Assembly (NCBI RefSeq): GCF_006345805.1
Contig: NC_042999.1
Coordinates: 168,702,001-168,766,000 of the forward strand
Source: Octopus sinensis
Lineage: Eukaryota
Direction of reading: 5' to 3'
Length of the DNA: 64,000 nucleotides
Both the position numbers and the translations under genes were made by a program. Position 1 is the first letter of the stretch; every line of letters begins with the position of its first letter. Positions 1-64,000 of this stretch are shown one piece after another. The notes below the pieces were generated by a model. That model was not told the origin of the DNA, did not search any database, and was given only the letters and a program-made list of their open reading frames with translations.

Positions 1-66
1 AGGAGTTCCAACTTTAAGTGCTAATATGTGTGGAGGTAGTCCAGGAGGCTCTAGTGAATTGAGAAA
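1..66 (-). pseudogene. Helitron Pif1-like helicase fragment
   Basis: Minus-strand frame reads FLNSLEPPGLPPHILALKVGTP, the same motif as FNSFEPTGLPPHFLKLKVGAP in the Helitron at about 48790-48850. Confidence 0.75.
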
Positions 67-77
67 TTATATATATA

Positions 78-1734
78 CACTACCGTCAGAAATTAATTTG
101 CACCCTTGATTTGCTCTTCACTCAAGGTATGTGCTGTCACCTAGTGGCCATATCTCGAACTATTGCTTTGTTGCGAGTTCACTGTTGCGCAGAACGATGA
201 CGTAACTTTGTTTGCAGAGCGGTTTGAGTCTACAGCCTAATGATGTTGACATAGCAGTGCAACAACAACTTGGAGTGCGGATGCAGACAAATCTTCCTTT
301 GTTTAATAGATATAGGTAGCGCCTCGCAAGGACCGAAATCACACCGTACTAAGTTTTCTCATCGCGTAAGACGTTTTGAACAGCTTGTAGGTTAATTGAT
401 TTGTGTATTTGCAAGATTTTTTTTCCTCACAAATTCTCCTACACTCTGCTTTGTGACGTCACTTCCGGTTCACAAAACTTTCTGTTATACATCAAATAAA
501 GTGAGAAATTCTGCTTTCTTTCTTTTTTGTTTAATGAATAATAACTCATAGTAGTTTTGTTATAGCATAACATTATTCAAATGAATAGTTTTAATGAAAA
601 TAACTGGTTTTTGTCGTTCATTCCTAGATGGGCCCAAGACCTCGCATGACCTTGGAGAGACGGTACGAGGCTCTCTCGTGGCGTGGGAAGCTGTCGGAGG
701 CTGCAATAGCCAGAAAACTTGGTGTAGCCAGGCGCACAATTCAGTGCTTATTTAAGAAATACGAAGAAACCGGATCAGCAGCTGACAAAAAGGGTAGGGG
801 ACAGAAGAGGCTGACGACCCAGCGGGAGGACCGGATGCTGATCCGAAAGTCGCTGAACAACCGAAGGGCAACGAGCCGGCAACTGGCGGAGGAGATGCAA
901 AAGGTGACAGGGAAGCAGTTGTCTACAACCACCGTCAAGACCAGATTACTGGAAGCTGGTCTAAAATCCTGTAGGGCCGCCCGTAAGCCACTCCTTACAG
1001 CCCAAAACCGGAAGAGGCGGCTGCTCTGGGCCCGTGCCCACAAGACATGGACCGTGCAGCAGTGGCGGACAGTGATGTTCACTGACCAGTCGCGCTTCAG
1101 TCTCGTCAGTGACAAGCCTGTCCATGTGCGACGCCGCAGGGGTGAGCGCTTCAACAAAGACTGCATTGCTCCCACCATGAAGCATGGTGGGGGTGGTCTG
1201 ATGGTGTGGGGGGCGTTCAGCTACAGTGGTGTTGGGCGGCTCTATGCCATCGAAGGCAACATCAACGCAGCAAAGTACGTTGAGATAGTACGGAATGCTG
1301 CCCTACCCTCTGCGGGATAACTCTTTGGTGGCGAGGAGTACGTGCTCCAGCAGGACAACGTGCCTCCCCACACAGCCAAGCTCACAACCGGTTTCTTCAA
1401 GGACCATAGGGTGACGGTCATGGACTGGCCTGGCCTGGCCAGTCACCTGACCTGAACCCTATTGAGAACCTCTGGAGTCGATTGGGTAGGGATTTGAATG
1501 TGCAGCAATACAGGAACCGACACGAGCTGTTTGGGGCACTTCTTGCTGCATGGAGGGCCATCCCTGCACAGTACCTGTGCAACAAGATATTGACTATTAT
1601 GTGGTATGGTGGGATATGTTTTAATAAATTTTTGATTAAAAACGGGTTCGTTTCTGATAATAAGTTAATTAAATTAAAAAAATGTAAGAAAATGTAGAAA
1701 TTTGAGAAGTGCTAATTAATTTCTGACGCAAGTG
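78..1734 (+). mobile_element. Full-length Tc1-family DNA transposon (about 1.66 kb)
   Basis: Imperfect TIRs: CACTACCGTCAGAAATTAATTTGCAC on the left, reverse complement of the right end CACTTGCGTCAGAAATTAATTAGCAC; TA on both flanks; internal transposase. Confidence 0.93.
628..1585 (+). pseudogene. Tc1 DD34E transposase with premature stop and frameshift
   Basis: HTH N-terminus; motifs VMFTDQSRF, KHGGGGLMVWG, QQDN, WPGQSPDLNPIENLW with 34 residues between D and E. TAA at 1318-1320; a 5-bp duplication (tggcc) near 1430-1440 shifts the frame. Confidence 0.92.
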
Positions 1735-2247
1735 TATATACACACACACACACATAAACCTAAGGTTTATATATATATATATAAACCTTAGGCAGGACAC
1801 TAAGGAAGGACACAATTTTATATGAATCTTGATTTTGTGTCCAATTTCCAAGCTGGCATGGGGTGGACAGATTATTAGTGTGAGTCAGTTTTTGTTTGGA
1901 GTTATGACTTTTCTAAATGGATTAGAGGATCACGTCTCACCACTATGTTTTATTTTTAGCTTGGATGTAAAGAGAAAGTGATGACAAGAGTCAGGAATGG
2001 TAAGTGAAGACTGCAAGAATATTGAGAGGGGAGTGAAGAACAGTAATAGAGGTGAAGATGGGCAATGAATTCAATGAATTATCTACAAAAATATGGAAAA
2101 GAAATTCCTTTTATATGCAGAGACAGTGGAACATTGTATTTTAGTTGCATCCCTTTTATGTTCCAGTTTCAAATACCTTTGGGTATCAAAATTGTTTCTT
2201 TACATTAAGAACTGAGGATGATACTGCCTATGTAGATGCAAGCTCCA

Positions 2248-2827
2248 CAAACCACAGAAAACCTGTCTGGAAGAGCAGTAACTCTGAATAAAAACTCTGG
2301 TCCCTTACTAAACATTAGCTCTACTGCAGATGAAACTCTAGAGTGCCAGCAGTATGATGACATGTACTGGGTACATGTCATCATACTGCTGGTACCTGCT
2401 GTAAAGTGGTTGCATTCAGCTATAAAATCAAACCAAACACATGAATGGCAGTTTGTTATGTTGCACAGTTTGTCAGATAAAGAAGGGGAAGTGCCAAGAT
2501 CTGTCTTACCCATATTAGGATGGCAAAATGGGTATAAAACCACAGAAAACCTGTCTGGAAGAGCAGTAACTCTGAATAAAAACTCTGGTCCCTTACTAAA
2601 CATTAGCTCTACTGCAGATGAAACTCTAGAGTGCCAGCAGTATGATGACATGTACTGGGTACATGTCATCATACTGCTGGTACCTGCTGTAAAGTGGTTG
2701 CATTCAGCTATAAAATCAAACCAAACACATGAATGGCAGTTTGTTATGTTGCACAGTTTGTCAGATAAAGAAGGGGAAGTGCCAAGATCTGTCTTACCCA
2801 TATTAGGATGGCAAAATGGGTATAAAA
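2248..2827. repeat. Tandem duplication of a 288-bp unit
   Basis: accacagaaaacctg at 2251 and 2539; the copies look identical by eye. Confidence 0.9.
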
Positions 2828-3101
2828 TGATAGTGATTCTTCCCTCAACTTTTTAAAAATTTCTATAAATCATCATTGAAGTGCGAGGTCGGCATAATTT
2901 TAAGAGCATCAAAAAAGTGTCCCTGGCTCTTTACTCTCTGTCTTCAAAACCACACCAAGGTCAATTTCGTCTGTCATTCTTTTGGTATCAATAATATCAG
3001 TACCATTCAAGCACTAGGGTCAACAGTATTGCCTAACCCCTCATTTCGAAAGTTCTGGGATTTTAAAAATTCAATTTAGAAACAGTTATTGTTATTATTA
3101 C

Positions 3102-3244
3102 CTGAAGATCTCTGTTTTTTAGGCTGTGGTTGTTCTGAGATTGTGGGTTTCTGTGAAACTTGTTTCTTTGGTGATGCATCAGTTGGTGGCTGTAAACCAG
3201 CATCTTCATATGCCTTCCTCTTCAGTTGGGCTTTAATCTGTGAT
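3102..3244 (-). CDS. BAP18: BAP18/C17orf49 homologue, coding exon 4
   Basis: ttag acceptor and GTAATA donor; encodes SQIKAQLKRKAYEDAGLQPPTDASPKK...PKKQRSS, similar to vertebrate BAP18 AQIKATVKRKVYEDSG (recalled); phase fits exon 3. Confidence 0.9.
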
Positions 3245-3924
3245 CTAATAATAGTCAATAATTATGATATAACAAACAGACTCAATTTTCCCTCACTTCA
3301 CATAACTATTTCTAGATATTTCTAAAACACATTATCTTTCAATCAATCAATAGTTATTTATCTCATACAAATGTTATTTACTTCTCAATAAGAAATTAGA
3401 CCTGTTTTGTTCATGCCACCTGCAAGGAAAATAAATATATTTAAGAATTGAAATTATGTCAGATGTGTAAAAATGTCAATACAATGGTTGCAAAAAATTT
3501 GGTAAAAAAAAAAAGTGTTCTGCACTTCCTAACATTCTACCAAGCTGAAACAAACAGTTATCGTGTGCCTTGGACATGGATAACTGTGATAAAGTTTAAA
3601 CTCAAGACCATGTGATAAAATACTGTTTACAACTAAAATATTTCACTAATTTTAATTCACACATGCTTCAATACTGGTAGTACATCATAACATCAAGAAT
3701 AATTACTAACATGTTAGTTACTTTGCAATTGAACTGGCATTTGTGTAAATCAGTGTATGTGATTTAACAAAGTCAATAATAATAATAGTGACTATAAACA
3801 CAATGTTACCACTGGTTGTAAGAGAAGAATAGTTGGTTGTTGAGGAAATTACAATGATTGAAACCAATTTAGTCAGTCAGTTTTTTCTGTCCATGGTTAG
3901 ATTGTACAGAGGGAGAATTCACAA

Positions 3925-5030
3925 AAAAAAAACAAACAAACCAAAAGACAGGTGGTGTAGACAACAAACAGATGCATTAGTTTAACGCTTGAGAAGTGAA
4001 CAAGTCTTTAACATTTCGAGCCTACGCTTTTCCACAGAAAGAAACAAGGAGAGAAAATAAAGAATGTGAACTGTGGCTAGCGATCTATCATGGCGAATGC
4101 CGGACAGAAGGGTCACACAGGAGAGCTAGGAAGAAGGGGAGATAATAAAGTAGTGGTGATCCCAAAACGAAGGTGCGCGTGCATGTATATAAGAGAGTAT
4201 GTATGTGAATGTGGAAAAGAGCTTGACGTGTGATTGTGTGTGTATGTGTAGGTGTGAAGATGTGGGGCTGGGAAGTGGTCAGTGCTAGTGTGTGCGTGGT
4301 TGTGTGATGTGATGTGTTGTGTGGTATGGTGGTGTGTGGTGTAGTGTGGTGTGATGGTGGTGCAAGGTGGGAGAGGCGAGAGTGGGAAAGCAAGGGTGGG
4401 ATGCAGGTTAGGCTGAGGGTAGGTATAGAGGTGGGGTATGTGGGTAGGTAGGTGGGGTTAGAGGCAGGGTATGTGGGAGGGGGTGGGGAGGATAGGGAAG
4501 GTGGGGTTGGAATGTGTAGGGGTGGGGTTACAAGGGAGGTGTGACAATGAAAGGGAAGGAGATGGTGGATAGGAGTGAAGAGAAGAGAGAAAGCGAGTAG
4601 GAGTCGGAGCAAGAGAGGAGAGGTGGGAAGGAGTAGGTGTGAGGTGGAGAGGCGAGGGGAGGAGGTTAGATAAAGAGGGGAGGGGAGTTGAGCCCATGTG
4701 GTGCAAAGGAATGAAGAGAGAAGATTAATCTCTGTTCATGGTGCAAACGGGAATTCATATGCCCCTGTGCAAGGACAATCCGAAGTCGGACAGGTGTTGC
4801 AAAGAGTGACTGGTAGAGCAGAAATGACGCAAGACCAGGGTGTCAATGCTAAGTCGGAGGTGTTCCGCGAACCAGTCAACCAAGCAGCGTCTTGTTTGTC
4901 CAATGTATAGAGAAGGGCAGAGAGAGCAGGAGATGCAGTAGATGACATTGGTAGAAGTGCAGGTGAAGGAGTCAGTGATGTGATAGAGTCAATGATGGAT
5001 GCCGTGTTCAATGTTGAGAAAGAAAGCAAA
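3925..5030 (-). mobile_element. Penelope-like element 3' fragment (GIY-YIG plus pseudo-LTR)
   Basis: Minus frame ITDSFTCTSTNVIYCISCSLCPSLYIGQTRRCLVDWFAEHLR at about 4860-4985; low-complexity 3' UTR; degenerate hammerhead at 4005-4042. Confidence 0.8.
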
Positions 5031-5109
5031 TCTTATTTACTTCATGATCTCGAGAAATAGGCAAAACTCAGCAAAATATAATCTATTGAAACATTTCATC
5101 TTAATATAG

Positions 5110-6637
5110 ACTACAATAAAATCCTTGATCACATTTATCCAGAGTATCATAGATCTGTAGAAAAGGTGTAGGTAGAAACTCTATAAGATGCACCAAGTGT
5201 AAGCTATGGACACATAAGAGGTGCAGCAATGTCATAGGAAGGCTAACTAGGAAGATGGTTTTTGTATGTGGCAGATGCTCGGGAGCATTAACCTCTGAAA
5301 ATCTGCAGAAAACAACTTCCGTCACTTTCCAGGGGGAAAAACTAGAAGTAGTTGATAGCTTCCGTTATCTTGGTGACCAAGTCAGTAGTGGGGGTGGGTG
5401 TGCTGAAAGTGTAACGGCTAGAGTAAGAATAGCCTGGGCAAAGTTTAGGGAGCTCTTACCTCTGTTGGTGACTAAAGGCCTCTCGCTCAGAGTAAAAGGC
5501 AGACTGTATGATGCATGTGTACGAACAGCCATGCTACATGGCAGTGAAACATGGGCCGTGACTGCTGAGGACATGCGTAAGCTCGCGAGAAATGAAGCTA
5601 GTATGCTCCGTTGGATGTGTAATGTCAGTGTTCATAGTCGACAGAGTGTAAGTACCTTGAGAGAAAAGTTGGACCTAAGAGGAATCAGATGTTGTGTGCA
5701 AGAGAGACGATTGCGCTGGTATGGTCATGTGGTGAGAATGGATGAAGATAGGTGTGTGAAAAAGTGCCACACCCTGGCAGTTGAGGGGACCTGTGGAAGA
5801 GATAGACCCAGGAAAACCTGGGTCGAGGTGGTGAAGCACGACCTTCGAACTCTAGGTCTCACCAAGGAAATGACCAGAGACCGAGACCTATGGAAGTATG
5901 CTGTGCGTGAGAAGACCCGGCAAGACCAGTGAGAACAATCAAAATCAAATCATATATCAGAAAGCAGGGGTTAAGTGACCCATCCGTTCGTGTCCGCTGT
6001 CAGCCTCGTCTGGCACCCGTGCCGGTGACACGTAAAAGCACCATTCGCTCGTGGCCGTTTGCCAGCTCTGCCTGGCCCTGTGTCGGTGGCACGTAAAAGC
6101 ACCATCCGTTCGTGTTCGTTGCCAGCCTCGCCTGGCCCCGTGCCGGTGACACGTAAAAGCACCGTCCGTTCGTGGCCGTTTGCCAGCTCTGTCTGGCCCC
6201 GTGTCGGTGGCACGTAAAAGCACCATCCGTTCGTGTCCGTTGCCAGCCTCGGCTGGCCCCCGTGCCGGTGACACGTAAAAGCACCGTCCGCTCATGGCCG
6301 TTTGCCAGCTCTGTCTGGCAACCGTGTCGGTGGCACGTAAAAGCACCATCTGTTCATGTCCGTTGCCAGCATCGCCTGGCCCCGTGCCGGTGACACGTAA
6401 AAGCACCATCCGTTCGTGGCCGTTCGCCAGCTCTGTCTGGCACCTGTGTAGGTGGCACGTAAAAAACACCCACTACACTTGCGGAGTGGTTGGCGTTAGG
6501 AAGGGCATCCAGCCGTAGAAACACTGCCAGATCTGACTGGGCCTGACGAAGCCTTCCAGCTTCACAGACCCCAGTTGACCCGTCCAACCCATGCTAGCAT
6601 GGAAAGCGGACGCTAAACGATGATGATGATGATGATG
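5110..6637 (+). mobile_element. RTE-type LINE 3' fragment with 3' UTR minisatellite and (GAT)n tail
   Basis: ORF 5255-5932 has FRYLG, MLHGSETW, RLRWYGHV, RPRKTW; ends in (gat)n. Confidence 0.88.
5980..6470 (+). repeat. About 61-bp tandem repeat x8 with alternating A/B units
   Basis: Recurrent gtgYcggtgRcacgtaaaagcacc, alternating ggtgacac and ggtggcac. Confidence 0.9.
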
Positions 6638-6729
6638 AATTCTGTTTTACATTGGTAGAAAATCCCTCATAAGAATTAAGAACATGTAAGGTTAATACTT
6701 CACTCAAGATATCATCAATGTCATTGAAG

Positions 6730-7110
6730 TGCAATGACCAGCAAAGGATCCTATTTCAAACAAACATTGCTCGAAATCAAAAATGAACACAAATACTCCC
6801 ATGGAAAGGGGAGGGCAGAGAAAGAAGTCAGGGCTGTTAAAAATATGGAGACAAACCCTAAAGCCTTCTATATATTTGCAAAAGAGTCTGCTTCAGAATG
6901 GTACAAGTTAGGGCCAATGTTTGAAGAAAATGGCTCACTGACTGTAGATCCCCAGAGGATCAGTGAAATACTCAATGTGCAATGCAAGATTACTTTTCAC
7001 AACTTCAATGTGGCACTTGAAAATAGGTGTACCTAATGAGTTCTTTGGCACCACAGCTCTACACAAAAAGATGGCAATTATTGATAATATCGAAATAGAG
7101 GAAACTGATA
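6730..7110 (+). mobile_element. Degenerate LINE fragment (region between endonuclease and RT)
   Basis: AVKNMETNPKAFYIFAK...GP...ISEILN resembles the CR1/L2/Jockey-type linker. Confidence 0.5.
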
Positions 7111-7809
7111 TGTATCCTCAGGTGACTTTTCAAAAGGTACCATGCTCAATAATCTGCTTTTTTGGGGGTTGATCATAATACATGTCAGCATTTGCTTGCA
7201 GCTGGTTGCATACAGGTTTTACAGTTTGTCATTCCACGTTTGAAAAGTCACCTGACACTTTTACACTGAGGGATGCACCACAACCAGTTGTATAGTATGT
7301 CACCCAACTGGGATCGATGCCAGATGGGTCGAAACAATTGTTGTGATTACTAAAGAATCTTGTGAATTCCTGAGGTAGATCCAGTGGCATTTATATCCAT
7401 ACAGTTGATGACATCAAGTAGCCGTAGAATAGTGAAAGTACTTTAATTGGCATACTATTAGATGTATACCCAAGTTTTAAATAATTACTTATAAATATAC
7501 ATATATATATACAATAAAAGTTTTGAATGTTAAAAAAAACAACGTTCATATTGCAAAAACATTCTGCATTGATAGACATTGTTTTGTTTTATTTTCTTAT
7601 TGCTGGAAGTGAAAACAGAAGCTAAGTTTTTAAAAATTGGTCTTAGTTTATTTCATGCAATCATGTTTAATGTTTCTCTCCCATACAGCATCCTTACCAG
7701 CCATTTTCTCATATATTATATAGACTAGTTTAGCATGAAATCTCTGATGTTTTACGTTAGAATAGGACAGTATAGTTTTTCATATGCCCTTTCATTTATA
7801 TGATACCGT

Positions 7810-9433
7810 TACCTAGGTGACCAAGTCAGTAGTGGAGGAGGGTGCACTGAAAGTGTAACTGCTAGAATAAGAATAGCTTGGGCAAAGTTCAGAGAGCTCT
7901 TACTTCTGCTGGTGACGAAGGGCCTCTCGCTCAGAGTAAAAGGTAGACTGTATGATGCATGTGTATGAACAGCCATGCTACATAGCAGTGAAACATGGGC
8001 CATGACAGCTGAGGACAGGTGTAAGCTCGCAAGAAATGAAGCCAGTGTGCTCCGATGGATGTGTAATGTCAGTGTGCACACTCAACAGAGTGTAAGTACC
8101 TTGCAAGAAAAGTTGGACCTAAGAAGCATCAGTTGTGGTGTGCAAGAGAGACGTTTGCACTGGTATGGTCATGTGATGAGAATGGATGAGGATAGCTGTG
8201 TGAAAAGTGCCACACCCTAGCGGTTGAGGGAACCTGTTGAAGAGGTAAACCCAGGAAGACCTGGGATGAGGTGGTGAAGCACGACCTTTAAATATTAGGC
8301 CTCACTGAGGCAATGACTAGTGACCGAGACCTTTGGAAATATGCTGTGCTTGAGAAGACCCGGCAAGCCAAGTGAGACCATAATCTCATGGCCTATGCCA
8401 GGAGTGTAACCAGCCCACTTATGTGTACCTTTCCTTCATTGGACACTAAACTCTGCTTGTGAGGACCTGTTGAAGCAAGTGAAATCGAAATCAAATTCGA
8501 TGACTGGCATCTGTGCTAGTGGAGCGCTAAGAGCACCATGCAAGTGTGATCATTGCCAGAGCAGCTGACTTGCTTCTGTGCCGGTGGCACGTAAAAAGCA
8601 CCATTTGAGCATGATCGTTACCAGTGTGGCCTTACTGGCACTTGTTTCAGTGGCATGTGAAAAAACATTCAAGTGAGGTCGTTGCCAGTGCCACTGGACT
8701 GGCTCCTGTGCAGGTGGCATGTAAAAAACACCATTTGAGTGTGGCCGTTGCCGGGACTGCCTGACTGGCCGTGCCGGTGGCACGTAAAAGCACCCTCTAC
8801 ACTCTCAGAGTGGTTTGCATTAGGAAGGGCATCCAGTCGTAGAAACTCTGCCAGATCAGATTGGAGCCTGGTGTAGCCATCTGGTTCGCCAGTCCTCAGT
8901 CAAATCGTCCAACCCATGCTAGCATGGAAAGCTGGCTCCTGTGCAGGTGGCATGTAAAAAACACCATTTGAGCGTGTCCGTTGCCGGTACTGCCCGACTG
9001 GCCCTGTGCCGGTGGCACGTAAAAGCACCCTCTACACTCTCAGAGTGGTTTGCATTAGGAAGGGCATCCAGTCGTAGAAACTCTGCCAGATCAGATTGGA
9101 GCCTGGTGTAGCCATCTGGTTCGCCAGTCCTCAGTCAAATCGTCCAACCCATGCTAGCATGGAAAGCTGGCTCCTGTGCAGGTGGCATGTAAAAAACACC
9201 ATTTGAGCGTGTCCGTTGCCGGTACTGCCCGACTGGCCCTGTGCCGGTGGCACGTAAAAGCACCCTCTACACTCTCAGAGTGGTTTGCATTAGGAAGGGC
9301 ATCCAGTCGTAGAAACTCTGCCAGATCAGATTGGAGCCTGGTGTAGCCATCTGGTTCGCCAGTCCTCAGTCAAATCGTCCAACCCATGCTAGCATGGAAA
9401 ATGGACGTTAAATGATGATGATGATGATGATGA
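7810..9433 (+). mobile_element. RTE-type LINE 3' fragment, same family as 5110-6637; 3' UTR triplicated
   Basis: Homologous to 5365-5930 with stops; a unit of about 236 bp occurs three times (about 8700-9400); (gat)n tail. Confidence 0.88.
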
Positions 9434-9559
9434 TTGGGTTGGCAAGAAAGTAATTTCCTTTTTCAGAAATAGAGTTACGATTTTTTTGAATAACTTTTGT
9501 CATTGTTACGATTTTCTCCTTTTAACATTTGATAGCATTACGCTTAACTTATTTGTAAT

Positions 9560-9975
9560 AGGCGCAGCAGTGGCTGTGTGGTAAGTAGCTTGCTAACCAA
9601 CCACATGGTTCTGGGTTCAATCCCACTGCGTGGCATCTTGGGCAAGTGTCTTCTGCTATAGCCCCGGGCTGACCAATGCCTTGTGAGTGGATTTGGTAGA
9701 CGGAAACTGAAAGAAGCCTGTCGTATATACATATATGTATGTGTATGTGTGTGTGTTTGTGTGTGTGTGTTTGTCCCCCTAGCATTGCTTGACAACCGAT
9801 GCTGGTGTGTGTTTATGTCCCCGTTACTTAGCGGTTCGGCAAAAGGGACCGATAGAATAAGTACTGGGCTTACAAAAGAATAAGTCCCGGGATCGATTTG
9901 CTCGATTAAAGGCGGTGCTCCAGCATGGCCACAGTCAAATGACTGAAACAAGTAAAAGAGTAAAGAGTAAAAGAG
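9560..9975 (+). mobile_element. tRNA-derived SINE, family A
   Basis: A box (tggctgtgtggt) and B box (ggttcaatccc), internal (TG)n, gtaaaaga tail. Other copies at about 16010-16380(-), 24790-25050(-), 36497-36812(+), 39690-39930(-), 56480-56892(-), 58140-58380(-), 59590-59745(-), 60363-60777(-), 60935-61092(-). Confidence 0.88.
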
Positions 9976-10119
9976 CTATTAATTTAGTGTCAATTTTAAC
10001 ATTTTCGCCCTATTTTAATCACATTAATATGTTGATAGAATTTAATAGAAATAAAATCAGGTTAGAAATATAACAAAACGGTTTTAAAAAATACCAAATA
10101 GTAAAATGGTTTGACTTAC

Positions 10120-10221
10120 GTAGTTCTGTTTTTTATGACATCACTGATTTTATTCAGATCTTCTCCAAACCGTTTCACTGATGATTTTAGTAGTTCTATT
10201 TCTTGCTCTGTCCATTTACCA
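10120..10221 (-). CDS. BAP18: BAP18/C17orf49 homologue, coding exon 3 (SANT/Myb-like domain)
   Basis: tttcag acceptor and GTAAGT donor; GKWTEQEIELLKSSVKRFGEDLNKISDVIKNRT; 102 nt, phase 2-2. Confidence 0.93.
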
Positions 10222-10260
10222 CTGAAATTTAACAAATTACAAACATATATATCTATATGT

Positions 10261-10567
10261 GGAAGCGCAATGGCCCAGTGGTTAGGGCAGCAGACTCGCG
10301 GTCGGAGGATCGCGGTTTCGATTTCAGACCGGGCGTTGTGTGTGTTTATTGAGCGAAAAACACCTAAAATAGCTCCCCGAAGCTCCGGCAGGGGGTGGTG
10401 ATCCCTGCTGTACTCTTTCACCACCCTTTCTCCCACTCTTTCTTCTGTTGGCCTGCTCGCTTAGCCAGCGGGGTGGTGTCATTCGAGGGCTAAAACAATG
10501 CGGACGCATTGTGACCAGCGATGTGTAACAACATCTGATGGACTGGTCGGTCACATGATCACGTGAT
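10261..10567 (+). mobile_element. tRNA-derived SINE (family C head, different body)
   Basis: Head tggcccagtggttagggcag...ggtttcgattt shared with 23838-24221 and 28332-28706. Confidence 0.8.
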
Positions 10568-13145
10568 ATATCTATATATTGGTTTCTTTACATCTCTTAA
10601 ATCTAGCAGTTCAGCAAATGACACCAATAAAATAAGTACCAGACTTCGGAAAATAAGTACTGGGATTGATTTGTTTAGCTAACCCCTTCATGGTCATGAC
10701 CCTCATGGCTGCAGTCGAATGACTGAAACACGATAGAAGATATACTATCTATACTATAATGGAGAAAGCTGCTAATTAATTAGGTATGTGACAATTACTA
10801 AAAGTACTTAAAGAAAGCAATTATTAAAGAGTTGACTGTCTGGAAATATTTCATGTTAAATTCATGTTCAAAGAAATTTTCTATAATTTCGATTTCTCAA
10901 GTTCATTGAATTTTTTAAACTCCAATTTCTCGCAAATTTAAATATTCACTGCGTCCAATTAATCACAAATTTAAATATTCATTGCATTCACTGCAAAGTA
11001 TTCTATTTTCATTTGCGAAGTCTCTCACTTTCTCTTTTAAGTTTTAATTTGCTGTTAATGTATACATAATGTAAAAACATTATTTATTGAATGAAAATTT
11101 TAAAAAAATATCCATATAATTTTTGAGTGTGGGATAGCTGTGAGAAGAGCCTGGAAAATTGGATAATTACTATTAGAAGACGAGAAGAAAAAAAACAAAA
11201 AGTTACTAACAACTGCTTGAAACTTGCATCTTATTCAGTTTCCAAACACAACTTTAACAGTGACACATACACTCGCAAACACATAGATACACATACATGC
11301 AAATGAAAGGCAATGTGTATGTGTGTGTGTGTGTGTGTGTGTATGTGCATGCGTGTGCTGTTCACTGATAAAACTTTGCTGCATCGCGTTTGTGAAGTTT
11401 TGTCACTGAACAGGTCGCAGTTTCAAAGCAACGAAAATATTTTGACACAAATGAATGGTATTTGTGCATTCTTGAATGGTTTTCAAACATCTTCCATGCT
11501 GCAATTGTTTTTGTTTCAGCACATGATCTCAGATCAAGTCTCTTGCTATGCAAAGTACATTCCCGAAATTTTTTTAAAATCACTGTGGATAAAGCCAGCA
11601 ATGACCTTCTCAGGCTCTTCAATATTTTAATTTCTAAACAGAAATAATTGGTGTCAGGGAGTAGGCTTGCAACAAATTCATAATTTCTCACATTTTCTTT
11701 TTTATAGCATATAAATGTATTTATGGGGGGGGGGGGATATTGAAAAACATCAATACATGCGAGAGTGATAAAGGAACAAGGAGGGTTGTCTTTGGGTGTG
11801 TTAGAAACAACAGCCAAATCACCCTTAAATCACTTTTCCCTCTGAAAATATTAATAGCTTAAAAAATTTTTTTTTTACCATAAATGCTCTTCCCATGGTT
11901 TTGAAGAGGAAAAAAATTGGCCTAAATAGGTCCAGAGTGGGATAATGAGGCGGGGAGGGATATAAAAAAGAAGTTTTCAAAATTTTTTTATACAAAGATG
12001 TCCCCCACCCCATCACTTTGAAGGTCGTGGTTTAAAAAATGGGGAAAATCCCCCACAAAATTCTTTTTAATCATAATCTATGCCATTTGAAAGGTATTTG
12101 TATAAATTTTCATCAAAAGGTACCTACCTTCCTGAAAGTTATGAGGGAAAAATGTCAGATCATGTGAATTTTCTGAAATCCTCTCTCCACCCCCTTGCAA
12201 AAATTCTTTCCTATAAATCCCTATAAATTTTGTAAAAAGTATCCATTTTTGTAGGAAATTTAAAATTGTAAAAAAGTATCCATTTTTCTGGATGATATGA
12301 GGCAACAAAGTGGTAGTGGTGGTGGTGGTGGTGGTGGGGCATATACATATAGTAATGCCCTTTTATTTATACAATTTTAAAATTTCATGTTTATTTCATT
12401 CATTGTTTGCCATGTGCTCTCTCTCTCTCTCTCATACACACACACAAAAGAACTGCTGAATTGAAATCTCTATGTTGCTTTGAGGTGAAGGTAAAACACA
12501 ACAAACTGCTTCTCCCTCTGATTTTGGACTACAGTGATGTTTGCTTAAAAAAGAGAGATTATGACTGTTATAAAATAATGAAAGCAATATTTACTAGCAA
12601 GTGAGCACTGTTATACAAAGAAATAATTAGATGTAAAATATTAAAATTATTAGAAATTGGAATCAAATGTGAAAATATTATCAAGGGGCTAGCAGAAAAC
12701 CGACCAGGGGCGAACTTTCTGCTAGTATATATTATGTATGTTTCATATAATGTATACATATTGTACCTTTCTATCTATCTATCTATCTATCTATCTATAT
12801 ATATATATATATATATATATAGATGAGTGTATTTTTACCTTGTTAACAATTAACATGGAAAAATAAATAAATAGTTACCAGGGCAGCAAAATTACACCTG
12901 CATTAACTCCATTTTTTATTCATATATATATATATATATATGTATGTATATATATTCCAAAATGTGACCGAGTGTGTGCCATTGGCGATTTTTTTCCTCT
13001 GTCTTCCCTTCTATGTTTCTGACGAAGAGCTCCGCTCATAACGTAAAACCCTCCTTCTTCCCTTGCATCCAATAATACTATATTTGTTCCACGTCCTCGC
13101 GTTGTTGTGTTTTCTCTTTGTGTTTTCATGTTTGGATTAACTTTA

Positions 13146-13180
<35 letters not shown>

Positions 13181-14116
13181 GTCATCATCATTTGATGTCC
13201 TTTTCACACTGGCGTGGGTTGGATAGTTTGATAAGAATAGATGAGCCAGAAGGCTGCTCCAGATTCTATGTCTGCTTTGGCCTGGTTTCTACAGCTTGAA
13301 GCCTTTCCTAATGCTAACCACTTAACAGAGTGTACTGGGTGTTTGTTATATGACACCAGCAGAGCCACTTAAAAAGGTTGTCAAGTATCTGCAAAGTAAG
13401 GCCTCTCAATTGTGTTGGGTACAAAATGCAGGGATAAGAAACTATGATAGACAAGGACCAGGTGCCTTGCCTAAAAGGTGAATACATAGCTTGCCTACCA
13501 GGAAAGAGAAAGAGGTGAGATCTAGATGTAAGGTGAATAATAGTTAAATAATAATACCTGACCAACCAGACAGCTATTTGAAAACGAACCAAGCAGTCTG
13601 AATGGCCATGAAAATAATGCTCCAGGGCACATATATGGCAAGACAGCCAATCTAACCACCTTTGCTCCTAACAGACCAAACCAGAAACTCATCCAGCAGC
13701 CCCTACTCCCACCCAAATATGTAAAAACAGCATGTCAAAGAGAATGAACTAATTTGGAAGGCCATAGAAAGTGTTCCAAATCAATAACAACAAAGGCCAT
13801 CCCACCAACACAGTCAACAACAAGAACGCAAACACAAAAGCAACAGAAACAATCAGAGACAGAAGAGCAATAATGGTAACAGAGCCACCAGGACTACAGG
13901 AAATAGTCAAAGAGAACAATAGTTTACACCAGTGCTACGACGACGACGACGACCACCACCACCACCACCACCACCACCACCACTAACAACACAAGCAAAT
14001 GATGATAATACTAATGATAACACACCTTGAGTATGGCATGAAACTGCAACCAATTGTGGCATCAGGATGTGGGAAGAACAAAGTTACTCTTCAGGTCACC
14101 ATTGGGCAAAGTGTAG

Positions 14117-14351
14117 TACCTATTTCTTTACTACCCACAAGGGGCTAAACACAGAGAGGACAAACACGGACAAACAAAGGGATTAAGTCGATTATATTGA
14201 CCCCAGTGCGTCACTGGTACTTAATTTATCGACCCTGAAAGGATGAAAGGCAAAGTCGACCTCGACGGAATTTGAACTCAGAACGTAACGGCAGACGAAA
14301 TACGGCTACGCATTTCGCCCGGCGTGCTAACGTATCTGCCAGCTCACCACC
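14117..14351 (-). mobile_element. tRNA-derived SINE, family B
   Basis: Conserved core gcctttcatccttt.ggggtcgataaattaagtaccag. Copies at 18070-18287(-), 27555-27772(+), 34785-35137(-), 39370-39602(-), 60045-60275(+). Confidence 0.85.
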
Positions 14352-14709
14352 TTGGCAAAGTGTAGTACCTGTAAGCCTACCCAAAGATCTGGAAATACCA
14401 CATTGACATCTGGCAGGGTTAAGCCTGTCTCAGGGGAGGAGGGGTCCCTTTAGCCTTGGTTGGCAACCCCTCTAGAGAAGGTGTCTCAATAAAAACACTG
14501 ATGGATGTGCCACTTCAACACCAAAATTCTCAGGAATGAAAATGTCAAATACAAAGATATAAAACAATGGATAGAACAAGACTGGCACAAAAAACAGTGT
14601 ACATGAAGGTAGATGTAGACTCTTGGAGCCTTGGCTAGCAACAAGCCTAGTGATGGTGTCACATTAAAAATACTGGTGATTGCACAACCTTACAAATGCT
14701 ACCTCTAAA

Positions 14710-14997
14710 TCATCATCATCATCGTTTAACGTCCGTTCTCCATGCTAGCATGGGTTGGACGGTTTGACCGGGGATCTGGGAAGCCAGAAGGCTGCACCAG
14801 GCTCCGGTCTTATCTGGCAATGTTTCTACAGCTGGATGCCCTTCCTAACGCCAACCACTCCGTGAGTGTAGTGGGTGCTTTTTATGTGCCACCTGCAGTG
14901 GTGCCAGGCGAGGCTGGCATCGGCCACGGTCGGATTGGTGCATTTTACGTGCCACCTGCACGGAAGCCAGTCGAGGCGGCGCTGGCTTCGGCCAAAT
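14710..14997 (-). mobile_element. RTE-tail short retroposon copy
   Basis: Same 3' end as 6460-6637. Further copies at about 18756-19500(-), 21995-22290(+), 22990-23368(+), 34937-35075(+), 35367-35517(-), 45995-46146(-). Confidence 0.8.
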
Positions 14998-15955
14998 GAG
15001 TGATGTTAAAATTAAATAATAACCACAACTGTGCTAATGGGAGTGGAGCTGTTAACAGTGAAGGTGTCGTGCATGGTAGGCAGGGAGTACCTGATGAAGT
15101 TCCAGCAGGTTGTCATCAAGCTATTGATCAGGACCAGAATTGCAGTCAAAAGTGCAGAAGAAAAAGAATAAAATGGGGAAAAGATGTAAACTAAATAGTA
15201 ATAAAGTGCCAGCTGAGATGTAAGTCAAATAAAAGAGGTTTCATGAATCAAATGAAGAGAATATGGGATGAAAAAGGAGGTTTTGAAGCATCCACCCCAG
15301 TGACTGATAGAGCAAGCAAGAATAATCCATTGAGACAATTGGATAACGGGAGTAGAGATTGAAGAAATCGGAGAAACATAATAAAAAGAGAGCAGAAGGA
15401 GAGTGAAACAGCAGTAGTAATTAAAGTAGTAATTAAAGGGAAAGATACGAAGAACTTGAAACAGATGGAAACCAGAGTACCAGAGAATACTGATAAAGTA
15501 ACTAATGAAGTGACAGTAAGTACCGCACAAAATTTAAGACAAAGAAATCTTAGAAATGTTGCAAGGTAAAATATCTGATGGCAACAATGAAGTACCACCA
15601 AATGTAAGATGTATGGACAGAAAACAAGTGAGGAATGTTATAAGCTTGAATGAAACAGAAAACATCAGTAAAACAAACCAGCTGCTGGTAATGTCATAGG
15701 TAACATTGTAGGTTACAAGTGAAAACCTGAAGATATAAAAGCAAATGAAAAGAAAGAACCAAAACTGGAGGAAGAGAATATGAATGAAGCTGGAAAAGAC
15801 ACAGAAAGAACTGGGGCAAGTGAATAGGAGAATGAGAGGAGAGCTGAAGAATAAGGTAGTAATCAGAAAATTGAATGGGCAGTATAGGTTAGAAGAAAGG
15901 GGTAAACGAACAGCACATGAAAAACTGAAACTTTTTGTGTCAATTTATATATACA

Positions 15956-16004
<49 letters not shown>

Positions 16005-16420
16005 TCTCTCTCTTTTACTCTTTTACTTGTATCAGTCATTTGACTGCGGCCATGCTGGAGCACCGCCTTTAATCGAGCAACTCGACCCCGGGACTTATTC
16101 TTTGTAAGCCCAGTACTTATTCTATCGGTCTCTTTTTTGCCAAACCGCTAAGTGACGGGGACGTAAACACACCAGCATCGGTTGTCAAGCAATGCTAGGG
16201 GAACAAACACAGACACGCAAACACACACATATATATATATATACATATATACGACGGGCTTCTTTCAGTTTCAGTCTACCAAATCCACTCACAAGGCTTT
16301 GGTCGGCCCGAGGCTATAGTAGAAGACACTTGCCCAAGATGCCACGCAGTGGGACTGAACCCGGAACCACACAGCCACTCCTATATATATATATATTATA
16401 TATATATATATATTATATAT

Positions 16421-16467
<47 letters not shown>

Positions 16468-16761
16468 AGAGTAAATAATTTCTATAATGGTTTTTAAAAA
16501 AAGACCACAATTATTTACTGGTAGAGCCCCACTTGTGGAAAATAGAAATAAGCATTCTTGACTGCTATTTCTACTTTTTCGGTATGTGGTCAAGCAACCT
16601 GTTGCCTGTCCCCTTTTTTCTTATATATATATATATATAATCTATATACACATCTATACACACACACACATACATCTATAAAACATATACATCTATATAC
16701 ACATATACATCTATCTATCTATCTATCTATATATACACACACATCTATATACACATATACA

Positions 16762-16831
<70 letters not shown>

Positions 16832-17097
16832 TATACATATATTTATATACACACACACACATACACATATATACAAATATAGGAAAATTGAATAAGGAGA
16901 GGAATGCTTGGGATGTTAAACCATTTATACCCTGAAGTCTTCTACGTATGTTTTGACAGATGCACTCCAAAAATGTCCAACAGGATAAATCATGGCCAGC
17001 AATGCATCAATCTCATCAGAAAAGATATAAATAACAACACTCATCAAACAGACATGTTAATAGAAATAAATATATATATACCTACACACACACACAC

Positions 17098-17140
<43 letters not shown>

Positions 17141-17359
17141 CATATATACACACACAGATGTACATAAATATACACATATCTATACACATATGTATATATA
17201 GACACACACGTATACATAAATATACACATATCTATACACATATGTATATATAGACACACACGTATACATAAATATACATACATATATATATCTATATACA
17301 TACGTATATATATCTATATATACATATCTATATATATACATATCTATATATACATATCT

Positions 17360-18500
17360 ATAAACAAGCTATGGAAATAGATATACGAACATTAAGGGAA
17401 GTCAACTGAAATACTAAACCAGACTTAAAAATACTCCCGTACATCTCCACATATAACCTTAGAAGCAACGAAGCTTTCAATATTAGCACCCAAAATATTC
17501 CCATCTTCACAGGAGATAAAACAATGAACAAAATTTTAAGCTCATACAAAATTATCAAAAGCAAAATGCAACCTAAATCACTGAAGAAAATATTAACCAG
17601 CGCAAGACTATATCCATTAACAACAGAATCAAAAGCGAAAAAATGTGGTTGACCTAACTGTGGTACATGCCCCCCCCCCCTTTGGAGGGTTCAGAGTTCC
17701 ACTTTAAACAAGGTGAAATATTTAAGATCAAATCAAATTTCTCCTGTGCCTCGGAAAATCTAATCTATGCCATTACATGTTTAGGGTGTGGTAATAATTA
17801 TATTGGCCAAACAGGAATATCACTCCGTCGAAGAACCACTATCCACAAAGAACAAATCCGCCACCCACAATACAGACAGTTACAGGTCAGTGAACACATA
17901 GAAAGGTGTGATAGGAATCTTAATCCTAATTTCCCCTTTCTATCAATGTTCGCAGAACACCTCAGTACAACAAAGAATGAATAAAGAGGCAACTTTCATC
18001 AATAAATATCTTCCCCAACTCAATATGAACACATAACATAATACAGAACACTACTAACCTTTCAATTAATACCTATTTCTTTATTACCCACAAGGGGCTA
18101 AACAAGGACAGACATAGGTATTAAGTCGATTACATCGACCCCAGTGCGTAACTGGTACTTAATTTATTGACCCCGAAAGGATGAAAGGCAAAGTCGACCT
18201 CGGCGGAATTTGAACTCACAACGTAACACAGACGAAATACCGCTAAGCATTTCGCCCGGCGTGCTAACGTTTCTGCCAGCTCGCCACCTTTCAATTAATA
18301 CCAATAACCCCCATACATCCCATACACAGTACAGATCTATATCTACCCTAATTGCACCAAATCCTGAACTACTTACCTCCCTTACACATAATCTTTTTAC
18401 TCAGTGACTAGTAAAACTGACACAGTTCATTAATTGCTGTGTATTCAAAGCAATGAGTAGTAAATTTACGAAACCCGTATGCTTTTGAATCTCTTTAACA
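17360..18500 (+). mobile_element. Penelope-like element 3' fragment
   Basis: FSCASENLIYAITCLGCGNNYIGQTGISLRRRTTIHKEQIR (GIY-YIG); inverted hammerhead-bearing segment upstream at 16938-17025; SINE inserted at 18070. Confidence 0.82.
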
Positions 18501-20231
18501 ATTCACAATAATGACCTTTATTATTTTTATTCCTACCTCAGTTCAAGTAATTGTGTATATCTATCGTTACTTTTCATAAAAAGCCTTTACCTTTTTTTAC
18601 TTCCAATGTGCATTTTCGCTTGTTTTTCTTCTTACTTTCCCCTTACATTTCCTTGTGTAGTTTCTATTTTCTTTTTGTAACATATTTCTATTACGTATCT
18701 ATATATATATATACATATCTATACATACATATATATACACACTCACATATATATATCATCATCATCGTTTAACGTCCATTTTCCTTGCTAACATGGGTTG
18801 TACGGTTCAACCGGGGTCTGGGAAGCCAGGAGGTTGCACCAGGCTCCAGTCTTGATCTGGCAGAGTTTCTACAGCTGGATGCCCTTCCTAATGCCAACCA
18901 CTCAGTGAGTGTAGTGGGTGCTTTTTATGTGCCATCGGCATAGGGACCAGAGGAGGCTGGCAAACATCCATGATCAGTTGGTGTCTTTTACGTGTCACTG
19001 ACACGGATGCCAGTCAGGCAGCGCTGGTATCAGCCACGCTTGGACAGTGCATTTTACGTGCCACTGGCACGAGTATCATGACTACAATTTTCATGATTTT
19101 TATTTTGATGTTGATGTACTTGACTCAATAGGTCTCCTCAAACACAGCGGGTCACTCTACAATCCAAGGTTACCACAGCAGGCCGTCCGGCGAGCCATGA
19201 ACTGACTTCAGCATATCTCAGATCTCGGTCTTTCATCATTTCCACTGTGAGGCCCAACGTGCCACGGGCACCACAACTACACTATCCATTTGATTTTTAT
19301 TTTGATATTGATGTACTTGACTCAATAGGTTTCCCCAAGCACAGCAGGTCGCCCTACAATCCGAGGTCAGCACAGCAGGCCGTCCTGCGAGCCATGAACT
19401 CACTTCATTTGTCGGGTCTTCGCAGTCACAGCATATTTCCAGAGGTCTCGGTCTTTCGTTCAAAGGTCATGCTTGACCACCTCATCCCATGTCTTCCTGG
19501 GTCTACCTCTATCCCGGATTCCTTCAACACTTTGGGAGTGGCACTTCTTCACACACACACACACATCTCTCTCTCTCTCTCTATATATATATATACATAT
19601 TCCTTTTGGGTTTTTTATTTCTCTCTCTCCATTCTGTCAACACCTCAAATGTAAAATTCCTCCCTGAAGATGGAGGCTGTCATTATCTGTTGATAGAATC
19701 AAGTTACAATCATTAATTTGCACCACCAAGCCCCCAGAAACAGCTGTTGAACTCATAAAACTACCACTCAACCCCTTTAATTCCTGATATCATTTCTATT
19801 CTGTGTAAGTCAGACTTTTTTATATGTACATTTTTTGTATTAAATATATTTAATATTTTTTGTGTGTCGACCAGCCTAAATTGCTTGTCCTTACATTTAC
19901 TCCTCCTCTACCTGCTCAAGTTCAAATTTCTTGAGCACTACAAAGAGTATTCTATACAGAGAATATCTGCCTCTAATCTATATATACACACACATACCTA
20001 TATATACACACATATATAGTCAAATTGAATTAAAACTTGAACAAACATTTGAGCATTAAAAATAACAAACGCACAAACACATGGAACGTATTAGTTTAAC
20101 ACTTAGGAAAGGTGGAAAGAATAGGTTTTGTGATTTACACATATATATTTATACATATATTCATATATATATATAGGAGATGTACTCGCATAGCAAGTAA
20201 TTTGATCTGAGATCGTGTGCTGAAACGAAAA

Positions 20232-20504
20232 CAATTGCAGCGTGGAAGGTGTTTATAAGCCATTTAAGAAACACACAAAAGCCGTTCAATTCACTTCAAC
20301 ATTTAAGTTTAATTTGTCAAAATATTTTCGCCGCTATAAGACCGCGACCTGTTCACTGACAAAAATCCGGATTTTTGTCAGTGAACAGGTCGCGGATTTT
20401 AGCGACGAAAATATTTTGACAAATTAAACTTAAATGTTGAAGTGAATCGAACGGCTTTTGTGTGTTTCTTAAATGGCTTATAAACACCTTCCACGCTGTA
20501 ATTG
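20232..20504. repeat. Foldback palindrome carrying a G3-C8 hammerhead-like motif in each arm
   Basis: Arms of about 136 bp with no spacer (centre aaaaatcc|ggattttt) and a few mismatches. Confidence 0.92.
20374..20423 (+). ncRNA. Minimal type I hammerhead-like motif, G3-C8 variant
   Basis: tttgtca-GTGAACA-g-GTCGC(ggatttta)GCGAC-GAA-AATATT-T-tgacaaa; mirror copy at 20313-20363 on the minus strand. Confidence 0.65.
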
Positions 20505-21317
20505 CATATATATATATTCATACATATACACATATATTTACTATTTTTATCCAAGAATGTTGTTCACAGTGACTTTAAAGTTATGGCCAGCTAAGTCATC
20601 ATCATACTGCAGTCCGATGAAGGCTTAACTTGCCTTAACTTCAAAGTCAGATAAAAACATCCTTTTATGAGAATGATAAATTTGTACTCTATGAAAATAT
20701 AGAATAGCCCATCAGATTAATATAAAATTATTTTTATTATAACTGAACATAAAAACAAACATCAATGTATACATATATATACATCTTGTGTATATGTGTT
20801 TGTGTACATACACACACACACACACATTTGTACTGAAGATTATCCAACTAAAAGGACATAGCTCCAAATATATCAGATCATGATTTCTGGGTACTGACAC
20901 TTTTCAGTCACTTGGATATCAGACTTGTGCAGTTAACCCTTTAGTGCTCAGTTTAATCTGTAAAATTTAATGCTTATTTGCTCATGTTATTCTGAATTAT
21001 TCAGGTTCAAAGGGGGTGTCCAAAATATTTGCTTGTAACTTAGTTAATTTTTTACATGCAGGTTTATAGTTATGTAATTTTAGCTGATCTTGCTGATTGA
21101 ATTTGACTTTTATGGGACGGTAAATTTAATCAACAGGTGTAAAAGCAATAATATTATGGATAAACACTAAAATTGAAATTCTTAATGCATCTTACCTGTT
21201 TGATTTGTAATTAAAATTTGTAATTAAAATTATTCGAAATCAGTGGCAGACGTCACTAGAAAAACTCTTATATATTTGCAAGGCGGCCTTCTCTTTCATC
21301 GTGACCTGGTGGTTACC

Positions 21318-21358
21318 GCCCGTTGACAAGGGACAAAAATCCCGAAACTAGTCCGAGC
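21318..21358 (+). ncRNA. Minimal type I hammerhead motif, U3-A8 variant
   Basis: gcccg-TTGACAA-GGGA(caaaaa)TCCC-GAA-ACTAGT-C-cgagc. Confidence 0.72.
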
Positions 21359-21414
21359 GTATCACTCAGGCTTGCGAGGAAGGGATGGCCTCCCTTTGCA
21401 AATACTTCAAGGGC

Positions 21415-21671
21415 ACTGAAATGGTGTCTAAAGCCAGCTAGAGACGACGATCTCCTGGGGCTATAGAGCTACAGTAACACCCCCTCCCCTATGTGGTTAG
21501 CCATGTTAAGATGGCTTCTATACTTTACATAAAAAATATCTTCACAATATTTTTTATGTAAAGTATAGAAGCCATCTTAACATGGCTAACCACATAGGGG
21601 AGGGGGTGTTACTGTAGCTCTATAGCCCCAGGAGATCGTCGTCTCTAGCTGGCTTTAGACACCATTTCAGT
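21415..21671. repeat. Perfect palindrome, 125-bp arms, 7-nt loop
   Basis: Arms 21415-21539 and 21547-21671 are exact reverse complements by eye; loop cttcaca. Confidence 0.93.
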
Positions 21672-21679
21672 ATTGAGGT

Positions 21680-21990
21680 CGTTTTTGTTCCTCTTCAGCC
21701 AAATTTAGCTGGAAATTCTCTCTGCTGTCTCTGATATTGCCTTTAGGGCTTTTGTCTTGTTCTTCCTAGAGATTAAGATGATAAGCAGATTTAATCACAA
21801 AACTTCTGGCTCCAACCTCTATAGCAACAACCTTGACCTGAAAGTTTGCTTCCCCCAAGATGTTGGTCAGACTGGTGTGTTTTACAGGCTTGAACATATA
21901 TTCTTCTAGTGCACTTTCAAACAGCAACGTGAGTTCAATCAAAATCAGTTGCTTTGATGAACTGGAATGGAATACAATATCTGAACTCAC
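21680..21990 (-). mobile_element. RLE-type (Hero/NeSL-like) LINE endonuclease remnant
   Basis: DIVFHSSSSKQLILIELT...K..K...AIEVGARSF resembles the PD-(D/E)xK restriction-like endonuclease region. Confidence 0.65.
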
Positions 21991-22289
21991 ATCTCCGAAT
22001 CGTGGCCGAAACCAGTGCCGCCTCGACTGGCTTCCGTGCCGGTGGCACGTAAAATGCACCAATCTGACAGTGGCCGATGCCAGCCTTGCCCGGCACCAGT
22101 GCAGGTGGCACGTAAAAAACACCCACTACACTCACGGAGTGGTTGGCGTTAGTAAGGGCATCCAGCTGTAGAAACATTGGCAGATAAGACCGGAGCCTGG
22201 TGCAGCCTTCTGGCTTCCCAGGTCCCCGGTTGAACCGTCCAACCCATGCTAGCATGGAAAACAGACATTAAACGATGATGATGACGATG

Positions 22290-22980
22290 ACACCACCCTT
22301 TCTGGTGATTTCTGTTTGTTTTGTTGATCCTGGAAAGTCTGCTGAGCAATCCCAGTCATTCACACTACTCAGAAGGGTTCATTCTTGTGTCTCGTATGGC
22401 ATGTGTTCCTGGTCATGATTTGCTACCTCCTGCCATGTAAAATGTTGAAAGAGATTCTGGTTCTACTCTTGCCATACTAATTATGTGAACAGTGCCTCCC
22501 AGTGTATCTTCTTTGGGTTAGTTCTACTCTTCCAGGAGCTTAGAACATGTTCCCTTGTCTATCTACTTCAACAGAGTGGGCACACAGGATTATCTGATTT
22601 GCCCTACTTCACTAGGTTCATGTTTGAAAGGAGATCAAAGACAAATCTGAAGATAAAAACTTATTCCAAGAGGTGTCGTTATGCCACAAGTATTTCCAGC
22701 TAAGACGATTCTGGAGTGCACCTTTCTACATCCTCCATTGGCCCTCTTCGTTCTACTGTACATGGCATTCTCTTCCCTTTTCATCTTCTGCAGAATCAGA
22801 TCCCTCCTCAATTCTCTCCTGGCCTCTAACCACCATTGCAGTTCTGTTATGCACAGTCCTTGCCTATTGGCTTCAATATATCCCATTATTTCTCTGATTG
22901 TAAGGCTGCATCCCTCACCTCCTGGATTTTCCATATTTTCCATTTTCTGCCTGTCTTTCGAATCTTCAAGCATGGTTAAG
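22290..22980 (-). mobile_element. Degenerate non-LTR retroelement C-terminal fragment (R4/Dong-like)
   Basis: Broken frames with GGCRKVHSRIVL, a CGK..NPVCPLC-like Zn knuckle and HDTRHKNEP. Confidence 0.45.
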
Positions 22981-23837
22981 AGCCTTGCTTTTCCAATCGA
23001 AATCGATCAATGGAAATTGCAGATGTGTTACCAGTGCCGGTAGCATGTAAGAGAACCTTCTGTTTCGCGACCGTTGCCAGCACCGCCCCGTTTCGTGTCC
23101 GTTGCCAGCCTCGCCTGGCCCTCGTGCCGGTGGCACATAAAAGGCACCATCCGTTCGTGGCCGTTTGCCAGCTCTGTCTGGCACCTGTGCGGGTGGCACG
23201 TAAAAAGCACCCACTACACTCTTGGAGTGGTTGGCGTTAGGAAGGGCATCCAGCCGTAGAAACACTGCCAGATTTGACTGGGCCTGATGAAGCCTTCTGG
23301 CTTCACAGACCCCAGTAGAACCGTCCAACCCATGCTAGCATGGAAAGCGGACGCTAAACGATGATGATGGACTTGAGAGGTAGCTTCAACTTGACCTGAT
23401 ATAGTGCAACATACATACATGACAGCCTGAAAATTAACAGCTTATGTTACAGTCACAGTGCAATAGTAGTTTCAAAACCAGTCATGTCTTCAACGAATAT
23501 TTGAAAAGCTAAGAATAAAATGAGGTTTGAATTCCTTATCTCTGAATCAGTAGATTATCATAAGCACTAAGCCAACATTACTATCAAAATAATACAGTTA
23601 CAACGAAACCCGGTCTGGTACTATCCAGGAATAAGATACCCAATGATGATCAGAAATTAAACAAACTGAAAAATATTAGACATAAATATTACAAAATATT
23701 TTATCTCTGAAGTTGAGGCTAATAGAAAAAGTTATCTTGTTTACAAATTATATTTTCTTTATCACACAAAAATATGAAATTAAAATTATTTCCAGCATCC
23801 CTCTTTCTGCAGAGTGAGAAATTTATAGCAGTAATGG

Positions 23838-24221
23838 TGGAAGCACTCCGTCGGTTATGACGATGAGGGTTCCGGTTGATCCGAATCAATGGAACAGCCT
23901 GCTCGTGAAATTAACGTGTAAGTGGCTGAGCACTCCACAGACACGTGTACCCTTAACGTAGTTCTCGGGGATATTCAGCGTGACACAGAGAGTGACAAGG
24001 CTGGCCCCTTGAAATACAGGTACAACAGAAACAGGAAGTAAGAGTGAGAGAAAGTTGTGGTGAAAGAGTACAGCAGGGATCACCACCATCCCCTGCCGGA
24101 GCGTCGTGGAGCTTTTAGGTGTTTTCGCTCAATAAACACTCACAACGCCCGGTCTGGGAATCGAAACCGCGATCCTATGACCGCGAGTCCGCTGCCCAAA
24201 CCACTGGGCCATTGCGCCTCC
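23838..24221 (-). mobile_element. tRNA-derived SINE, family C
   Basis: Minus-strand head ggaggcgcaatggcccagtgg...ggtttcgattccc; near-identical copy at 28332-28706. Confidence 0.85.
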
Positions 24222-25235
24222 AATAGCAGTAATAATTGTGTAGTATATGGGCAAAATATTGGACTACCACGAACTGGAACAAAAAGAAACCCTGCATACT
24301 GGATCTCATTCCTCATTGGGTAGTTAACATAATGCAAGTACATAATATTCTGCAAACTACCAGTTTCATGGAGACACCATTGCAAACTGTCTTCATAGAG
24401 TGATTTTGAGAAATGACACAGGAACACTTGTTATTTTTTCAACACTCTTATGAGTATACATTTACAATTAGATAGCATATACCTCACCATGGTATATTTA
24501 TAGTTAGAAGCAGTGAATAATTAGGAGTTGAGAATTTACCAGAGACACTAACAAAATGAGATAACAACTCTTTGATGACGAGACCAATAACTTAACTCAA
24601 CAAGTAAATGATTCACTAGTAAACAAGTTGAATTACATAATTTGTATCTAGTTTGATGACTGGGGGCTCTAAGTTCATATCTTATTTAGGTTAACTAAAT
24701 CACTACCCATCCATCATTATGAAATAGGTAATAGTATTATCCTGAAATCTATTATTTATTAATGTAATTGTTATCTAAATACTTTTTTTCAGTTGTTTCA
24801 GTCATTAGACAGGGCCATGCTGGGGTACCACCTTGAATTTTTAGTCAAATGAATCAACACCAGAATTATAATTTTTTTTTTAGCCTGATACTTATTCTTT
24901 TGGTAAGTTATAGGGACATAAACACGGACACACACACATAATAGGTTTCAGTTTTCATTTACCGAATCCACTTACAAGGCTCTGGCCAGCCCAAGAGTGG
25001 CCTGCAGTGGCACAAACAGAACTATGTGGTTGGGAAGCAAACTAGTTACCATATAGCCAACTTGTGTCTTGTAATAAAAGTTTTCTACCATAATTCCCTT
25101 TACCTCTCCAATGCATTATAGGGATATAACTACTTAACTGCTGTTTTATTTTATCAACTATCTGGAAACAGGAAAGAGTACATTTATCACAAGCAACAAA
25201 ATTAATGATTTCACTGATGTATGAGGACAAATTAA

Positions 25236-25456
25236 CCCATTAGCATTTAAACCGGCCATATCCGGCCAAAAGTATTCTGCCTGTTTTATGTTCAAAATGG
25301 CCAGATCTGGTCTCTCACACCAACCCTACAATATCATTTTAAAAATTAACAGCTACCTCATCAAAATCTCAAAGCTACAAGATAATGCCTGATTAGTTCA
25401 AAACAATGTGAATGAAAAAGCATTAATTTTGGTAGAATAATGTGAACACTAAAGGG
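25236..25456. mobile_element. piggyBac-type MITE
   Basis: TTAA|CCCATTAG...CTAAAGGG|TTAA. A related inverted copy at about 25644-26690 is split by a Helitron. Confidence 0.7.
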
Positions 25457-25822
25457 TTAAAGCTGTGCTAATATTTTATTAGTATTCTAGAATAACGTCC
25501 CTACTGAAATATTTATAACTTTTTAATGCAAATTTAAAGGATCACAATTACAAGATGTAAGACAAATACCAATCCAATGCTGTTTAATGACAAAGAATGA
25601 ATGCTGATTATTTAATGATTCAAGTAAAAGTCACTATGATTAACACTCTAACATTCAGATTATTCGGTCAAATGCAATGCTTTCTCATTCACATTGTTTT
25701 TAATTAATCATGCATTATCTCAGAGCTTTGAGATTTTCATGATGTATTTATTTGTAGAATAACATTGTAGGGTAGGTGTGAGAAATATAACTTGTCCTTC
25801 TGAACATAAAATAGGTAAAATA

Positions 25823-26665
25823 TCTATATATATAAAAGTGAAGTTGTGGGAGTGTCTGTCCCCTTCGATTTAGATTCCTAACTACTCCCACATTTTGCGG
25901 TGCAGTTTAACCAAATTCGGGTATCTTATAGTCGTGATTCATATCGAGCCCATCTGGGTATTAGCGCGCGTCTACGATGAGTCTACAATTTAAAAAATAA
26001 TTTACCATAATTTTTTTCCATTTTAACGCATATTTTTTTCCCTCCCTCGTGAAGCTGTGGGGAAGGGAGTATAAGGAAATCAACGTCGTAAAGCGTTGTC
26101 AAGGAGACCAGCGTTCTTTTAGAACAACGACCTCATGGCTTGAAGACACCAAAACAGAAATGGCTAAGTAAGCCCGAAAGCAAATTCTACAAAATCGGGA
26201 AACACGCCACACAGGGAAGGTTTCCCGTGCAAATAATTTGCACAACCGAATGTTTTAGTTGTTGCACAAATCTTTATATATAAAATTGAAGTTGTGTGTC
26301 TGTCTCCTACGATTTAGATTCCTAACTACTCCCACATTTTGCGGTGCAGTTTAACCAAAACCGGGTATCTTATAGTCGTGATTCATATCGAGCCCTTCTG
26401 GGTATTAGCACGCGTCTACGATGAGTCTACGATTTAAAAAAAATTTACCATCATTTTTTCCATTTTAATGCATTTTTTCGCTATTATATAAGGGAAGTAA
26501 CTCTCTAAAAATGTCTACGATGAGTCAACGATTTAAAAAAAATTACCATCATTTTTTATTCCATTTTTAATGCATTTTTTTGCTATTTTTGGGCTATAAC
26601 TCTCTAAAAATGCTTATATAGTTATTTCCCTTACAAACCCGAGCAACGCCGGGCGATACTGCTAG
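25823..26665 (+). mobile_element. Non-autonomous Helitron with duplicated 5' end
   Basis: A|TC start, second head at 26271, subterminal hairpin cccgagcaacgccggg and CTAG|T end. Confidence 0.85.
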
Positions 26666-26850
26666 TTAAAATATAAAAATGTTAAAAGGGTTAAGTCTCT
26701 TCCACACCAATTCAATAAAATAAAGATAAGATTTGTTAAAATCAGCTTTGAAGAGCAGAAATAATGTTATCATTCATCATAAAAGTAGTTACTAGCAGTA
26801 ACCTTCAAAGTAAAAGTAGACTAACTTAACATAAATACTTTTATATAAAA

Positions 26851-27413
26851 CTAGCAGTATCGCCCGGCATTGCTCGGGTTTGTAAGGGAAATAACTATAT
26901 AAGTATTTTTAGAGAGTTATAGCCAAAAAATAGCAAAAAAATGCATTAAAAATGGAAAAAAAATTATGGTAAATTTTTTTTTAAATCGTTGACTCATCGT
27001 AGACATTTTCTGTTTTGGTGTCTTCAAGCCATGAAGTCGTTGTTCTAAAAGAACGCTGGTCTCCTTGACAACGCATTACGACGTTGATTTCCTTACACTC
27101 CCTTCCCCACAGCTTCACGAGGGAGGGAAGAAGGGGGAGAAGCAAACAGGTGCAGGTGTGACCATGGACGCCAACTCCGCCGCCATCGACACACGAAAAG
27201 TTATGCATTAAAATGGAATAAGAAATGATGTTAAATTATTTTTAAAATCGTAGACTCATCATAGACGCGCGCTAATACCCAGACGGGCTCGATATGAATC
27301 ACGACTATAAGATACCCGAGTTTGGTTAAACTGCACCGCAAAATGTGGGAGTAGTTAGGAATCTAAATCGAAGGGGACAGACACTCACACAACTACAGTT
27401 TTATATATATAGA
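26851..27413 (-). mobile_element. Non-autonomous Helitron, same family, inverted
   Basis: TC...hairpin...CTAG on the minus strand at an A|T target. Confidence 0.85.
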
Positions 27414-28049
27414 TGATGCTAAAACTAACATTCAGCTCTCCGTAGATACTTTTAATTGCATCAGAGGAAGAGTATCATTTACCTAGCAAGTTATGAGTAT
27501 GTTGTGGTGCCATGTCACTAAGTTCATTCTTTGTCAACTTTGGCTACCAACCCAAGAACGTTAGCAGGCCGGGCGAAATGCTTAGCGGTATTTCGTCTGC
27601 GTTACGTTGTGATTTCAAATTCCGCCGAGGTCGACTTTACCTTTCATCCTTTCGGGGTCGATAAATTAAGTACCAGTTAAGCACTGGGGTCGATGTAATC
27701 GACTTAATACCTATGTCTGTCCTTGTTTGTCCCCTCTGTGTTTAGCCCCTTGTGGGTAATAAAGAAATAGGTATCTTAGAATACTTCTGTCAGTAAAAGA
27801 AAGTCATGCTAAATTGAATAAATGATAGGTTGAAGAGAAATAGAAGAGCTCAATGGCATGAATATAGACAAACACTATTGATTTGAAGTATAAAAAGAAT
27901 TCATTTGAAAAATTATATAACAAAATGATGACATAATAGCTTGATGAATGTTACCAGGTGGTGGATAAGGAATAGATCAGACGATAATGATAACAATAGC
28001 AATGATGATGATCACGGTAATTAAGACAATAATAATTACAATAACAGAC

Positions 28050-28144
28050 CTGGCAGGGTTTGGTTCAGCTGTTGGATGGAGAGACATGGTCAGCTCTCCT
28101 AACCTACTGAATGCCGCCCCAGCAGCAGTGAAAATCTCCCCAAC
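28050..28144 (-). CDS. BAP18: BAP18/C17orf49 homologue, coding exon 2
   Basis: tttcag acceptor and GTCTGT donor; VGEIFTAAGAAFSRLGELTMSLHPTAEPNPA, near-identical to the BAP18 N-terminus as recalled. Confidence 0.93.
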
Positions 28145-29063
28145 CTGAAAATAAAAAATAAAAAGAGAATCTTCAATACACAACAGAAAATGTAGAGTGA
28201 GCTAATTCAAACAGTAATTAAAGTTAAGACATTAGGCCTCTGATCATTAAGATCAAACTCTGCTACAGCCATTGCATTGTACACATCACTCAGCTTGACC
28301 AGATTATGATAGGTGTTTACACCATTCTTTTGGAAGCACTCCGTCGGTTACGACGATGAGGGTTCCGGTTGATCCGATCCACGGAACAGCCTGCTCGTGA
28401 AATTAACGTGTAAGTGGCTGAGCACTCCACAGACACGTGTACCCTTAACGTAGTTCTCGGGGATATTCAGCGTGACACAGAGTGTGACAAGGCCGGCCCC
28501 TTGATATACAGGTACAACAGAAACAGGAAGTAAGAGTGAGAGAAAGTTGTGGTGAAAGAGTACAGCAGGGATCTCCACCATCCCCTGCCGGAGCCTCGTG
28601 GAGCTTTAGGTGTTTTCGCTCAATAAACACTCACAACGCCCGGTCTGGGAATCGAAACCGCGATCCTACGACCGCGAGTCTGCTGCCCTAACCACTGGGC
28701 CATTGTACTTTATGTGTGGGACTCTGTTCGACATGTGTTGGATATATTTTGCAGTTTGGGTCTCATCAGGTACATCAGTAAAGTTGTGTCTCATTAAAGA
28801 TCTTGAGTGTTGGCTGCAATGTTGTTATATGCCTGTCTAGTTAGGGAATGAATAAAATGCAAACAAGACTGCAGAAACACAAAAATTCAAAATGTGAATG
28901 TGGAAATCTTGCTTTCCTGTTTAGATAAAACGACCCGGATCAGTTTTCGCTTTCATAACTGCTTTGATGAAAAAGAAAGTCGAAGAAGAAGAAAAGTTAG
29001 AGGGAAAACATACTCAGTCAAAGAGTTTTGTGTACATACAGTCCGACACATGCATATTCCTAG

Positions 29064-29571
29064 CTAGCAGCATAGCCCGGCATTGCCCGGGTATGTAAGA
29101 GCCCCTGGAGCAGACATGATGCTCGCTGTGAATTTTTAAAAAATTCCTGCCAATTTATTAAAGATATTGTCGAAAATATGTCATCTTGAATCTGAACGCG
29201 ATTTTCCAAAATGGCATGATTTTATCGATTTTTTCTGATGGTAAGGTATTGCATGGAAAACTAACGTCAGAATTAAGTTTCTTAGGGTAACATTAAGCTT
29301 CACCATGGTGAAAATCGATTGCAAGTTGTGAAAACTACAACAGAAAATGTGTTGCAAATAAAAAGCTTAGATTCTCAACTCCATGTCGAATTTATCAATT
29401 TTTTCCAGAACTGGGGGAACTATTCAAAATTTTCGCTGCGTTAGTTTTGAATTATGACATTGGGCTATGTGTGAGTCAAGTTTCATCAGAATCAGTTGAA
29501 AGCCGTGGTCAGGATGAGGGTACAACCTGACAGACACACAGACAGACAAACTGCCATTTATATAGAGAGAG
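29064..29571 (-). mobile_element. Non-autonomous Helitron
   Basis: Minus strand TCTCTCTCTATATAAATGGC start, cccgggcaatgccggg hairpin and CTAG end; a similar 3' end ends at 34476(+). Confidence 0.75.
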
Positions 29572-29616
29572 ATCACACACTTGTATGTATATTTATGTGT
29601 ATGTATATGTGTATTG

Positions 29617-29872
29617 TAGAGGTAGGGGTCCACCAAGGTTCAGTCCTCAGCCCCCTCCTATTTATCATAGTCCTCCAGGCAATAACGGAGGAATTCAAGA
29701 CAGGATGCCCCTGGGAGCTCCTATATGCTGATGACCTTGCTCTAATTACTGAGTCACTATCAGAACTAGAGGCAAAGTTTCAAGTGTGGAGACAAGGATT
29801 AGAATCAAAGGGCCTTAAAATCAACCTAGCTAAAACCAAAGTCCTAATATGTAGGAAGGCAGGCAAATCACA
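29617..29872 (+). mobile_element. LINE RT fragment
   Basis: GVHQGSVLSPLLF...ELLYADDL...GLKINLAKTK. Confidence 0.85.
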
Positions 29873-29965
29873 AGAAAAAGAGTATATATATATATATATA
29901 CATGGCCCTGCTCAATCAATGCCTTGTCAGTGGATTGCTCACTCAGTTGTATCTATCAATTTATC

Positions 29966-30014
<49 letters not shown>

Positions 30015-30079
30015 TTTATAGACAAGAACTGAAACAAATCAATCGTATATATATGCATGTATATATGTAAGTGTATGTG

Positions 30080-32783
30080 TTTTGGTATTGGCAACATGAA
30101 TGACAATGGTCAGAGACTACTTGAATTTTGCACATAACATAACTTGTGCATCACCAACACATTCTTTACCAACAAGACATACCACAAGGCATCTTGGAGA
30201 CATCCAAGATCTCACCACTGCCATCAGCTGGATCTCATCATTACACGAAGATCCTTTCTGAATTCTGTTCAACTGACCCATAGTTACCACAGCGCGGATT
30301 GACACAGATCATTCACTAATAAGAAGCAGGGTGAGGATTCTGCCTAAAAAAGTCCATCACTCTCAGAAAATGGGCTGACCACGTATTAACACTGCCAGAA
30401 CCTCGGACCCTACACTGCGACAATGTTTTGCATTTTCTATCAAGGTTGCCTTCAGTAGCTGCTCAACCTCCTCTGCTGAAAGTAGGGTGGAATTATATCA
30501 GGGAAGCTTTCTATACCACATCAATAGATACTTTCGGCATGAGAGAAAGGCAAAACCCAGATTGGTTCAGTGCTGGGCTCTCAGAGCTAGAAACAGTTAT
30601 CAAAGCAAAGCGTGCAGCTCTGATGCAATACAAGAGTGATTCTTCTACAAAGTCACTCGAAGAACTCAGAAAGGCAAGAAATAAAACCCAACTGACTGCC
30701 AGACGCTGTGCAAATAGGTATTGGCAGGAAATCTGTCAGAGTATCCAGTCAGCTGCTGACAGTGGCGACACATGAGGGATGTATGCCGGTTTGAAGAAGG
30801 CCCTCGGTCCATCCGCAATCAAGTCAGCTCCTCTGGAATCAACTACTGGAGATCTCATCAAGGACCAAAGCAAGCAAATGGATAGATGGGTGGAGTACTA
30901 CCAGGATCTCTACTCACGGGAGACCACGGTAGCTGAGGCTGCAATCGAGGGTGTCAAGATCTTGCCAGTCATGTGCAAACTTGACAGTCTGCCATCTAAA
31001 GCAGAGCTCACCAAGGTTATTGACCCCCTAGCAAGTAACAAGGCTCTGGGAAAAGACGGGCATCCCCTTAGAGATCATCAAAACCGGCAAAAACACCATC
31101 CTGCTTCGGCACCTTCATGAGCTTCTGTGTCAGTACTGGAAAGAGGGTACAGTCCCTCAGGATATACGGGATGCAAACATCATTACGCTTTACAAAAACA
31201 AAGGTGACCATGGTGATTGTAACAATTACCGTGGAATATCTCTTCTAAGCACTGTTGGAAAGATCTCTGCTCGCGTTATCCTGTCCAGGTTACAACTGCT
31301 TGCTTCTCGAATTTATCCAGAATCGCAGTGTGGCTTTAGAAGCAAATCAACTATTGACATGATATTCTCCATACGCCAACTTCAGGAGAAGTCCAGAGAG
31401 CAGAAAATGCCATTATATATGGCCTTCATTGATCTGACAAAGGCCTTTGACTTGGTAAGTAGAAAAGGCCTCTTCATCCTGCTCTAAAAAATCGGATGTC
31501 CACCAAAGCTGCTGAGGATCATCAAATCTTTCCATGATGATATGCAAGGCACCATACAGCACAATGGTTCAACATCAGCCGCCTTCCAAATAAAAAATGG
31601 GGTAAAGCAAGGTTGTGTCCTTGCTCCTACATTATTTGGCATCGTCTTCTCGCTGCTGCTGTCACATGCCTTTGAGACAGCAGATGATGGAGTGTTTCTG
31701 CACAGTAGCAGTGATGGGAAACTGTTCAATCTCTCGCGTCTGCATGCCAAGACCAAAATCAGAAGCGTCCTGATCAAGGAGAAGCTATTTGCTGATGATG
31801 CCGCTCTGGTATCACACACAGAAGAAGCCCTACAAAGGTTCTTCAACTGTTTTGAGCAAGCATGTGGCAACTTTGGCTTAGTTATCAGCTTCAAGAATAT
31901 CAACATCATGGGTCAGGCTACATCGGACATCCCAAACATACATATTGGAGACCACAGACTACAGGAGGTGGAGAAGTTTACCTATCTTGGCTCTGCCGTC
32001 ACCTACAACCTATCCCTTGACGCTGAGCTCAATATACGCATTGGCAAGGCAGCTGCTGCGATGGCCCAACTCTCCAAACGGGCATGGGACAACAATAAAC
32101 TGACCAAGACCACAAAAATGAAGATTTACTAGGCATGTGCACTTAGCACTCTACTGTATGGAAGTGAGACTTGGACGCTATACACACGCCAAGAGCGTCG
32201 CCTAAATATCTTTCACCTGCGCTGCCTCCAGAAAATCCTTCGCATCAAATGGCAGAATCATGTCCCCAACAAAGATGTCCTCAAGCAAGCAGGAATACCA
32301 AGCATGTTTGCACTCTTCACACAAAGACATATGAGATGGCTTGGACATGTTAGCCGTATGGAAGATGGCAGAATCCCCAAGAATACTCAACGGAAAGCTT
32401 GCTAGGGGCACTAGGTCTGTGGGAAGACCGTTCTTACGTTGCAAGGATGTTTGCAAAAGGGACATGAAGGCCTCCAACATCAATATTAGCAAGTGGGAAG
32501 CAGTTGCCAGCAACCGTGGAGATTGGCGACGTACCGTAAAAGAGGGAACACAAAGGATGACATAGAGAGAGAGGAGAAATGGAAAGACAAGAAACTATGG
32601 CATTACAACCAGCCAGGCAAAGTCTTCGCTACATTTGCGGCACCTGCCAGAGGGAGTGTTTGTCCAGGATAGGATTACACAGCCACAGCAGGAGATTTAT
32701 TAGGACATGAAATGTAAAAGCTGGACTAGATTATTTTATGCGCAACTCCAAAGTCTCCCGAGACAAAAAGGATGCCAACAACA
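30080..32783 (+). mobile_element. RTE-clade LINE, 5'-truncated and degenerate
   Basis: APE remnant (ASWRHPRSHH..QLDLI, TDHS); RT motifs NYRGISLLS, GVKQGCVLAPTLF, LFADD, FTYLGS; frameshifts and stops; caacaacaa tail. Confidence 0.92.
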
Positions 32784-33039
32784 ATATATATAGATTTCGT
32801 AGACAGGAACTGAAACAAATCAATGGTATATATATATATGTAAGTCTATGTGTGTGTCTTTGTGTTTCTCCCTCATCACTGCTTCACAACTGCTGTTCAT
32901 TTATTTACATCCACATAACTTACTGGTTTCACAAGAACAAACTAATAGAATAACTACCAGGTTTATCAACATAAAAAAAGCACTAGGCTGTGTCTCGTAT
33001 TTTTGTTTGCCCACTCAGTTGTATCTATCAATTTATCTT

Positions 33040-33080
<41 letters not shown>

Positions 33081-33101
33081 CTATATCTATCTATCTATCT
33101 A

Positions 33102-33135
<34 letters not shown>

Positions 33136-35568
33136 ATATATATATATATATATACACACAACACCCTAATGGGAGCCTTAACTCCCAAATTTTAGTAATT
33201 TCTTTTATGATCCAAAACTAGGTCAAAAGTACTGAATGGATCTTTATGAAATTTAGAAATTATATTCTATGCATAAGGGCCATAACCCCCATGACAATTC
33301 ATATATTTTTGCTGTTGATGAAATTTTAACCATAGATATTAGACACAAATGAAGTAATATTTATAAAATTTCATCTTCTTACAAAAGAAAGACCCCTCCA
33401 TGGGACTTAACACCCACAATTTTGTCATTTTATCTAAGCAAAAACGAATACAGTTGTGCTCTTGGAAGCTGTAGGGTTACCCGAGCATAAAAGTTGGGCA
33501 TTATTTCTAATTCAATGGTACAACAGTGTAACAGTTTGCTTTGACATACACTTACATTGTGATTTCTGCAATGTGGTGCATAAATTGTCAAGTAAATGAG
33601 AGGCATCTTTGCCTCCACTGATTCAGTTGCAAAGTGTTGAGTAAAGTTATTTGATTGCAGACCTCCTTTCAGTCTTTTTTATTATCACTGGGTCACACAT
33701 AGTCCCCAGATGGTAACATTGATTTCAAGGCCTTCCCAGATGAGTGACTGGTTATTCAAAGACACTTATAGATTGTAAATTTATTCTGCACAGTTACGTA
33801 TCAGTATAGTGGTCATTTGCAAACTCCAGAGGAGACACTTTCATTTCTCCTTAGCCCCCACGTCACACAGTTGTTAACGTTTATTTCAGTTGGGTCATGC
33901 CCTTCCAATTGCTATAGATTCTTAATGCATCTTACGGCTGTGCCTGTCACCTGGATGGTGAGGAATCCTACATTGGGAGTTCTTAATGACTAGGGTAGGG
34001 TAGCTGACTGCTTATTGTGATCATTCATCTTTTGGTTTCCTGTAGCTTTGTTCTCTTTTACAAACCCAGTGAACATATATTTCCTATTTCAAAGAAATTC
34101 AAACAATAGATATAAGACCCAAGTTAAACAGATTCTCAACAATTCCACTTCTCTGGTTGACATTAAGGCACCCACCCCCAACAGGGGTCTTAACTCTCAC
34201 ATTTTAGAGCTCCATGACCTCCATTTTTCAAGTGCAAAATCTTTTTAACAGGTTCAATAAAACTGGAATTTTGGAATATGCGCATAAAAATCAGTAGTAA
34301 GGGATACATGTGGCATGATTACAATTTTTTTGGGGTGTGTAAAGAGGGAAATAACCCTCATCTGCAATTTTGATGAAATTCGAAACATAGATATCCCAGT
34401 TCATTACAGAAAATATAACAGAAAAGTCGAATTGTTCAATTGAATGTAACCGGGCAACGCTGGGTATCTCTGCTAGTAACATATAAGATAAAGTAACCCT
34501 AGATATATTATGTGAAAGAGACAGGGGTTACTGGTGAAACTCCCTCGATCATACATTTGCTCAATGTATTTTTAGATTTTACAGAGAGAAATCACAATCC
34601 TGTTTTTATTTGCACTTTTTCCTAGATCCAGAAAATCCCTAAAATACGAAGAACAGACTGGTTAATAGTGGTGTGACAACGAACATGCTACTTTTATCAC
34701 TGAGTTTTCAAGACCCAGTCAGGATCAAAGGGCATGTTTTAAGATATGTAGAATATATGTGTGTGTGCGTATATATATATATATATTTCTTTACTACCCA
34801 CAAGGGGCTAAACATAGAGGGGACAAACAAGGACAGACAAAGGGAGTAAGTCGATTACATCGACCCCAGTGCGAAACTGGTACTTTATTTATCGACCCCG
34901 AAAGGATGAAAGGTAGAGTCGACCTCAGCGGAATTTGAAGGGCATCCAGCTGTAGAAACATTGCCAGATAAGACTGGAGCCTGGTGCAGCCTCCTGGCTT
35001 CCCAGACCCCGGTTGAACCGTCCAACCCATGCTAGCATGGAGAACGGACGTTAAACGATGATGATGATGATGATGAACGTAACGACAGACGAAAAACCGC
35101 AAAGCATTTCGCCCGGCGCGCTAACGTTTCTGCCAGCCCGTGCGTATATATATATATTATACACACACACACACACGAATGGGAACATGAAACTTTGAGT
35201 AGCAGTTTTTGTGATATTTTGTGATGTTTTTGCAGCTTTAATAATAAAGCATATTACTCTACCTCCGGTATTCGAGTACTATTTTCCTCACCTTGTTTCA
35301 CATTTATGTGCTTACTCTGGTGTATATATAAATCACAATAGGGTGAAAAAAAATTTAATATTAATTCATCATCATCATCATCATCATTTAGCGTCCGCTT
35401 TCCATGCTAGCATGGGTTGGACGGTTCAACTGGGGTCTGTAAAGCTGGAAGGCTTTGTCAGGCCCAGTCAGATCTGGCAGTGTTTCTACGGCTGGATGCC
35501 CTTCCTAACGCCAACCACAACACCAAGTGGCCTAGCGAAAAAAACTGCGATACAGTAAAAATTATTAA

Positions 35569-35805
35569 TACAAGTAATAAGAGAGAGACCACATGTAGTC
35601 ACTCTAACGCTAGAAATAGATCCGCAAAGGGAATCCACCACTAAAGAATTATTCTCAAGCATTAATTCAACATGCCAAGAATGCCCGCTTACATTCCTGG
35701 CGTGTTGAATTAATGCTTGAGAACAATTCTTTAGTGGTGGATTCCCTTTGTGGATCTATTTCTAGCGTTAGAGTGACCACATGTGGTATCTCTCTTATTA
35801 CTTGT
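35569..35805. repeat. Imperfect foldback, arms of about 115 bp, 8-nt spacer
   Basis: tacaagtaataagagaga...gaatg(cccgctta)cattc...tctctcttattacttgta. Confidence 0.88.
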
Positions 35806-35824
35806 AAATATATATATATATATA

Positions 35825-36149
35825 TATAAAATATTATTAGAGACAAAACCACTATTTTGCAAAACAAACAAGGAAAGACTTAATCAATACATAAAATTTT
35901 AATAAATAGTCAAAAAAACCGCCACTACAATCGTTTCTTGTCTTGATCGACAATCTTCAGGTGGACTTCCAATAAGTCAGTTTCATAATTTGAAACTGAC
36001 TTATTGGAAGTCCACCTGAAGATTGTCGATCAAGACAAGAAACGATTGTAGTGGCGGTTTTTTTGACTATTATTAAAATTTATGTATTGATTAAGTCTTT
36101 CCTTGTTTGTTTTGCAAAATAGTGGTTTTGTCTCTAATAATATTTTATA
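35825..36149. repeat. Near-perfect palindrome (arms of about 160 bp) with a canonical hammerhead in each arm
   Basis: Centre gtcagtttca(taatt)tgaaactgac; only small indels between the arms. Confidence 0.93.
36012..36054 (+). ncRNA. Minimal type I hammerhead ribozyme
   Basis: CCAC-CTGAAGA-TTGTC(gatcaa)GACAA-GAA-ACGATTGT-A-GTGG; identical copy at 35922-35964 on the minus strand. Confidence 0.8.
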
Positions 36150-38785
36150 ATATTTTACTATAAAATTGGATTTAATCCTAAATCTGATTTTTTTCCCTGT
36201 AAATTTGGATTTATTCCCTAATATTTATTATTATATATATATATATATACTATTTATTTCCAAGAAAGTTAAAGGTTGTGAATCCAACCAACTAAGGGAT
36301 AATATCTGTCCAATATACTGCGCTGGTAGAATACCCAATTACTAAATGGGTGAAGGTAAAGAGATATTTTACCATTAATTTATAGAGCAATAAGAAAATG
36401 GAGGGGATCAACAGGTGGTTCATCAACTGACAATTACAAGAATATACATACATGCATAACATATTATGCTTAAGTTATATATATATATATATATATGCAT
36501 GGCATCTTGGGCAAGTGTCTTCCACTATACCCTTGGGCTGACCAAAGCCTTGCGAGTGGATTTGGTAGATGGAAACTGAAAAAAAGCCTGTCGTATATAT
36601 GTATATGTTTGTGTGTCTGTGTTTGTCTTCACGCAACATTGCTTGACAACCGATGCTGGTGTGTTTACATCCCCGTAACTTAGCGGTTTGGCAAAAGAGA
36701 CCGATAGAATAAGTACTAGACTTACAAAGAATGAGTCCTGGGGTCGATTTGCTCGACTAAAGGTAGTGCTCCAGCATGGCCACAGTCAAATGACTGAAAC
36801 AAGTAAAAGAGTATATACCAGAGTATACACTCAAAAGTATTCATAAAACATTTTATCCTTTTGATATAATTCTTCTTCTTAATAATCCTTTGAATAACCC
36901 TAAACTTTAACTTTATACAATATAGCAGTATTGCTTATAATATTTAACTATAGTACTACATGATAAGACTTCCCCTGTTTCATTATCAATGGTCTGCTAG
37001 TGAGCAGCCCCCTTAATTGTCAGCTAAAATCTTGATTTAAGTTTTCCATTACCAAATCCCACGATATTGCTTCAAATAAATCTTGATTTTTATGACTATA
37101 CCCACTATGATTTCTGTTGACTCCCTCAGCCCGACCCCTAACAGACTCAGCCTTAGATATACAAGGATTTGATAGAACTAGTCTATAAATTAAAACTGGC
37201 TCCATATAAAAGTGACAAGCAAAATCTGTAACAAGTCTTTCTTCCTGATAACTTAGTAGCATCTAAATGGAAGGAAGGGCAATTTCTTGGAGATTTTAGG
37301 CAAAATTATACTAATGTGTCCATCTGTTTTATTTTAATTAAATTCTACGTCTTTGTGCAGCTGAGGATTGCTCTGCATTTAAATTGATGTATTAGTTGCA
37401 TGTTCAATAAAATGGAGTTGCGTGAAACGATCGTACTGCATTACCTCTGGATATCCTTGTTGCTTATTTTGATGTATGTATGTATGTATGTGTGTGTGTG
37501 TATATATATACGTGAGTGAGAGAATAAAGAGTCTTTTAAGGGAAATCAGGTTGTTATTACTAGCTAACTGGATCACTTCGTAGGTCCTCTTTGTGGCTAC
37601 CACTAGAAACAATGATAGCGGAGGAACCAAATTGCAAACCACGATAAAGCGCTGCCTATGGGAATGAGCAGAGTTTTAAACATCTTTATATCACCCTTGG
37701 TTTCGTTTCAAAATTAACTGTATATGATAAGCTCATTATTATTTTAAAGCCTTCGATCAAAAGTCCGTTCCAAACATCAGCTCCATAACGATAACTTTGT
37801 TGAAGTGTATTTCAACAGAAATATGGGGTTAATCAGACAAAGGATATGGTATGGGGTCTTATCAAAGATCACCGACACTATACAACAGGAAACATACCAG
37901 GCAGCAAAATTAGATGTCAAGTAACAACTACATCTTAGTCTAACGGAATAGCTAGCAGATTAGGGTACTAGTAGCATCCTACGAGCTGACTGGCGCATGC
38001 ACGATATATACTTGTATCGCACGTCCCCGACTGCCTACGTCTGGCCGGCACGTACGCGCGTCTGCGCAAACCGGGTCCAGTCTACGCTACTAGTACCGCA
38101 GATTAGTTTTCCTAATGCGACGTCGGTTACCTTAATTGGGATCAGGGGAGATAACTGCTGACGGGAGCCAAAATGCAATTAGGCGACAATTAAGGTTTTT
38201 AAATATTTTCTAAAACAAATCTTAATTAGTCCGACATAATATTTGCATGTTAATATTTAGCAATATGCAAGTAGAAGTGAAGGAATACAAGGAAAAATAT
38301 ATAGACAGTGTTACAAATTAGTCGAAAACGTGAGCATTGTAAAAGGCGGGATTTTGTAGCATGTTTTGTGATGTCTTTATAAAGAGAACAGCCTAAAATA
38401 TAAATATAGAAATGATTTTTAATTTCTTGAAAAACTCCAACAAAAAATATATATAATCAAAGCATGACCTTAAAATATAAATAAAACCAGGCATGTATTT
38501 TTTCTCGTGACCGAATTAGCATTTTAAATAAATTTCTGTTGTCTAAATATTGTCGGGAAGAGGAAAGAAAGTGGAGTTTCTCAAATGCAACATTTCAAAG
38601 TATTTATTTGAAAGCGACGAGTGAGGAATATTTATCGTACAAGACCAATTAAAAATTATTTAATTAAGGCTGATTTGATCGATTTGATCAATAGCAAATC
38701 ACCCTTAATTATATAATTTTTTTCAAGAGTGGAACTAACATAAAAGAATTACATATATTCGGATTTAATTCATAAATTCTCTTAC

Positions 38786-38803
38786 CTTACTTGCAGAACT
38801 CAT
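38786..38803 (-). CDS. BAP18: BAP18/C17orf49 homologue, coding exon 1 (MSSASK)
   Basis: ATG AGT TCT GCA AGT AAG followed by a GTAAG donor; phase 0 joins to VGEIF (vertebrate MTSASTKVGEIF). Confidence 0.85.
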
Positions 38804-40813
38804 TGTATGTTTACATAAAGTTGATTCAAAAATAAAGACGATCGGTGTTGAGATTAATACTCTCAAACCCAAAGGCCGCCAGTTGCCTTTAGGTCTGTTT
38901 GTTCTTCATCCGCTTCATAATACATTTTTTAAATATAAATAAATGAGGATTTAGAATTGTATTATTTCGTAATTAATTATACACTAAACAAATTAAATTT
39001 TTAAATTTTACACACACACACATATATGGAGATTTTTTAAAAATTATTTTTACACTGATGTAGTTTTGCGTGCTGCTGACGAAAAATACATCCAATTCAT
39101 TTTGTTTTTTTAAAGAAATTAATAATAAAAATATCACAAGCATTTAAATAAGGCGATCTTACGGTATACCGTAAGATCGCCTAAAATAATGTAAATTTAG
39201 CTAATTGAAAGACTCTTTTGCTGACATACAGGAAGTTGCAACAGTTTCCATGGAGATAGCAAGACATTGAAGACGAAACTTTTACGTAGACTCTCGACCT
39301 ACTGGAAATAGCAGCCAAATCTTTCTTAAACAATACGATAACGTCTAAAAAAAAACCCACAAAGAACAAGTACCTATTTCTTTACTACCCATAAGGGGCT
39401 AAACGCAGAGACGACAAACAAGGACAGACACACGGATTAAGTCGATTAAATCGATCCCAGTGCGTAACTGGTACTTAATTTATCGACCCCGAAAGGATGA
39501 AAGGTAAAGTCGACCTCGGCGGAATTTGAACTCAGAACGTAACGGCAGACGAAATACCGCTAAGCATTTCGCCCGGCGTGCTAACCACTCTGCCAGCTCG
39601 CCGTTTATTTCCTCGCTTAAGGACCTGCCTTAAGCGAGGAAATAAACGAACTTTATTTATGGAGAAATAATTGGTTTTTCTTTATTCTTTTTCTTGTTTC
39701 AGTCATTTGACTGCAGCCATGCTGGAGCACCGCCTTGAAGGGTTTTAGTCGAACAAGTCAACCCCAGGACTTATTTTAAGCGTAGTACTATCGGTCGCTT
39801 TTTCTGAACTGCAAAGTTGTGGGGACGTAAATACACCAGCATCAGTTGTCAGGCAATGATGAGGGCGAAAACACAGACACAAAGACACACATACAGATAT
39901 ACAAATCCACTCTCAAAGCATTGGTCGGTCAATGCGAGGCAGAGGGAGTCATCTATGAGCGTGTGGTGATACCCAGACCTAACAACCATAGTAATTGCAG
40001 CAACAGATCATCCAACATCATCGACGGTATCAGAAGCAGCAGAAACACTGCACTGACGCCAACGACACCAGCACCAGCAGAATGGCCGGAGATGATGACC
40101 AGGCACACACCAGCGAGGTCACCAATATCACCAATGATGGCACTCACATCACCATTGGCAACAGTAGTGCCAACGCCACAGGCAGGGATGACCACTACAA
40201 TGACAACAGCTGCAGCAATATCGCCAGACACCTACCCAACAGACTTTTTTCCACACCCACCCCAATATAAACTCCCACACATATTGTACCTCTACACACA
40301 CACCATATGCATGTATCAAGACTCCACAAATTTATCCACTACATAAAAGAAAGAAAGCATACAAACAAACAGATGTGTATGCTCACACCCATTGCAAAGG
40401 TTATACATTCAGTATTACTACACACATTCCATTTCCACACAAACATAAACCTTAAGGAGACACACATTTCCTACAAACTTTTCCAGAAAACTCTTACCGA
40501 CTTACAGCATAACCAGTGGCGATGTTTTGGTACTTAACTGAACTCCTTTCTCATTTCATTTCATCAGCAACCACGAACCAGATGTATCTATTCACCTACA
40601 GCAATAGAGAGCAGTCGCCATATTTTATTCCATAATGGCTAACTCTGATGAGTGCAGAGTTACATAATTGGATTGTTACTTAATACTCTGTTGAATACTT
40701 AGTGTGAAACTGATTGGTAAGATTGACTGTAATGGATATATAATACTGTACATTATCACATTATGTTGTTGTAATACGCAAAATAAACTTGCTTCTATCT
40801 TGAGCTGGAATCG

Positions 40814-41468
40814 GTGACAATCCCTCCAAGTGTCGGATCATGGGAAAATCAGTCAGACCTCAAAGTTGTAATCACATGTAAGCTTTCCCAACCACTCGCC
40901 AGCAAAGACTACTACACAACGACTGCTCCCAGCACACGACTTGTCCTAGCCACAGACCCCATAAGAGAGAGGCTGTCTTCAACCTGTTGCTTCCTAATGT
41001 GACGTCATATCATCCCTCTTCTCATTCCTTCATGATGTCACTCCCTCACCTTTCCAGTCACTCATCCTTCCTCCACACACAACCCTGATCACTGCCCTAC
41101 TATTCTGTTTTGTAATTGGTCATCCACTTGATCGGGGGGCAACGTTCCCTTTGAAATCTCCATAAAGTCTCAGGGCTGGCCTCTCTTTGTCATCAAAAGA
41201 GCTAATCACCCTTCGAATATCCAAGATGTAATGGGGCATTCCATCCACTGATACATTATTCATTGTACTGATTGTGGCTACTGTTCCTTTTCCCCACTGT
41301 GTTGTGCACCGAGCATTTGGGAGCTTCACCCAAACTTCGTCTCCGACCTGTACAGATGCAGCCCCTTAACCTCTAGTTGCTGTGGTACCATGGGTGTCTC
41401 CATTTGTATCAGAATGTGGCCTTTTGCGGGATTCCCTCACCTTTCCGGTCACTTATCCTTCCTCCACA
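40814..41468 (-). mobile_element. Internally deleted Gypsy-like LTR element remnant
   Basis: VQVGDEVWVKLPNARCTTQWGKGTV...VDGMPHYILDIRRV (integrase C-terminal-like) between two TGTGGAGGAAGGAT direct-repeat starts at 41468 and 41077. Confidence 0.6.
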
Positions 41469-42639
41469 TATAAAGTATTTTCTATTTACAGTTAGAAGAA
41501 TATTTTTAAAAATGAAAGCTAACAAACAAATTGAGTGCAAAATGTAGAAATGACTCCCTAGCTTTTAAAAAAATTGGGGATTTTTAAATTTCCACAATAT
41601 GATTTTTAAAAAATATAAGGCACTAAATTTGTAATATTAAATTTTTAATGTGTAAACTTGGCAGAAATTAGTCTTTCACTAAAACTGAAAATAAATTGCT
41701 TAAGTGTTTTTCCTCCATGTCCTGTACTTTTCCAGGTTCAATACTTGAAAATATTCTAGTATTCTACACCCGCATTTTTCATTCTAGCCCACCTTTTTTC
41801 CCCCAGGCAACACTTATTATTTTAATTAATTATATTTACTTTTATATTTTTCATTATAGTAATACTAAAAAGAAGACAGAAATCTTTTAAATTCAAACAG
41901 GAACAAAAATGGGCAGTATACCACTATGGAGAATCAAACCATGTATCTCATTGTACCATAGGCACTCTCTTTTATAATGCCAAGTATCTTAAAATGATAA
42001 AAATGTTTTGATTTGTTAAAGTTATAACCTTTTTTTTTCATCACTTAAAGCCACACCAATTTTTTTGTAGCAAATATTTTTTGACGAGATTTTCACCATA
42101 AGATTCTTCTGAAAGAGCTTTTTCATTTGACTATAACTATTGTATAGTTTTCTTTTCCAATAGCTGAGGTATTTTGATTCAAAGTCAATTTTGGTGGTTG
42201 CTAACCATTTTATTTGTCATTGAAATCCAAACTACTTTTTTCATAACAAATATATTTTAACTGGGTTTTCGCCAAAAGAGTATTCTCACTGAGCACATTT
42301 TTTAAACCCAATTAATTTATACTTTTCTTTTAAAATAACAGATATTTTGATTCAAAGTCAATTTTCTCCTTAATCTCCCATTTTTTTACCTAACTTTTTT
42401 TTTGCTAATGAACTAAATTTCAATTATTTTATTTCCAAATGTAGCTTAATACTGGACCACCATTGTTGAAAAATCACATTCAGTTTGGTTGAGAACTGAA
42501 TTAGAGATGAAGGCTAGAACTGCTCACGAATGACTATGGGATGGAAGTGTTTTTGGAGTATTCTGAATAATAACTTGGCAGTTGATTTGGAGACTTCTAT
42601 GCTGAAGTGGGGAATGAACCAAATAATTTTCCTTTTTCT

Positions 42640-43330
42640 ACTTTTATATTTTTTATCTATGGGTAGTGTGTTGTTTATGTATTGCACTTTTTCCTTCTAA
42701 CCGCTGATATTGAGGGCTTTGTTATATGACATTGCTATTTTGTTGAGTATTTTTAGTTGAAAGATAAAAAAGAAAGTGTTAGAGATATGTTTCCCACTAA
42801 GTTTTTTAATTATACTTTTTGGATGGTTAGATTGCCTATGTGTATACTAGATATTTTTTCTTATCTTTCCTGCAAGTTTTATAAATACTAGATTTTAAGC
42901 CGAGAGTAACAACAAAAAAGTTGTTAATTTTAGATGTGTTACTACTATAATGGAGAAGCCTAAATTTTTAAAGGTGTGGTGTAGTCCTTTTCCAAATTCA
43001 TCGGTCTTTATGGGTAATAATTTTCTGAGAGGAGTAGACCGGTGACCCAGTAGAGACCACTTGAGAAGGAAATTTGTTGTGTAAGTTTTCTAATATGTAA
43101 AGGCCAATGATGTCACTTAGCTCTGCTGAGTCCTTTGATTCCATGCTTATATTGAATGGTTCTTTTGTGTTTTTCTTAATCCAGAAAGTATTGTGGTGCA
43201 AAAGGAAGGATTTCCTATTGTTGCTGTTTCAGTATCATTTACGGAAGGTTTATTATTGCCATGTTCAAAGCAGCCATAAGTATTATTTATGTCATTGACG
43301 TGTAATAGTCTCTAATGTCAAACTGGAAAA
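42640..43330 (-). mobile_element. Penelope-like RT remnant
   Basis: FNISMESKDSAELSDIIGLYIL resembles the MGS..SA...DLVGIYLL motif at about 53490-53525; hammerhead remnant nearby at 43446-43492. Confidence 0.55.
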
Positions 43331-43577
43331 TATAGCATTTAATTTTGTTGGAGGAGTTTGCATTTCAATGTTGGTGAGAATTTATCTCTGATTCTTTTAA
43401 AAACTTACCAGAGACTATATAAAACCAAGGTGAACTCAAATTTACCACATTCTGATGAAGGCTAAACAGGCCAAAACTTGAAAGTCACTCTCAACACTAT
43501 TCTTGTAAAGGTATAATATATATAATAAGGTATAATATAATATATATGTGTGTGTATGAATATGTATGTACGTAATT

Positions 43578-43922
43578 GCTGCAGTAGTGATTTTGCACTG
43601 CTGCAGTGAACAAGTGCTAGATTTCGCTGCACAGCTGAAAGTCCTCTGTGCATCAGTACGTTGTGGGCCATGGTGCTTTACAACCAATAATCACTGAACT
43701 TCAGCATCATTTTCATCAAAACAGTCTCTGCGTCCCAGTACATTGAAAAACCTGGTCTTGAAAATTTTCCCATACTAGACAAGCAAGTCTGAATACTGGA
43801 CAAACGAGTCTGAAGCTCTTTCCTCAACACAGCATCACAATGTATTGCTGCAGAGAGGACTTTCAGTTGTGCAGCGAAATCTAGCACTTGCCCACTATAG
43901 CAGTGTAAAATAACTACTGCAG
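43578..43922. mobile_element. MITE-like element with about 85-bp imperfect terminal inverted repeats
   Basis: gcagtagtgattttgcactgctgcagtgaacaagtgctagatttcgctgcacagctgaaagtcctc and its reverse complement at about 43835-43922. Confidence 0.7.
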
Positions 43923-43924
43923 TG

Positions 43925-45860
43925 ATCTCTCAGGAAGATGCAGAACACTTGTTGGGAAGGTGTCTTCTACTGTATTTACCAAATCAACAGAAATCACAGG
44001 TCGCTGGATTAAACACTTCTCTGAACTCCTGAACCTTGAATCAGTTGTGGATGAAGCAGTGATTGATACTATGCAACAAAAACCTATCATTGGCTCCTTA
44101 AATTCCATGCTTCTGATAGATGAGGTAATCTTTGTAGGGCATCTGGATGGGATGGAATTTGTGCTGAGATCTTGCGATTTGCATGAGCTTATTAGTGTTG
44201 TCTGGAGGGATGGCACAATACCTAAGGACTGGAAGGATGCAATTATTCTTTCTCTCTTTAAAGGAAATGGAGCCAGAGTAATGTGTGGTAACTACAGAGG
44301 TATTGCTCTACTATCAGCTGCTGGCAAGGTTCTGGCAAATGTTCTTACCTGCCTGAATGGGTCTCTCATAAATGATGTCCTATCTGAATCTCAATGTGTC
44401 TTGCTGTGAAATGATTTTCACAGCAAGACAGATGTAGAAGTTCTATGAGCAGAATATGGATCTTGTCCAGGTAGTCATTGATTTAACCAAGGTCTTTGAT
44501 ATAGTTAATAGGGCCTTGCTATGGAAAATACTCAGCAAACTTGGACGTCCAGATCACAGTGTATCTATAATTAAATCATTTCATGATGGGATGGAGACTT
44601 GGATCGATGTTGGTGGTGGCATGGCGGGACCCATTCCTGTAGAGAATGGTGTCAAGCAGGATGACATCTTTGCCCTAACTCTCTTTTCTTTGTAATTTGC
44701 TGCTACTTTCACTTGTACTTTTGCTAAAGTTAGCTCTCTGGGTATATGTCAGATATCGATTAAATGGCCACCTCTTTAATCTACACCGATTTGCTGCCAA
44801 TTCGAAAGTTTTCCAGTCTCTTATTCTTGACCTCCTTTATGCAGATGACTTAGTCACTCATACAGTGGATGACATGCAGATACTTATGAATTGTATTTCT
44901 GTTGTTTTTTGGTTTTTCTAAGGCATTTGGACTCAGCGTTAGCCTGGACAAGACTGTTGTAATGTTCCAGCCTGCACCAGGAAACCCATATGTGGAACCA
45001 GCTATCTTGGTTGAAGGAACAATTCTGAAAGCGGTAGACAAGTTTGTCGACCTGAGCAGCACACTCAACCGTTTTTACTCCTTGGGTAATGAAATATCTT
45101 TCAAGCTGCAGAGAGCAACTGATTCCTTCCGGTCTCTTCAGTCTCATGTCTAGTCCCAGCATGGCATCACAAGGCAAACAAAAATTGCTGTGTACCGTGC
45201 ATGTATACTGACATCGCTCCTTTATTCATGTGAGACATGAACCCTTTACAAACATCATGTAAGGGTCTTTGAAAGCTTTCATCAGAGATGTCTGAGACAC
45301 ATTCTGAATGTTGGCTAGACCTTAAAAACTCCAGACACATAGGTCCTGAGGAAAGCTGATATCTTGAGTATTGAAGCGATGGTGCACAAGCACTAGTTAC
45401 ATTGGACTAGATACCTTATTAGTGAAGGATAGTAGGATCCCTTAACAGATGCTATAAGGGGAACTTGTGAATGGAAAGAGGCCCCGTCAGAAACCAAAGA
45501 TGCGATTTAAGGACTCTGTCAAGTCCTCATTAAAGGCATGTGATAGGCAGGAGACTGACTGGGAGAGCAATGCCTGTCATCACCACAGATGGAGGAAGCA
45601 GGTTAAGGAAGGGGTCAACACCTTTGTGAGAGTACATATTCTGCATGAAGAATTTAAACATGCTGCTTGAAAGCACACTGCTAGTGCAGTGAATGGGGAA
45701 AGCTTGGTTTGTAAATGTTTGCAGTCATGTATGCTTGTCAAGAGCAGGGCTCATTAGCGACCAACGGAACCGCAAATGCAAAATATTAGTCCTAGAGCGC
45801 ACAGTGTTCCTAAAGGTCAGCAATGACCTTCCTCAGTCATGAATGGACGGTCATCATGTA
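43925..45860 (+). mobile_element. Degenerate RTE-clade LINE
   Basis: IPKDWKDAIILSLFKG, NYRGIALLSAAGKV, GVKQDDIFALTLF, LLYADDL; many stops. Confidence 0.88.
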
Positions 45861-46636
45861 TGTATGCATACACATATGCATGAATGTATGTATGTATGAA
45901 TGAATGTATGCATGTGTAGAAGTATATATACATGTGCTTGCGGATGAAATGTGTATCAGTCCTGTTTAATATTTACAAATATTTGATACATATTCATCAT
46001 CATCATCATCATCATCGTTTAGCGTCCGCTTTCCATGCTAGCATGGGTTGGACGGGTCAACTGGGGTCTGTGAAGCTGGAAGGCTTCGTCAGGCCCAGTC
46101 AGATCTGGCAGTGTTTCTACGGCTGGATGCCCTTCCTAACGCCAACGCATTTAAATTTTAATAGTTGAGTTGATGTTGTCTGCAACCCACTGTAGACTAG
46201 TGAAGAAAAGCTCTACTTTATCAAATGTCTGCACTTGCGATTTATTTCTAGTCATTGCATATGACAGGTGAACTGGAAACTGGTTTCTTTTTAAAGTCAC
46301 GGGCAAGCTTGGGATACGCATGCATCACTATGCATCGCCACCGAAACCACCACTACCATCATGTCATTCTCTCTCTCTCTTCCTTTCTTTAATCTCACCA
46401 TCAGAACATCACCCCTCTGCTAAAATTATATTCTAACTCTCCTCTATATCACTACCTTCAACTAACTTTTTTAACCATGTAATAAATTTTACGTTTCCCT
46501 GGTCACATGTGATGGACGCTTCTCTCTCCATCTTTCCCCACTCCCTCTTTCTCTCTAATCATATGAAAACGTTGCCAACAGGCTAAGTATTGTAATGACA
46601 AGCAGCATTATTATAAGATGTCCACATACTCACACT

Positions 46637-46671
<35 letters not shown>

Positions 46672-46673
46672 TA

Positions 46674-49034
46674 TCTCTTATGATAAACGGCAGATTTTCT
46701 CTGCCTCCCAAACCGTTCGTTTTTTATACAATTGTACAATATAGAATTTCTTCAATTGGAATTTACCTATCATTTTTCCAAGTAGATTCCATTGGGTCAT
46801 GGCATGTAAAGTTTTTTCAATTTCACCCCCAATTAAGCAAAAATTCGAGAAAACTCAATATTTTACGATTTCCCTCTTTCATTTCAAGTGCTTCACTCCT
46901 ACCATTACCACTACACTTTCTCCTCCTTTCTCTTTGCAAGTGTGCAGCAATTAAAGTGAAAGTATTTATATAAAAGGGATGAGCAATTAATACTGGTCAT
47001 CCTTTTTGCTAGAGGAAGATCCGCTATTGTCTTATATGCTACACCACTGGTTTTCAATTCATATTAATCAAATTAATATTCAATATTTCACCCTTATTGT
47101 GTGTGTGTGTGTGTATTAGCAATTCGTATAAAATTGCATCAATGACTTGAACTTGAATAAGTGGTTTCACATAAATGGGGATACATTAAAAAGGTTTGTT
47201 ATTATTATTACTGTTTGACTATTGTAATCACGTTTGTTGGTTCCTCGTCAGGGAAACGTTGTTGTGTTGCATTTGTTAAATAATTGTAAACCGTAACCCT
47301 CCCCCTTTCGGAGAAGGGGCTTTGGTTATTGTTTTAAAATTGAATTGTGTCCCTGTTTGGGGAAATTGACAATATTTTCACCGTCTTTACGGAAGCATTT
47401 TTGTTAAAATGCCTTCGATAGAAGAAAGTCCAAAAATGAATTTCGCTGCAGCCGTACACTTCTATACAAGATCCAATTGATCGAAATTGCAAGAGACTGG
47501 CCTACAATTCCAGTCTGTTATATATTTTGAGTATTGTTATCACTAGCGATATCAAGATATAACTTTCTATTTTGTATTTTATGTGTAGATGTATATATAT
47601 ATAGATGTACATGTAATATGTACACATATATATATATATACACATATATACATGCATAATATATCTACCCATACGCACACACGTACACACACACACATAC
47701 ATAGGGGCAGGTGTGGCTGTGTGGTAACAAACTACGTTCGAAGATACTGTACTTGATATGGGTGGTAGTGCCTTGCCGGTCTATGGCCTACCTTCAACAA
47801 ACCGGGAAGGCACAAACACTCTGTCTTCACATTTGCTGCGTGAGACATGTTTTAATGTTGACAAGCTTGCCGAGTACATAGCCGACAATGAGCCAAAGCT
47901 CCTTCCAGAACAGAAGTTCGCTTACAACTCCGTTGTTAATTTAGTCCGGGACAAAGCTAGGGGAATTTTTTTCCTGGACGCTCCTGGGGGTACTGGGAAA
48001 ACTTTTCTCAACAAATTAATATTGGCTGAGATTAGGCGAACACAAGGCATTGCCCTAGCTGTGGCATTATCTGGAATTGCGGCTACTTTGTTGCCAGGCG
48101 GCAGGACAGCTCACTCCACTTTCAAGCTTCCGCTTGACTTAGCGAAGACTGAGGCACCAACTTGCAACATCAGTAACAGCTCCGATCAGGCAGAAGTCTT
48201 CAGACGATGCAAGCTTATTGTTTGGGATGAATGCACGATGGCCCACAGAGGTGCTCTTGAGGCACTAGATAGATCTCTCAGAGACATCAAACACTCTTCA
48301 GCTCCCATGGGAGGCATAACACTTCTTCTTTCAGGGAACTTCCGACAAACACTTCCCGTTATTCCCAAAGGGACTAGAACTGATGCAGTAAGTGCGTGTC
48401 TTAAGTCATCCACATTGTGGCCACTGGTGAAGACTCTCAAACTTCACACCAATATGTGTGCTCATATGCGACGTAATATCACATCAGCAGCATTTTCACA
48501 CACCCTCCTTGCACTTGGCGAAGGCAAAATACCAGGGGATGAAAATGGTAATATTGCCATCGATTCCATTTGTACCATTGTTAAAACGCCTTATGATCTC
48601 AGAGATGCAGTGTTCCCAGATCTACAAGCTAATTATCAGAATATGGATTGGATTGGCCAAAGGGCTATTCTGGCCCCGAGGAATAAAACTGTTCACCATA
48701 TTAATGATTCCAGGGGATGTCTATGTATATAGGTCTATCGATACAACTCCTGACCCAGAGGACGTCATCAACTATCCAATAGAGGTATTCAATTCCTTTG
48801 AGCCCACCGGACTACCACCACACTTTCTCAAACTTAAAGTTGGTGCCCCTATAATGCTCATCAGAAATTTGGTTCCCCCAAAACAATGCAATGGCACACG
48901 TTTGATCGTTAAGTCCTTATCTCCCACCGTAAACTTATATCAATATTTGCCTGAATAATCATCATAATTCAGTGCAATCATTAACAGTACTTTCAAGCAA
49001 TTCAGCCCCGAGCATCGTCGGGCAATTCTGCTAG
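46674..49034 (+). mobile_element. Deleted Helitron with Pif1 helicase remnant
   Basis: A|TCTCTTATGATAAACGGC 5' end (less certain); helicase at 47735-48930; hairpin cccgagcatcgtcggg and CTAG|T 3' end. Confidence 0.75.
47758..48930 (+). pseudogene. Helitron Pif1 (SF1B) helicase, frameshifted and truncated
   Basis: FFLDAPGGTGKT, IVWDECTM, GNFRQTLPV, RAILAPRN, then in a shifted frame LPPHFLKLKVGAPIMLIRNL..QCNGTRL. Confidence 0.92.
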
Positions 49035-49384
49035 TATATATATATATACATACATATATATATTTACATATAGATATACATATATATATGTGTGTGTGTG
49101 TGGTACCTTGGGCAAGTGTTTTTCTACTTTATCCACAGCTAGGGCAATGCCTTGTGAGTGGATTTGGTAGACAGAAACTGAAAGAAGCCCGCAGTACATG
49201 TTTTTCTCCTTACGAGGTCAGTGAATGTCAGTCACTTCAATAAGTATATACAAGTGTTTCTCAGCCTTTTTACCCTTCAGTAACCCTTAAAATAAATTAC
49301 ATGTCTCAAGGAGCTGCTGCACAAAAAAAATTATATACTATATCATCCTCATATTTTTCATCATAGTTCACGTGGTAAATATCA

Positions 49385-49474
<90 letters not shown>

Positions 49475-49485
49475 TGTATATACAT

Positions 49486-49551
<66 letters not shown>

Positions 49552-50249
49552 AATATATATATATATATGTATAAATTTATGCTAATACATAAATGCTAAG
49601 AATTGCGATGCAATTAATTCATTTATTGTATTATATAGGCGAAGGTAAAATGTTTTACCTCAAATTCATAATACAAAATAAGAAAATAGAGGAATACACT
49701 TTAATCAATCATCAACTACAAGATAATACCCATTCACATAATTTATTAACCAACTACATTGGAACATCAAGATCAAACACAATAATACAGAACAAAACAG
49801 TACACATCAATGAGTAATATGATACCATAAGTACCATACGTATAAATAAATATAAATATAAACTATATCTTACAGCTGTTTCGGCCATGTAGATAGGACT
49901 ATCTCATTATGCTCATATTAGCCAGGTGTGTTAAGGTAATATGTGGTTATAAATGAGATACTTACATATATATCCCAAGGCCTCTTCTGAGATTATAAAG
50001 TACAGTTCAAATATGAATATTAGAGAAGGTACACATATACAAGAATAAGTACATATACATAATATACACATACACATAAGTGTATATACACATGCACCTA
50101 CATATATATAAGTATATACATAATAATATACATACATATAAGGTTACAGTTAGTCAAATCAATATATTAGAATATACATACATACACACATCCACATGAA
50201 AGTGTACATATACAAAGTCCAGAGTTCATTGTATTAAGTTACAAAAGGC

Positions 50250-50304
<55 letters not shown>

Positions 50305-50451
50305 AATAATAATAATAACACCAGTAAAAGAATATGTGCATTCCACCATTCACAATACATAGTAGATGATAACAACTGCAGCATTTCTATAGTCAGGGAT
50401 ATTGCCGGCGATAGTACAATTAATAATAATAACAATAATAGGAATAGTATA

Positions 50452-51630
50452 GTGGTCAGTGCTAACAATAATATTAACAGCAATCATAACAATAAAAACT
50501 CCGTCTTAGTCTCGGTGGCAAACCCTAACAGATTAAAGTTTTTGTCCAGTAATTCCAAAATTAGAAATTCCATTTACCAGTGTAAAATTTCTTCTGGTAC
50601 CAGTGTCTTATTCTATATTGGGGCGACTACTTCTAAATTATCCCAGAGGATTTCCAATCATTATTCAACTTTCCGAGATAAGAGAAAGCAACAAAGTACA
50701 GGACTAAGTAAATTAGTTTGGTGTCTTAAGGACAGCAATATAACTTTCAAGCTGGAATGGTCCATATTGTCTGTATCCTTTCCGTTTGATAAGGGCAGAA
50801 AATTTTGTGGCGTCTGTAATTCCGAGCTTTTCCATATACTTTTCGCCAAATTCCCTTTGGTAAACACAATGGTAGAAAAATCCTATAGGTGCTTGCACTG
50901 GCAGAAACACACCTTCCACTCATATGAATGATGATTAATATAGATAACCTCCTTGAATTTAATAATTTGGTTCCACTTCTACAACACCACCATAGACAAA
51001 TTTTTATACTCCGTTTCTTGAAGGACTACTACCAAATTCGTTGGGGCATGTTTTACCTTTGTCTCTCTACCTCTCCCCCTCTCTCTCTCTCCCTCTCTCT
51101 ATCATAAGCACAATCAAACACACAGACACAAACCTGTCACTTCACCACTAGTTGTATTTGGCATTTATCCCCCCACACACACAATCACGCACACACATAC
51201 ATACACATAGACACGAATGCAGTTATATACATACACACACATAGGCACTCAATCTCATTAGCAAAAGCAAACAACAACACATCACCATACATACGACTTG
51301 CACCCTGTCACCTTCCTATTCTTAGAACTCTCCCCTTCCAACCTTTTTTGAACTCTTGAACTTTCTAGAATCTTCTCCATTCAACCAATTTTGACGTCAC
51401 TGCTTATAACGGAATATTTTAAAGAAACACTCAGTATCACTATGGACTCCGTGTGGGCAGTCATCTAAAAGTTTTTGTTCGTCATGATACTGACACAAGT
51501 TCCTTGTCTTTCCTGATGAGAAGGCGGCATAATGCACCCCTTATTCCTTCGGAATTAGAAATATGCAGTCTTCGAAACATATGTCGAGAATAAAGGAATT
51601 TTGTTAAATCGTCGTTCAACTCCATTTTTT
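50452..51630 (+). mobile_element. Penelope-like element 3' fragment (GIY-YIG plus pseudo-LTR hammerhead)
   Basis: SIYQCKI...FYIGATTSKLSQRISNHYSTFR...STGLSKLVW..K...W.IL...CGVCNSE; hammerhead at 51509-51589; inverted hammerhead segment upstream at 49867-49993. Confidence 0.85.
51509..51589 (+). ncRNA. Type I hammerhead ribozyme with intact core and extended stem II
   Basis: tttc-CTGATGA-GAAGGCGGCATA...TATGCAGTCTTC-GAA-ACATATGT-C-gaga; predicted GUC cleavage after 51585. Confidence 0.82.
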
Positions 51631-51666
51631 AATTTATTTATATATATATGTATATATATATATATG

Positions 51667-51757
<91 letters not shown>

Positions 51758-51999
51758 CCTGGTAAAAGTTAGATAAATTGTGTTGATCATAGAATTTAGT
51801 TTAAATTTGATATAGTTTATGGGAAAGGGATAAATAAGTTAATATATAAGATATACATGAATATTAATGCAAGGGCAAGATATATATGAATATTAATACA
51901 AGGGTAAATATATATCCATACATAAAGCAGGGGTTAAAAGTATGTTGATTATAAATAAGAGCTTAATGTAGTAAAGGGGGTAAAAGATTAAATATGTAG

Positions 52000-54900
52000 T
52001 CAAAAGGGTTAGACATGGATGCAAATGCAAGTTATAAAATATATAAGTAATTAAATATTATATCAGTATTTTGAGAATACAAATTTTGTCCTATGAATAC
52101 AGGAGACGTTGTGTTCATCCTGAAGGTTAAGAATAGGGTATCTTGCCAAGAGAATAAAAAATTTTTCATTTAGGCACAAATGACATTTACTCATATTTAT
52201 TTGATAAGAGGTTAGTATTTGCCATTTTAAATCGTACTGTATATTCTTATCTTTTAGCTCCCAAATGAATTTACTCAGTGGAACCAGATCGACGTCTATT
52301 TCTGAAGGAATAGATGTGAGAGGCTAAACGTTTCTTAATCTCATTCCGTGTTGAACCTTTATAACAACTCTTCATTCCCTGTACCGTTAGACTACATTGA
52401 TCTACTACACTTTTACGCTTACATGCATTTCTAAGTAAGCAGTTACTTTTAATTCTACAATCACAGTTATTAGGTATAATATTGGCTTCAGGGATATTAG
52501 ATGAATGGACCATATTATGAGTAGATGTACTGCTCTGTAAAAATGTGTTATTGGCATTAAAATTTGCACTAGGGTTATCTATAGGGGGTTAACAGTATTA
52601 CAGATATTTACATTCTATTTGTATAGAATAAGTCCAATTTCTTATTATCTACAACAGAGATAATAGTAGCCAGATTCTGGGTTAAACTATACCCTATTTT
52701 GATAGTTTTAATATTAATAATTTCATGATATTTATTGTTATTATTAAAAGGCTTATAATTAAAAGGATAGATTTTACTAGATTACTCTTAATTGTGTAAC
52801 GCCATATATTCAGTATCAACCATATATTCTTCTTCTTCTTCTTCTTCTTCTTCTTCTTCTCTTCTTCTTCTTCTCCTCCTCCTCATCCTTCTTCTTCTTC
52901 TTCTTCTCCTCCTCCTCCTCCTCCTCCTTCTTCTTCTTCTTCTTCTTCTCCTTCTCTCTTCTTCTTCTTCTTCTTCTTCTTCTTCTTCTTCTTCTATGTT
53001 TCAACTCCTCCTAGTAGAGTGTGTGTGGGGGGTATTGTAGTTTGCTCTATATCTGTCTGATCTATTTTTGCTTCTGTTATAATTTTTATTTCTATTTTCA
53101 ACTTTATGCTTATTCACACTTTCCTTTATATTTTGTCACTAACATTATTTTTGATTTTATAACTATTATATTTGTTTCTGATGTTTTTATTGATGCTGGG
53201 TGGTTGCTTTGGGAGTGCATCTACTTAATATTGGAGTCAGGCTTTTTAAAAGGCTCATGGAGCCCTGTTACTAAATTAACATTTGCATCCTAAAAAGTTT
53301 ATAGAATTATACTCTCTTTCAATTGGGATGGTAAAACCAAATCTCTTAAAGAATTTCTATAGTCATTTCTTAATTAGTTCCATGTGTCTATTGGAGAGTT
53401 TTTTTACGATGAATAATACTTCATCTCTATATAATCCACCCTCAATCTCAGGGAATTCATCATGTAGCATGGGAAGAAGATAGATTCCCACTAAGTCTGT
53501 TGAGCCGAGTTAGGGGACCCCATAGTTACATCAAAACTATCAGGGGTATCCTTTCTGAGCCATAGTTTGTTGTCAAATTCTATAATTGATCTACATACTA
53601 TTAAGTATTACATTTATTTCCTTCATTGTAATCTCTATATATATAAACGGCAAAATGTCTGTGTATCCTTTATACAAATCCAGTTTTTCACGTAAAAGGC
53701 TCGCATATTCTATAGGCTTTCAAAACTGTCTGAGGGTGGTTGTGAAGATCTTTTCATTTCCCCAGTCACCCCAGAAAGCCATTTAAAAAATCGATAAACC
53801 GACCCCTTACGCCCATAAGTTATTTCACAGCAAAATTCGAGTTTTTCGCTTTCTTCTGCCTCCTTTTTTGTCTGACTAATGGCATGTGCACAGTCCCATT
53901 AATTTTCCATGATTATGCCGTTCCAGATATGAAAACCGAACTCCAATGAATATTAATTACTCTCATAAACAGCTCCAACTAGCTCATAAACAACAAAACT
54001 GAAAAGGAAATGTGATAAGAAACTTAGATCTTGATTTAATGAGAAATTTTTACTGCGACCCAGCAACGAACAACAAGCACTAACACTAGACCTGGCAACG
54101 CTAGTGCTAGTGCTTGCAAACAAGAGGGTGTTGTTTAATATAGTGGAATTTTCTGTGTATTTGACCATAATTCTAGGGCTATTTTATTTTTAAGTGTGGG
54201 TATGTATTTATCTAAGATGATTTTACTAAGCTTACCTAAAAGTGATTTAGCTGGGCAAATAAGTCTGACCTTAGGATCAGTTAAGAAATTCTCTTTATGG
54301 TCTTTAAGCAGGACCTAACCGGTACAAAGAGCTCAGTTTTGTCTTGAATATTATAATCAAACATAATTTTCCTAACTTCTATATTAATTAATCTAAGAGC
54401 ATTTTGCTTACAACTTTACATTATTTTGTAATTCCTTTGTGTTGTAAATTATGATAAGTTTCAGTATTTAGGTTGTATGTGTTTTGTGTTTTATCTGAGT
54501 GTACAAAAATTCCATCCTTAGATCTGAGTTCATGTATAAGGCTCTTAAGTTTTCGTTGATGCCCATGTTCCTAAGAGGGTATTTTTAAAATTTCAAGTTT
54601 TTAATGGTATTCCTTGCGTCCCGCTCAAACTTATCCAGATAACTATTTGGTATAGAGGAATTTTCTTCATTTTAAATATCCTTGAAAGAGTTTCACTATT
54701 TGAGTTATTTTCAGAGTCTTGTATTTCCTGTTTTTTGTCAAAATAAAAAGTCTTCCATCTGAGTCTACAGGTAAAGTCATTCATTTTGGAAATGAGTTCC
54801 TTTATGTATATATTCCTTGGAGGGGTGGGGACATCCTTAAGAGAGGAGTCAATTTTTGCCATCTCCATTTTACCAGTATTATTCATATCTGGTTAATATT

Positions 54901-55510
54901 ATTATTGTAGAAGTAATAATAAACCAAGTTAAAAACCATTAAAAGAATCAGGTAAAGGTAATAAACCTCATAAAGGAATCATAAATCCCATGAAAATAAA
55001 TCCAATGAAAATACTGGTTAGTTACCAATCTAAAGAAAGTTCAACTATAAGGTAACCATATAAACCGTGATTCATATATTTATATATTTAAAGAATAAGG
55101 AGAAAATGGAGAGGTAATTAATAAAATTATTTATTAATTATAAAATATGACAACATCTCTGACAACTGTTTTGATTCAGAAATCTTTATAAGCCTTTATC
55201 TCAAAATGTATTTCTAATCAGTATATCTTTACTACCTCTGAAGAGATTCATCTTATAATGATTTTATTTTTATAAATTAATTATCTAAAGATTTCTGAAA
55301 CAAAACAGTTGTCAGAGATGTCATATTTTATAATTAATAAATAATTTTATTAGACACCTCTCTATTTTCTCCTTATTCTTTAAATATATAAATATATGAA
55401 TCACGGTTTATATGGTTACCTTATAGTTGAACTTTCTTTAGATGGTAACTAACCAGTATTTTCATTGGATTTCTGATCCTTTGATGAAGTTTATTACCTT
55501 TACTTGATTT
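52000..55510 (-). mobile_element. Near full-length degenerate Penelope-like element with inverted pseudo-LTR
   Basis: N-terminus SLKDVPTPPRNIYIKELISKMNDFTCRLRWKTFYF (54593-54886); RT GGLYRDE at about 53420; GIY-YIG-like CDCRIKSNC...YKGSTRNEIKKRLASH (52271-52513); inverted repeat 54947-55509; Helitron 5' fragment inserted at 53632. Confidence 0.8.
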
Positions 55511-55513
55511 TAG

Positions 55514-55606
<93 letters not shown>

Positions 55607-55752
55607 AATATGTTACATTACTCGATAGTCAAGATAAAACTCAGAGTTTTATCTTGACTATTGAGTAATGTAACATATTATTGTATAGATAAATTTCTTC
55701 TATTTACATAATATTGAGGTCTCTTTCTTTCTTTTGTTATCTTACCGTTTTA

Positions 55753-55793
<41 letters not shown>

Positions 55794-57367
55794 TATATAT
55801 ATACATATATTTCGCTCTTGTATTTGGTTGCAAGATTCTTTATGTGAATTCAAGTGTTGATGCATATCTCATTATGTCTTGGGAGAGTCATTCTGTTTTA
55901 ATGCCTTACCGTTTAATCACATCCATTTCCCCTCATTTACTCACTCATTTTTTCTAAAATTTTTGTTGCTTTTTGCAAACTCTTCAATAGTTGTTGACTG
56001 TCCATTATCAGAACTGCATTCTTTTTTGTGTGCATCAGGGTGCATGTGTATACACATATGTATGCATGCATGTATGTATGTATGTATATGTGTATATATA
56101 TGCATGTGTGTGTGTATGCATATATATATATATTTATGCATCTGTGTACGTTTGTGTGTAAGTATTCTGCCTATACATGTGTTTGTGTCCATATTTGTGC
56201 GTTTGTATGTGTTTCTGTGTGTATTTGTGTGTGTACCTCTCTATCTCCTTTTGTGTGCATGTTTAAATGTGTCTATGTGTATGGGTTTGTGTGACTATGT
56301 ACGTGCATCTGTTATGTATGGATGTGTGTTTCCATGCGTCTTTGTGTTTGTGTGTGTGTATGTGTGAAGTGTGTGTATATGGTCATGCGTTTCAGCCTTG
56401 TGCGTGTGTGTGCGTATCCGTCCATACTACCTATGTACCTATCTATCTACTTATCTATTTGTTTACTTACATATACTCTTTTGCTCTTTAACTTGTTTCA
56501 GTCATTTGACTGCGGCCATGCTGGAGCACCGCCTTTAATCGAGCAACTCGACCCAGGGACTTATTCTTTGTAAGCCCAGTACTTATTCTATCGGTCTCTT
56601 TTGCCGAACCGCTAAGTGACGGGGACGTAAACACACCAGCATCAGTTGTCAAGCAATGCTAGAATGACAAACACAGACACACAAACACACACAGACACAC
56701 ACACACATATATATATATACATATATACGACAGGCTTCTCTCAGTTTCCGTCTACCAAATCCACTCACAAGGCTTTGGTCGGCCCGAGGCTATAGCAGAA
56801 GACACTTGCCCAAGATGCCACGCAGTGGAATTGAACCCGGAATCATGTGGTTGGTTAGCAAGCTACTTACCACACAGCCACTCCTGCGCCTATACATATA
56901 ATGTTATCTTTGGTCTTTCTAGCTCCTAGCTAGAAAGAAGTCAGATAGCATTATATGTAATGAAACCAGTGGTGCCTTCCCTAGATACGAAGTAAAGACT
57001 GGAATAGGAAACAGAGTTTGTGACAAAGGAAACAGGATGAACAGGATGGTACAAGGCCGACAAATATCAAGGAGTAATGTTTCAAGAGGCCACAGCCCAT
57101 GGAGAATTAGCCCAAAGATTTAGGAAAGCTCTGAAAATTAGCCGAAAAATTTAGGAAAGGAGGCCAAACTCAACATTAAGTTCATTTCTAATTTTGATAC
57201 GTACCGAAGCAATTAGTTGACTCCTGATTATAATTACATATATAATTATAGAATATATTGTATAGTTCACCTAAAAAGGTTATTTTAACGTACTGACAAC
57301 TTTGTAGAATTATTAATTATTAACCAATCAATTAATTAATTGATTAATTAATTAATTAATCTTCCCC

Positions 57368-57412
<45 letters not shown>

Positions 57413-57730
57413 ATAAATTGAGAAATTGAGTCAAACTCAGGTGTTGTTCAAATCTTTATACTTCCGACATATGTTTCGAAGAAAACATTGATATTCTTCA
57501 AAACACTGACACTCTTTGAAACATGTCGAAGTATGAAGATTGAAATAACCTCCATTTCTTAATTTATCTCTGTTATACAAAAACATTTCACTTAACCCTG
57601 GAATTTCTACCTTTATAAGTAGGCTGTAATATCCTTGACACTTAAGTGAATTTTTGCTACCCTGATAACTATTTATTTATTTTTCCGTGTTTTTTTGTAC
57701 ACATTGGAAAAAAGGCATACATTATATATC

Positions 57731-57767
<37 letters not shown>

Positions 57768-58615
57768 CGCCATGTTGATTCGCTAGCCTCTGCACACATT
57801 TTTTTTCTCTCCTTGTTTCTTTCTGTGTTTCTTTTCTGTGTATCTTTCTGTTGAAGAGCGTCGGCTCGAAACGTAAAAGACTTGTTTTATTTATATTCCT
57901 GAGCGCCATACTAATACAATTGTTTGTTTGTACTCCACCTGCCTTCGTCTTTTGTTTATTTTTCATAAAGCTTCCCGTTATATAAAAATATATATATGCA
58001 ACAAGAAATATTTGTCTCTTTTTATAGAAACAAATTTAATGTTGACCCAAACTTAATGTTTAATGCTTATATATATATATATATATATATATATAGATAG
58101 ATAGATAGATAGATAGATAAATAGATATATATATATATACTTTTACTTGTTTCAGTCATTTGAATGCGGCCATGCTGGAGCACCGCGTTTAGTCGAGCAA
58201 ATCAACCCCAGGACTTATTCTTTGAAAGCCTAGTACTTATTCTATCAGTGTCTTTTGTCAAACCACTAAGTTACGGGGATGTAAACACACTAGCATCGGT
58301 TGCCAAGCGATGTTGGGGACAAACACAGACACAGAAACACACACACACACAGACTCACGCACGCGCGCGCGTGCACACACACATATTGCAATTAATCAAA
58401 GAACATACTAAGTATGTCTACCTGCTGGAAATAACAGTCAAATCTCTTATTTAAATCGCCAAAATACGAGTTTTGAGTGTTATTTCCAGCAGGTAGACAT
58501 ACTTAGTTTGTCCTTTGATTAATTTTAATCCTTCAGTTATTTAATGCTTTTTGGGGGGCATGCAATCGCAAATTATTTATTCGTGAATTATTTTTCTTGC
58601 GAATTAATTGCTCTG

Positions 58616-58648
<33 letters not shown>

Positions 58649-59029
58649 TATATATAATTTAAAAATAGGATAAAATCTTTAAAAGAATTCATCAAGTAAA
58701 ACCTCATGAGAGAAAAATCCATCAATTTTTCTCTTGAATACATTTATTTATATTGAGGGCATTACAATACATAAATGCCACACACTAGGAGGGACTCTTA
58801 AAGTTTAAACTACCAAAATAAATAAATACATAGTACCGAATGTGAAGGAATGTAACTCTTGAGGCCAGCCTCTTAAAAACAGAATTCAGCTGCATATCAT
58901 ATGATTTCATAATTAGTGCACAAATCCACTTTTTAATCCTCAGTGCAAGCATAATTCAAGATTTATAAAAAATGAACAAAAAACAACATACCAGACGAAC
59001 GCCCAATGTATCCAGCGTAACTATATATA

Positions 59030-59080
<51 letters not shown>

Positions 59081-59547
59081 CATACATACACACACACACC
59101 ACACACACACACACACACACAAACATATATATATATATAAACATATATATATATATGTAGAGAGAGAGACCTAAGTGTACGTACACAGCTATATGTATAT
59201 ATGTATATATATGTATATATATATAATACAAAATGGGACAAGAACGCAAAACATCCAGATAGACGAGACAAAGAAAACAAGGACAGGTCATGGGTCATTT
59301 GAAGTTTTCTGTCTTCAGTCAAGTACCAGAGTATCTTTGCGATTTCAGCTGATTATACTTGAGATTGCTCCAATCTGGCCAGCCCTAAGGAAAAACTAAG
59401 CTAAGTGCATTAGATTCCTTGGAAGAAAGCGGCGAATGTATACAACACAACCGAATAATTGTCACTTATTATATTTACAGATAAATTCCTCTATTTACAT
59501 TATATCGAGGTCTTTTTCATTCGTTTGTTGTCTTACCATTTCTATCA

Positions 59548-59579
<32 letters not shown>

Positions 59580-60895
59580 TTGTGTAGACCACTTTCAGTT
59601 TCTATCTACCAAATCCATTCACAAGGCTTTGGTCGGCCCGAGGTTATAGTAGAAGACACTTGCCCAAGGTGCCACACAGTGGGACTGAACCCGGAACCAA
59701 GTGGTTGGTAAGCAAGCTACTTACTACACAGCCACTCCTTCGCCTAGAAACATGGAACGCTTCACGAATTTGCGTGTCATCCTTGTGCAGGGCCCATGCT
59801 TATCTTTTCTGTATCGTTCCAATTTTAGAATATGTATTGCCGAAGCATATTTTATGTTTGCACGCATATATGTGTGAGTGTATGCGCGCGCGCGTGTATA
59901 CGTATATACATGCGTATGTAACTAGAAGAAGAAAGAAAAGAAAACAAGGAAAGTTTTATATTATTTTATTTATTTATTGTATATATAAACGTGTAAAAGT
60001 TTTATATATATGTAGATGCATCTATGCGTACATATTTGTTAATAGGCGGCGAGTTGGCAGAAACGTTAGCACGCCGGGCGAAATGCGTTGCCGTATTTCG
60101 TCTGCCGTTACGTTCCGAGTCCAAATTCCGCCGAGGTCGACTTTGCCTTTCATCCTTCCGGGGTCGATAAATTAAGCACTAGTTACGCACTGGGGTCGAT
60201 GTAATCGACTTAATCTCTTTGTCTGTCCTTGTTTGTCTCCTCTGTGTTTAGCCCCCTTGTGGGTAGTAAAGAAATATATATGCATGTGTGTGTACGCACG
60301 CGCGTATGTGTGTATACATATGTATATGTACGTTTGTGTTTGTATGTGTATACGTGTATACTCTCTTTTTACTCTTTTACTTGTTTCAGTCATTTGACTG
60401 CGGCCATGCTGGAGCACCGCCATTAGTCGAGCAACTCGACCCCGGGACTTATTCTTTTTTTGTAAGCCCAGTACTTATTCTATCGGTCTCTTTTTGCCGA
60501 ACCGCTAAGTAACGGGGACGTAAACAAACCAGCATCGGTTGTCAAGCAATGCTAGGGGGACAAACACAGACACACAAACAAACACACATACATATATATA
60601 TATACATATATACGACAGGCTTCTTTCAGTTTCCGTCTACCAAATCAACTCACAAGGCATTGGTCGGCCCGGGGCTATAGCAGAAGACACTTGCCCAAGA
60701 TGCCACGCAGTGGGACTGAACCCGGAACCATGTGGTTGGTTAGCAAGCTACTTACCACACAGCCACTCCTGCGCCTATTTGAAAAATATGAATTACCCAC
60801 GTGTCATTGATAAGTGCCAACACACGAAACTTTGTGACCTTGAGTCACTCCGTTGCTTCGGCCAAATATTAACGCGCGCGCGTGATATGTATGTG

Positions 60896-60932
<37 letters not shown>

Positions 60933-61146
60933 AGGCCACTTTCAGTTTCTGTCAACCAAATCCATTCACAAGGCTTTGGTCGGCCCGAGGTTATAGTAGA
61001 AGACATTTGCCCAAGGTGCCACACAGTGGGACTGAACCCGGAACGAAGTGGTTGGTAAGCAAGCTACTTACTACACAGCCACTCCTGCGCCTAGAAACAT
61101 GGAACGCTTCACACACACATATTCATGCCCCTGCATCTACAGACAT

Positions 61147-62169
61147 CTAATAAATGTTTGTTTGAGTGATTGTGGAGGGTAAATTGGAGTCCTCACGTAC
61201 ATCCGGGTAGACTGCGTTATCCTTACAACAACGAGAGCACATGCAACAGGAGAAATTCTTTTTTAGCTGACGTAAGAACCCGTCCAAGTGTCCTGAGTAT
61301 ATGATGACATTCATGAAACTGTTGCTGTTTGCCAACCAAGCCACTGTGAATTCAACTTCTTCGGGTACATCTGTAAACACATTAAAGGCCTTCAAGTAGG
61401 CAATTAGTGTATAAGGACCCCAGGCAGCAATGTAACATATTGTGCTTATTTTTAGCATCCTGATAGCTTTCAAATCTCTGGAACATTTTACCTGTCCTCG
61501 GCGATTAGTTTTCGCTTGTTGAATTGCTAGAAGGGCCTTTGAAACTTTGTACGAAGAAAAAAAGATTACGGCAGCACTTAAAATAGGAATATAGAGACCT
61601 GTAGCAATGCAAAAAATTACTGATTTCCACTTCATTCCACACATAACGATAGTCTCTTGATATCCGTAATATTTTGAATCGAAAATATGTGGGGAAAGAA
61701 AAGTTATCAAAGAAAACAACCAAACTGCTATCAAAATGCCAATTGAATAGTACATCTTTTTAGCGTTTCGATATCGGACTGGGAAGTTAATAGCGATATA
61801 TCTGTCTAAACTAACGATAGCTAAGCACCAAATCGATACTGTACACGTGATGCCATGCAAAATACATGACACTGTGCAATATGTAGTACCTAATAACCAC
61901 CTGTCACAGGCGGAAGCTAAGACAGCAGGCAAACAAACAAAGAAACCATTTATAAAATCAGCAACGCTCAAATTAATGAGAAGAACCTTTCCTAAGGTCT
62001 GAAGTTCCCTGACTTTTCTAAGAATCCACATGTTAATAATGTTGCTAAAAATAATGGCTACAGTGATGAGTCCAAGCAATATTGTACGCAAAATGACTAT
62101 AGTTCCTGAATGACGGATTAGTTTGTCTTCTGTCCGATTCTGCAGCGAAAAATTGGCATACATCCTCAT
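61147..62169 (-). CDS. Intronless class A (rhodopsin-like) GPCR, 340 aa, orphan
   Basis: Seven hydrophobic segments; NLSVADF (TM2), W..G...C, SLDRYIAI, WGPY (TM6), NSFMNVIIY (TM7); N-terminal NFS and NRT glycosylation sites; C-terminal Cys cluster; uninterrupted ORF. Confidence 0.93.
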   Translation of the reverse strand: MRMYANFSLQNRTEDKLIRHSGTIVILRTILLGLITVAIIFSNIINMWILRKVRELQTLGKVLLINLSVADFINGFFVCLPAVLASACDRWLLGTTYCTVSCILHGITCTVSIWCLAIVSLDRYIAINFPVRYRNAKKMYYSIGILIAVWLFSLITFLSPHIFDSKYYGYQETIVMCGMKWKSVIFCIATGLYIPILSAAVIFFSSYKVSKALLAIQQAKTNRRGQVKCSRDLKAIRMLKISTICYIAAWGPYTLIAYLKAFNVFTDVPEEVEFTVAWLANSNSFMNVIIYSGHLDGFLRQLKKNFSCCMCSRCCKDNAVYPDVREDSNLPSTITQTNIY

Positions 62170-63669
62170 TTTCTTTACAAATTAGAAATTAAGTAAATTC
62201 TGGTTTATTTTAAAAAATATTTTTCGATAAGTGTGAGTGTAATAAATTAAAATCACAAAATATTGCAATTGCAGTGAACTTCTTAAATGGAAAACATGCG
62301 TCTTTCCTTCCTTTTCTTCTCTTTCTTTCCTTCTTGAAATGTTTTTGCATTTGCTTCTGCTTCCAACCTTAGGTATGTGAGCTTTTATTCTTTCTTTATC
62401 GAAAATATTCCGTCATTTTCTTCTTTGTAATAAATTTCTGGAAGAGAAATATAATGAAGAATAAGTTATGAAATTTATAAAATGCAATCAGTACTACAGT
62501 ACTCAGCGAAAATATACTTTTTTTCATTTTTACAAAATAAAATTTAATTTCAGACATCCCTTGATAAGTGAGAAGTAGGCTGTCCCCTTTGTGTTATGGC
62601 CTAGGTAATAAAGAATTACAGTCGGCGAGGTATTTTTGTTGATTTTTTAATCATTTTTGATCCCGGTTAGACGTGAGTCGCATTGTTATATAGTTGTTGA
62701 AGGTCTCCCCGCGCAAGGTGCCCCCAGAAAGGAAATAAAGGTGAAGAGGAACAGAAGCAACATACTACCGAACAAGAGCAGAGTGCCGAAGTGGCGGTAC
62801 TAGAAGGTGAGAAGAACACGGAGGGAGCAGAGGAAGCATTCAAGTGAGAGGTGGGCTGTTCCACTGTTGATAAATGGTGGACGGACACAGCAAGCAGTAC
62901 CAGTCGGTGAGGTACGCCGTTCGAGTCAGTCACGCAGACAACGAAGTTACGTCGTCATAATGCGGAACATATAACTTGAATAAATGTATTTAGTTCTGAT
63001 TCTATTTCAAAGCAGTAAAGGAATACCTAATAATATTTATAACTGTCAAGATATATCCTAATTCAAACATAACTATGCTTTTCCACTGGATATTTCTTTA
63101 AAACTTCCTTACATCCATGACTTATTTGGAGTTTGAATTACTTATCTACTTACTCTTTTATTGAGGGAACGTCTCATAAAACCTTTTCTACTTATATTTT
63201 CAAATAACCGTTAGTTATTATGATGCTCGTAATTTGCATAAGGATAAATATGGATATCCGAAAATATTCTCTGTTATTTCCTGTATCAAGTCCTCTGGGA
63301 TGATAATTTTTTGTTTATACTTTTTGCACTGAGGAGAACAGTGATATATAATTAATTTAATTTAATCAAATTAATTTAATTATTCTACTATGAATTCGCA
63401 TGTTTTAATATCGTTGTTTGAAACGATCGTATGCATGTATTAAAATTCTTTCAAATTTTAACATCTTCTCTTCTCCATTTTTAACAAAATTGTTGGTTCT
63501 ATGGGATACCTTTCCACAAATTCACATAACACACTATATACAAATATTATTTTCATATTTGCAAACTTATGCCAGTAAGTTACCAGCAAAATATGAAGAA
63601 TTTCTATTAGAAATCGTTTTTTGGAACCCTCCAAATTAAAAGACGAAATATAATTCAACCTTTTCACTC

Positions 63670-64000
63670 ACACGCACATGACGTCGGCACTAGCTCGTAT
63701 CCGAGCATTCGGTTCGTCAGTTTCTATTCAGTCTCCTCGGCCGATGTTTGTGCCGAATGTGACTTCGGAGTCGAAGTCGGTGGTGAAAGAGTCGTGGGAA
63801 GAATATGCGCAGAATGGTCGGTGTGAGTAGAGGATGCTGAAGACGCTCCTTTCTTCTGTGTTACACCTCTTCATTCTGTTGTCTGTTCTGCTCGAAGGAG
63901 CTGGCTCCATTGCAGATAGCAGTCCCCCAGGCTGTCCTGTCCATGGTAATCTGTTTCCATGAGGATGGCTGGAAGTTAGTTTGAACCAAATTCCGTTTGA
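63670..64000 (-). mobile_element. RTE-like LINE 3' end
   Basis: Minus frame KRNLVQTNFQPSSWKQITMDRTAWGTAICNG...LRSHIRHKH. Confidence 0.6.

What the first reader, a model, noticed from the sequence alone, without database searches (positions are those of the whole stretch)
20232..20504. Hammerhead with swapped G3-C8 core (GUGAACA), mirrored in a spacerless palindrome
Both arms fold as a type I hammerhead: 7-bp stem I, 5-bp stem II (GTCGC/GCGAC; the other arm GTCGC/GCGGC with a wobble), GAA, palindromic AATATT stem III and a UUU site. The core is GUGAACA followed by an extra G instead of CUGANGA. G3-C8 is the compensatory double mutant known to rescue activity in engineered hammerheads, and standard CUGANGA searches would miss it. 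To my knowledge it is rare in nature (not verified). Arm mismatches within the motif fall in loop II or keep pairing.
Basis: partly seen in the sequence, partly recalled or inferred. Interest (0 to 1): 0.85.

Follow-up and report, generated by a model that had tools for sequence, protein, structure and literature searches.

The report
Swapped-core hammerhead in Penelope-type retrotransposon
A jumping-gene family with thousands of copies in this animal genome carries a hammerhead-shaped RNA whose two paired core letters are swapped (G3-C8), while sister families keep other matching pairs there, so it is likely a natural self-cutting variant that standard searches would miss; cutting is untested and the mirror shape is likely a by-product of insertion.

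Summary
The motif and the palindrome are real. The palindrome is a head-to-head double insertion (20176-20504, in TA repeats) of the 5' end of a Penelope-like retroelement (RT plus C-terminal GIY-YIG, Neptune/Nematis type). G3-C8 is the family norm: 5,567 exact 20-mers in the genome against 559 with a change at 3 or 8. At the same place behind the endonuclease, two sister families in this genome carry C3-G8 and U3-A8, and stem II also covaries, so the hammerhead fold is genuine and the 3:8 pair is kept by three Watson-Crick pairs. I found no natural G3-C8 hammerhead in the papers I could search (four key papers not held); this scan noted similar swaps before in Penelope elements of other genomes. 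Cleavage is untested. Against strong activity: G3-G8 copies are in excess, and few copies start at the predicted cut. A transcript of the palindrome folds into a 137-bp hairpin that buries the ribozyme, so the mirror is likely inert. Side result: short copies begin at one base with an untemplated G, likely a copied RNA cap. Verdict: new variant of a known kind, interest 0.55.

The parts
20176..20504 (.). Whole insertion: two head-to-head copies of the 5' end of a Penelope-like element
   Evidence: family ends
20176..20368 (-). Left arm, long form ending at the distal family end (about +207 from the inferred RNA start); loop II of the 9-nt class
20176..20231 (-). 56-nt 'tail' present on one arm only
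   Evidence: 22 of 29 inverted pairs have one short and one tailed arm
20176..20263 (-). First 29 codons of the element's RT-endonuclease ORF (starts MAYKHL)
   Evidence: L114/L203 continue into a 608-aa frame
20313..20363 (-). Left-arm hammerhead motif, core 20356-20350, predicted cut between 20320 and 20319
   Evidence: sequence
20368..20369 (.). Centre: CG dinucleotide templated by both arms (2-bp microhomology, inferred)
   Evidence: sequence against family upstream bases
20369..20504 (+). Right arm, short form ending at the proximal family end (about +146); loop II of the 8-nt young class
20374..20423 (+). Right-arm type I hammerhead motif: stem I, G3-C8 core 20381-20387, extra G 20388, stem II, GAA, palindromic AATATT, U17; predicted cut after 20416
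20473..20504 (+). ATG and first codons of the ORF on the right arm
   Evidence: ATG 92 nt after G3 in L203
20163..20175 (.). (TA)n target, left flank
20506..20517 (.). (TA)n target, right flank

Best explanation
The stretch is a head-to-head double insertion of the 5' end of a Penelope-like retroelement, and each arm carries that family's type I hammerhead motif with a family-wide G3-C8 pair, which likely self-cleaves slowly after U17 only when two motifs pair through the palindromic AAUAUU. Shown: element identity, family-wide core, three different Watson-Crick 3:8 pairs in sister families, two recurrent 3' ends, arms of two subfamilies in this pair. Inferred: the element's RNA starts, capped, 22 nt before G3; the RT starts internally at two sites (about +146 and +207) on two RNAs, primed from both nicked strands of a (TA)n target, runs to the RNA 5' end (often copying the cap as an extra G), and the two cDNAs join, here at a CG overlap, giving the mirror with a tail on one side. 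Inferred: cleavage would act in tandem pLTR-ORF-pLTR transcripts or with the element's protein, not in this palindrome, whose transcript is predicted to be a long hairpin.
For: Motif lies 0.9-1.1 kb behind the stop of an RT+GIY-YIG frame on the same strand in L061, L062, L093-L096, L106, L111, L203, L213; L203 reads motif - ATG - 608 aa + frameshift + 475 aa - motif. Protein has YVDD, CX3CxxC linker, GIY-YIG (Pfam PF01541 E 0.0016 family A, below cut-off; 1.5e-6 family C); Atlas neighbours RVT_1/HTH_animal/GIY-YIG. Counts: 5,567 G3-C8 of 6,126 matches over four patterns. Sister family B (RT about 55-58% identical) has C3-G8, family C has U3-A8 in 19 of 19 motifs found in 18 of 30 loci; metagenome relatives L355 U3-A8 and L356 C3-G8. 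All five keep G10.1-C11.1 and an extra G after position 9; stem II covaries; four of five have a palindromic stem III. Within 127 arms, variation sits in loop II (mean 0.195) against 0.005-0.049 in stems and core. Swap rescues engineered hammerheads, also a PLE one (PMC11167929, PMC9901934, passages). Insertion geometry.
Against: No cleavage data. Position 8 is the most variable core column (15 of 126 arms G); G3-G8 copies (194) outnumber U8 (about 110) and A8 (about 38), occur in all loop-II subfamilies and in ORF-bearing copies. Only 122 copies have a non-T just before the predicted cut, about the point-mutation level (denominator borrowed), so templates were uncut RNA. The extra base is G where the published PLE consensus has H, and UUU is a weaker site (recalled). 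The double-hammerhead dimer (-28.8) is less stable than an alternative dimer (-32.7 kcal/mol). Published PLE minimal hammerheads cleave weakly and cleavage was not needed for insertion in vitro (PMC4209133, PMC11167929). The extra G could come from a short spliced exon or micro-foldback: the upstream bases also look like a 3' splice site.
Confidence: 0.72

Rival explanations
1. The fold is kept for a non-catalytic job (RNA dimerisation through the palindrome, or protein binding) and family A's core is a weak or dead relic; G3-C8 was fixed with the source element.
For: G3-G8 excess including ORF-bearing copies; no pile-up at the cut; PLE hammerhead mutants insert normally in vitro (PMC11167929, passages); sister cores carry other deviations (A9C in B and L355, U15.1-A16.1 in L356).
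Against: The 3:8 positions form a Watson-Crick pair in all five related families, by three different pairs, a contact that matters for the active fold; G5, A6, G12-A14 are invariant across them. Escape from cutting could itself enrich G3-G8 among copied templates (untested).
Confidence: 0.2
2. The palindrome is itself the functional unit (two-strand ribozyme switch or hairpin RNA gene).
For: Spacerless and 96% symmetric.
Against: 29 of 55 sampled copies are inverted pairs with varying spacers, the rest solo; each strand holds one sense motif behind its own complement, predicted unpaired to its own stems (probability about 0); the window holds many unrelated inverted repeats.
Confidence: 0.04
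3. A chance hammerhead look-alike in a foldback DNA transposon (MITE).
For: No Rfam hammerhead hit; inverted arms resemble a MITE.
Against: Continuity with an RT-GIY-YIG ORF and covarying motifs at the same place in sister families.
Confidence: 0.02

Closest known systems
Minimal type I hammerheads in pLTRs of metazoan Penelope-like elements (Cervera and de la Pena 2014, PMC4209133)
   Same: Position in the pLTR just before the ORF, U-rich 5' flank, extra base between 9 and 10.1, G10.1-C11.1, palindromic stem III, opposite-strand pairs close together, predicted dimer activity.
   Different: Core G3-C8; their 56-motif alignment (Fig. S3 text) shows C3-G8, U3-A8 and one U3-G8, no G3-C8. Extra base is G (consensus H; one listed motif has G). 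Stem I is long (7 bp).
Natural U3-A8 hammerheads (Perreault 2011, PMC3088659; Schistosoma Cercyon PLEs, PMC4209133)
   Same: Natural covariation of the 3:8 tertiary pair.
   Different: Purine and pyrimidine change places (G at 3, C at the general-acid position 8).
Engineered C3G/G8C double mutant (PMC11167929 in the Anolis Poseidon hammerhead; PMC9901934 deep scan; PMC8495972 review)
   Same: Same pair; partial rescue of cleavage reported.
   Different: Here natural and fixed in thousands of copies.
EN+ PLEs of Neptune/Nematis type (Craig 2021, PMC8557442) and the tail mechanism of Poseidon PAc (Frangieh 2024, PMC11167929)
   Same: RT then Zn-linker then GIY-YIG, pLTRs, inverted 5' copy, tail on one end, (TA)n targets, two internal RT start sites.
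   Different: Tail is 56-61 nt (30-40 published); short copies share one 5' start with an untemplated G and some pairs join arms of two subfamilies, which I did not find in the passages read.

Membership tests
Type I hammerhead ribozyme (canonical consensus) | Literal core C3 U G A N G8 A | tested here: not met
   Core is GUGAACA; no Rfam match. Filed as a variant, not as a consensus member.
Type I hammerhead ribozyme (canonical consensus) | Watson-Crick pair between 3 and 8 | tested here: met
   G3-C8; covaries to C-G and U-A in relatives
Type I hammerhead ribozyme (canonical consensus) | U4 G5 A6, A9, G12 A13 A14, A15.1-U16.1, H17, G10.1-C11.1 | tested here: met
   column conservation
Type I hammerhead ribozyme (canonical consensus) | Stems I and II form | tested here: met
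   single right arm and L203 motif, (left-arm stem II weak, 0.19)
Type I hammerhead ribozyme (canonical consensus) | Stable stem III | tested here: inconclusive
   Not formed in the monomer; 6-bp palindrome possible between molecules, double form 3.9 kcal/mol above the predicted minimum
Type I hammerhead ribozyme (canonical consensus) | Self-cleavage after H17 | not testable with these tools
   Only contigs available; no genomic footprint at the cut
PLE minimal hammerhead (Cervera 2014) | Located in pLTRs flanking an RT-EN ORF | tested here: met
   L203 has both copies
PLE minimal hammerhead (Cervera 2014) | Extra nucleotide between 9 and 10.1; palindromic stem III | tested here: met
   G 20388 (consensus letter is H) and AATATT
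EN+ Penelope-like element | Single ORF with RT and C-terminal GIY-YIG with CCHH | tested here: met
   1,042-aa frame L093; motifs; Pfam; Atlas
EN+ Penelope-like element | pLTR, inverted 5' copy, one-sided tail, microsatellite target | tested here: met
Neptune or Nematis clade | CX2-5CxxC linker before GIY-YIG | tested here: met
   CX3CxxC in family A
Neptune or Nematis clade | RT phylogeny with reference elements | not tested
   No named references in the tree

The most novel reading that the evidence does not exclude
A natural, active G3-C8 hammerhead sits at the very 5' end of a capped Penelope-like RNA; three sister families have swapped through three Watson-Crick 3:8 pairs, and the inverted 'truncated' copies are complete run-off copies of two capped RNAs, held as a dimer (possibly by the hammerhead palindrome) and copied from both nicked strands at once.
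Probability: 0.3. Interest if true: 0.78.

Novelty: new variant of a known kind. Interest (0 to 1): 0.55.

Why it matters
If it cleaves, a swap known from engineered mutants is a natural solution, and CUGANGA-type searches miss whole ribozyme families (thousands of copies in one genome). Three related families with C-G, U-A and G-C at 3:8 give a ready natural series to ask what the hammerhead does for Penelope elements, an open question in the papers read. The shared start with an extra G and the mixed-subfamily pairs make the origin of inverted Penelope insertions directly testable.

Tried and rejected
Rfam scan 18000-23000: 40 matches at E<=10, hairpin miRNA models, no hammerhead. Coding-overlap idea: a 68-codon frame runs through the motif in some copies (no Pfam hit), but the real ORF starts 92 nt after G3 behind an in-frame stop: rejected as the cause of the swap. 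G3-G8 as one ancestral subfamily: it occurs in all three loop-II types: not supported. Direction of the swap: tree has family A sister to B+C, outgroups with U3-A8 and C3-G8; ancestor not fixed. 5' ends at the predicted cut: 122 matches, loci could not be cut out, no matching control count was run. Expression: no RNA holder listed on record; runs are contigs and 'RNA' is a guess, no evidence either way; no splice joint listed. Contigs of four runs under four organism labels hold the G3-C8 form in loose ends; 39 variant rows were not shown. A canonical motif 1.1 kb behind the family C ORF in L108 first looked like that family's motif but is a separate insertion; the family's own motif is U3-A8. 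No clear motif found behind L359-L362. Literature searches found no natural G3-C8 hammerhead and no report of an untemplated G in Penelope copies; one search used a host name guessed from genome size. Not held: Lunse 2017, Przybilski and Hammann 2007, Martick and Scott 2006, Arkhipova 2017; supplement file 1 of PMC4209133 could not be searched. Any of these could hold a natural G3-C8 case.

Full report
Observation. The arms 20232-20368 and 20369-20504 are 95.6% alike and abut. The right arm reads as a type I hammerhead: 7-bp stem I, core GUGAACA at 20381-20387, an extra G, stem II GTCGC/GCGAC, GAA, palindromic AATATT, U17 at 20416. The left arm repeats this on the minus strand with one wobble. 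Of 10 loose descriptor hits in the window only these two reach 12 pairs. Rfam has no hammerhead match. The left arm extends 56 nt further, to 20176, and both ends lie in (TA)n.

What it belongs to. The arm is a dispersed repeat in a 2.7-Gb animal genome (193 candidates, 40 scored; 21,872 candidates by a translated query). Long copies carry, 0.9-1.1 kb upstream on the same strand, the stop of an RT plus GIY-YIG frame, up to 1,042 aa open in L093. L203 is a near-complete element: motif, ATG 92 nt after G3, 608 aa, a frameshift, 475 aa, second motif. The protein has YVDD, a CX3CxxC linker and the GIY-YIG cysteines and histidines, the anatomy that Craig 2021 (PMC8557442, passages) gives for Neptune and Nematis Penelope-like elements; I did not place it against named references. 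The window's arms are the element's 5' end with the first codons of the ORF.

Is G3-C8 the family state? Exact 20-mer counts: G3-C8 5,567; G3-G8 194; G3 with A8 or U8 148 (26 and 74 of the 100 listed); non-G at 3 with any 7 and 8, 217 (of 100 listed 57 A, 25 U, 18 C, none C3-G8). Reversed controls were 0. So 5,567 of 6,126. In 127 arms not picked by these patterns, loop II holds most variation (mean 0.195) against 0.005-0.049 for stems and core; position 8 is the exception, 15 of 126 G.

Is the fold real? Family B (RT 55-58% identical) has, 0.4-0.6 kb behind its endonuclease, CUGAUGC, extra G, a 6-bp stem II. Family C has UUGAAAA, extra G, stem II GUUGC/GCAAC, palindrome AAUU; 19 of 19 motifs found in 18 of 30 loci. 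Metagenome relatives at about 45% identity have U3-A8 (L355) and C3-G8 (L356) about 100 nt behind the stop (13 loci fetched, several too short or without a motif). Thus five related families show three Watson-Crick pairs at 3:8, all with G10.1-C11.1 and compensated stem II. The tree puts A beside B+C with good support but does not fix the ancestral pair.

Rarity. Cervera 2014 (PMC4209133: main text parts 1-2 of 4, supplement 2 parts 1-2 of 3) reports U3-A8 and lists 56 motifs, none G3-C8. Perreault 2011 (passages) reports U3-A8 as the natural covariation. The C3G/G8C rescue is reported for engineered ribozymes (PMC8495972, PMC9901934, PMC11167929, passages). Eight literature searches gave no natural case; Lunse 2017, Przybilski 2007, Martick 2006 and Arkhipova 2017 were not held. 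In IMG/VR one tight G3-C8 pattern gave 14 hits, 1 folding fully (15 pairs); the canonical pattern gave more than 126, 72 of 80 examined folding; a G3-G8 control gave 27, 2 at the lowest threshold. Two earlier notes of this scan describe G3-C8 cores with an insertion in Penelope-type elements of other genomes (unchecked). Other papers seen: PMC6765202, PMC3884650, PMC2377424, PMC6962438, PMC2920678 (passages), bioRxiv 10.64898/2026.07.22.740005 (part 1 of 5).

Why mirrored. Among 60 pattern-picked loci, 55 could be mapped (two pairs counted from both sides); 29 have an inverted partner and 22 of those pair a short arm with a tailed arm; 3' ends cluster at two points 61 nt apart. This matches the tail between two internal RT start sites shown for an Anolis element that nicks and extends both strands (PMC11167929). 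54 of 55 5' ends fall within 16 nt (24 of them at the pattern's first base, partly an alignment artefact at an indel). Of 44 distinct copies that begin at AGATG, 30 have G in front where the element has C or T (12 of 15 in pattern-picked loci). I infer a capped RNA starting 22 nt before G3, with RT running off its end; a short spliced exon or a micro-foldback are rivals. In 6 of 31 pairs, the window's among them, the arms have different loop-II classes (14 expected if random; 3 identical), so at least some pairs were copied from two RNAs. The window's arms meet at a shared CG.

How it would work. A single motif folds stems I and II but not III; two motifs can form a 6-bp stem III, 3.9 kcal/mol above the predicted dimer minimum, as for published dimer-type PLE hammerheads with low activity. 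A transcript across the palindrome forms a 137-bp hairpin (-219.6 kcal/mol) with the motif's own stems at probability about 0, so this locus is likely inert as a ribozyme. Against strong activity: G3-G8 copies exceed the other position-8 changes and include ORF-bearing copies, and only 122 copies differ just before the predicted cut, so copied RNA was uncut. Sequencing runs offered only contigs and say nothing on expression or cleavage.

Verdict. A Penelope-like pLTR hammerhead with a natural G3-C8 core: new variant of a known kind, works like a dimer-type minimal hammerhead (likely, untested), not a member of the literal consensus. Interest 0.55.

Noticed in passing
window 35825-36149: Second inverted pair with a canonical C3-G8 type I motif on each arm (cores at 36016 + and 35960 -), beside (TA)n; the same motif occurs in L096. 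Likely another Penelope-like family.
   Followed up: partly
window 50200-50931 and 51513-51590: Frame with a GIY-YIG-like C-terminus (Pfam E 0.003) followed by a canonical CUGAUGA motif with a long loop II, then (TA)n.
   Followed up: partly
window about 11340-11570: Older decayed inverted copy of the same family A; the + arm has C3 with C8, the - arm keeps G3-C8.
   Followed up: partly
L224 (IMGVR_UViG_3300019776_000919, 98395-98549): A viral contig holds a full type I motif with G3-C8 (stems 5, 5, 10 bp): 1 of 14 G3-C8 pattern hits folds, against 72 of 80 canonical hits examined and 2 of 27 mismatch controls at the lowest threshold.
   Followed up: partly
L356 about 4745-4800: Related PLE motif with C3-G8 but U15.1-A16.1 and palindrome UAGCUA.
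   Followed up: no
L214 6900-7900; L063: Further U3-A8 motifs without the extra base, four copies in L214 (three in tandem) and another type in L063.
   Followed up: no
family A copies, L003-L202: 30 of 44 copies that start at AGATG carry an untemplated G in front (template C or T); upstream bases fit both an initiator and a 3' splice site.
   Followed up: partly
window 21415-21671, 26532-26984, 35569-35806, 55028-55443, 58385-58529 and others: Many other long inverted repeats without hammerhead motifs in my scan.
   Followed up: partly
window 628-1320, 31032-32132, 47728-48958, 61147-62181: Tc1-like transposase, LINE RT fragment, PIF1-like helicase (Helitron-like) and an intronless rhodopsin-family GPCR frame (Pfam).
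   Followed up: no
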